This document shows positions 1 to 64,000 of a DNA stretch of 64,000 nucleotides, piece by piece; the first letter of the stretch is position 1; each line of letters opens with the position of its first letter. The DNA comes from Callorhinchus milii (Eukaryota). The translations under genes were made by a program, and so were the position numbers. The DNA is taken from contig NW_024704742.1 of NCBI RefSeq assembly GCF_018977255.1, positions 136,340,001 through 136,404,000 of the forward strand, given 5' to 3'. The notes under the pieces are model-generated. The model was not told the origin of the DNA. It searched no databases and was given only the letters and a program-made list of their open reading frames with translations.

Positions 1-962
1 CAGAATATGATTAAATTTAAATTCAAGTTAAGTACACTAAGTGAAATTATTAATCTTAGATCTGACATAGTTATGTGCAACTTTAAAACTAAAATTGCTG
101 AATCAATAGAATTAAATTATACTGTAATGCAATTCATCAACTGTACAGGTTATTTCGCCCACAAAATATACAGTCAATTCACTTTACAGTATATTCTGTG
201 AAGGGCTTTGAGATGTCTCAAAGTGATATAAAATGCAATTTTTTTTATTTTTATGTGAAATACAGTCTCTACACTTTACAGTTATTTTCTGCCATGTGCA
301 CTATACTTTTATGATTTTATCCCTCAAGATAAAAAACCCAATAAGAATTTGGTCACTCAATCCACGACTGTTTGTGGGACACTGCTGTGCGCAAATGGCT
401 GCCATGTTTCGCCCACAAATATACAGTCAATTCACTTTACAGTATATTCTGTGAAGCGCTTTGAGACGTCTAGAAGACGTGAAAAGCGCTAATTCAAATG
501 CAAGGATTATTATTATTATTATTATTATTATGTGTTGGCTTTAGCCAACCTGCGCCTAACACTCTCCGGAATTAGGTAAGCAGGATGCGTCATTTGAGTT
601 GAGGGAAAGATCGTTCATTCCAGACACAAGGAAATGTTTCTGTCCAGGTTGGATACATGGAACTCTGTTTGGTTTGGACACTAAATAAATAGTGTAATAT
701 CAGAGTATGATTAAATTTAAGTTCAAGTTAAATACAGTGAGTGAAATTATTAATCTTAGCTCTGACATGGTAAAACTAAAATTGCTGAATCAATATCATT
801 CAATTATACGATAATGCAAATCATCAACTGTACAGATTGTGTCAGTCTGGCTCAGTTGGTAGCAATCTTGCCTCTGAATCAGAAGGTTGTGGGTTCAAGC
901 CCCACATCTGGACTTGAAACTCGTATGGTCTAAGGTGGACATTAAAATTTGAGTTTGAATTT

Positions 963-1238
963 GACCTGAGTTCAATTCCAGGCAGAGGGCGAAACCTTGG
1001 GCAAGTTTCCTTACTCCACACAGAGCCTAATAATAATCCCTCCAAAACCAAAAACAATAATAAATTGGTCATTTTCAATCTACGACTGTTTGTGGGACAT
1101 TGCTGTGCGCAATTGGCTGCCGCGTTCGCCCACAAATATACAGTCAATTCACTTTACAGTGTGTTCTGTGAAGCACTTTGGGACGTCGAGAAGACGTGAA
1201 AAGCACTGTATCAAATGTAAGGATTATTATTATTATTA
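963..1238 (+). mobile_element. Young SINE, short subfamily, 5'-truncated
   Basis: Matches 36461-36783 from the B box onward. Confidence 0.88.
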
Positions 1239-2629
1239 AAATGGACTGCCTGTTCAGGTGGACATTAAAGATCCCATGGCAAAGATAAGAGTCTTTTTCT
1301 CTCTCCTCGTGTCCTGGCTGACAATCCACCAAATAAAATTGGTCATTCACTTCATGGCTGTTCGCAAGGTCATTGCTGTGCACAAAACTGTCTTGTCACA
1401 TTTACTCACAAAACACAAAATCACTCTACTTTATACCTCATATTGTGAAGCCCACAAAACATACAGTCAATTCACTTTACAGTATATTCTGTGAAGCACT
1501 TGAGAGGTCTCGAAGACGTGATAAGGCACTATATTATATTACAATAATGCAAGGATTATCCTGTGAAGTGCTTTGGGACATCCTCCTGTTGTGAAAGGTG
1601 CTGTGAGATGTAAGAATTATTATTATTACAGAGGAGGGTTTGGGGTACCTCATTCTGGTGATAATATTCACAGGCACGGATGAGAGAGGAAAGAAAGAAC
1701 TCGTGAATTTGCGACATTGACATCACAAACAGCTTCACAGGGAATTGACTGTGACTAATTGACGAGAGTAACTACATTTGAAGGCAAATCTAAGCAGCCA
1801 ATTTACGCACAGCAGGAACCCAACATAGAGGGAAGATTCACTGGGACAGCACCAAAGAGCTTAGATCTGTGGAGAGACTTCACAAGTTCAGACTGTTCTC
1901 GTGAGAACAGAGAGGCAGTCGGGGAATCTAACCGAGGTTTACAAAAACATGAATGGAATTGAAAGGGAAAGCAGAGAGCAAGATAATAATAATAATCCTT
2001 CAATCTGATATAGCATTTTATCACGTCGTTGAGACGTCTCAAAACGCTTCACAGAATATATTGTAAAGATAGAGAGAGACTATTTCCAAGTGGTTGCAAA
2101 TCCGTTTCGCTCACAAAATACAGTCAATTCACTTTACAGTATATCTTCTAAAGCACTTTGAGACTTTGCGATGGCATGAAAGGCTCTGTATCATTCGCGA
2201 GGATTATTATTAACAATTATCACCAGAAAGAGCGGAAATTGAAAGATTTAACACAGAGAAGGAGTTGTATAATACTGTATATATTAATGCTTGAAATTGA
2301 TAGAGCACATTATCACATTGGAAGGATGTCGCAAAGTGATTCACCGGATTCTACCGTGGAATGGAGTGACTGTGTATTTGTAGCAGCCCAATTGCGCACA
2401 GCAATGTCCCACAAACAGCCACGAAACGATGACCAATTTTTATTTGGGGGATTGCTCGCCAGGACACCAGGAAAGAGAAACTCTCTTCTCTTTTCGAGTC
2501 GTGCCGTGGGATCTTTAACATCCACCTGAACAGGCAGACGGGAACTCAGTTGTTGGAATGAGAATATTTCTGACTACAAACGTAATGTTAAGATTAAAAT
2601 CCTCAATTCGTTAGACAGAACGGACACCC

Positions 2630-2965
2630 TCTTAATTCAAGCGCTCATGTGAGGGACTTTGAGTTCGCAGTCTAGGCTGACACACCAATGTAGTGCTGCA
2701 AGGGTGGGGTTGGGCGGAGATGCAATGTCTTAGATACTTTGGATAAGACATTAAACCGAGATCCAGACTGTGCCTGTTCAGGTGGACGTTAAAGATCCCG
2801 AGACTCTTATTCGAAAAGAGGAAGGAGTTTCTCTTGGTGTCCCGTCCAAAAATCACCCCCACCCCCAATAAATAAAATTGTTCATTCTCTTCTCTTCATG
2901 GCTGTTTGTGGGATATTACTGTGCACAAAAATTGGCTGGTTTGACACAAGACAGTCACTACACGT
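2630..2965 (+). mobile_element. Older Deu-domain SINE of SacSINE1/AmnSINE type (representative; many fragments, e.g. 7600-7877 minus, 29900-30220 minus, 59500-59660 minus)
   Basis: Diagnostic TTAAACCGAG...TGCCTGTTCAGGTGGACGTTAAAGATCCC...CTATTCGAA...GCTGTTTGTGGGA...CTGTGCAC...ATTGGCTG. Boundaries approximate. Confidence 0.75.
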
Positions 2966-4183
2966 CTCAGTTAAAAAAAATACACATTTTTTAAAAATCC
3001 TGCAAAGTGCTTTGACCTCAGCGTGATAAACTACAGACCTCCATAATAATACTTGCATTCAATATCACCCTTTTCACTCTGGGAGGACATCTCAAAGCTC
3101 TTTACCACAAAGTAACTGTATGTTATAGGCCACATAACCGTGGCCCACAAACAGCCATGAGGTGAATGAACGACTGTATTTGGCAACATCAATTCGAAGG
3201 GGGTTTGCAATCGCTTGCAAGATCTGCCTCGCTTGCGTCCTGTGACCTTCAGCACTTTATGTGGAGGCTGAATGGATTCCCTCTACCTGCTGGAACCAGA
3301 CTGGGCCAAAAGAATAGCCTTGACTTGACGGAGGCACACTTGCTGTGGGACAATAAACACAAGTTCTTTGTTCTTCTGGTTAAAAAGAAAATCAGTGTTT
3401 GAAAAGGATTCAAGAATTCTATATGGGTGTGGGACAGGGCAGGATGGGAGAAATGTGCCCTATTATTATAATAACATAATTCATATGTAGTGATTGCAAA
3501 TGTGACAGCCATTTTGTGCACCCAAGTCCCGCAAACAGTCAGGGGCAAATGACCGAATGATATGTCACTTTACGCTAAATGTTGCTGAGAGCTTTCAGAT
3601 GTTCTCCTGAGGTGAGACGTGCTGTATCAAATTCAAGGATTATTATTATTACAATAAACTTCTGACCCCGAGTTCAAGATTTCTTAACTCTCTCTCTCTC
3701 TGTTGCTTGCGTCAGGAATCAATCCGGTTCCCTCTTGACCAGCCTCATATTATTCCAGGTGCTGAATATCACATCGATCAAAACTGCAAATAAACTGCAT
3801 ACACTGAGCTTATAATGTCAAGATGTCTCTCAGTGCATTGCAGGGTTAATGTTGAGTGCAGTGACTGTATTTGTCAGAGAACGCAGCATCCAAGTTGGGT
3901 ACAGCAATGCCCCACAAATCACTTCAATGTCCCCAAAAAAATGCACAACTAATTTTTCTGTAGGATTCCTGTCCTGTCCTAGGAGAAACCACCTTCCCTT
4001 CTCAAATAGTCCCACCCGAGTGAGACATACGGGACTTCGGGTTAATAACTCATCTGAAAGATGAGCTGCATTTGCTGTGAGCTCAAAGACAACGGGGAAG
4101 AGTGTTACCTACTGAGTAAGTAAGAAACCTAAAAGGGAGTTTAGGTGGAACTCCTTCACTCAGAGAATGTAGAGAAGGGAGAT

Positions 4184-4524
4184 AATAATAATAATCCTTG
4201 CATTTGCTATAGTGCCTTATTATGTCTTCGAGAGTCTCAAAGAATATACTATAAAGTGAATTGATTGTATATTTTGTGGGCGAAACGGGCCAACCAATTG
4301 CACACAGCAGTGTCCCACAAACAGTCGTGGATTGAGTGACCAATTTATTATTTTTTTTGAAGGAATTATTACCCCTGGAAAAGCGATCCGGATTTCTACT
4401 TACTGCTCGGTAAACACAGAGGTGTGGAGTAAGGAAACTTGCGCAACATTTCGCCCTACCGGGAATCAAACCCAGGTCTCTCGCTTGTGAGGCGAGTGCT
4501 TCAAACACTGAGCTGCAGGACTCC
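4184..4524 (-). mobile_element. SINE, long subfamily with an extra ~70-nt internal segment (representative; others near 6870-7245, 7924-8294, 33268-33632, 35941-36288, 44180-44460, 47084-47338)
   Basis: Same head and tail as the short subfamily plus the segment ...TGTTTACCGAGCAGTAAGTAG...GGATCGCTTT...; copies are more diverged from each other. Confidence 0.85.
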
Positions 4525-7500
4525 ACAGTTTGGAGAAATTTTGGGAAAGACATCATGTTAGATTGTTTGAAAAGTATCCTTCATTTTTAGTTGTGTGTAG
4601 TCATAGGTCTCGCTAGCTGGTGACAAGTCTAAATTTACCATCTAATCCTATGCCCTTCAGTGACTTTCACCGGAAATCTATCTTTCATCTCAAATGACTG
4701 TCACCTGGTTCAGGTGGTAGCACTCTGGCCTGTGGGCCAGAATGCTGTGGGTTCACATCAGGAATTTTAGCTGACACCAGGTTAGGGGGAGGAGGTGTGT
4801 TTGTCAGAGGTGTTCTTCAGATGAGATGTTAAACCAAGGTCCAGTCTAACTATTCTTCAGGTGGATGTTGGATAGAGAAGGGTGTTCCTTCCTCTTAGTG
4901 TTGCAGCTGAGAATCACAAGGTCGGTTTGGACACAGAAGCCTTTTGGCCCATACCTCTCATCCCTCCACATTATCCACTGAACTGTCCCATCCAACATAG
5001 CACTGAGCTGTGTTTTTGCAGTCCCAATGGCCTGGCCATAGTCACTAGGCCTAATAAAGCTGGTCATTCACCTCACTGCTGATTGTCATGAGGTTATGAG
5101 CAAATTTGCTTTGTGCTTTCCTACAATAAATACAACAAGAACTTGCATTCATTCATGTAGCGCTCTTCACAGAGTGCTTTATAGAGACGGAGGGAGGTAA
5201 CCATAGGCATGATAGATGAGATGGCTTTTGAAGATAGATAGAGAAGGAATGAGACCGCGGAGTTGATAGAAGGAGTTCCAGTAAATGGGGGTATGAGTGC
5301 TCCGAGACACTGCCCAGTGTGCGGGACACACAAATTGTTGTTGTTGTTGAAGTGGCTGAAGGAATATTAAAATGGATGGAGATCAAGCAAGAGAATAGGC
5401 TAAGAATAAGCAAAGTACGTGAAGAGAAATACCAGTAAAGACTTGATGGTCAAGGGTCAGTCCACCCTCGACTCCAGCACCACTGCTGTGCTGACAGAAC
5501 GTCTGTCAGACATCAAGTCCTGGATGAGAGCTAATTTCCTTCAGTTGAACGTCAACAAGCCCGAGGCTCTCCTGATTGGCTCCCGTCAGCGCCTCCTCAC
5601 CTCAGGCGCTGACAGCATCACCATCCATGGTTGCACACTCCATTTTGCTAAACCAGAACTCTGGAGGCCATGTCCTCTCCTGCACTAGGCTCTGTGACCC
5701 TATCACCCCTATCTTTGCCCAACTCCACTGGCTTCCCATTACTCAGAGGATACACTTCAAGATCCTGGTCCTCACCTTCAAAGCCCTCCACAGTCTTGCT
5801 CCCCCACCTGCCCTCCCCCCAACCCCCAGCTCGGGTACGTAACTCTGTCTATCCAGCGCCTTGGGATGTCCTCCCAACGTGAAAGGCGCTATACAAATGT
5901 AATTTTTTTTGTTGTTGCTGTTGATGATGAGTTGAATGACTTGTTCCTGTGCATTCTATGGTTATATCATTAAAAGTTAATGTTCATTATAAGCGCTCTG
6001 AAAAGCTACTCTGTATGAAGAGCATTGTATATAAATGCAAGTTGTTGTAAGATGTCTGCCCAGCTTAGCTGGTAGCACTCTGTAGATTAACTGTATATTT
6101 TCTGGGCAAAACACAGCAGCCAATTGTCCAGGGCATTGTCCCACAAACAGTTGTGGATTAAGTGACCAAATTATTATTATTTTATTTTATTGAAAGGATT
6201 ATTACTCCCGGAAAGTGATCCACTAATCGATTAACAACCGGGTTCCTACTTACTGCTCGGTAAACAAGAGGCGTGTGGAGTAAGGAAAATTGCCCAAGAT
6301 TTCGCCCCGCCTGGGAACCGAAACAGGGTCCCTATCGCTTTCGAGGCAAGTGCTCTAACCACTGAGCTACAGCACTCCAGGTTGGTGTTGTTATTATTAA
6401 TAATATAATTCTGATTCTATGGGGGGGGGAAAAAAAAAATCGCACAAGAGAAAACAGACACCAAACAAACAGCTAATATTAACAATCGCACAGTCAGCTC
6501 TCAGCGACACTTCACCCCACAGTCTGGCAGAGGACTCACTACACTTGAAGTGCTGTAGGCAGCAATCCCATTGATATATCCCAGAGCTAAGGGCCCCTCA
6601 CACTGCAAAAGGCATTGTTCCAATTGAGCGAGAATGTTTCTGGAGGGTAAACCTTGAACCCATGTCTCCCGCGTCAGAGTTAAGTGTGTGGCTCAGTCGA
6701 TTAGGGGTCAGAACGTCGTGGGTTCGAGCCTCACGTGGGGGACTTTGAGCTCACAGTCCAGGCTGATGCTCCAGCGCAGTGATGGGAAAAAAAGGGAAAG
6801 GGGTTTCTCCCAGTGTCCTAGCCAACAATAAAACCTCTCTCTTTGTGGCTGTTCATACGACCTAACAATAATAACCCTTGCATTTGATATAGCTCCTTAC
6901 CATGTCGTTGAGAAGTCTCGAAGCACTTCACAGGAGAAACTGTAAAGTGAATTGATTCTATATTTTGTGGGCGAAACGTGTCGGCCAGTGGTGCACAGCA
7001 GTGTCCCACAAACGTGGATTGAGTGACCAAATGATTTTTATGATTTTGTTTCTTTTTTTTGAAGGGATTATTACTCCCAGAAAGCTATCCATCAATCGAC
7101 CAACAACCAAGTTCCTACTTGAAGCTAGGTTAACAGACACGTGTGGAGTAAAGAAAATTTGCCCAACCTTTCGCCCTACTAGGAATCGAACCCAGGTCTC
7201 TCGCTGGCAAGGCAAGCGCTCTAACCACTGAGCTACAGAACTCCACAAATAATAATTCTTATACAACGTTCGAGAAAGTGTCTGCAACATCTCAACATCT
7301 CAAAGCACTTTAAATACCTCAGTCAGATCCTCCGCTCCAGGGAAAACAAACCTAAGTTTATCCAGCCTCTCATCACTGCTGTGTCCCAGGCATTAATCTT
7401 CACACAAGCGTGCAGAATATATCAGTGGGGGGGGGGGGGGGGCAGGGATTCTTCCCATTCGGCTCCTGTTAACCAAAGCTCTAATGCGTAGGGTGGTTCT

Positions 7501-10500
7501 AGCTGGATAAACAGCAGGAGGCTTGCCAGACTGCGCTTTAGCTGCTAAAACTAAAGCAGTTTACCCCAAAGTGCCAGAAGCAACGTGAAGTGAATGCACA
7601 ATTTTATTTGGGGATTTGTTGACCAGGAATCCAAGAGAGAGAAACTCCCTTCTCTTTTCGAATAGTGCCATGGGATCTTTAACGTCCACCTGAACAGGCA
7701 GAGGTGCCTTGGTTTGATGTCTCATACAAAGGACGGCACCTCCATTAATTGAGAGCACTCTTCCTCCCACCCCCACACACTGCATTGGAGTGTCAGCCTA
7801 GAGTGTGTGAGCTCAAGGTCCCAATGTGGGGCTTAACTCAGAGGCGAGACTGCTTCTAACTGACCCAGGCTGACACCGAATATAGAGATAATAATGATAA
7901 TCCCTGCATTTAATAATATTGATAATCCTTGCATTTGATACAGCGCCTTATCAGAAGGCATCTTCGAATGTCTCAAAGCGCTTCACATAATATACTGTGA
8001 AGTGAATTGACTGTATTTTGCGGGAGAAATGCAGCAGCTAATTGCACACAGGAGTGTCCCACAAACAGTCGAGGATTGAGGGGGCGGATTAGTACCTCAC
8101 TGGGAGGGAGCGGATTATTATCCTCTTGGAAAGCGATCCGCCAATTGACTAACAACCCGGTTACTATTTACTGCGAGGTAAACAGAGGCGTGTGGAGTAA
8201 GGAAACTTGCCTAAGGTTTCGCCCGGCCTGGGAATCGAGCCTGGGACCTCTCGCTTGCGAGGCGAGCGCTCTAACCATTAGTCTATAGGACTCCAATATG
8301 AAGACACAGAAAATAGGTGGATTGAGAAAAGAAAAGATGGAGCCTTGATGGAGAAAAGACTCTTATAGTGGGCTGAGGGTTCGGTGATGTGCCGATTGCC
8401 TTGGATCTGAATGATTGGAAGATGCCTGAGGGGGTTAAAGGTTTAAATGTTCCTGCCTCTTTCTGTGAAACAGATTTTCTACTTGACGTCAGCCGCAGCC
8501 CATATGTTTGTGTTTCACTTGCCCAGTGCAGGCCATTCATTAATCTAATCAGCTCTGTTGGCCGGCACTGCTGGCTACAGAGCAATATAGACCTATTCCA
8601 GAGGAATCTTTTAACTTGATCTAGAGCTTTAGCACGTCAAAGCATTTCAAAGCACTTCACTGGTAATTTCTGTCAAGTGTAGTGACTATATTTGTAGGCA
8701 AACACAGTGGCCAATTTTCACACATAATCCCGCAGTAATTATAATATAATCACAATACTTGCATTTGATATAGCACCTTATCACGTCATTGCGACGTCTT
8801 AAAGCGTTTCACAGAACACATTGTAAAGTGAATTAACTGTGTATTTTGTCAGGCAGCCAATTGCGCACAGCAGTGTCCCACAAACAGTCGTGGATTGAGG
8901 GACCAAATTATTATTATTTTTATTTATTTATTTATTTGAAGGGATTATTATCCTCAAAAAATGATCCGCCAATTGACTAACTTGCACTTGATATAGCGCC
9001 TTATCACATCTTCGAGACGTCTCAAAGTGCTTCACAGAATATACCGTAAACTGAATCGACTGTATATTTTGTGGGCGGAATTTTGTAGGTTAAGAGTTAC
9101 TGCTAGATAAACAGCGTGTAATAAGGAAACTTGCCTACGGTTTCGCCCTGGCTGGGAACCAAACCCAGTCCTCTCGCTTGTGAGGGAGTGCTCTAAGCAA
9201 TACAATATCCATCTGTTTATCAGGGCACTGAGAGAAACTCACTTCCCTTTTCCAATAGCATTGCGGGATCTTTAACGTCCACCTTAACAAGCACAGATGG
9301 GATCCTGTTTTAACTTCTCATCCAAAGGATGGGAGGGCAACCAACTGAGCCAGGCTGTCAAATTCGAAGAAGGCTTTGTGTTAGTGAGGGGAAGTGTGAA
9401 GAGAGGGGACATGAACGGAATCTGGATTGGATTTGGATGAGTGCGCAGTGTGTAAATGAGACTGGATTCGATAAATTGACCCCTTCCTTGAAAATCCTTC
9501 TTGTGCTTGGGGGGAGGGAGGGGGAGCGGGGAATGCTGCATTGTCAGAGCGGCCGTCCCTTGGACGAGTTGTGTTTCAGCCTGGCTCAGTGAGTTACGCT
9601 CTCAGAAAGTTGAATCCCAGTGAAAGCTGACACTCCAATGCAGCATTGGCTCAGTGCTGCATTGTCAGGAGTTGCTGTTCTTCAGATGAGACAACAATGA
9701 ATGACATTCGTGTCGAGAGGACAGCCCAAAGCGCTGGACAGTCAGGGATTTGAACCCGAGCGAAGGGTTGCGATCAAGAGGTGCAGGCAGGGAGGGTAAA
9801 GGTTGCAATGTGACCAAAGGTGCGGTCGAAGAGGACGGGGAGACATTAAAAACAGGCCCCCGCCCGCCTGATCAGGTGGATGTGACAATATTCGAAAAGA
9901 GAAGAGAGTTTCTCTCTTAACAGCAACAACAATATTTCATTTGTAAAGCGTTTCATTTGTATTTTCAAGTTACATTTCATACTCTCCAGTATCCCGGCCA
10001 ACAATCCGCGGATAAAATTGGTCAGTCACTTCATTGTTTGGTGGACAGTACAATCACTTTGCATCACTTTGCCTCTATTGCTGACAGATACACAGTCACT
10101 ACACTGTGACGCTCTCTGAGGTTACAGTTTCTGTATTAATTATTGGTATCATTATTATTAACAGTATTATTAGTATTAATGATTATTATCATCAGATGGG
10201 GAGGAGAATTTTTTTTACCCGGCGAGTTGTTAAGAGTCTGGAATACATTACCTGAAAGGTTGGTGGAAGCAGAATCAATAGTATCTTTCAAAAGAGAATT
10301 ACAAAGGGAAATGTGCAGGCTTATAATAATAATAAAATAATAATAATAATAATCCTTGTATTCGATTATCATGTTTTCGGGACGTCTGAAAGCGCTTCAC
10401 AGAATAATAAAAATAAAAATAAATAAATAAATAGTAATAAAATAATAGTGCGAAGTGAATTAATAATAATAATAATCCTTGCATTTGATATAGCGCTTTT

Positions 10501-10947
10501 CACGTCGGGAGGACGTCCCAAAGCGCTTCACAGAACACACTGTAAAGTGAATTGACTGTATATTTTGCGGCAAACTATATCTTATATGTTTGATTTTATA
10601 AAATATTTATTATGGGGAAAGAGCGGGGGGAGTGGGACTAGTTGAACAGCTCTTTCAAAGAGCCAGCACAGGCGCGATGGGTCGAATGACCTCCTTGTGA
10701 GCTGTAAGATTCTATAAGATGAAAATTAAATGCACGAGTTGGTGATTATTGATATTAACATTTTATCAAGTTACATTTCATACTCTCCAGTGTCCTGGCC
10801 AACAATCCTCGGATAAAATTGGTCACTCACTTCATTGTTTGTTGGACAGTACAATCACTTTGCATCACTTTGCATCACTTTGCCTACGGATACACAGTCA
10901 CTACACTGTTACCCGCTCTGAGGTTACAGTTTCTGTGTTAATTATTA

Positions 10948-12167
<1,220 letters not shown>

Positions 12168-13886
12168 CTGAAAGAGAAACAATTAACAACAACAACAACA
12201 ACAACAACATTATATTTATAGAGTGCCTTTCACGTCAGGGGGACGTCCCAAGGCGCTGAGGTAGAAGATTCTCAAAAGCCGTGCTCGGACTGTATTTCTG
12301 TATCGTCTCAAAATGATTCACAGGTAATTGTTGTTAGGTCCACTGACTGTAGACAACACAAAACACAGCAGCCAAGGTCCCACAAACATTATTTTGGTCA
12401 GCCTGATGTCTGAGACATGCGGAAACCCAACCCGTGCTTAAGAGTATCCAAACCAAGATGGGAATTCCATGCATCCCACCTATAAGTGGAAACCCCAGAG
12501 ATAGATTGTCGGAATGGCAAACAAATGATGCAAGTCTATTGTACCTGAGGGATTGTTGGCCAGAGGAAACGCTCTTCTGTTTTCCAATAGTATCATAGCA
12601 ATGTTAACATCCTTACTGCTTTTTTTGCATTTGGTAATGGGCCTTTCATGCAAAGTGCTTCATGGTGCTGTTCGAAAAGAGGAGGGGATTTCTCTCAGTG
12701 GCCTGACCCCCAAATGAAATTGATCATGCACTCCATGGCTATTTGTGGGATACAACTGGCCTCCACGTTTGACCCACAAAATATACAGTCACTCCACTAT
12801 ACAGTGTGTACTGTGAAGCGCTTTGAAACATCTCAGTGAAGTGATCAAGCGCTAAATATCAAAAGCAAGGATTATTTATTATTGTTATTGAAATCCACCT
12901 GAACAAGCAGATGGCACTGCAAGAAAAGCAGCATATCCCCAGCACCGCTTGAGTTGACTTGAGGCTTAACGCACAACCATCTAACTCAGAAACAAGGGTA
13001 CTACCACTGAGCGAGGATGACACCCACTGAGCCAGCCACCTAAAGAAGCAGACAAGTCCTCAGTTTTGCATCTCATCTGAAGGACGACATCTCAGTATTA
13101 CACTGGAGAGTTAGCCTGGACTGCGTGAGCTCAATATCCCATCCTGGGGCTTGAACCCACGTCTGACCAGTAGATTAGAGCATCACTGACTGAGTCAGGC
13201 TGACACCTGGTGTCGTGGCCACGATTTCCCCAGATAAAATTGGGCCTTTGCCTCCTGATTTTGGAACGTGTCTATGTGCAAATTAGCAGCTGCGTTCACC
13301 TATAGTGCAATGATAATTGCTGTGAAGAATCATTTGGCATGAAAAGGCTCTATATGAAAGGCAAGGATTACTATTAAAGTCTTTGTTCGTTAATCCCAAC
13401 CCAAACAATGGATTTGCAGATACAAGAGCAGATATTCTGACGTCTAATTCTCCCTGTCCCTAGACCTGCGTGACACGATCAACTGATAATAATGAATCGA
13501 CGTTTAGTAGGTGACAACAATGGAGACGTGATAATGGAGAATAAATAATTAATGAAGAGGGGGCAAGCAAGGCTAGAGCTGTTTAACCCAGCAGTAACCC
13601 CTGTAAATTGCTCACTATTGCTGTCAAACTACATGAGGGAGTTACAGACATTGAGAATAATCCCTGCATTTGATATGGTACCTCCTCACATCTTTGAGAC
13701 ATCTCAAAGCGCTTCAGATTCACCGTATTTTCTGGGTGAAACGTGGCAACCAGTGCATTTACCAGTGAAATCAGGAAGCATTTTGCATGCAGAGCGTAGT
13801 GGAAATTGCAACTCTCTTCACCAAAAGGCTATCGATGCTGAATCCATTAAAATTTTCAAGACTAAGATGGATAGATTTTTGTTAGG

Positions 13887-14615
13887 TAACAACAAGATTA
13901 CATTTGTATAGTGCCTTTCACGTCGGAAGGATGTCCCAAAGCGCTGGAGAGAATACAGCATTTCAGACGCGAGCTGAGGTCTGGGGGGGGGGGGGGGGGA
14001 GAAGGGGGGGAGGGGAATGGGTGGCCGATGGCATGGTCGAAGAGAAGGGTTTTGAGGCAGGACTTGAAGGAGGCTAAGGAGGGGCGAGGCGGAGTGACTG
14101 GGGGATGGAATTCCAGAGGTTGGGGGCAGAGTGGCTGAAGGCTCTCCCGCCAATGGTGGGGCGGGTGGGTCGGGGGACGTGGTGCAGCCAGAGCCGGCTG
14201 AGCGGAGGGAATGGGCGGGTTGGTAGAGGGTTAGGAGGTCGCAGAGGTAGGATGGGGCGAGGCCATGGAGGGCTTTATAGGTGAGGACCAAGATCTTGAA
14301 CTGGATCCTCTGAAGGATAGGGAGCCAGTGGAGTCGGGCGAGAATGGGGGAGATGGGGTCATGGAGTTTGGTGCGGGAGAGGACACGGGCTGCAGAGTTG
14401 TGGATTATCTACAGCTTGTGGAGGGAGGAGTTGGGAAGGCTGACAAGCAGGGCATTTGCATAGTCGAGCCTGGAGGTGACGAAGGCAGGTGAGGTATTGG
14501 CGGAGTCGGGTGATGTTATGGAGGTGAGGGAAGGCAGAGCGGGTCATGGCTTGGATGTGGGGAAGAAGAGATAGTTGAGGGTTGAACAAGACACCGAGGT
14601 TCCTGACTGGAAGGG
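13887..14615 (-). mobile_element. L2 LINE 3' fragment
   Basis: VRNLGVLF and LVLTYKALHGLAPSYL peptides plus the same tail; highly similar to 44552-45143. Confidence 0.9.
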
Positions 14616-16164
14616 TATCAGTCAGTAAGGGTATCAAGGGATGATAATAATATTAAACTTTTGATATCGCCCCTTTTATTACGTCTTCTAGATGTCTCAA
14701 AGTGTTTCACAGAATTTCCTGTAAAATGAATTGTTTTGTGGGCGAAAAGTGGCAGCCAATTGTCCACAGCGGGGTCCCACAAACAGTCGTGGATTGACTG
14801 ACCAAATTAGTATATTTATATATATTTTTTAAGGGATATGGGGCAAATTCCAGTCAGTTGGAGTTGAGGTACAGATTATTAGCCATCATCTAATAGAATG
14901 GCGGAACAGGGTTGAATGTCCAACTCCTGTTCCTATGCAATACCCCTCCACTCAGCAAGCAATGTCCTCCTCCCTAACCGCCACTCTGCCCTCGCTCTCT
15001 GAAATTCCACCGTAGACTCGCCTCTGGAATGATTTAGTGCTCCCCCACCACTGTGCTGGAATGTTGGCCTGGATGGGGAGTCTCAAAGTCGCTGACGTTG
15101 GCTCGAACCCAACTGAGAGTGCTACCAACTGAGCCAAGCTGACGCCGTGATGAGCACAGGTTCCTGGGAACCTGATCCAAAGTTATTTCCAGCTTCAGTT
15201 TTCCTATTTATACACAATCTAATACATTTTACATGGAGAATAATGGATGCACGAGAGACTCATCCAACAGCTGCGAACCTGAGAGGAATGGAAGGAATCA
15301 CACGGTCACTGACTGAATGATGGTGACTGACAACCGTTCCCAGTTTGGCTCAGTTCTTTGTGCTCTAATCTTGGAGTCAAAAGGTTGTGGGTTAAACCAC
15401 CAAGTCACGACCATCAAACACACAGGTTCATATACATCATTTTACAATATATCCTGTGAAACGCTTTGAGACATCATATATCAAAATGCAAGGATTGTTA
15501 TTATTATTAACTGGCACTCCAGTGCATTGTCAGAGAGGTTAGAGAGCGGTTAAACTGCGTACTTATTATAATAATAATCCTTGCATTTGGTATAGCATCT
15601 TATTACATAATTGAGACGTCTGACACTATTCAAAAAGAGAAAGGAGTTTACCTCTCCCAGGGTCCTGGCCAACAAACTCCCAAATAAAATTGGTACTTCA
15701 CAGAATATACTGCAAAGTGGATTGATTATATTTTGCAAAGCATATCCTGCAAAGTGCTTTGAGACTCAACGATGTGATAAAATACAAGGATTTTTACGAT
15801 TCTACTTCGAGTCATCGCTGTGCGAAGAAAGACTCCACATTTGCTGAACAAAATTGTCACTAAAGTTGAAAGTTATTAGGTGTGAAGCACTTTGCAATGT
15901 TCGAACACTCAAGGTGCTATAAAAATCAATGCTTTTTACCATTTTTCCACAAGTCTCCATATCAGCAGCTACAACGCAGGCAGTTAATCTGGAGATTTTT
16001 CAGCCAGGACACTGCGAAAAACTCCCTTCTCTTCTCCAATAATGGGATCTTTACCAACTGAACCAGGCAGATGGGACCTCAGTTTAACATCTAATCCAAA
16101 CCTCCCTCAGGACTACAGGGTCAAGCTATTTATGAGCTCAAGCTACGTGGTTTTAGTTGGTTAG

Positions 16165-16543
16165 ACTCCAGCAGTTACCCCCAAAGCACACTCTGGGGTC
16201 CCCAAAACTTGTCTCTTGCCAACCTGTGCCTAATACTTTCTGGAATTAGGTAAACAGGATGTGTCCCTCCGGGGAGAGAAAGAGAGAGCGCATTCCATTC
16301 CAACAATCTATCTCTGGGATTTCCATGTGGGATGCATGGAATTTCACCCACAAATATACGGTCGATTCACTTTACAGTCTACTCTGTGAAGCGATTTGAG
16401 CCGTCGAGAAGACGTGAAAAGCACTATATCAAATGCAAGGATTATATTATTATTATTGTTGTTATAATTCTCAGTTTGGTTTGGATACTGTTAAGCAAAG
16501 TGATGGGTTTCCGCACGTGTCAGATACCCGGCTGACCAAAAAA
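16165..16543 (+). repeat. Unclassified interspersed repeat ending in GGCTGACC-poly(A), here interrupted by a SINE tail
   Basis: Homologous copies at 24604-24849(+), 12391-12517(-), 58852-58960(+) and partially 530-625(+). Confidence 0.75.
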
Positions 16544-17280
16544 AATAATAATCCTTGAATTTGAATTTGCGCCTTATCGTGGCAAGACATCTCAAAGTGC
16601 TCGACAGATTATACTGTAAAGTGAATTAACTGTACATTTTGCAGGCAAAGTGAGCCCGTAAAATTACCTCAAAGTCCAGATTATAGGGGTGAATCCTTCT
16701 GACCCAGAGGCAAGAGCGCTACGTGACTGACCCAAGTGGAAATTGCACACAAAACCTACCTGGATTATTCAGTTGATACAGTAGATTTTTCCACCAAGAA
16801 TAAAAGTCTGTGATGCACCCACACATACTTAATGCTTCCTGTTAACCAGAGAGCATCGATCAATTTTGTCTCTTCTATTTACACCGAGTACCCCAAGGTA
16901 ACAAGATAAATGCTGAGACACTGCTGGGGGGGTGGGGGGGGGGAGAACTGGGATAGAACCAATCAGTAAACCGCCGTAGAGGCGGAGAGAGAGATGGGGA
17001 CAGACAGATACATAATGCAAACACACATACAATAGATCAATAGAGATTTCAGAGATAGATATTTAGAGACAAACATTTTAGAGAGGAGATTTTAAAGATA
17101 CAGTATGCGCAACATTTTAGAGAAATAGATCTATGGAAAAGATGAAACAGACACACAGCAATATGATAGCAATATTCCTTGCATTTGGCATAATAATCCT
17201 TATATAAATACAGCACTTCATCACATCGTTGAGACAGATACATAGACAGACAGAGACAGTTATCACATCGTTGAGACAGA

Positions 17281-17285
17281 TAGAT

Positions 17286-17326
<41 letters not shown>

Positions 17327-17341
17327 GAGAGAGAGAGAGAG

Positions 17342-17425
<84 letters not shown>
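17281..17425. repeat. Compound microsatellite (GACA)n(GA)n(GATA)n
   Basis: Directly visible. Confidence 0.97.
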
Positions 17426-17427
<2 letters not shown>

Positions 17428-17637
17428 ACACTGCACCTGTTAATATATTATTTATGCAATTCCAGTTGACGTGCAAAGCTATTTCTTTGCTGGAGATCAG
17501 ACGAACGCAGGTAATTGGAGGCAACGACACAGTGGATAACGAGAGGGGAAGACAAAGGCAAAGTCCTGAGTAAATATTCCTCTCCACCCCATCTGCTGCT
17601 GGTCCGCAGCTGGGAATAGATCTGTGATATGGACCGC

Positions 17638-17668
<31 letters not shown>

Positions 17669-17877
17669 CTCCATCACACCGACCCTAACCCCCAGCGCCC
17701 CGCACAGGAGGGGCTGCATTGCACTGACTGCAAAAAGCGATGCATCCATTGATGCCCGTGAAAGGCTCCTGAGAGAGAGAGAGAGAGAGAGCGAGAGGAG
17801 AGAGAGAGAGAGAGAGGAGAGAGAAGAGCAATCTCTTTGCAGCAATTGTTTCCCAATTGCAAAGGAAAGTCACTCAC

Positions 17878-18070
17878 CATCACAGCTCAGCCGGGACAGG
17901 GGTGGGGGGGTCTGGTCAGGGTGTCGGGTGTCGGGGTCTCTCTGTCTCCCTCTGTCTCTCTCTCTCCCTCTCTCTCTTCGTCTGTGTCTGTCTCTCTCTC
18001 TCTGTGTTTTGGGGCAATTGATCCGAGTCTCAGCAGCGAGAGCTCAGCCCCCACAGCACTGACGTCACTG
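17878..18070 (-). promoter_or_regulatory. MAPK4: Putative MAPK4 promoter and non-coding exon 1
   Basis: Minus-strand donor ATG|GTGAGT at 17878/17877, locally GC/CpG-richer sequence and a perfect CRE (TGACGTCA) at 18060-18067. The start site is not determinable from sequence. Confidence 0.45.
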
Positions 18071-18092
18071 CTGCTGTCAATCACCGCTACAT

Positions 18093-19190
18093 ATAAACAC
18101 CCGGCTACCCCATACACACCCATAAACACCCGGCTACCCATACACACCCCATAAATACCCGGCTACCCCATACACACCCATAAACACCCGGCTACCCGTA
18201 CACACCCCATAAACACCCGGCTACCCATACACACCCCATAAACACCCGGCTACCCATACACACCCCATAAACACCCGGCTACCCCATACACACCCATAAA
18301 CACCCGGCTACCCATACACACCCCATAAATACCCGGCTACCCCATACACACCCATAAACACCCGGCTACCCGTACACACCCCATAAACACCCGGCTACCC
18401 ATACACACCCATAAACACCCGGCTACCCATACACACCCCATAAACACCCGGCTACCCCATACACACCCATAAACACCCGGCTACCCATACACACCCCATA
18501 AACACCCGGCTACCCATACACACCCCATAAACACCCGGCTACCCATACACACCCCATAAACACCCGGCTACCCATACACACCCCATAAACACCCGGCTAC
18601 CCATACACACCCCATAAACACCCGGCTACCCATACACACCCCATAAACACCCGGCTACCCCACCCACATCCCATAAACACCTGGCTACCCATCCACACCC
18701 CATAAACACCCGGCTACCCCACCCACACCCCATAAACACCCGGCTACCCCATACACACCCCATAAACACCCGGCTACCCATACACACCCCATAAACACCC
18801 TGCCATCCCACACACAACCCATAAACACCTGGCTACCCACACACACCATAAACACCCGGCTACCCCATACACACCCCATAAACACCCAGCTACCCCATCC
18901 ACACCCCATAAACACCCGGCCACACCATCCACACCCCATATACACCCGAATACCCCATCCACACCCCACAAACACCCGGCTACCCCATCCTCACCCCATA
19001 AACACCCGGCTACCCCACCCACACTCCATAAACACCCGGCTACCCCACCCACACCCCATAAACACTCGGCTATCCCATACACACCCCATAAACACCCGGC
19101 TACCCCATACACACCTAATAAACACCCAGCTACCACACCCCATAAACACCCGGCTACCCCACACCCAGCTACCCCATATATACACCCCAC
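18093..19190. repeat. Minisatellite, 29-30 bp unit ATAAACACCCGGCTACCC(C)ATACACACCCC
   Basis: Directly visible tandem array of about 1.1 kb. Confidence 0.97.
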
Positions 19191-19515
19191 AATAATAATA
19201 ATAATAATAATCCTTGCATTTGATATAGCGCTTTTCACGTCTTCTCGACGTCCCAAAGTGCTTCACAGAACACACTGTAAAGTGAATTGACTGTATATTT
19301 GTGGGCGAACGCGGCAGCCAATTGCGCACAGCAATGTCCCACAAACAGTCGTGGATTGAAAATGACCAATTTATTATTGTTTTGTTTTGGAGGGATTATT
19401 ATTAGGCTCTGTGTGGAGTAAGGAAACTTGCCCGAGGTTTCGCCCTCTGCCTGGAATTGAACTCGGGTATCTCGCTTGCAAAGCGAGTGCTCTAACCACT
19501 GAGCTGCAAGACTCC
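19191..19515 (-). mobile_element. Young SINE, short subfamily, inside the minisatellite
   Basis: Near-identical to 36461-36783. Confidence 0.92.
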
Positions 19516-20283
19516 ATATACACGCAGCTACTACATATAAACACCCAGTTACCCCATATACACACCATATACACCCAGCTAGCTACCCCATATACAAACC
19601 CAACTACCCCATATATACCCCATATACACCCAGCTACCCAATATACACCCCATATACACCCAGCTAGCTACCCCATATACAAACCCAGCTACCCCATATA
19701 TACCCCATATACACCCCATATACACCCAGCTACCCCATATGCACACCATATACACCCAACTACCCCATATACACCCATATACACCCAACTACTCCATATA
19801 CACTCCCAGCTACCCCATATACACCCAGCTACCCCATATACACACCATATACACCCAGCTACCCCATATACACCCCATATATATACAGCTACCCCATATA
19901 CACACCATATACACCCAACTACCCCATATACACCCCATATACACCCAGCTACCCCATATATACACCCAACTACCCCATATACACCCCATATACACCCAGC
20001 TACCCCATATACACACCATATACACCCAGCTATCCCATATACACCCCATATACACCCAGCTACCCCATATACACACCATATACATCCAGCTACCCCATAT
20101 ACACATCTTATACACTCCCAGGTACCCCATATACACCCCATATACACCCAGCTACCCCATATACACACCATATACACCCAGCTACCCCATATACACACCA
20201 TATACACCCAGATACCCCATATACACCCCATATACACACCCAGCTACCCCATATATACCCAGATACCCCATATACACCCCATA
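19516..20283. repeat. Diverged continuation of the minisatellite, ~30 bp unit ATATACACCCAGCTACCCCATATACACACC
   Basis: Directly visible tandem array, related to 18093-19190 and separated from it by a SINE. Confidence 0.95.
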
Positions 20284-20593
20284 ATAATAATAATCCTTGC
20301 ATTTGATATAGCGCTTTTCACGTCAGGAGGACGTCCCAAAGCGCTTCACAGAACACACTATAAAGTGAATTGACTGTATATTTGTGGGCGAACGCAGCAG
20401 CCAATTGCGCACAGCAATGTCCCACAAATGTGGATTGAAAATGACCAATTTATTATTGTTTTGTTTTGGAGGGATTATTATTAGGCTCTGTGTGGAGTAA
20501 GGAAACTTGCCCAAGGTTTCGCCCTCTGCCTGGGATTGAACTCAGGTCTCTCGCTTGCAAAGTGAGTGCTCTAACCACTGAGCTACAGGACTC
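20281..20593 (-). mobile_element. Young SINE, short subfamily
   Basis: Near-identical to 36461-36783, with an L2-like tail variant. Confidence 0.92.
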
Positions 20594-23500
20594 TTAGAGA
20601 TGCAGAACACAAACATATATCACAAAGATACCGCATACCGCACATAGCGAACTGATACATGAATAACAAACAGTCAGCACCCTTCACGTAGGGTAATCAA
20701 TACTCTGTGTAAGTTTAACAGTAAGGTAATGTGTGGGAGATCGTCTCAGAGAGCTTCACTGTGGCAGGGTTGGATACTGAGATCGGGTGACTGGAGGAGA
20801 CCGTGATCCTGGTTGGAGAGGTGGCAGATAAAGATAGAGACAGTGAGATGGAGGGACAGGGCAGGGAGGTGCAGGGGTTGGAAGTGTTGTGACTAAAGGC
20901 TCGGACACTGATGGTGGAGCAGACGGGACAGGGGACCTGCTGGTTTATGAGATCTGTAACACACGCCTGACATTTTTCTTCAAACTGTTTCTTTCCCCCT
21001 CAAGCTCTGCTCAGTGATTGCCACCTACCGGTCACGCCTGTGTAAATCCGGATCCATCTGCCAAGATGTTGCTGTTATTAATTAACATTCTGCTCTCTGT
21101 GTGTGAGAAGCTTTGTAATCTGCTCGTTTATTGTCCCAGTGACAATGCCAAGTCTAATATTCAACAGTCAGCAGCAAAACCCTTTCACTCTGTTTCCATC
21201 TCTTGATTTAACCTTGATTTAGGTCTTGCTCCTCCCTATCTCTGTGCCCTGCTAACTCCATACTGGCCTGTCCTTACCCTCCGCTCGACGGACTCTGGGC
21301 TCATCCCTATCCCCCGCCTCACTTTTCCAACGGTGTCACATTTTGTGGGAAATTGCTGTTCACAATTCGCTGCTGCGTTTCACCCATAAAATATGCAGTC
21401 GGTCCACTTTGCAGTATATCCTGTGAAGCGCTTTGAGATGTCTCAACGACGTGATAAGGCGCAAGGATTATGATTACCTCAACATCTTGTGTGAAGGACT
21501 TGCAGCACCTCTGACAATATGGCAAACTCCGTCCAGCATTGCACTGGAGGGTCAGCCTGAACTGATCCTGATGTGAGGTTAGGATCAGTCCAGGCTGACA
21601 ACCTTGTGACACAGACAAGAGTGCTATTGATTCAACCAAACTGACAACCCAATACAATGGTGTAGTCCTCACCGAACCAGCCAGGTACGGTGTACAGTGA
21701 GAGTAGAACACATTGGCCGGATCCAGGGAAAGGACACACAGACTAGTTAGTCCTGTTTCCGTGCCTATCACTATATGTATGTCAGGAGAATTCTTACTTC
21801 ACCCCCTTCCCCCACTCTGTACAAAATTACTTTCATGAAAAAGTTTTCAAACGAGAATACAAATGGATGTAAAGAGGATGAACCCCAGTGTTGGAGTGAG
21901 ATTGAGCGAGATTTTTAAAAACTTAAAGGGATTAAGAGATATGGGGATAGGGCGGGAAAATGGAATTAGGTTAGAAAATCAGCCGTGATCTTATTAAATG
22001 GCGGGGCACAGGCTCGAGGGGCCGAATAGCCTACTCCTGCTCTTATTTCTTACGTCTTATGAGATGAGCTATCTATAAGTTGAATCCTGTAGCTCAGGGA
22101 TTAGAGCATTCGCTTTGCAAGAGAGAGATCTGGGTTCGATTCCCGGCAGGGTGAAACCTTGGGCCAGTTTCTTTACTCCACACGCCTGATAATAATCCCT
22201 CAAGAAAAAAAAATAATAAGTTGGTCATTTCAATCCACGACTATTTGTGGGACACTGCTGTGCGCAATTGACTGCCGCATTTCGCCCACAAATATCAATT
22301 CACTTTACAGTCTATTCTGTGAAGCGCTTTGAGACGTCGAGAAGACGTGCAAAGCGCTATATCAAATGTAAGGATTATTATTATTATAAGAAACACAGTA
22401 ATCCACAGCTAGAAGGAGGCCATTCGGCCGATTGAGTCCGCACAAGCTCATAGTGTGGATATACAAGGTTCTAAATATTACTGAGCAAGTAAATCCCGGT
22501 TATTAGTTGATTGGCAGATCACTTTTTGCAGGCAATAATCCTTTTTAAAGAAAAATTGGTCACTCAGTTCATGAGTGTTTGTGGGACACTGCTGTATGCA
22601 ATTGGCTACTGCATTCCTCCCACAAATATAGTCAATTCACTGCAGTATATTCTGTGAAGTTCTTTGAGACGTCTCAATGATGTGATAAGGATTGCAAGGA
22701 TGATTATTGTTATTACATAAATACAAGTTGTTACTGGAACAAACTACTATTTATTCTTAATATTATTATTTATAGAGCACCCTTCGTGGAGCCAAATGGC
22801 TTGAAGCACCAAACAATGATAGGATTCAAGGCTGTGAACATCAACTTCAGAAGTTTTTCTTCACACAGATGGTAATTAATGAGTGGAACAGGGATAATGG
22901 GAGAATTACAGGCTGGGAATTTTAGAAGATTGAGATCAAATGGTCCATATTTCTTATCTGCCCACTAATGGGATTTGCACTCCTAACCAGGAAGGAAAGG
23001 TTTGGAAAAAAAGCCTGAAATTGTGACAGAATTTCTGTTCTGAGGCTTAGGTATCACCAGGGGCCCCGAATCATACCTGGTCTTTGCCATAAAATTATTT
23101 AGTCTAAAAGGTACAACTACACAGTTACCACACTTTACAGTAGATCCTGTGAAGACAATTCAACAATGTGACATTGTGACATTGAAGACAATGTCTGCAT
23201 ACAATAAAGATTATAAAGAATTTTCCACAACAACTTGCACTTATTGAGCACCCTCCACGCAGGGCAGCGTCTCAGAGCGCTTAACAGTGGAGGAGCCTGA
23301 CTCCAAGTCAGGGATTGGGGTGGGGGGGAGAGATGGCCATAAGTCTGGTCAAAGAGGAAGGTTTTCAGGTAGGACTTGAAAAAGGGGAGAGGGGGAGCAA
23401 AGCGGATGGTTTGAGGGAGAGTTCCAGAGTTTTGGGGCGTAGTGACTGAAAGCGCGACCTCCAATGGTGGGGTGGAGGGTGTGAGGGTCGAGCAGGAGGC

Positions 23501-26500
23501 TGGTGCCAGTCAAGTGGAAGCGCCGGATGGTGGATTGGGGAGTGAGGAGTGAGGAGGTTGGAGAGGTCGGGAGGTGCCAGTGAATCAGTGGATTTGAACA
23601 CGAGTGTGATTTGAACACAGACAGCGCCTTTCACATCGGGAGGGCGTCCCACACACTGGGATTTGGGATAAGGAGGGGTGGAGAGCATGGAAAGTAGATA
23701 TAGAAGACTGACCAAAGATGTGGTCGAAGAGGACGGTCTTGAGATGGACCTTGAAGGAGGCAAGAGACTGTGGGATGGAGTTCCAAAGGCTGGGGCTGAA
23801 AGGCAGAATTGCTCAACAGTTTGGGGAGACCTTAAATCTTTAAGACAAAATAATCTCAGGGGCTAAGATTGGGTGGAATTTGGTGCATTGCGGTCAAAAC
23901 ACCAAATCTCTCGAATCATTGAGTTGAAGAGGTTGGCTCCATCATTCCAGGAAACTGGCCATCATAATGGAGCGTGGAGTAAGGAAACTTGCCTAAGGTT
24001 TCGCCCCGCCCGGGAATCAAACCCGGGCTCTCTCGCTTACAATGAGTGCTCTAACCACTAAGCTACAGGATTCCAGTGCATTAGTTCCCCTCACACACAA
24101 AACCAACACCACATACACATTTGTTAAATAATTACAGAAAGAGAAATCAACATTCAAATTCAGAGCAGCACGTGCGGTCATTTGAAATGAAATGAAACCA
24201 GTATGAATGAGGCACTTTCTTTTATTAAGCTGTTTCCCTTTAGTTCAAGGGTAAGAGTTGCCCTCGAGGGTAAAACTTTAAAGAGTGAGTTTACACCCAA
24301 GCTTGGAAGGAGACAGAGCGACAGTGGGGAGATGGTATCGAGATATTTTCCGATACCTTATGCATTTGAAACAGCACCTTATCACCCAAAAGCACCTCAA
24401 AGCACTTCAGATTTTTTTCTGTGAAGTGTAGTGTACGTAACGGCCAATGGACAGACAATCTTCACAACGGTAAAGGGAAAAAATAGGAATTTTTTTTTAC
24501 TTTACAAAGAGAGTTGTTCAGATGTAGAATATTGCCCTGTGGCGATCTCTGAGGTCTAGTTCCTGAGCCAGTGTTACAGGGCACTGCTGATGACAGCACA
24601 GCTAGTTCCAGTAGTTACCCCAACACACTTTCTGGGGTCCCCCGACTCTTGCCACCCTGCACCTAATACCCCATCTAGCACTGCGCTAGAATTAGATAAG
24701 CAGAACGCATCACTCCAGGAAGAGAGCACATTCCATTTTAATAAACATCGCTGGAATTTCCACTTGGATCGTGGATCCTCTATTTGGTTTGGATACTCTT
24801 AAGCAACATGATGGGTTTCCGCATGCGTCAAACGAGTTGACCAAAAAAATCATATACTCTGATGTTAGAGCAGAGCAAGCACCACTATAAAGCAGGAGTG
24901 TCCCTCTGGGGAGAGATTGAACACATCACAAATAATAATTCTTGCAATTGATGTAGCACCTTATACATTCCTCAGTGTTTAAAGTGCAGTGACTATAGGT
25001 CAGTGGTGGTCAACCTCTATTGCTGGCCATAAAATACATTTTCTTGATTGAATATTCACTTCCATACTCTTTCACACTTGGCTTTGTTAGCTTTCCTGGT
25101 GAGTTGCTCAAAACTGTACACAATACCATGTACACAATACAGTGCCTCGGGACATCCTCCCGACGTGAAAGGCTCTATACAAATGTAATTTGCGATTGTA
25201 GTGTTCATCTTTGACAGCAGAGCTAACAGAAGGTGCGTCAGAGGGGCTTTGGTTTGATTACAAATTAGCCATTCCTCCTCCACTTCAGAGCGCTGAGTGC
25301 TGAGCACAGGATGCTACCTTCCCACTTCATCGCCTCCTTAGCCATTAAGCGAGTCTCTCAGGTTAAAATTACTCAACAACGGCTAAACACCCAAAAGCTT
25401 CTTAACAGTAGGAGATAGCTTACATTTCATAAATATATTTTAATGGATTTCTTCCACTGCCAAAAAAACACTTCTACCTCCAAATCATCATCATTGAACC
25501 TCCCCTCCCAAATCTGAGGTGTTGCGTAAGATATTTAACCTGTTCAGTGGCATCATTCGATAAGGTCGTTTCTCCTGGTCAAAAATCACCCAGATAATTG
25601 TTTCATTTAATTCATGGCTGTTTATGATATTAATGTACGCAAATCAACTATCCTCCCGGGAGTCTCTGATGATGATTTACCAGATATTAATACCTTGTGT
25701 GAAGCTGTTTAGCTGTGAGGATCAGGTTAGGCAAATCAACTTTCGTTCATTGGAGCCAAGGCGATTAAGGAATGATTGGGTTGATGAAAATAATGCAGGA
25801 AATTGACAAGCTAAGTAGGGGAAACTCTTCCCCCTGGTGGAGGAATCCCTAAAATAGGAGAAATTATAATAATAATCCTGGCATTTGATATAGTGCATTA
25901 TCAGGTTATTGAGACGTCTCAAAGTGCTTCACGGAATATACTGTAAAGTGGTTGACTGTATATTTTGTAAAATTCAGCAGCCAACTGCACCCAGCAGTGT
26001 GGCAGTTGCGGATTGATTTTTTTACCCCCAGAAAGCAACCCCCCACCAATCAACCAACAACTGGCTTCTTACTTGTTGCTAGTTAAACAGAGGGAGTAAG
26101 GAAAATTGCCTAATGTTTCGCCCTGCCAGGGTATGGAACCTAGACCCTCTTGCTTGCGAGGGCGCTAACCACTGCAGGCATAAGCCGTACATTACATGCC
26201 TTATGTCGACAAAACATCACAAGGTACTTCACAGTACTTACTGTAAAATGTAGTGACTGTATCTACAGGTGAATACCTCCACTTACCATAGTGCAATGAT
26301 TTAAAGCTTCCCCCTGTTTTAAGCGCTCTGAGACTGTGTAGAGGTTGCTATATAAGTGTAAGTTGTTGTTATAAACAGAAGCAGTTTATTTTATTGTTTA
26401 ATCTACAAAAATAAAGCAATAAAATTAGAACAACTTTCAAAAGAAAAACTCTCTGCAGAGTCCACAAATCTTTGTGATCACTATTACGCAGCATAAGGAA

Positions 26501-27076
26501 CACAAAGTAACTTGCACTCCCACTGATGAAGGAAGGTGAAATACAGATCACAAGATAGTTGCCTTTTTAATGGGCTGAATGGCCTATTCTGACACGGTTT
26601 CCTAATCGTCTTATCTGAAAGGAACTGCTGGACTCGCACCTTGCAAAGGAAATCCCACAGATCCCCCCCAAAAAACCCTCAGAAAGTAAATTCTCAAAAC
26701 TCGCAATAGATTTCCGTTCCAACCAAATCCCCAAATTAACACGGCCGAGTTAGTAGCACTCTCGCCTTCCAAAAGCACACATTGAGCCTTGGTTGCGGGC
26801 AAAGTACTGGAATCATTGGAATAATTAGAAAGTTTATTAATTTGCCAAATTATGGAGCTATCCTTTTCAGATCACGTTGAGAGTTTGAGTAAATATCCCC
26901 ACAGGATAGCAAAGTCCTTTGGTAAGTATGGCCGTAGTGTACTTCTTTTAAGCAATGAAATCAGAGCAAACAGTAATTTCTCTAACAAATCTTCCTTGGG
27001 TTGATCCATTTCCGGCCTTAATTACAGGATACACTTCCTTCGGTTTCCAATCTAAGTCCAACATGGAAAGGATTTC

Positions 27077-27225
27077 CTAAAGCAGCATGTAGCGGACCAG
27101 CTTCCCTCCACGGACCTCCCGCATTCGCTGGCAGTGCCGCAGGACGTTAAAGACTCCGTGCAGCTTCTTATCAACCCTGAGGTTGGAAAATTCCTTGATG
27201 TCGGCTTCTACAAAGAAATATTGAC
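27077..27225 (-). CDS. SKA1: SKA1 last coding exon (149 nt), C-terminal microtubule-binding domain
   Basis: (G)QYFFVEADIKEFSNLRVDKKLHGVFNVLRHCQRMREVRGGKLVRYMLL*; acceptor CTTTCTTCTGAAG; phase joins the previous exon. Confidence 0.95.
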
Positions 27226-27952
27226 CTTCAGAAGAAAGAGAAACGCATGAAAGTTTATTAATTTGAGCTTGCAAATGCATTGGAACTATCCTTTCTGGAT
27301 CACGTTCAGAGGTCGACTGCACTAAACTGTTGAGCAAATATCTTGTGGAGTTTAAAGACAGGCTTTGAACACAACAACAACAAATTGCCTTTCACATTGA
27401 GGGGTTCTTTGAACATCCCTCACCTTTGTAATCTTCAGCACGTTTCAAATCTCAAAGGATGATTGGAAGATTGTGGGCAGAGTATGTATGTATGTATGTA
27501 TGTATGTATGTATGCAGTTTGCCTACACTTATACAGTCTTTTACTACACTTTACAGTAAATTATGTGTGGCACTTTGAGACAGTTCAATGACATAAGGCG
27601 CAATATTAAATGCAATAATATTATCAACACTGACAGCTTAGACACTGAAGTGTGTAATATGGTTGGGGAGGGGAAGAGAAAGGAACCTTATTAATAATAA
27701 TAATCCTTGCATTTCATACAGCACCTAATCACATTGTTGAGATGGCTCAAAGCGCTTCATAGAATATTCTGTAAAGTGTAGCGGCTGTGGATTTTTTGGG
27801 CGAACGCTGGCACCCAATTGTGCACATTTTTTCTCCCTCGCTCGCTTTCTTACTATCACCTAATTGTGCACAGTAATGTCCCACAAAAGGTAGGGAAGTG
27901 AGTGACCAATTTTTTAAAGTTTCATTTATTCTTAGGATCTCTTGCCCCCTAC

Positions 27953-28122
27953 CTTTTGTTTCCTTGACCTCCTGTTCTTTAAAGGAATGGTATTGGTTGC
28001 GAGTGGTGTTATTCATGGATTTCAGTGGCTGGTTCAGAATCTTGTATTTTGCTTTCACAATATCGTTCAACTCCTTGATCACAGCATTGATCTGATCGTA
28101 CGTCATTCGGCCCTTCATGTAC
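27953..28122 (-). CDS. SKA1: SKA1 coding exon 5 (170 nt)
   Basis: YMKGRMTYDQINAVIKELNDIVKAKYKILNQPLKSMNNTTRNQYHSFKEQEVKETK(G); TGCAG acceptor, GTAGGG donor. Confidence 0.95.
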
Positions 28123-29111
28123 CTGCAAGATGTGAAAGAAACAGCCCCAAAATGAAGAAACAGAAATTCAGGGAGGATACGATGAGATAAGAACAAATTT
28201 ATTCAAGAGAATAATAAGGAATTTTGGGGACTCTTATATAGACATCTGCTCAACGGGCTCCGGTCTGCTCCACAACCCTCACCCGACCACCGACGGTCAG
28301 GCCTTCAGCCTCTCTGCCGCCATCGTTTGGATCTCCATCCCTGTCTCTTCGCCTTGTTCCATCCCTTGCCTCCTTCAAGACTCATCTAAAGACCCTCTTC
28401 TTCGATTGCATATTTGGTGATCTTCCTAATCTACCCTCCCTGCCGTTCACCTGATCCTAATCCCCAGCTCGGGTCCAACTTGCTGACTGTTCATTGTCTT
28501 GGCACGTCGTCCAGACATGAAAGGCGCTGTACAAATCTAAGTTGTTGTTGCTGTTTGTTGGATATATCTGTAAATTTAGCACCTGACCTGTCAGGGGTTG
28601 GGACTGCAGGATAGAGGACATCTACATCTTTGTCTCATTTATGTGCCAGACTAGCTGACCACCAGCTGTGACTTGAATTACTACGGTTCTTGCTGGCTTT
28701 GATCTAAGGTTTTGCTTCTCAGGGCAGTTCAATCCAGAGGACACACTAGTTTACCTATCACCTCCCCTCCCTCCTTATGTTTTATAGGAATAGAATGGAG
28801 GCCAAACAGAGAGCCTTTTCCCTTCTCTTGTCATGCTCCTTTGCTGTGAATCGGTTCTTTCCTTGGGCAGTCAGAAACCAGACCATTTACAATGTTTAAT
28901 GGAGGGAACACAAAGCAATTCTAAATCCCTTTGCAGACGAGTCATCCATTTTAAAGGAACGGTGAATGGGTCAAGCCATGCATTACACAGGGGAGCTTTA
29001 TCAGCTCACTCGCACGTGATAGAACAGTTCTGTGAAATAATACTACCATTTATCTTTATTTATAAATCTTCTACCTTTATCAGGAAGCTATACATCTTCC
29101 TCTGAGCCACT

Positions 29112-29414
29112 TAATAATAATAATCCTTGCATTTGATATAGCGCTTTTCACATCGGAGGACGTCCGAAAGCGCTTCATAGAACACTGTAAAGTGAATTGA
29201 CTGTATATTTGTGGGCGAACGCGGCAGCCAATTGCGCACAGCAATGTCCCACAAACAGTTGTAGATTGAAAATGACCAATTTATTATTGTTTTTGAGGGA
29301 TTATTATTAGGCTCTGTGTGGAGTAAGGAAACTTGCCCAAGGGTTCGCCCTCTGCCTGGAATTGAACTCCGGTCTCTTACTTGCAAAGCGAGTGCTCTAA
29401 CCGAGCTACAGGAC
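29112..29414 (-). mobile_element. Young SINE, short subfamily
   Basis: Near-identical to 36461-36783. Confidence 0.9.
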
Positions 29415-31721
29415 TTGCACGATGTTTATACAGCTAATGCAATTAATGGAAAGGTCCCTATAAGACAGGTTTGTGGAAATAAAAGTATCAGGTTGTGTGT
29501 ATGATCTGTTGCAAAGATAGAAAATGTAGCTTTAAAATCAGGTGTCAGATGACAAAAGAACTGCTACTAGAAAACTGGTAAAGCACACTTGGAGAAATGA
29601 CAGCAGCTCTAATTTAGGACGTAGATCAGAGCGGTTAGAGAGATTTAACTCAATTGTTTTGAGAATTTATTAATATTAATAATAATCCTTGCATGGATAT
29701 AGAACTTTATCACATCATCAAAGCATCTCAAAGAGCTGTAAAGTGGAGTGACTGTGTTTTGTGGGCAAAACACTCCAGCCATTTGCCATTTACAGATTTA
29801 CAGATTACATCCATTTACAGATCATCAGCCATGATCTTATTGAATGTCGGGGAAGGCTCGAGGGGCAGAATGGTCTACTCCTGCTCCTAATTCTTATGTT
29901 CAATGTCCCACAAACAGTCATGAAGTGAGTGCCCAATTTTATTTGGGGGATTATTGTACAGCACCCTGGGAGAAACTTCTTTTTTTCTTTTTAAATAATG
30001 CCTTGGGATCTTTAACGTCTGCCTGAATAGGCAATTGGTATGAGAAGTGAAATTGGTTTAACGTCTCATATAAAGGATGGCACCTCCGCCAATGCAACAA
30101 CCTCAGCACTGCATTGGAGTGTCAGCTTAGACCATGTGATTTCATAGCCGGATGTGGGGCTTGGACCCACAACCATCATACTCAGAGGCAAGAGTGCTAC
30201 CACTGCGCCTGGCTGACACATAGCTCAGGGATATGCATAGAGTAGAGCAGATACCCCACAGCACATGATGCCAGCGTCCATGTATTGAGAAGCATCCTCG
30301 GTATATTCCAAAGTCGGGTGGGTATTCCAAAGCACAGTTTAACACGTAATGGAGAACCTTTAGTAATACCAAATCTTGTCCCTATCAACTAGAACTGTAC
30401 CTGTTCTTTAGAAGTTTTGCCCACAAAATACAGTCAATCCACTATTCGATATATTCTGTGAAACGCTTTGAGACATCTCAAAGACATGATATAGCAATAT
30501 AGCTATAGCAAATGCAGAGATTATTATTATAAATAGACAAAGAGAACAATTTGTAGGTGAAATAAACAGACGACAACAACAAATTACATTTATATAATTA
30601 CTCCTGCTTATATAATTAATAATAATCCCTCCAAAACCAAAAACAATAATAAAATTGGTCATTTTCAATCTACGACTGTTTGTGGGACATTGCTGTGCGC
30701 AATTGGCTGCCGCGTTCGCCCACAAATATAGTCAATTCACTTTACAGTGTGTTCTATGAAGCGCTTTGGGACGTCCTCCCGACGTGAAAAGCGCTATATC
30801 AAATGCAAGGATTATTATTATTATTATTATATAGCGACTTTCACGTCAGGACATCTCAAGGCGCTGGACAAACAGTGATTTGGACCCACCCAGAGGTTGA
30901 GATCAGGGGGGCAAGAGGGGTGGGGGTAGGAGGGTGAGAAAAGGTGCGGTCTTGAGAAATGCCTTGAAGGGGGTAAGGGAGGAAACAAGGTGAGGATCCT
31001 CAGTCTTGTTGACATTGAACTGTAGAAAGTTAGCTCTCATGCAGGACTTCATGTCTGACAGATATTGTGGCCAGATAGCAGGGGTCCTGGAGTCGAGGGC
31101 GGAGGCAGAGTTAGATAGAGTTACGTATCATCCGCATACTTGGACCGCATGTTTCAGATGATGTTACAAAGTAGGAGCACGTAGATATTGAAGAGGAGAG
31201 GACCAACGCAGAGCCCTGAGATGGTGCGGCGGCTGGAGGAGAAGCCATTTGTGTAGACAAAGTGGAGACAGTGCGGAAATGTAGGATCTGAACCATTCAA
31301 GGACAGAACTGTGAAGGTTGAGGTGAGAGGTGGTGGTGGAGGACAGAATGGTCAACAGTGTCAAAGGCAGAAGAAAGGGCAAGGCTAATGAGGAGGCCGA
31401 GGGAGCCCTGATCGCAGATGGACAAAATGCCATTTGTCATTTTGACCAAGGCCATTTCTTGCTGTGGGCAGCACGGAAACCTGATTGGAGGATTCGTGAG
31501 GAACGTGGCGGAAGAGGAAGGAACCAAGCTGGGAAGCAACGACTCATTCCCGAACTTTGGAAAGGGAGGATGGAGATGGGGTGGGGACAAGACAAACAAG
31601 TTCAACTAAACACATCTTATAATCTCTTTAGTCTAGTTTTCAGTATTTTTTACAAAAATAAACTGGAATATACAAACATTTTAGACAAAATCATTAACAT
31701 TTCAGGGAGTCTGCTACTTAC

Positions 31722-31856
31722 GTGGGAATCTGGTTGAATTCCTCGATCACAAGGAACTCCATCCCTCGAACAAATTGCTTGGGTTTGGTGGAATTCTTTG
31801 TGTGTTCTGGTTTATCAGGATCCGGTTGCACTGCTTCAGTTTTCTGGGTTGCTGAG
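31722..31856 (-). CDS. SKA1: SKA1 coding exon 4 (135 nt); not shown in this frame in the ORF track
   Basis: Hand translation SATQKTEAVQPDPDKPEHTKNSTKPKQFVRGMEFLVIEEFNQIP(T) resembles human ...EMPFITCDEFNGVPS; CTCTAG acceptor, GTAAGT donor, phases consistent. Confidence 0.9.
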
Positions 31857-33114
31857 CTAGAGATACAAGCACAGGATGACAAATAGTAGATGGTGCAGAT
31901 GGCAATGTGTGGAGATGGAAGGGATGCTTATGATTTTGGACAAAATGAGATAACGAGATAACAAAAAGAATAACTTTGAACCCTAGATCTGATGCAGGTT
32001 TAAGAGTTGCACTGCTGATAAAACAGACCATTTAGCCACTTGTTAAAGAAAAAAATTAATGCAGCACTTTTACATTTTTACAAATATTTCAAGTGTTCTT
32101 TACAATAAGTATTGTGAAGTTTGGAGACTACTTTTCGGGAGGGATTTTTGCAAGAGCTAAGGACCTACAAACAAACAGCCTAAAGTGCTTAAATTGCTTA
32201 ATATGGAGGAGGATTGTTGGCAAGACACTGGTAGTAGACTCCCTTGTAGTTTCCAATTTAATCTTGGGATCCTTAATATTTATCTGAACAAGCATTGGTT
32301 TAACATCTAATGTTCAAGTGCTCTGAGACGTTACCCGTGTAGCATGATGGGTGCTATACATAAAGGCAAGTTGTTGTTGTAGTAAAGGACAGCATTTAAT
32401 ATTATTCAACATTTAAAGGACAGCAACTCCAACAATGCACTCACCAGTATCGTATTGGAATGTGGGGCTTTGAACTTTCTGAGCCATGAGCTCTATCTGA
32501 CCAATATTCCTACCTAATTCCAGATTTGAAAAAAATGCAGACCACTTGGTATTTTCGTAATTTAAGTAACTACATTAGTTTATAACTAATATAATAACTA
32601 TACTAGTTAAAAAGCCCAAATTAACCAAATGATCCCTTTAAGGGGTAACGTAAACCTTTTCCAAATAGAGTAGTGAAATCCTTTACAGGATCAAGCAACT
32701 CAGCCTTCGATAACTGACTGAGGCCAATGTCTCACTAACAGTATTATAAACCAGGAGCATAAAAAATAAACTGACTTCCGGTTTGCCGTTGAAATTTGTC
32801 AGATGCGCTGCCTTCAGAGGGCGCAGAAAGTTACGCGTGCATAGGAGGAAGTGACATCAACGACACTTTCTATGCATATCTTGCAGAAAATGATAACAGC
32901 GGCAACCTGGTGATCTGGAAGTCAGACCTTGGCTAGTCAGAACCAGAAGCATGGTGCTTGCTTTTGCACAGTAGATCTTCACTATATCGAAGGACGCTTA
33001 TAACTGAGACCTCCTGTATTTCCCGCTGAATAATATTTCTACTGGATTAGGAACAGTTATGACAAACACATTCACGTACTACACAATCATCTCTTGTATG
33101 AGATCTCGACATAC

Positions 33115-33209
33115 CTGGTTGGAGCAGCTTTCTTTGGTAGATGAGATGGGACATTTTCTACGAGGTGCTGTGCTGTTTTATGAGTTTCATCAACTGAATT
33201 TCTGAGATC
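33115..33209 (-). CDS. SKA1: SKA1 coding exon 3 (95 nt); not in the ORF track
   Basis: DLRNSVDETHKTAQHLVENVPSHLPKKAAPT(S) contains the conserved ENVPSHLP; TTCTAG acceptor, GTATGT donor. Confidence 0.92.
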
Positions 33210-34341
33210 CTAGAATAATCAAATCATTGAACGTCAAAAATTGGGCAAAACTAATGGACTGTCAACTGTTATAATAATAATTATTGCATTTGATATAACC
33301 CCTTATCAAGTCTTTGAGACATCTCAAAGCGCTTCACAGAATATATTGTAAAGTGAATTGACTGTATACTTTGTTGGAAATACACAACAGCCAATTGCGC
33401 ACAGTAGTGTCCTACAAACAGTTGTGGACTGAGTATCCAAATTATTTTTTTGATTAAGGGTTTATTATCCCCAGAAAAAGCAATCTGCTAATTGACTAAC
33501 AACCGGGTTCCTACTTACTGCTAGGTAAATGGAGAGTGTGGAGTAAGGAAACTTGCCTAAGGTTTTCCTGACAGGGAACCAAACTCGGAACCTCTCGCTT
33601 GTGAGTGCGCTGAACAATATGCTACAGGTCCACAAGTAGTAGTGCCATGGGATCTTTAAAATCCACCTGAAGCAAGGTTTAACATCTCATCCGGAGGTTA
33701 TCATCTCCAACAATGCAGCACATCCCAGCAATACTTGAGTGTTAGCCTAGATTATTTGAGTTTGAAGTCCTGATGTGGGGCGAACCCACAACCTTCTGAT
33801 TCAGAAGTGAAAGTGCTACCAACTGAGCCAGACTGATACCTAATTTATCTCAATCTGCCTCCCTTAAAGCAACATCTGGATACTATTTCTAGCCAATTAA
33901 AAGATGCTTTATTCTACTCTCCATTGGTCTTGAATCCAACACACCAAGCAAAAGTTTCACAGAAGCCCATTGTCCAAAAGCTGCGAGTGTGTTCAGATCT
34001 AAATTTAGTTATAATTATCACCTGAAATTTTGTCTCTTCATAACAGATACACTGTGAAAATGCACATTAAATTGGTTAGGAAATGTTGTAAATTTCCCGC
34101 CCCCCACCCCCACCTTTTGATTCTATAAACAACAACTTGCACTTATATAGCGCCCGTCCCCCACTCAGGGCAATGTTTAACAGTGGCGGAACCTGATTCC
34201 GAGCTGGAAGGAGGTCGGTGACCAGAGTGAAACATAAAATGAAAGATAAGACACTACAGTTCACAGATACAACATACAATAACCAGAAAAACGTAGGACA
34301 TTTTGGAGAAGTTCCAGTGAATGGAATATGAAGGATTTTAC

Positions 34342-34466
34342 CTTGATAACTTTCAGGTCAGTTTTCTGTCGCAGTATCTCTGCCTGAAATGTATCTAACA
34401 GATACCAGATGTCAGATAATTCTTGCTCAATCTTCTGCAGCACTTTTGTCTGAGAAGGATCATAAC
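34342..34466 (-). CDS. SKA1: SKA1 coding exon 2 (125 nt)
   Basis: (G)YDPSQTKVLQKIEQELSDIWYLLDTFQAEILRQKTDLKVIK, coiled-coil-like; TTAG acceptor, GTAAAA donor. Confidence 0.9.
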
Positions 34467-35029
34467 CTAATGACAGAAATGTTGGGATTGTGTATAAGGA
34501 AGGAGTCATCTTGCCTCAGTTCATAATACTGGTATCTTGGTCAATGTGGATTCAAACTCCATGTCATGAGCTCAAGTTCTAGGCTGACACTCCCAACAGT
34601 AGTGTGGGGGATCTGTTGTCAGAAGTTCAGTCTTTCAGATGAGATCCTGTCTGCCTCTTCAGGTGGATGTGAAAGATTCCATAACATTATTGGAAAAGAG
34701 AAAGGAATTTCCTCCAGAGTCCTGGTCAAAAATCCTAACCTAATGGTTGCTTGTGAAATTTTGTACACAAATACAGTAATTAATGAAGCGTTCTTTGAGA
34801 AGGAAAATGTACATTATGGCACCGTAATTACATAACAGTAATAACATAACAGTAATAATGAAAATGTTCCTTCTTACCATATTAGATAATCTCTGAAGCT
34901 GAAGAGCCCAAGTTTATTTTTAAAAACTAAAGGGATTAAGGGATATGGGGATAGGGCGGGTAAATGGAATTAGGTTACAATGTAAAGCATCACAAACAGG
35001 TCAATCTGCATTGTCCTACTGTTTATCAT

Positions 35030-35550
35030 AGGAACAGGAGTAGGCCATTCAGCCCATTGAGCCTGTTCCACCATTCTATAAGATCATGGCTGATCTGTAC
35101 CTCAAGTCCATTTACCTGTCCTTGTCTCACATCCCTTGATAATAATAATCGTTGTATTTGATATTGCGCATCATCACAACTTTGAGACTTCTCAAAGATA
35201 TACTGTAAAGTGAGTTGACTGTATATTTTGTGGGCGAAACGTGGCAGCCAATTGTGCACAGCAATTGATACCCTTATCTTACCCCACAAATATCTATCCA
35301 CCTCAGTCTCGAAAATGTGAATGGATCCAGCATCCACAGCCTTTTTGGTGGGGAGAGAGTTCCAAATTTCCACTGCACTTTGTGTGAAAATCTGCCTCCT
35401 GATTTCACTCCTAAATGGCCTAGCTCTAATTCTAAGATTAATCCCCCTTGTTCTGGATTCCCTCACCAGTGAAAAAGTTACTCTGTAGCTGCCCTATCGA
35501 ATCCCTTTATTATTTTAAAACCTCAATTTAGATCCACCCTCAACCTTCTA
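35030..35550 (-). mobile_element. CR1-clade LINE 3' fragment interrupted by a SINE tail (~35140-35268)
   Basis: SRTRG...FTQSAVEIWNSLP peptide and tail GGGCTGAATGGCCTACTCCTGTTCCTATG; a related fragment lies near 54975-55290. Confidence 0.85.
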
Positions 35551-36460
35551 AAAGGGATTGAAGCAGTAGAAGGGGGTGGAGGGGAAGGTCACATTGACTC
35601 TCAAAGGTACCGGATCAGCTTTGTGGTGCAGCTTTCTCAGATTCCACCTGTGGAGATGTTCCCTGTAACAGTCTCCTTAATTGGAGAACGCAGTCAGCGC
35701 AGTATGAAACAGTATGAGGCCGGACAAGCACAGAGAGAACACAATATTTAAAATCAATTAACTTTGCATAACGATCCAGCTCATAAAAAACTCCACAATT
35801 TAACTGGCTTAAGTCAACTTTAATATGGTATTCGACAAAGCAGCTCAGAAATGCTGCCACCCACAAGGTGGCAGCTTCAAAAGGAGCTGAAGGCTGGCTC
35901 AATAGCTTTCACAAACTGATTTGGGGCCAACTGGTTTGTCAAATAATAATAATAATCCTTGCATTTGCCTTGTCACATCATTGAGATATCTCAAAGCCCT
36001 CCACAGAATATATTGTAAAGTGAATTGATCGTATATTTTGTGATCAAAACACAGCAGTCAATTACACACAGCAGTGTCCCACAATCAGCCGTGGATTCTT
36101 TTTAAAAAAAGGGATTATTACCCCGCAAAGCTATCTGCTAATCAACTAACAACAGATAGCTACTTACTGTTAGGTAAACAGAGATGCGTGGAGGAAAGAA
36201 GCTTTCCTAAGGTTTCACTCTACCGGGAATCAAACCCAGGTCCTTTTGTTTGCGTGGCGAGTGCTCCACCAAATTACTACAGGACTCCAAAGCCTGGGAA
36301 GGGGGAGGGTGTAGGGCAATGGGGAATGACATACAGCTTCCCCTTGAAGCAGCAATACCTTTCGATAAATGAAACACACTTTCCAATCTGGGACTTACTC
36401 AGTCTGTCATTTTTCTGACAGTGTAAAAACGAAGGCCTGCCATTTCCCATGAGTATGCGT

Positions 36461-36783
36461 GGAGTCCTGTGGCTCAGTGGTTAGAGCACTCGCTTTACAA
36501 GCGAGATACCCGAGTTCAATTCCAGGCAGAGGGCGAAACCTTGGGCAAGTTTCCTTACTCCAAACAGAGCCTAATAATAATCCCTCCAAAAAACAAAACA
36601 ATAATAAATTGGTCATGTTCAATCCACGACTGTTTGTGGGACATTGCTGTGCGCAATTGGCTGCCGCGTTCGCCCACAAATATACAGTCAGTTCACTTTA
36701 CAGTCTATTCTGTGAAGCGCTTTGGGACGTCTAGAAGACGTGAAAAGCGCTATATCAAATGCAAGGATTATTATTATTATTAT
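36461..36783 (+). mobile_element. Young tRNA-derived SINE with partial Deu domain and (ATT)n tail, full-length short subfamily (reference copy)
   Basis: A box TGGCTCAGTGG, B box GAGTTCAATTCC, Deu-like GCTGTGCGCAATTGGCTGCCGCGTT, 3' AAGCGCTTT...AAAAGCGCT stem and ATT tail. Confidence 0.92.
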
Positions 36784-38080
36784 GCACTTGCCAATTTTCA
36801 CCTCCAAAACTCAATGGCAATTCTTTTCACAATAGTGAAAACACAAAAATGAGGACAAAAGATGTTTAACAGAGAGCCCTTGAAATGGCAATGAATCAAC
36901 TTGTTGTCTCCTGTGTGAGCTGCGATTTCTAAAGTTCATCAAAATGCCATCACATCTGCCATCTATTCAAATTCTCCTATTGTATTTGCAGACACAGATG
37001 TATTAAATAAACTAAAGGCCTTTTGTATCACATACTGGCTCAGTTTGCAACACTCTTGCCTCTGAATCAGAAGGTTTGTGATTCAAACCCAATGATGGAT
37101 TTTGATAAATAATAGATACGTGCATTTGAATAAATAATAAAGATCCTTGCACCTTATCACATAGCTGAGACATCTCAAAGCACTTCACAGAATATACTGT
37201 AAAGTGAATTGACTCTGCATCTTGGGGGAGAAACAGCTCAGCACAAAAAGTCAGATTGAGTATCGAAATAATATCTTTTTGGAGGAGAGATTACTACCCC
37301 AACAACCCAGTTCCTACTTACTGCTAAGTAAACAGAGGCATGTGGAGTAAGGAAATTTGCCTAAAGTTTTGCCCCAGGTACTCTCGCTTGCAAAGTGATG
37401 TCCTCCCGACGTGAAAGGCACTCCATAAATGTAATTTTGTTTTGTTGCTGTGAGCGTGCTAACCAATATGTTACAAGATTCTTGTGGATAACTAATTTTA
37501 TAGTTCAGGCTGGCTCTTCAGTGCAGTACTGAGGGATCATTACATTATCAGATGTGTGCTTTTCACCACATCAGGCTTCACTATCCTCCCATAGTGAAAA
37601 GGGCTGTATAACAACAACAACCTGCATTTATATAGCAACCCTCAGGGATTTTAGTGTCACAGAGCTCTTGACAGTGGGGGGGGAGCATGACACGATGTGG
37701 TGGGGGGAGGGCTGTAGGCACCGTCAAATAGGAAGATCTTCAGGAGCGACCTGAAGATGGGGAAGCAAGGGGAAAGGCAGAGGGATAGAAGAAGAGTGTT
37801 CCAGAGTTTCAGAAGTGTGGCTACCAATGGTGGAATGGAGGGCACGAGTGACTTTCAGGAGGCCAGAGACAGTCGAGTGGAGGCTGTGCGTAAGCAGGTC
37901 GGAGAGGTATGGAGGTGGCAGAGCATGAAGGGATTTGAAAATCAGTGTGAGGGTCTTGAAATTGATCCGTCCGGCGATAGGCTAGAACTTGTGTAATGGG
38001 AATACAGAGTTTAGTACAGGTGAGTATGCAGGCTGCAGAGTATAATTGTAAATAGTTTTTGTTCTTGTAGTTAAACTCAC

Positions 38081-38168
38081 CCATTTTCTTCAGTTGTAGG
38101 GACCTTTTAATCAAAGATATCTTGTTGTTCATGTGAACTGATAAATCCTGCAAATCCGTCGAGGTCAT
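38081..38168 (-). CDS. SKA1: SKA1 first coding exon (88 coding nt; exon probably starts at 38201)
   Basis: MTSTDLQDLSVHMNNKISLIKRSLQLKKM(G) resembles human MASSDLEQLCSHVNEKIGNIKKTLSLRNC; GTGAGT donor. The six exons sum to 762 nt, i.e. 253 aa plus stop. Confidence 0.93.
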
Positions 38169-40073
38169 CCTTAGCAAATCAGGACAGCTCTTCAACCAAA
38201 TCTAACAACATCAAATCAAATGGCTTAGTATGGGAATTTACCTCATTGGCGCATTCTGCTCTACAGTGATATACTTCTTAAGCATTTGTAAAGAGGCAAC
38301 TGTCCACCTCTCAGATAGTCTACAGCTCTGGCTAAAATCCATTGAGAACAAAGACTGGCCAAAAATAGTGCAATAAATAGAGGGTGAAAAACTGAATATT
38401 CTATGTCATAACACCCAAAAGTACGATCTAAACCTGCCTTTAATTATTGCACATGTGTACAATTGGCTGCCGAGTTTCGCCCACAAATATTCAGTCAATT
38501 CACTTTACAGCATATTCTGTGAAATGCTTTGGGACGTCTAGAAGACGTGAAAAGCGCTATATCAAATGCAAGGATTATTATTATTAAGAACATATTGCAT
38601 ATAATATAATAATAGTACTAACATTTAATATAGTGCCTTATCACTTTGGTGAGACATCTCAAAGCGCTTCACAGACTGGGCATTTGTGATCAAGATTATA
38701 ATTACAGTATTATACACACACATAATATAAACACACACACATATCTCTCCCTATATAATGTACATATAATATCTATACACTTTATTGTGATAATTAGTGT
38801 CCTAAAAACATGAAAGCATGGCCATTTGCGCTTCTTTCCGGATCACTGTTGTTGTTAGCGAGTTCCACCGTGCATTATACTCAGGAATCAGGTCAATAAG
38901 CCCCTTTCTTCGCAAACCATTGAGGGAATCAGGGAGTCAGTATACCAGGGATCTACTGTTCCATTCAAGCGAATGGCGTACTGATTGATGTCCACTACAA
39001 AAGCTGCAATGATGCGTTAGATGTGCAGGGTGAGATATATAGCTCCTTGGGCTCACAGAAACCTGGCTGTCCCAGTGACTCCACCCCCCTCATCAAAACC
39101 TCCCGCCTGGTCACACCTTACACCCCCGACTGCCCCCGTCTCCCAAATCTCCCTCGGTTCATTCCCCTATTCCTCCCGCTCCTTCATCTCCTTCAAGCAC
39201 TTCACCCATTACCAACTCCTGCTCTCTCGCTCTCTCTCTCCATCAAAATCTTCCTAGTCCGCACCGCACCGCCCCCACAAAACCTTCCTCTCAAACAGCC
39301 CATCTTTGTGTTACATTTCTCAGGAATAAATTGGGGTGATTTAAATTTAAGGTCATGTAGTACGACTTCAATGCCACAGGATGGCACAAGCATCCTATAT
39401 ATAATCACACCCACAGAGCAAGCGTTCCCAAAGGCACAGCACTTGCCCACGCAAGCGGCCAATATTTTGTGTGCAAAATTTTGTGTATTTTATTCCTATG
39501 CCCAGAAGTTCCATCACTCGAGAGTTTCACCTCCAAGTCGGAAAGTGGTGGGTTGAAGCCCACCCGCGCGCGCGGGCGGCGGCTTTGAGCTCACGGTCCA
39601 GGGCTGACGCTCCAGTGCCGTGTTAAGGTCAATAATAATCCCTCCCAAAACTATAATAAATTGGGTCATTTTCAATCCGCGGCTGTCTGCGGGGGCACCG
39701 CTGTGCGCCATCGGCTGCCGCGTCCGCCCACAAATATACAGTCAATTCACTTTACAGTGCGTTCTGCGAAGCGCTTCGCGCGCAGCGGTGTCCCCACAGA
39801 CAGTCGTGGATTGAAAATGACCCAATTTATTACAGGTTTTTTTTTGTGTGGGGGGGGGGGAGGGAGGGGAGGGCTCGTTATTTATTAATAACATTATTAT
39901 TGTTCGTTTGCTTTGAAGGGTTTAATTAATTAATTTGGAGTGTGGGGAGGGGGGGGGGGACCTGCCTGAGGTACCTCTTGGCTGTTTGCTCTCCTCTTGG
40001 GGACATGTGGGTGACTTTTACCTTCTAAAATCACTCAGTAACGCTGACCAAAGCCTCTCGGGCTTTTCCTTAC

Positions 40074-40140
40074 CTTTCTGACGCGAGGCCCCGGTCTCAG
40101 GTCCCGCTCGACTCTCGCAGCCGTTAACGGTCGTCCTCGC
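40074..40140 (-). other. SKA1: Putative SKA1 non-coding exon 1
   Basis: Strong minus-strand donor AAG|GTAAGG at 40074/40073 inside the CpG island, just downstream of CHR/E2F motifs. The 5' end is approximate. Confidence 0.65.
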
Positions 40141-40640
40141 TTCAAACATTTGAATCTTCCCGCCCAGTCGGGCTCGCGCCGCGGGGGGGGGGGGAGGGGG
40201 GCGGGGGGAACGACGACAGCCAATCAGCGGCCGCCGCGCGCAGAGGGCGTGACCCGAGCGAGTGAGGGGCTGGGACGAGGGAGAAATTATTTTTAACTCG
40301 TCTTGAAATTAACTTCAGGTCCGACCATTCGATTTGAAATGGACCTGAAAGATTTTTGTCCCCTCCAGAAGAGGGAAATGACTGACTTTGGGCGGCGTGA
40401 CGACGGCGGGGCGGCCCAGCTGCCATGGTGACGGGGCTTTCATCGCGTCCACGCAGCCGGTTCTCGCGATAACTCGCGGTTGCCATGGCGAGGCGACCTG
40501 GTTGCCATGGAGAGGACGCGCTCCCTGAACACCCCCCCTCCCCACACACACACACACACCACATCGCCTCCCCCCGCCCCACTCCTCTTCGGTCTCTGGC
40601 GTTGGCTCCAGGGCTCGGATTAGAGCAAGAGGGGCAGAAA
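40080..40640. promoter_or_regulatory. CpG-island bidirectional promoter shared by SKA1 and CFAP53
   Basis: CHR hexamers TTCAAA 40141-40146 and TTTGAA 40149-40154; E2F-like TTCCCGCC 40157-40164; AGCCAATCAG (CCAAT 40220-40224); GC boxes; X-boxes at 40419-40432, 40479-40492 and 40501-40514; TCTCGCGATA 40462-40471. Confidence 0.85.
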
Positions 40641-41766
40641 GTGAGGGAGTGAGGAGTTGAATGAGTGAGAGTTTGAGGGATTGAGTGAGTGAGAGTTTGA
40701 GGGAGTGAGAGTTTGAGGGATTGAGTGAGTGAGAGTTTGAGGAGTGAGTGAGTGAGAGTTTGAGGGAGTGAGTGAGAGAATTTGAGGGAGTGAGTGAATG
40801 TTTGATGGAGTGAGCGAGTGAGAGTTTGAGGGAGTGAGTGAGAGTTGAGAGAGTGAGTGAATGAGAGTTTGAGGGAGTGAGTGAGAGTTTGAGGGAGCGA
40901 GTGAGTAAGAGTTTGAGGGAGTGAGTGAGGGAAAGTTTGAGGGAGTGAGTGAGAGAGTTTGAGGGAGTGAGTGAGATAATTTGAGGGAGTGAGTGAGTGT
41001 TTGAGGGAGTGAGTGAGTGAGAGTTTGAGGGAGGGAGAGAGTTAGAGTTTGAGGGAGGGAGTGAGTGAGAGTTTGAGGGAGGGAGTGAGTGAGAGTTTGA
41101 GCGAGTGAGTGAGTGAGAGTTTGAAGGACTGACTGAGTGAGAGTTTGAGGGAGTGAGAGTTTGAGGGATTGAGTGAGTGAGAGTTTGAGGAGTGAGTGAG
41201 TGAGAGTTTGAGTGAGTGAGAGAATTTGAGGGAGTGAGTGAATGTTTGATGGAGTGAGCGAGTGAGAGTTTGAGGGAGTGAGTGAGAGTTGAGAGAGTGA
41301 GTGAATGAGAGTTTGAGGGAGTGAGTGAGAGTTTGAGGGAGCGAGTGAGTAAGAGTTTGAGGGAGTGAGTGAGGGAAAGTTTGAGGGAGTGAGTGAGAGA
41401 GTTTGAGGGAGTGAGTGAGATAATTTGAGGGAGTGAGTGAGTGTTTGAGGGAGTGAGTGAGTGAGAGTTTGAGGGAGGGAGAGAGTGAGAGTTTGAGGGA
41501 GGGAGTGAGTGAGAGTTTGAGGGAGGGAGTGAGTGAGAGTTTGAGGGAGGGAGTGAGTGAGAGTTGGAGAGAGGAAGTGAGTGAGAGTTTGAGGGAGGGA
41601 GTGAGAGTTTGAGGGAGGGAGTGAGTGAGAGTTTGAGGGAGGGAGTGAGAGTTTGAGGGAGTGAGTGAGAGTTTGAGGGAGTGAGTGAGAGTTTGAGGGA
41701 GTGAGTGAGAATTTGAGGGAGTGAGTGAGAGTTTGAGGGAGTGAGTGAGAGTTTGAGGGAGGGAGT
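40641..41766. repeat. Minisatellite, ~20-24 bp unit GAGGGAGTGAGT(GAGT)GAGAGTTT, with an internal ~444-bp duplication
   Basis: Directly visible; variant units recur at a 444-bp offset (for example AATGTTTGATGG at 40797 and 41241). Confidence 0.97.
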
Positions 41767-41857
41767 GCTGCCTTTATGTTTTGACTCAATCGCGACACAG
41801 TTGTTATTGTTTTACCTCAGATCTTTAAAAGCACGAGGAAAAAGGAGGAAGAGGATC

Positions 41858-41929
41858 ATGGCGGCTACTTGTCGGGAGGGGCAGAGATGCAGGGAGGTTA
41901 AAGGGCCGAAGCCATGTTCTGTGGCTGTG
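41858..41929 (+). CDS. CFAP53: CFAP53 (CCDC11) first coding exon (72 coding nt; exon probably starts at 41821)
   Basis: MAATCREGQRCREVKGPKPCSVAV contains the conserved REVKGP; good Kozak ATCATGG; GTTAGT donor; acceptor TTTTACCTCAG at 41820. Confidence 0.88.
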
Positions 41930-42276
41930 GTTAGTATTGTTGGATTGCCCGTGTCCTCTCCTGCACCGGGCTCTATATCACCCCCATCTGCGCCCATCTC
42001 CATCGCTCAGGGGATACAGTTCAAGATCCTGGTCCTCACCTTCAGTGGCCTCTTTCTTTCTAGTTTATCTTTATTTAACTTTACCTGTAGAAAGACAAGA
42101 GGGAGCACGGAATGGGAAATGGGCCATTTCAACCCAATAAGCTTGCGACTTGAGATATCAACTGTGTTGTTGTTGATCATTTTAGACACAGGTGAGAAAT
42201 GGGCTGATTCTCCCTCTGCCTGTTCAGGTGGACGTTGAAGATCCCCTGGCACTGTTCAAAAAGAAACGGGAGTTTA

Positions 42277-42603
42277 TAATAATAATAATAATAATAATCC
42301 TTGCATTTGATATAGCGCTTTTCATGTCTTCTCGACGTCTCAAAGCACTTCACATAATAGACTGTAAAGTGAATTGACCGTATATTTGTGGGCGAACGCG
42401 GCAGCCAATTGCGCACAGCAATGTCCCACAAACAGTCGTGGATTGAAAATGTCCAATTTATTATTGTTTTGTTTTGGAGGGATTATTATTAGGCTCTGTG
42501 TGGAGTAAGGAAACTTGCCCAAGGTTTCACCCTCTGCCTGGAATTGAACCCCAGGTGTCTCGCTTGCAAGGCAAGTGCTCTAACCACTGAGCTACAGGAC
42601 TCC
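42277..42603 (-). mobile_element. Young SINE, short subfamily
   Basis: Near-identical to 36461-36783. Confidence 0.92.
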
Positions 42604-42936
42604 AAACAATTTCCCCTTGGGTCCTGGCCAACAATCTCTCAAATAAAATTAGTCATTTGTTTCATGGTTGTTTGTGTTAATCTGCAGTGCGCAATTGTGC
42701 TGCTGCATTCATCTACAAATGTGTGAATTGATTTCATACTAAATCCCATGAAGCAATTTGAGACGTCCTTCCGACGTGATAAGGATTGATACCAAATGCA
42801 AGGTTTTTTTTATTTATTATTATTCTGTGTTAAGGCAGAAAATGATGTGCTCGCGTTGGGGATGTAGGGAGGGGGGATTGCTATTGTACCTATTCTGAAA
42901 ATCCCACCTTTGTGAATTTCGTCCTTTTGTTGTTAG

Positions 42937-43163
42937 AAAGCAAAAGCTATGCATAAAGGCATGCAAGCGAAAATTGAAAAACAAAAAAAGCTAGAGATTG
43001 CTTTGGAAGAGGCCTTAGCCTTCGAGAAGTACCAGAGAGATGGTCTGACCAGGAATAAGCTGGAGAGAATAGAGGAGCAAAAGAGAATGAGATTCAAGAT
43101 CAACCAAAACTTCAAAGGAATAATGCTGGAGTATAAAGCCAGCATAGATGACAGGAGAGACAG
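42937..43163 (+). CDS. CFAP53: CFAP53 coding exon 2 (227 nt)
   Basis: KAKAMHKGMQAKIEKQKKLE...YKASIDDRRD(R); TGTTAG acceptor, GTAAAT donor. Confidence 0.9.
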
Positions 43164-43831
43164 GTAAATGGGAGTACAGTGTTTATTTCAATTAACTCCT
43201 AGATAAAATTGGCCATTCACTTCCTGGCTTGTGGGACACTGCTGTGTGAAGAATGGCTGCTGCGTTCACCTGCAAATAAAATCCCGTGAAGCACTTCAAG
43301 AAGGCTATATCACATGCACGGATTATTGTAAGCAAAAAGTTGATTGTGGATTCACAAGAGCAAGATATAAAGTGTGTGCATTGGTCTGGATGAAGAAGAC
43401 CCTTTGGCCCATCTGATCTCATTCTTTCCAAATATCTATCCTTCCGTCAACATGATTTTTAAATGAGTCCCATTGTTCTGGCCTCAACCTGTCCTGGCAA
43501 CCTGTTCCAGTTGTTAATTATCCTCTGAGTAAAGAAAAACTTGCTGATGTGTGTCATAAAATTTCCTTTACAACTCTAAGACTCTGCCCTATTGAGTACT
43601 GTTGTGGCTCTATTTGAAAAGAGAAGGGAGTTTTCCCTGGTTTCCTAGCCAACAATCCCCAAATAAAGTTGGTCATTCTCTTCATGGCTATTTGTGAGAC
43701 TTTGCTGTGTGCAAATTGGTTGTCATGTTTGCCTAAAAGTACAAAGTAAAATCCCATGATATGAAAGGTTCTGTATTAAATGCAATAATCATTATTATGA
43801 TGATTAATGTTCTTTGTTTCATTTCTCCAAG

Positions 43832-44005
43832 GCTGCGAGAGCTCCTGGAAACCGAAGAGGAGGCATTGCTGAAAGAATTTGTTGGTCTTGGTGATACTGT
43901 ATTCGACCGGCAAGAAAAAATGAGGGAAAGAGCGAAATTCCTTCGGGATAAAAACGAGAAGGAAAGGCAGCAACTGGTGGCTGATAAACGTGATCAGCAG
44001 TTTAG
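43832..44005 (+). CDS. CFAP53: CFAP53 coding exon 3 (174 nt)
   Basis: LRELLETEEEALLKE...KMRERAKFLRDKNEKERQQLVADKRDQQF(R), matching human LRELLALEE...KNEKERQDFVAEKLDQQFR. Confidence 0.95.
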
Positions 44006-44551
44006 GTACCAGTTGATGAAACACACAATACAGGTTTTAGGGTGACTCCAAACAGAATTAAAGGGGAGTTCAAAGAAAAAAAAATCCTTACCACAGACGG
44101 AGAGAGGGTTGAGATTAACTGGCATAAACTGTTGTTGAGGCGAAGTGCTTAAAATCTTTTCTAAGGCGAATTTGACATATGTAGTGTAGTGGTTAGCATG
44201 CTCGCTTCGCAAGTGAGAGGCCCCAGGTTCGATTCCCAGATGTGGAGAAACCTTAGGTAAGTTACATTGCTTCACATGCCTGTATACCTAGCAGTAAGTA
44301 GGAACCTGGTTGTTAGTTGATTGACGGATCGCTTTCTGGGAGTAATAATCCCTTCAAATTAATGATAATAATTTGGACACGGCGGTTTGTGGTACATTGC
44401 TGTACGCAATTGGCTGCGTGTTTCACCCACACAATATACAGTCAGTTAACAGTATATTCTGGAGAATATTAGGAGGTTAAATGGGTCGAAAAGTCTTCTT
44501 CATCCAAACTTCTCATGATCTGTGTCTTTTGTGCCTTGTTGTTGTTTCTTG

Positions 44552-45143
44552 TTCATGCCTTCATCACCTCCAGGCTCGACTATGCAAACGCTCTGCTTGT
44601 CGGCCTTCCCAACTCCTCCCTCCACAGGCTGCAGATAATCCAGAACTCTGCAGCCCGTGTCCTCTCCCGCACCAAACTCCGTGACCCCATCTCCCCCATT
44701 CTCGTCTGACTCCACTGACTCCCTATCCTTCAGAGGATCCAGTTCAAGATCCTGGTCCTCAAATACAAAGCCCTCCATGGCCTCGCCCCACCCTACCTCT
44801 GCGACCTCCTAACCCCCTACCAACCCGCCCGTTCCCTCCGCTCAGCCGGCTCCGGCCTGCTCCACGTCCCCTAACCCACCCGCCCCACTATTGGCGGGAG
44901 AGCCTTCAGCCACTCTGCCCCCAACCTCTGGAATTCCATCCCCCAGTCACTCCACCTCGCCCCCTCCTTAGCCTCCTTCAAGTCCTGCCTCAAGCCCCTC
45001 CGCTTCGACCATTGGCCACCCCCCTTCCCCTCCCCTCCCCCCCCAACCCCAGCTCGGGTCTGAAATGCTGTACTCTGTCCAGCGCCTTGGGACCTCCTCC
45101 CGACGTGAAAGGCGCTATACAAATGTAATCTTGTTGTTGTTGT
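44552..45143 (+). mobile_element. L2 LINE 3' fragment ending about 10 nt before CFAP53 exon 4
   Basis: VHAFITSRLDYANALLVGLP peptide plus L2 tail. Other L2 fragments lie near 5460-5920, 23230-23805, 28255-28550, 30828-31470, 46430-46740, 50755-51100, 52080-52440 and 63320-63560. Confidence 0.9.
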
Positions 45144-45154
45144 TTTGGTGCTAG

Positions 45155-45458
45155 GGAGCAGAGCGAGGAACTGCGCAAGATGATGTTTCATAAGCACCAG
45201 CTGGAGGTCAACAAAGACAGGCTGGTGCAGCTGGAGATGAAGAAGGAGCTTGAAAGGAAGAAGGAGGAAGAAGAGGATCTCTTTGCTGAGCTGTGGAAAA
45301 AGGACCAGCAAGCGAAAGAGGAACGTCTGGCAAAGGAGATACAGGAGGAAAAGACTCGAAACCTGGAACTGCTCGCTGTTCAGCAAAGCCAGATGGTAGA
45401 AGCCAATGCCAAACGTATGGAAGCGAGGCGCTTGATACAAGAGGAGGCACAGTTAATG
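45155..45458 (+). CDS. CFAP53: CFAP53 coding exon 4 (304 nt)
   Basis: EQSEELRKMMFHKHQ...LFAELWKKDQQAKEER...IQEEAQLM; CTAG acceptor, GTAAGA donor. Confidence 0.95.
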
Positions 45459-46785
45459 GTAAGAGTGTCCAACTGACAGCTGGTGGGGGTTGGGGGAGGG
45501 TGGGGGTTGGGAGAGGGCGGGGGGTTCTTTAGCTTGCTTTTGATTTGTAGACTCTAGGAAAATAACTAAGAATCGTTTTATTTCATGTCAGGAGGACGGA
45601 CGTCTCAAACCGCTTCACAGAAATCACTAAAATAATTATAATAATAATCCTTTCATTTGATTTAACAACAAACAATAACAAAGTATGAAGCGCTTTTCAC
45701 GTCAGAAGAACATCCCTTATCATGTCGATGAGATGTCTCAAAGTGATATTACTGTAAAATGTAACTACTTTGTAGTTGTAGGCAAACGCGGTAGCCAATT
45801 TTATTTACAGGAACGTCCCACAAAAAGCCATGAAGCGAATGATAAAATTTATTTTGGGATAATGTTGGCCAGGATACCGGAGAAACTCATTTCTCTTTTG
45901 GAGCAGAGGGCTCTTATTTTTTTTCACATCTCATCTGAAGGATGGAACCTCTGACAATCTAGCACATTGTACATTGTGGGGTCCCGTAGTGCAGTGGTCA
46001 GCGAGCATGCCTCAAAAGCAAGAGGAACCAGATTTGATTCCCAAGGTTTCGCCAAGTTTCCATATTCCATACATCGCTTTACTTATCAGTAAGAAGGAAT
46101 CCAGCTGGCGGATTGCTTTCCAGAGTTAAAAATCCCTCCAAAAAACAATTTGGTCACTCAATCCATGACTGCTTGTGGGACACTGTTGTGCGCAATTGGT
46201 TGCTGCATTTCGCCCACAAAATGCAGTCAATCCACTTTACAATATATTGTGTGAAACAACGTGATCAGGCTCTATATCAGACGCAAGGAATATTTATTTA
46301 TTTTATTGGATTGCCAGCCTAATCTGTGACTTCAAAGTCCTGACATGAGGATTGCGCTTGCTTTCAGTATGTAGAATTTGTGAAACATACATAGATTGAA
46401 TTGTGACTGAGCATCCAAAGCTCTCTTTTGCTCTGGAGCTCCGGAAGCTCTGATCTGCTCCATGTCCCCCACCCAGCCCACCCCACCATCAGCGGTTGGG
46501 CCTTCAGCCTTTTTGCCTCCAACTTTTTGAACTGCATGCCATAGTCCCTTCACCTCGCTTGGTTTCTTCAAGGCACGTCTCAAAACCTCCTCTTCAACTG
46601 CGCCTCTGGTCACCCACTTACCCCTACCCTCCCTGCTCTCCTGATCACAATCTGCAGCTCAGGTCCAAATCTCTGACTGTCCAACGCCTTGGGACGTCCT
46701 CCTTACGTGAAATGGGCTTTGCAAATGTAATTTGTTATTGGTGAGAATAAAAGATTTGCTAATTGGTAATGTGGACATGTCACAG

Positions 46786-47004
46786 AAAGAGTTGGAGCGT
46801 CAGAAGAAGCTGGAGGATGAGCAGGATGAGATCAAGAAGGCCCAGAAACAGCTGGAAACCCGCAGCATGCTGCAGAAGTCCATCCAGATGAAGAATAAGC
46901 GTCTGGCAGAGCAGCAGAAGGAGGAGGAGGCCTTGGACACCAAGATCAATGAGCAGATGCTGAAGGAGTACCATGACGATGCTGAGGAGCAGAAGCAAAG
47001 AAAG
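46786..47004 (+). CDS. CFAP53: CFAP53 coding exon 5 (219 nt)
   Basis: KELERQKKLEDEQDEIKKAQKQLETRSMLQKSIQ...DAEEQKQRK; CACAG acceptor, GTAATG donor. Confidence 0.92.
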
Positions 47005-47989
47005 GTAATGAGAGGCCATGAGGGGTGGGGGGGGAGGGCGGGTCCAGGCAGGTCAGCAACATGCTTCAACAAGGCTGAAAGAGAGTCCTGTAACGTAGTA
47101 GTTAGAGGAAGGTGGTTAGAGCACTCGTCTCACAAGAGAGAGGACCCGGATTTGATTCCCGGGTCGGGTAAAACCTTAGGCAAGTTTCCTGACTCCACAC
47201 GTTTCTGTTTATCTAGCAGTAAGTAGGAACCTGGTTGTTAGTCGATTGGCAGATCGCTTTCTGGGGATAATAATCCTTTTTTTAAAAAAAATGTCACTCA
47301 ATCCACCACTGTTTGTGGACACTGCTGTGCGCAATTGGATGAGAGATTGAAAGCGAGCAAGGGAGAGAAAATGGGAGAGAGAAAAGAGAACATAAGCAAA
47401 CAACAGTGAGAGAGTGTAAAAAGGAGAGAAAGAATGTGAGCAAGAGGGAGAAAGGGAGTGAAGGACAGAAAGAGAAAGCAAGCAATACCCCCATACCCCT
47501 TTATTCCTCCCAGACCTGTCTACTGTATTTGTCAGCCTGGCTCAGCTGGTAGATCTCTCACCTTTAATAGAATCATGGAATATTGCAGCACAGAAGGAGG
47601 CCATTCGGCCCTTTGTGCCTGTGCAGGCTCTTTGGAAGAGCCACCCAAACAGTCCCACTCCCTCGCTCTTACACTCGCTCCTTGCAATTTTTTTCTTTTT
47701 AAGTACCTATCCAATTCCCTTTTGAAAATTGTTATTGAATCACTTAGAAAAATATGGGTTAATAAAGGACAACTAACATGGATCTTCAACCGTGCCTTCA
47801 GCTCCCCTCTCGACTCTCTACCCCCTCCTCGCTCCCTTCCTTCCCTCCCCTCACCCTGACCATTTCCCCAATGCTCGGGTCCCGACCCAACTGTCCAGCA
47901 CCTTGGGACGTCCTCCCGATGTGAAAGGCGCACTATAAATCTTGTTGTTGTTGTTAAAAGTCAAATCGTATCTAACAAACCTGATATAC

Positions 47990-49280
47990 AGGCACAGAAA
48001 CAGCCCTGTTCAAAGTGACAAATGCCATTCTGTCCATCTGCAACCAGGGCTCCCTCTGACTCCTCGTCCTCCTTGACCTCTGCTGCCTTCAACACCATTG
48101 ATCACTTTATCCTCATCCATTGCCTCTCCTCTCACCTCAACGGCTCTGTCCTTGACTGGTTCAGATCATACCTCTCACATCGCCTCCACTTCATCTCCAC
48201 AAACGGTTTCTCCTCTACCCCCCGCACCGTCTCATGCGGCGTTCCTCAAGGCTCTGTCCTTGGTCCCCTCCTCTTCAATATCCATATGCTCCCTCTTGGT
48301 GACATCATCCACAGACATGAGGTCAACTTCCATTTGTATGCGGATGACACCCAACTCTACCTCTCTGTCTCCACTCTTAACTCCAGGACCACTGCTGTGC
48401 TGACAGAATGTCTGTCAGACATCAAGTCCTGGATGAGAGCGAACTTTCTTCAGTTGAACGTCAGCAAGACCGAGGCTCTCCTGATTGGCTCCTGTAAGCG
48501 CCTCCTCACCTCAGGCGCTGACAGCATCACCATCCATGGTTGCGCACTTCACCTCGCTAAGCCAGTCCGGAACCTTGGCATCTTATTTGACCCTCAACTA
48601 TCCTTTGTATCCTACATCCGTGCCCCGACCCGCTCTGCCTTTCACCACCTCCATCCACAACATTGCTTGGCTCCGCCACTGTCTCACATCATAGGCTGCC
48701 GAAATCCTCATACACGCATTCATATATTGAGGTTTGACTATGCAAACTCCTTGCTTGTTGGCCTCCCCAACTTCTCCCTCCATAGGCTGCAGATCTTCCA
48801 GGAATCTGCAGCCCGTGTCCTCTCCCGCACCAGGTTCCATGACCCTATTACCCCCTTCCTCACCTGACTCCACTGGCTTCCCATCACGCAGAGAATACTT
48901 CAAGATAACGGTCCTAACCTTCAAAGCCCTCCATGGCCTCACTCCCCCCTACCTCTGTGACCCTTACCATCCTGCCCGCATCCTCCGCTCAGCGGGCTCC
49001 GGCCTGCTTCACGTCCCCCGCCTCGCCTGCCGCACCATTAGCAGGCGAGCTTTCTGCCACTCTGTCCCCATCCTCTGGAACTCAATCCCACAGTCCCTCC
49101 GCCTTGCCCCCTCCCTTTCCTCCTTCATTCCCATCTCAAGACCCTTCTCTTCGACCGTGCTTTCGATCATCCTGCTTCCCACCTACCCTCGAGCCTCCCA
49201 CAGTCACGACCCCCACCTCAGGTCCAAAACTGTCCAGCATCTTGGGACGTCCTCCCAATGTGAAAGATGCTATACAAATG
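47990..49280 (+). mobile_element. 5'-truncated L2-clade LINE with degenerate reverse transcriptase C-terminus and (TTG)n tail, in a CFAP53 intron
   Basis: ORF 48022-48867 contains GVPQGSVLGPLLF and YADDTQLY, then frameshifts; tail CTTGGGACGTCCTCCC...GTGAAAG..GCTATACAAATGTAATTTTGTTGTTG. Confidence 0.93.
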
Positions 49281-49384
49281 TAATTTTGTTGTTGTTATTG
49301 ATATAGTTTTTTAATGAATCCATATAAATTAATGAATCCATATAAACTACATCAAGTGCAGTTGTTATCAAACACAAAAGGTAA

Positions 49385-50210
49385 AATGGGCAGAAACGTA
49401 GCAGATGAAGTTTAATGTGGAGAAATGCAAAGTGTTGCATTTTGGGAGGAAGAATGAGGAGAGACAATATACGCTGATGGTACAATCTTAAAGGGAGTGA
49501 AGGAACAGAGAGACCTGGGGGTCATATAGTAAATCTTTGGAGGTGGCCGGACAGGGAGATAAAGCTGTTAAAAAAGCATACGGCTTTATAAATAGGGTCA
49601 TAGAATACAAAAGTCAGGAAGTTATGATGAACCTTTATAAAACACTGGTTAGGTCTCAGCGAGAGACTGTGTTCAGTTCTGGTCCCCTTCATTTTAGGTA
49701 TAGATGTCAAGGCAATGAAGAAGGTGCAAAGAAGATTTACCAGGATGGTATCAGAAATGAGGGACTTTAGTTATGAAGAGAGGCGAGAGACGCTAGGATT
49801 ATTCTCCTTGGAGCAGAGAAGGTTAAGAGGAGACTTAATAGAAGTTTTCTAAATTATGAGGGGATTCGATAGGGTGAACAAGGAGAAACTATTTCCACTG
49901 ACAGGAGGGTTGGTAACCAGAGGACAACAATTTAAAATAGTTGTTAAAAGAAACAGAGGGGAGGTGAGGAGAAATGTTTTCACACAGCGAGTTGTTCAGA
50001 TCTGGAATGCATTGCCTGAAAGGCTGGTGGAAGCCGATTCGATAACAACATTTAAGAGAGAAATAGATAAATATTTGGGGAGGACAAGTTTGCAGGGCTA
50101 TGGGGAGAGAGCGGGGGAGTGGGATTGATTTGGATAGCTCTTTTCAAAGAGCCGGCACAGACATGATGGGCCGAATGGCCTCCTTCTGTGCTGTATAATT
50201 CTATGATTTT
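49385..50210 (+). mobile_element. CR1-clade LINE 3' fragment
   Basis: ATGAAGTTTAATGTGGAGAAATGCAAAGTGTTGCATTTTGG (MKFNVEKCKVLHFG), LYKTLVR and FTQRVVQIWNALP peptides, and the tail GATGGGCCGAATGGCCTCCTTCTGTGCTG. Confidence 0.9.
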
Positions 50211-50323
50211 ATGATAAGATGGTGGAATAGCCTAGCCTGGCTCAGCATTTCTACGTTTCTATAAGGTAACAGTTTGATTTTACTTATTAACGTTTGAGTT
50301 TTGCTTATGGAATCTGTTTGCAG

Positions 50324-50540
50324 TTTGAGCTTCAGAGAGAACAGCATGCATATCGGCAATACCTGGCCCGGCAGGTGGAGGAACAGAAACTCCAAGAGAA
50401 GGAGATGGATCAGCTGATTGAGGCTGACCTCCAGAAGGCCCTAGCCAAACGCCTTGAAGAACTGAAGATGAAGAAAGGGGCTCGAGACCGGCTCCTAAAA
50501 GAGGTCATGGCGGCCCGCAAGCTTCAAGTCCAACAGAAAC
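50324..50540 (+). CDS. CFAP53: CFAP53 coding exon 6 (217 nt)
   Basis: FELQREQHAYRQYLARQVEEQKLQEKEMDQLIE...EVMAARKLQVQQK; TGCAG acceptor, GTAAGA donor. Confidence 0.95.
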
Positions 50541-51129
50541 GTAAGAGTGTCTTAGAATTACATCTTTTGCTCTTGCCTGTGCCTAATACTCTCCGGAATA
50601 GAGGCAGCAACTTGCATTTATATAGTGCACCTCACACAGGGTAGAGCCTCAGAGCACTTGACAGTAGTGAGGATAGTGCATATACAGTAATAATAATAAT
50701 CCTTGCATTTGATATAGCGTCTTATCACATCTTTGAGAAGTCTCAAAGCACTTCACAGATGGAACTCCATCCCCCAGTGCCTTCGCCTTGCTTCCTCCCT
50801 TTCCTCCTTCAAGGCCGGTCTCAAAACCTTTCTCTTTGACCGTGCCTTCAGTCCCCTCTCGACTCTCTTCCCCCTCCTCGCTCCCTCCCTTCCCTCCCTC
50901 ACCCTGACCATTTCCCCCTCCTTGCTCCCTCCCTTCCCCTCACCCTGACCATTTCCCCCCTCCTCGCTCCCTCCCTTCCCTCCCCTCACCCTGACCATTT
51001 CCCCCCTGCTCGGGTCATGACCCAACTGTGCAGCGCCTTGGGACGTCCTCCTGACGTGAAAGGCGCTTTATAAATGGAATCTTGTTGTTGTTGTTGTTGT
51101 TGATGTCACATACATCCTGTAAAATAAAA

Positions 51130-51628
51130 ACCTAAATGGGGTAGAGGACCAAAGGGACCGAGGGGTACACATACACAATTCACTATAAGGAGCAAAGCAG
51201 GTTAATAAGGCCATTAAAAAAAGCGAACCAGGCATTCCAGTTCATTTCTAGAGGAATATAAATGAAAAGTAGGGAAGTTATGGTAAACTTCTATAGAACC
51301 TGGGTTAGACCAGACTTAGAATACCGTGTGCAGTTCTGGTCCCCACATTATAGAAGGGATGTAGAGGCACTGAAGAGGGTGCAAAGGAGATTCACAAGGA
51401 TGATCCCAGAACTGAGAGGCTATACCTATCAGGAAAGGCTGAACATGCTTGGACTCTTTTGTCTTGAAAGGCGGAGGGTAAGAGGTGACCTGATAGAGGT
51501 CTTAAAACGATGAAAGGTTTTGATAGGGTAGACATAAGGAAGATGATTCCAATTGTGGGGGAGATCAAAACCAGGGGCCATCAAAGTAAAATAGTCACAA
51601 ATAGATCAAATAGGGAAGTTAGAAGAAG
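51130..51628 (+). mobile_element. CR1-clade LINE fragment
   Basis: VRPDLEYRVQFWSPHYRRDVEALKRVQRRFTRMIP peptide. Confidence 0.9.
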
Positions 51629-52777
51629 GTGAATTGACTGTATTTTGTGGGTAAAATACAGCAGCCAATTGCCCACAGCAATGTCCCACAAACAGTCATG
51701 GGTGACTAATTTATTATTTGAACTTTGACGTGAAAAGCACCATGTAAATGTAAGGTGTCTTACATTCTCTTTGACCGAGCCTTCAGCTCCCCTCTCGACT
51801 CTCTTCCCCCTCCTCGCTCCCTCCCTTCCCTCCCCTCACCCTGACCATTTCCCCTCTCCTCGCTCCCTCCCTTCCCTCCCCTCACCCTGACCATTTCCCC
51901 CCAATGCTCGGGTCATGACCCAACTGTGCAGCGCCTTGGGACGTCCTCCTGACATGAAAGGCGCTTTATAAATGGAATCTTGTTGTTGTTGTCTTGCACA
52001 TCAACAGACCATTCACTGTGCGTTTACAGGTTGTCGCAATAGCTGACTGTCCAACACCTTGAGACGTCCTTCTGACCAGTTCTGGCCCAATATCCTCACA
52101 CTCGTGTTCAAATCCATTCACTCCCTGGCACCTCCATAACTCTCTGATCTCCTCAATGCCCAATCTACCAACTGAAGCCTCCGTTCCACTGGCACCAGCC
52201 TCCTGCTTGTCCCTCGCACCCTCCGCTCCACCATTGTAGGTTGCACTTTCAGCCACTATCCTCCGAAACTCTGGAACACTCTCCCTAAATCTCTCCGCCT
52301 TGCCCCCACTCTCCCCTTTTTCAAGTCCTTCCTTTTCAACTGTGCTTATGGTCACCCCCTGGCTCGGAGTCAGGCTCCACCACTGTTAAAACACTCTGAG
52401 ACTCTACCCTGCGTGGAGGGCGCTATATAAAGCTGTTGTTGATGATGTGTGAGCTTTGGCAGTGAGTGTCGGCAGGCTACTCATCTGTAGAGGGTGCTAC
52501 AGCCTAAATCCCCACCGGAAGAAACTCTGTTCTATTTCCATGTCCACCTGAACAGATACAGACAGAACCTTGCCTTAACACCTCATCCGAAGAACAGCGG
52601 AGCCCTTCCCTAGACTGTGAGCTCAAAGTCCTAATATGGGGCTGGAACTCACAACCCTCTGACTCAGAGATGAGAGTGCTCCTGACCGAGCCAGGCTACG
52701 TTAAGGTGTAAAAACTGGGAAGCGTTTGTCATCCCCGCAAAGCATTTTTGATCAGAATTATGCTTCTGTGCTTTTAG

Positions 52778-52880
52778 TGGAAGAAAATGCAAAGAAACAG
52801 GAGGAATTGGCGGAGGAGCAGGACAGGATCGCAAAGGTCGTCAAAGAAATGAAAGAATTAAACAATGAAAGGGAGCAAAG
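52778..52880 (+). CDS. CFAP53: CFAP53 coding exon 7 (103 nt)
   Basis: (L)EENAKKQEELAEEQDRIAKVVKEMKELNNEREQ(R); TTTTAG acceptor, GTACGG donor. Confidence 0.92.
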
Positions 52881-53910
52881 GTACGGATTTGTAAGACGTG
52901 CCCGGTTTCAACCATAACACACTCATCAAGCAGCCCGACCGTAATCTTCCATACAAAATATAGAGTCACTGCACTTTACAATATATTGTGGTGAAGTACT
53001 CTGAGACATCTCAATGAGATGATATGGCACTATATCAAATGCAAGCATTATTATTATTCCTCAGCCCGACAGAGTTTAAAAAATTCCCTAATCACATACT
53101 CTATTCGAATAGTGCACTAGCATCTTTAACATCTAACTGACAGGCAGGTGGGTCCTTGGCTTAACGTCTCATCTGAAGAATGGCATCCCCCAGTACTGCA
53201 CTGCATCTTATTGTCTCCATGATCTTCTCCTACCTCACTGCCCTGCTCCGGTGATCAGGCCTTCAATTTCTACGCTCCCCACCTCTGGAACCCCTTGCCT
53301 TCTAACCTCTCCATCTCGCACCCTCCCATCCCCCTGCCCCTCTCTGTCTCTCTCTCTCTCTCGCTCTCTCTCTCTGGCTCTCTCTCTAACTCTAAGTCCC
53401 GTTTTAAAAACTTGCTTCTTCAACTGCCACTTCCCTTCTCTCCCGTTCCGTGCTCAGTGTCTGACAGCCCCACCCCCCCCCACCCCCAAAGCATTCCGAG
53501 ACATTACCATGAAGTGTGCTATATCAGTGAATGTTATTGTAATTACAATATTCCGTGCAGCGCTTTGAGATGATGTTATAAGGCACTATGTCAAACGTAA
53601 CGGTTATTTTATTGCTAATAGGAGTCCTGTAGTGTATTGGTTAGTGCTCTTGCCTCGTATGCAAGAAGACCCGGGTTCGATTCCCAGGCGGGCCACCAAC
53701 TATACAGTCAATTCACTTTACAGTATATTCTGTGTAGCGCTTTGAGACGACCTGATAATAATAATCCTTGCATTTCATATCATAATAAGGAACTATATGA
53801 ATTTCACTGATAATTTTATTGCTAATATAAACAGTCATTTGCACACCAATGACCTTGGTGGCCATACTGACCTCCCGAGTCACTAAAATCCACTCTCTCC
53901 TTGGCTGCAG

Positions 53911-54145
53911 AGTCAGGAAGATCAACAAGGACCTCCAGCAGGACCTTGCTGATCAGATCGAGTACCAGCAGCGGATTCGGGAGGCGGAGAAAGTGGAGGA
54001 GCAGACGAGGGCCGACATTATGAAGATGGAGGAAAAGAATTACCAGAAGAAAGTACAAGATGCCATCTCACAGTCTGGCGTTGAATCCGACAAGTCACAT
54101 CCCTGGAAAAAGTACTGCAAGGTCCACAAGGACGTGGAGTGTTAG
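53911..54145 (+). CDS. CFAP53: CFAP53 last coding exon (235 nt)
   Basis: VRKINKDLQQDLADQIEYQQRIREAEK...SHPWKKYCKVHKDVEC*. The eight exons sum to 1551 nt, i.e. 516 aa plus stop, with all phases compatible. Confidence 0.93.
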
Positions 54146-55702
54146 AACCACAGATCACTACACTGTAGACGCTGACATGAAGAATGAACGTAACATCAAA
54201 TGATCTAGATTTTATCTATTGTCTGAAAGTATACAGTATTTTATAATTCAACAGTGTCTTATGATGTGTTTTACTTTTTTGTTTGTTTAAGATGGATTTA
54301 AACCTGTTGATTTGAAAAGACTCTCGCGCACGTGTGTGTATTTTTCCCTTGTGTTGGCTTTGGTTTCTTTCTTCTTGCTATACCATCCTCCAAGGCAATT
54401 CAATGCAACCTGTTGCAGATCATAACACAGGTCATAGACTCATAGAATTATACAGCACAGGAACAGGTCGTCTGGCCCATCAACTCTGAGCCAGTGTTTT
54501 TCTCCCATATAAGGACCTAGTCTACCAAATACATCGTTGCCTACAAAATACGCAGTCACTGTGCTTTACAGTAAATCTTGTGAAGTGCTTTAAGACATCC
54601 TCCTGACACAAAAGGCACTGTATCAAATGTGAGGCTTATTTTTTTATTAGTCTAATTCCATGTTCTTCCATGTTCCTCCATAACCTTCCATTTCAAGAAT
54701 CTATGCAACTCCCTCTTAAAGTAATTTATGCCTCAACAACACGTTAAGCAGCGATCTCCATGCACTCACTGCCCACTGTGAGAATAGTTTCTAATCTCCC
54801 ACCCTTTTAATACTTTCTATGGTTATCTTAAATATGTTTAGTGTTAAAACTGACTCACTGACAAGTGGAAACAATCCATCACAATTTCCTGTAAGAATCT
54901 GTTGCTCTCCGTAGGGACTTCATTATCCGGGAGAGCCCCATCAGGTCACCTTTTCCATTCCCCAGACCTGAGGAACATAGGAACAGGAGTAAGCCATTAA
55001 GCCCTTCAAGACTGTTACACCACTCTGTTAGATCACAGCTGATCTGTACCTCAGCTCCATTTACCCATCTTTCCTCGATATCCCTTCATACGCTTACCTA
55101 AACCTATCTATCAACCTCAGCCTTGAAAATTCTAACTGGCCCAACGTCCACAGCCTTTAGGGGGAGAGTTTTGTATTCTTTGTGTGTAAAACTACTTCCT
55201 GATTTCACTCCTAGATGCCTTAGCTCCAATTTTAAGATGATGCCCCCCTTGTTTAGAGGAAACAGTTTCACAGTATCTACCCTACTGAGTCTCTTTATCA
55301 TTTTAAGCACAGAGTGGCCCAAGGATGGCATGATTTTGGTGATTAGAGGTGAGGAGATTGTGCTCAGGTGTTTTCAAACCCTTCTGATCTAATGTCCCTT
55401 CCTTATGGAATAAATTGTTGGTTGATTTGTAAACATAAATTGTGCGTTTAAATCATGGAGTCCTGTAGCAAAGTGGTTAGCGCGCTCACCTAGCAAGCGA
55501 GAGGACCCAGGTTTGATTCCCGGGCAGGGTGAGATTAGATTAGATTGGTGGATCACTTTGCTGGGGGTAATAATTCCCTTAAAATTAATAATAATAATTT
55601 TGTCACTCAATCCATGACTGTTTGTGGGACATTGCTATGCAGTCAATCCAGTCAATATGTCTTGTGAAGCCCTTTGAGACGTCTAAACAACATTATAAGG
55701 AT

Positions 55703-56013
55703 GTCCTGTAGCTCAGTGGTTAGAGCATTCGCTTTGTAAGCGAGACACCTGGGTTCAATTCCAGGCAGAGGGCGAAACCTCGGGCAAGTTTCCTTACTCC
55801 ACACACCTGATAATAATCCCTCCAAAACAAAACAATAATAAATTGGTCATTTTCAATCTACGACTGTTTGTGGGACGCTGCTGTGCGCAATTGGCTGCCG
55901 CGTTCGCCCACAAATATACGGTCAATTCACTTTACAGTATATTCCGTGAAGCGCTTTGAGACGTCGAGAAGACGTGAGAAGCGCTATATCAAATGCACGG
56001 ATTATTATTATTA
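55703..56013 (+). mobile_element. Young SINE, short subfamily variant
   Basis: Near-identical body, with junction ACTCCACACACCTGATAATAATCCC; a similar copy is at 22083-22387. Confidence 0.9.
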
Positions 56014-59000
56014 TAAGGATCATTATTATCAAATGCAAGGATTATTAAAATTAAATTGGAATTTAAATGAAGGTGTTTCAAAAAAGGAGGGGAGAGAACG
56101 AGGTATGTAATGTGACACTACACGTGTTACATGTCTTAAGTGGTGATCATGATCACATGTGGTATGTGTCACGTATTTGGTGATAACTATATGTTACATG
56201 TTGTATGATGATTACATGTTAGCTCAGCAAACACAGGCCAACAGCACGTCCTACAGCATCTTTCAGTTATCTTGCTTCCAACCTGTAGAGCCTCTGCCTC
56301 TACCCCCTTTGGGGTAAGATGGATGGTTGAGGCTAGAAGTTATTTAACAACTCATGTTCATGTGGACCACCTATTTCAAATGGGGAAATTTTAAAAACCT
56401 CTATCATGTCACCTTTGCTTTACAGGTAAAACAGCCCAAGTTCCTTTTGCTTGCATTGAGGTCAGCCAATACACACAGCAGTGCCCCACAAATAATCGCG
56501 GATTGAGTGACCACATTTTTTTTTGGAGGGATTATTACCCCCGGGCTTCACAAGACATATTGACTGGATTGACTGCACAGCAATGTCCCACAAACAGTCA
56601 CAAACTAACAAGCGGGTTCCTACTTACTGCTAGATAAACAGAGGCGTGTGAAGTAAGGAAATTCGTCTTAGGTTTCGTTCCACCCGTAAATTCAACCCAG
56701 GTCCTCTGAGATGTCAAAATGTTTCATAGACTACAGAGGCAATTGGACCATATTGATCATTTCTTATCTGGCCCAGATGGCAAGACGGGACTGGAGCCTT
56801 AGATATCCATTAGAGTATTTGATCATCTGTGACTGTAGTTTGCTGTAATTTTCAATCCCTTTTCTGTCTGTGTAAATCACAGATTAGTGTCTCAGGAAAG
56901 TGGCACACAGATTAATATTCAAAATCTAGGGTGGATTTCGTCTGACCATAATCATTAAAAAAAAGGAAATCCTTGCATTTGATACAGTGTCTTATCACAT
57001 CTTTGAGACGTCACAAAGGGTTTCATAAAATATACTATAAAGTGAATTGACTATATATTTTGTGGGCAAAACGCACAAATAATAATAATCCTTACATTTG
57101 ATACAACAGTGCCTTATCACATCTTCAAGACGTCTCCAGTTTGAATTTTGTCTGACCGCAATCATTAAAAAAAAGTCAACTGTGCACAGCACTGTAAGTA
57201 GGAACCTGGTTGTTAGTCAATCTGGGGTAATAAACCCTTACTCCACACGCCTCCGGTTATCTAGCAGTACGTAGGAATCCGGTTGTCAGTCAATTGGCGA
57301 ATCACTTAATACCTTCAAAAAAATAGTCCCTTCAAGAAAAATAATAATTTGGTCACTCAATCCCTGATTGTTTGCGGGACACTGATATGCGCAATTGGCT
57401 ACCAATTGCCAATTTCAGCGCCTCGTATTCTCGTTGATGTTGTTGCCACGAATCGCCCACAAAATATAGTCAACTCACTTAACAATATATTCTATGACGC
57501 GCTTTGAGACGTCTCGAAGACATGATAAAGCGTTATATCAAATTTAGGATTATTATTTATCATACATTTCGTGAAGCGCTTTGAGAAGTCGGGTAATGGA
57601 GTGTGACCATAAACCCTACCCAAGAAGAACTTGCATTTTTAATTGCTCCTTACACGTCGGATTTTGGTGGAAATTACCCAAAATTGGTAAACCTTGATAT
57701 TCAGAAAGTTTTGCGACGTTTCGCAATCTGACAAAATCAAACTTTCAGTGAAAAGAAAATCAAATGATATTACTTCCTATACACTGAACGGGCACATTGC
57801 ACAGAGTGACATCTACGGCAATCGAATGAGTCAGGGATCGGCCATTTTGTAGTTGAAAACTTCGAATGGGAAAGAAATGAATTAAAAGTCAAATTTTATC
57901 CATTGAAAATGAAACCCAGTCAGCGGGAAAAATGAGTCAAGCGGATTCAGGAGGGAAGTGGGGCGAGAGAATCGGTGGCGAGAAAACAAAATCATTTAAA
58001 TTGCAAGTGCATTCAGTGTTAAACGATGACGTAAGTAAAGAAACTTGTTAAAGGTTACGGAGCGAGAGAGTGGAAGGGAGTGGAAGGGAGTCAGAGGACT
58101 TGCTCAATGGTTTTGTCCATAAGATACAGATAGTCACATCAGTTCATAGTATATCTATGGCTTCTGATTTTCGGTTTTAATTTTATATATGTTGTGAAAC
58201 GATTTGAGACGCCTCAACGATGTCTATTATTATAGGATTATTATTACTATACTCTGTGATGCGCTTTGAAACATCTCAATGAACTGGTGCTATATCATAT
58301 GCAAGGATTATTATTATTAGAATGAGGTGGTATAACAGCGAAAATAGGGTGTTTGAAGGTTTAAAGGATCTTTGGCTGTTTCAGCTGCGTGTGTTAATTG
58401 TACATCCTCAACCCACAGAGCTCAGCACCTCCTCCTAAACCATTCATCTCACCAGCACTCCCCATTTTCAACTACAAAGCTACAATTGAGTGAATCCACG
58501 TTCTCAGTTCCTGAGCCAGGTGGGTCTGCAGTACCCTAGGACATTGCTGAAGACAACACAGCCCAGACCGGCTCACGCAGGACCTGGAAGGGCAGATCCA
58601 ATCACCGGGGACTGGGAATCTTCCCACTCAGCTTCTGGGAACCCCACAAACCAAAGCCCTAATGGCTCGGATGGTCTTAGCTGGACAAACATCGGAAAAG
58701 TTTGCCAGATCTTGACATGTGATGTTAGCTGGTTAGCTTCCAGCAGGGGCCCCAATACAAGAATTTCTCCAGTCTTCCCACTATATAGACATCATGGAAA
58801 CAGACCATCCGGCCCCACAGGTGTGTGTGTTTACACTCTAGATGAGTCTCCACCACAATCTATCTCTGGGATTTCCATGTGTAGGTGGGATGCATGGAAT
58901 TCTCAGTTGGTTTGGATAATATTAAGCAACGGTGATGGGTTTCCGCATGTGTAAGATACCCATTGCCTCTCCCTCTCCCCCCACCCCAAAAAAAAAATCC

Positions 59001-60399
59001 TAAATGGATCTCTCGATTTGTTTCTATTGGAATCAGTCAAGCATAGTTAAGCCTATCTCATGCATCAAACATCACTGCACTTCAAAAGCTATTACATTGC
59101 GCAAAGAAATGGAATGGGTGAGGCCGAGTGCACAAGAGCATTGATTTCTGTGTCATGTTATTAGGCAGGTTACAAGCTGATCAGCCAATCAGTTGGTAGC
59201 ACACTCACCTCTGGGTCATAAGGTTGTGGGTTCAAGCCCCACCCTGGCGCTTGAGCTCACACCCAAGGCTGGGGAGAAGGGGGGGGGGCAGGTGTCCTCT
59301 GTATTGTGGGAAGTACCACCCTTCACATAAAATTTGATTTGCAGGCAGGATGCAGCCTTAGGTAAGTTTCCTTACTCTCCACACCTCTACCTTGCAAGCG
59401 AGTAGGAACCTGGACTTTAATGGATTGACGGATTACTTTCTGAGGGTAATCATCACTTAATAAAAATCATAATAATTCAAGATCACCCATTCCAAGACTG
59501 TTTTGGGGGGAATTGTTGGCCAGGGCAAGGGGACAGGAAACTCCCTTCCCCTTTTCAAATAGAGCCACAGGATCTTTAACATCCACCCGAACAGGCAGAC
59601 AGCACCTCGGATTAACGTCTCGTCTGACGGACGGCACTTGCCACAGCACAGCAGACCCCTGATCACATCGTTGAGACATCTCAAAGCTCTTCACAGGATA
59701 TATTTTAAAGCGAATTGACTGTATTTTGTGGGGGAAACGCGGCAGCCAATCGTGGACAGCAGCGTCCCACACACAGTCGCGGATTGAGTGACCAAATTAT
59801 TATTATTATTTATCTACTTTGAAAGGATTATTAACCCCGGTTAGCGAACCGCCGATCGATCGACCGACCCAGTTCCTCTATATTTAATGAAGCGATGCCG
59901 TTTACCTCGCAGCAAGAAAGAACCCTACGTGTCAGTGGATCGTTTTCTGGTGGCAATAATCCATCCCCCCCCAAAAAAAATCCGTCACTTCAACCCACGA
60001 CCGTTTGGGGGTGTGGGGGGGTGGGGGGAGACACTGCCGTGCGCCATTTGGCGGCCCGCGTCTCGCCCCCCCAAAATATCGCTCAGCTTGCCGCACGGCC
60101 CGCGAAGTCGCTTCGAGGCGTCTTCGAAGGTCAAATGCAAGGGTTGGTGTAATTATTAGTGGTAAAGGTGAGGAGATGTTTCCTCACACCTGTCCCTCTC
60201 TCTCTCTCTCTCTTTCCTCACAGGTGAATGTGACTCTGATGATAAACATGAAGCGGAAGTCACCAGCAGATGGCAAAGTCTCCACAGCCTCTCAGGTTCA
60301 GGCTGTTTTTTTTTGCTGTTGAGGTGAGACACCAACAGGAGACATAGAAGTGGGAGCACCTGCTCTGTCTCGGACACATCTGGCGCCTGGGGGACCAGC

Positions 60400-60988
60400 T
60401 GTAAAGTTTATTTAAATCCAAAGGAAAGCATCACAGACCCTCCACCTTTCCCGGGACCCCCCAACACCATCGCCAACGAGGAACCCCGGTTTAACAGGAG
60501 CAGCGACCGGGGCGCGGATCGGGGGAGGTTCTCCCACAGGGAACTTTCTACCTGAGTAAAGGTCGCCGTGAGAGAGAGAGAGAAAGAGAGAGAGAGGAAT
60601 TCGCTTCCAACTGGGAGAAAAATGGCGACCAGGGAAACATTTATTCCTCGACGTCCAGAAGCGGTGGAGATGGAGAATTAAGGTCTCTCTCTCTCTCTCT
60701 CTCTGTGTGAGTGTCTGTGTGTGTGTGTCTGTGTGTGTGTCTCTCTCTCTGTGTGTCTCTCTCTGTGTGTCTCTCTCTCTGTGTCTCTGTGTGTGTGTCT
60801 GTCTGTGTGTGTGTGTGTGTCTCTGTGTCTGTGTGTGTCTCTGTGTGTGTGTGTCTCTGTGTCTGTGTGTGTCTCTGTGTGTGTGTGTCTCTGTGTGTGT
60901 GTGTCTCTCTCTCTCCCTCTCTCTGCCCGATGCACACAGGAGCCCCCGAGTTGTGGTCGGTCTCAGGCGCCTGTGAGAGGAGAACACC
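60400..60988 (+). promoter_or_regulatory. MYO5B: MYO5B promoter / 5' leader region
   Basis: CpG-rich; GC box GGGGCG near 60509; YY1-like AAAATGGCG 60619-60627; directly upstream of the first coding exon. Confidence 0.6.
60684..60925. repeat. Mixed (CT)n/(GT)n microsatellite upstream of the MYO5B start codon
   Basis: Directly visible. Confidence 0.95.
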
Positions 60989-61015
60989 ATGTCAACTTCA
61001 GAACTTTACAGCCAG
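60989..61015 (+). CDS. MYO5B: Unconventional myosin Vb, first coding exon (27 nt); the rest of the gene lies beyond the right edge
   Basis: ACACC ATG TCA ACT TCA GAA CTT TAC AGC CAG|GTGAGT = MSTSELYSQ, compared with human MYO5B MSVGELYSQ. Consensus donor, CpG-rich context, downstream of CFAP53 on the same strand as in human. Confidence 0.88.
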
Positions 61016-61197
61016 GTGAGTGGGGAGTGGGTGAGTGGGTGAGTGGGGAGGTGAGTGGGGAGAGGGTGAGTGGGGAGTGGGTGAGAGGAGTGGGTGAGTT
61101 GGGGAGTGGGTGAGAGGAGTGGGGAGTGGTGAGAGGAGTGGGTGAGTGGGGAAGTGGGTGAGAGGAGTGGGGAGTGGGTGAGTGACGTCAGTGAGTG
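61016..61197. repeat. G-rich degenerate tandem array (GGGTGAGT/GGGGAGT) at the start of MYO5B intron 1
   Basis: Directly visible. Confidence 0.9.
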
Positions 61198-61380
61198 GCC
61201 GCGGCGCTACATTGTAGCCATTGCGACAACAACAAACAAACAAACAAACGGCAACATTGTAGCCGCCGCGACGAAACGGCAACAATTGTAACAAAACCTC
61301 TCGGCGATTGTTCCCGGTGTCGCCGCGTTCCAATTCGATTGTATCCGCAAACCATCACTTGTTACACTGCCCGACATCAA

Positions 61381-62185
61381 CCCCCCCCTCTCCCCCCCCC
61401 TCCCCCTCTCACCCCTCCCCCACTCCCCTCTCACCCCTCCCCCCTCCCCCTCCCACCCTCTCCTCACACCTCTCCCTCCACCCTCTCCCCCCCCTCTCCC
61501 TCCCACCCTCTCCTCACACCCTCTCCCTCCCACCCTCTCCTCACACCCTCTCCCCCTCTCCCACCCTCTCCTCCACCCTCTCCCCCTCCACCCTCTCCTC
61601 ACACCTCTCCCCCCCTCTCCCCCTCTCCTCACACCTCTCCCCCTCCCACCCTCTCCTCACACCCTCTCCCCTCCACCCTCTCCCCCTCCCCCCCCCACTC
61701 CCTCCCACCCTCTCCCCCCCCTCCCCCCACCCTCTCCTCACACCTCTCCCCCCTCCCACCCTCTCCTCACACCCTCTCCCCCTCCCACCCTCTCCTCACA
61801 CCCTCTCCTCACACCCTCTCCTCACACCCTCTCCCCCTCCCACCCTCTCCTCACACTCTCCCCCCACTCCCCTCCCTCCCACTCTTACCTCACACCCTCT
61901 CCTCCCCCTCCTATTTCCCCTCCCTCCCACTCCCCCCAGCCTCTCCTCACACCCTCCCCCCCCACTCCCCCCTCTCTCTCCCCCCTACGCCCCCCTCTCT
62001 CTCCCCCTCTCTCTCCCCTCCCACTCCCTCCCCTCTCCCCCGCCTTTCTCTCCCACTCCCTTTCTCCCACTCCCCCCCTCTCTCCCCCCCTCCCACTCCC
62101 CCCTTCTCCCACTCTCCCCCACGCCCCACTCCTCTCCCACTCCTCTCCCCCCCCCACACCCCCCTCCCCCTCCTCACCCTTTTCC
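61381..62185. repeat. C/T-rich low-complexity tract with recurring CCCACCCTCTCCTCACAC units
   Basis: Directly visible; almost no G on the plus strand for about 800 bp. Confidence 0.95.
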
Positions 62186-64000
62186 TGTTGTCATCTACCG
62201 CTCCCCCACCCCCCCCAAAAAAATAATAAGAAGCCACTGTTTTAATCATCATCTTCATCATCATCAACGCCACACTAATAATTATCCTCGCATTGGCACA
62301 GCGTCTTTTCACGACCCCTCGAGACGTCTCAAAGCGCTTCCCAAGCGAATATGCTGTCAATTTTGGGGATAAATATCATATATATTTATACTATGTTATG
62401 TAATATACGGTAAAGTGGATTGACTTTGTGTTTTGTGGGCGAAACGCGGCTCCCAATTGCGCACAGCGGTGTCCCATTGCTCTCTGTGTCTCTGTCTGTC
62501 CCATCTCCTCTCTCTACCCCCTATTACCCCCCACCCCCCCCCCGACAACACAACTAACCAAAAATTGAGCTTTTTGTTTCTTTGCCATCGCTTTGGTTTT
62601 GGTTGTTTTTAATATATATTTTTTTTAAAAAAACACCAAAATCAGATTTTTTTTAGAAAAAAAAGACCTCGGATTGGCGACTCGATTCAGTTCAAGTCAA
62701 ATTGTAAATACAGCGATTAGTTTTTATATATAAAATATGATTAACCGCTTCTCGGATCAGATGAGTCTTGTGGCACAGGGAACAAACAGGTGGACAGTTT
62801 TGGGGAGGAAAGTAAGAGACGGGGAGGGAAAGATATATAAAAATTAGATTTTCGTTTGAAAAGCAAAAAAAAATCACTTTTTTTAAGTGATTTACACCTG
62901 AGATTCCACATTTTTGAATGAGTTGAGACCTAATAATGCTGTAAATGGGACAGAGAGAGAGAGAGCCTTTCTGATGTTGACAGAGGAATGGGGGGAGGAG
63001 AGAAACAAACAATGATATTACAGTATGAATGTGACTTGTTTGGTTTCGGTCAGTGATGACAGTATCTCGTAGCTGATGTCAGAGATTTTACATTTTGTTC
63101 CGCCTTCTGTGAGCCGTGCGTCTGTCTCTCTCGCAAGTTTCGACAGAACCAGTTCCTGTGTTGTAAAGTAATCAAATCAGTGTTTTCCACTCCCTTCCCC
63201 CTCTCTCTCTTTCTCTCTCCCTCTCTGTCTCCCTCCCCCTCCACCCTTACTACAATAACAACACAAAAAGTGTCACCTGCCTCCCAACGCCCCCCAACTC
63301 CCCCCAACTTTCCACAGCGCCTTTCACGTTGGGAGGACATCCCAAGGCGATGGGACAGGCTGGGATTTGGATCCGAGCTGGGGGTTGGGATTGGGTCGGG
63401 GGGGTGGAGGGCAGGGAGGGTGGGGGTAGGAGGGTGACCGAGGGCGATGTAAAAAAGGAGGGTCTTGAGACGGGCCTTGGAGACGAGGGAGGGAGTGAAG
63501 AGAAGGGACTGTGGGATGTAGTTCCAAAGGGTGGGGACAGAGAGGGTGAAGTCCTGACCGTCAAAGGTTGTAAATATTACATATATTATATATTTATAAA
63601 TATAATGTATTGTTTGTAATTTAGAACACGCGCACAGAACGCATTTAAGTAATTAGGGGACAGTAATTTAATACAATTACTTGTTGTCGATCGTATAGAA
63701 ATCAACATCACAGAAAGAGGCCATTCGGCCCATCCTTCTGGGCCAATGCTGAGAAAAATAACATTTATTACAAAAAAGTATTACAAAAAATGTGAAAACC
63801 CAGTTCTCTCCCACAAAATAGTTCACTTAATATATTCTGTGAAGCGCTTTGAGACATCTCAACAACATGATCAGGATTATTATCATTATTATTCTCTCCC
63901 TATAATATATTCACTGAACAGGCGTTTATCTAGTGTGGTTTTGAATGATCTGTTGATACAATCTTTGTGGTGACCAGTTCCACACCCTGACAACCCTCTG

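Follow-up and report, generated by a model that had tools for sequence, protein, structure and literature searches.

Gene content and orientation at the SKA1/CFAP53 locus

The window, which here means the whole analysed stretch of 64,000 nucleotides from the genome of Callorhinchus milii, contains two genes that diverge from a CpG island between them. The genes and the centre of the island are delimited as follows:

27080–38201, minus strand: coding exons of SKA1, from Pfam, C. milii protein mapping and contigs (38201–38081 with the ATG at 38168; about 34467–34342; 33209–33117; 31849–31721; 28121–27948; 27232–27080)
40281–40388, unstranded: AT-rich linker within the island, G + C content 0.38, with CTTGAA at 40302 and TTTGAA at 40333 (plus strand), 31 nt apart
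41821–54145, plus strand: CFAP53, with the acceptor AG at 41819–41820, the ATG at 41858 and eight coding exons

The minus-strand gene matched the SKA1 family of Pfam with an E-value of 8e-23, and C. milii SKA1 proteins mapped to it at 96–100%. The CFAP53 protein of C. milii (516 amino acids) mapped in eight exons from the ATG at 41858 to position 54142, and CFAP53 chains in the PDB matched the plus-strand gene with E-values of 4e-12 to 3e-6; the ATG exon and the following exon, each searched alone, gave no significant PDB match. The identities given to both genes in the earlier note were thus borne out by Pfam, PDB and C. milii protein mapping. Two database names at odds with these identities were encountered: the CFAP53 homologue of Pristis is misnamed "182 kDa tankyrase-1-binding protein," and one PDB CFAP53 sequence (entry group of 7rro chain 3) also bears the mislabel MBD1. 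When metagenomes were scanned with an SKA1 alignment of 13 sequences, 38 pattern matches and no relatives were obtained.

SKA1 and CFAP53 are arranged head-to-head with no gene between them and an ATG-to-ATG distance of 3,690 bp. Between 39300 and 42000 no Rfam family reached its gathering score, and the single match (E-value 0.1, 21.7 bits where the gathering score is 50) was rejected. Positions 40080–40640 form a CpG island of 561 bp with a G + C content of 0.63 and an observed/expected CpG ratio of 0.98, which consists of two GC-rich halves split by the 108-bp linker. Elsewhere in the window, a MAPK4-like kinase exon, which reads as MAPK4 by synteny, lies downstream of SKA1 (10948–11500, minus strand). 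An X-box-like sequence, GTAGCCATTGCGAC, occurs at 61214–61227 in a CpG-rich stretch between repeats near 60–62 kb and possibly marks another promoter downstream of CFAP53.

Motifs of the island and the transcription starts

The SKA1-facing half of the island comprises the following features:

40074 to at least 40180, minus strand: SKA1 first exon, with the donor AAG/GTAAGG and the intron from 40073, from a contig and a RefSeq isoform
40121–40130, unstranded: palindromic MYB-type pair CCGTTAACGG in SKA1 exon 1, containing two of the five TAACGG in the window
40141–40154: inverted CHR pair TTCAAA-CA-TTTGAA in SKA1 exon 1, with TTTGAA at 40141–40146 (minus strand) and 40149–40154 (plus strand)
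40157–40165, minus strand: E2F-like/CDE-like GC element, with TTCCCGC at 40157–40163
40182–40226, unstranded: G-rich tract with a GC box at 40199–40204 and one NF-Y box, AGCCAATCA, at 40218–40226

Contigs from 4 of 12 sequencing runs, guessed to be RNA and of unknown tissues, were compared with positions 38000–40648, and most of the resulting rows were SINE copies. A contig of run X2 covers 40074–40180 and departs from the window sequence exactly at the donor, continuing for 47 further letters. In runs X1 and X5, contigs are identical to the ATG exon of SKA1 (38079–38201) and extend 20 letters past 38201; the joint between the two exons is absent among the contig matches listed. RefSeq isoform X2 (XP_042196600.1) has its initial ATG at 40149, midway through the CHR pair, and joins this first exon to the one at 34467. 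The contig and the isoform together place the CHR pair and the E2F/CDE-like element inside SKA1 exon 1. The pair lies 26–39 nt from 40180, the furthest contig end, which cannot map a transcription start; in this promoter class a CHR is expected no more than 200 bp from the start. The ATG at the centre of the pair also opens an upstream open reading frame (40149–40074 and 38201–38179, minus strand), which terminates 10 nt short of the SKA1 start in transcripts with exon 2; skipping of exon 2, as in the RefSeq isoform, puts it in frame with exon 3.

Motif frequencies were assessed on dinucleotide shuffles of 40080–40640. Two CHRs at most 20 nt apart occurred in 6 of 5,000 shuffles, and the inverted pair at 40141–40154 is one of only two such pairs in the window; single CHR hexamers are abundant in this genome, at least four being present in 9 of 114 real 561-bp windows. 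Read in the SKA1 sense, the sequence is GGCGGG-AAGA-TTCAAA-TG-TTTGAA, so that a GC-rich, CDE-like GGCGGG is located 4 nt 5' of a CHR in its inverse form, TTCAAA, which is the spacing of the optional CDE. By themselves, the E2F-like site (2,272 of 5,000 shuffles) and the CCAAT sequence (3,081 of 5,000) were unexceptional, and an extended NF-Y site was found in 398 of 5,000. The combination of at least two CHRs, an E2F site and a CCAAT box was reached by 21 of 5,000. The two inverted CHR hexamers, the adjacent E2F-like site and the NF-Y CCAAT box listed in the earlier note were therefore all found in place, the CHR pair by motif search and shuffling, and the other two as sites that taken alone are not above chance. 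The MYB-type pair was not above chance on the loose pattern YAACKG (848 of 5,000 shuffles).

The linker qualifies the division into a mitotic and a ciliary half that had been described for the island. The two motif sets do lie at opposite ends, but the division is not clean, as the CHR-type hexamers at 40302 and 40333, both of them validated CHR forms, stand in the middle, 80–120 bp from X-box 1. Judged from their sequence and position, they could couple CFAP53 to MuvB. An imperfect inverted repeat (40313–40350) encloses the third TTTGAA; its folding significance is marginal (18 of 500 shuffles).

On the CFAP53-facing side, the following features were identified:

40419–40432, unstranded: X-box 1, GCTGCCATGGTGAC, matching the full RFX consensus RYYRYY-N1-3-RRNRAC
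40460–40473, minus strand in its fit to RYYRYY-N2-RRNRAC: fourth consensus X-box, GTTCTCGCGATAAC, overlapping TCTCGCGA and absent from the earlier note
40479–40514, unstranded: X-boxes 2 and 3 (GTTGCCATGGCGAG and GTTGCCATGGAGAG), each with a perfect half-site and a degenerate half
about 40515–40640, plus strand: predicted non-coding first exon of CFAP53, with the donor AAA/GTGAGG (GT at 40641)
40650–41767, plus strand: GA/GT-rich tandem repeat of 1.1 kb with a 24-nt unit, which takes up the predicted first intron of CFAP53

The three X-box cores GYTGCCATGG previously reported at 40419, 40479 and 40501 were confirmed and are the only three in the 64-kb window. At least three sites within three mismatches of an X-box palindrome occurred in none of 5,000 shuffles of 40080–40640. 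With the published palindrome GTTGCCATGGCAAC, which like the full consensus was taken from the available part of PMC4168999, none of 3,000 shuffles reached two sites within three mismatches, and three of the five such sites in the window are the named X-boxes. X-boxes 2 and 3 deviate from it by two and three mismatches, respectively, and retain a perfect half-site. The full consensus is permissive (at least one site in 955 of 3,000 shuffles) and fitted one of the three named X-boxes plus the site at 40460. As X-boxes 2 and 3 form a tandem pair, a 16-nt direct repeat 22 nt apart, their independence is doubtful. The near-palindrome at 40460–40473 combines the consensus X-box with the sole TCTCGCGA of the window, such a site occurring in 155 of 5,000 shuffles; it resembles the BANP/M4 motif. 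A forkhead site of the form RYMAAYA was not found in 40080–40640, the nearest being located at 39983 in SKA1 intron 1. This weakens the label of a FOXJ1-RFX promoter, but not the likely behavior, since Foxj1 can be stabilized through Rfx2.

The GCCATGG in each X-box core would form an upstream ATG if transcribed, from which we infer that CFAP53 starts after approximately 40510, with a short non-coding exon ending at 40640. The donor AAA/GTGAGG, with its GT at 40641, is the first after the X-boxes with seven of nine consensus matches. Use of the X-box ATGs as CFAP53 start codons was considered and rejected, as they are out of frame or run into a stop before this donor; all 14 homologues listed begin at or just before an N-terminus of the 41858 type. 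The tandem repeat begins 9 nt past the predicted donor and contains 47 GTGAGT look-alikes of a 5' splice site on the CFAP53 sense strand, and its removal would bring X-box 3 to approximately 226 nt from the start codon. Expansion of the repeat within the 5' UTR may have given rise to the first intron, which may also present many alternative donors.

Alternatively, CFAP53 could start by 41821 or within the repeat, in which case the X-box cluster would be a nearby enhancer and the island would promote SKA1 alone. The distance between the two starts would then be about 1.6 kb, instead of about 350 bp for a start after the X-boxes; start sites less than 1 kb apart are the usual criterion for a bidirectional promoter. 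No contig of the four runs covered 40403–40648, as such a start would predict, but this is uninformative on a CFAP53 first exon, since 40527–40648 had been passed over as repeat and the runs are from unspecified tissues; the low cover of 40314–40402 (runs X1 and X5) is uninterpretable, and the 41821 exon and the tandem repeat lay outside the compared stretch. X-box 3 is located 1,344 bp from the ATG, which is within the permissive window described for X-boxes, yet outside the robust one (PMC5838959, available part), an X-box being expected about 500 bp or less from the start of its target. The sequence before the ATG speaks against a start there: the acceptor AG is preceded by a pyrimidine tract and lies 37 nt before the ATG, with a matching donor at 40641, and only about 50 unique bases separate the repeat from the acceptor, or about 90 in all up to the ATG. 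Three CpG, no consensus X-box and no forkhead site are found in the 93 bp that precede the ATG. A separate CFAP53 start therefore appears quite unlikely.

Regulation and gene order of the orthologues

Published data on orthologues, taken from the accessible parts of the sources cited, agree with the assignment of the two motif sets. Human SKA1 has a conserved TTTGAA at +59 (score 0.999), analogous in position to the CHR pair of C. milii, and CGGCGG at +49 (PMC4176359, Table S3) and is listed as a DREAM-bound CHR gene with a G2/M peak (PMC4176359). Mouse Ccdc11, the CFAP53 orthologue, is a direct, RFX2-bound target that is reduced by 4.4–4.7 log2 units in Rfx2-null testis (PMC4498915). The motifs, together with human SKA1 and mouse Ccdc11, thus support the earlier proposal, in which the SKA1 end carries a MuvB-type module and the CFAP53 end an RFX-type one. 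The human data, like the frog data given below, stem from loci without a shared promoter and bear on the promoter of C. milii only indirectly.

One reading of the island is that both genes are induced jointly in multiciliated precursors or spermatocytes by the E2F4/5-Multicilin programme, by MYB on the palindrome of 40121 and by way of the CHRs in the linker. Sites of the E2F-like, MYB and RFX types do occur within approximately 400 bp, with CHR-type hexamers near X-box 1, and in the frog E2f4 and Rfx2 co-bind 271 promoters of multiciliated cells (10.1101/085571). According to the same source, however, binding by E2f4 or Myb, whether or not Rfx2 is present, mostly leaves a promoter uninduced, the best predictor of induction in multiciliated cells being Foxj1 together with Rfx2. 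In X. laevis expressing Multicilin, CCDC11 rose 28-fold at 9 h (padj 1.5e-11), whereas SKA1 showed an upward trend of 1.1-, 1.5-, and 1.7-fold at 3, 6, and 9 h with padj values of 1, 0.98, and 0.56 (PMC5245798). Human CCDC11 (CFAP53) was scored DREAM 0000 (PMC4176359, Table S3). The co-induction through Multicilin that had been suggested for the two genes was hence not seen in the X. laevis orthologues, a different species in which the promoters are not shared. Given that the frog promoters are unshared, that SKA1 trends upward there and that the linker of C. milii holds CHRs, coupling could exist in this species, although we regard it as improbable. X. laevis MAPK4, which is also located next to SKA1, is a core gene of multiciliated cells and was induced 22-fold by Multicilin (PMC5245798).

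Neither human nor X. laevis has the two genes in close head-to-head order, while each gene shows its own type of regulation. The human starts diverge at a distance of 108.5 kb (47,792,865, minus; 47,901,391, plus), an interval that contains MBD1 and CXXC1. On scaffold 143831 of X. laevis, which represents one scaffold of an older assembly and one homeologue, SKA1 (180225–194657, plus) and CCDC11 (711889–730648, minus) are tail-to-tail and separated by 517 kb, and CCDC11 faces CTIF (PMC5245798). In the lamprey, mapk4 and cfap53 are found beside myo5 (PMC6372264), and the region is rearranged in birds (PMC5327406, PMC5327424). The neighborhood of SKA1 and CFAP53 itself is old. Among four sharks and rays, the two genes have consecutive RefSeq numbers in Pristis and close ones in Cetorhinus, but numbers far apart in Carcharodon and Heterodontus (two of four close), which is a weak hint of adjacency and silent on orientation. 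No description of a shared SKA1/CFAP53 promoter was found in the literature outside subscription journals; the locus appears to be undescribed, and the promoter design is already known.

Promoter organization and known systems

The explanation that we favor, with a probability of roughly 0.65, is an ordinary head-to-head CpG-island promoter composed of two largely independent core promoters, a MuvB/DREAM side and an RFX side, approximately 350 bp apart and with the AT-rich linker between them. Leftward, basal activity would come from NF-Y and the GC box, and MuvB would be recruited by the CDE-like/CHR cluster of the first SKA1 exon, leading to DREAM repression in G0/G1 and activation by B-MYB/FOXM1 in G2/M, so that dividing cells would produce SKA1. 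In the rightward direction, three or four X-boxes occupied by RFX dimers would drive CFAP53 from just downstream of about 40510 in cells building sperm tails or motile cilia, with splicing of a short non-coding exon across the repeat to 41821. If each module acts on its adjacent start, the two outputs would track the state of the cell independently and no dedicated switch would be needed. Some shared basal drive is likely, since NF-Y and SP motifs act bidirectionally (PMC10327147). The missing forkhead site, the mid-linker CHRs and the upward SKA1 trend in the frog, significant at none of the three times, speak against this explanation.

SKA1 and CFAP53 serve largely exclusive cell states. This, together with the sharp polarization of the motif sets across the linker, would also fit an active switch in which MuvB on the left and RFX on the right compete for occupancy, one side being off when the other is on. 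Exclusive expression can, however, be explained by the cell-state patterns of the factors themselves without competition, and the two genes are separated in human and X. laevis. CHRs near head-to-head starts have moreover been described without co-expression, only one partner being a late cell cycle gene in all cases observed by 2014 (PMC4176359, available part), and this published one-sided behavior removes the need for a switch. Active competition therefore seems very doubtful. What stands of the single bidirectional promoter that had been proposed is the pair of divergent genes with one CpG island; joint switching or co-induction as a requirement does not. An output that "must switch" is not required where two core promoters can be used in different cells, for which the CHR pairs are a precedent (PMC4176359).

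Under a broader and in our view unlikely scenario, the shared island would be the ancestral state of jawed vertebrates and at the same time a coupled hand-over element, which mammals and frogs would have lost independently by insertion and rearrangement. The RFX-driven expression of CFAP53 would then be gated by MuvB bound to the CHRs of the linker, and by MYB at the palindrome. If true, one 450-bp sequence would pass its output from a kinetochore to an axoneme gene as cells move from division to the multiciliation or spermatogenic programme. Only such coupling in an ancestral arrangement would give the locus a larger significance.

With two largely independent core promoters, the island would represent a natural example of a polarized head-to-head promoter, which is a known design and not a new kind of switch. 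The gene model is corrected by a probable, previously unseen first exon of CFAP53. The island would further be a convenient and compact dual reporter for how MuvB and RFX each act in one direction only, a matter left open in the 2014 CHR paper.

Like the CDE/CHR promoter of human SKA1, the C. milii gene has a CHR downstream of the start in exon 1 and a CCAAT box upstream, and it shares with CDE/CHR promoters the GC-rich CDE-like hexamer 4 nt 5' of the CHR. It differs from them in that the CHR beside the CDE-like element is of the inverse form, as in Plk4 and Ube2c, and doubled as an inverted pair, and by two more CHR-type hexamers upstream. Compared by the text description of the CHR head-to-head pairs (PMC4176359, Supplementary Figure S5), only one partner is expected to be cell cycle-regulated here too, but the other carries an RFX cluster and belongs to the motile-cilia genes. 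As in the RFX promoters of HEATR2, Dync2li1, and mouse Ccdc11, one well-matched X-box is accompanied by degenerate ones near the predicted start; in contrast to RFX motile-cilia promoters, no RYMAAYA is nearby and the 1.1-kb repeat stands between the cluster and the ATG exon. With vertebrate bidirectional CpG-island promoters the locus has in common the divergent genes, the CpG island, NF-Y and GC boxes (PMC10327147, available part), and, on either side, a nearby downstream 5' splice site, predicted in the case of CFAP53, whereas its two partners belong to different programmes and not to one pathway.
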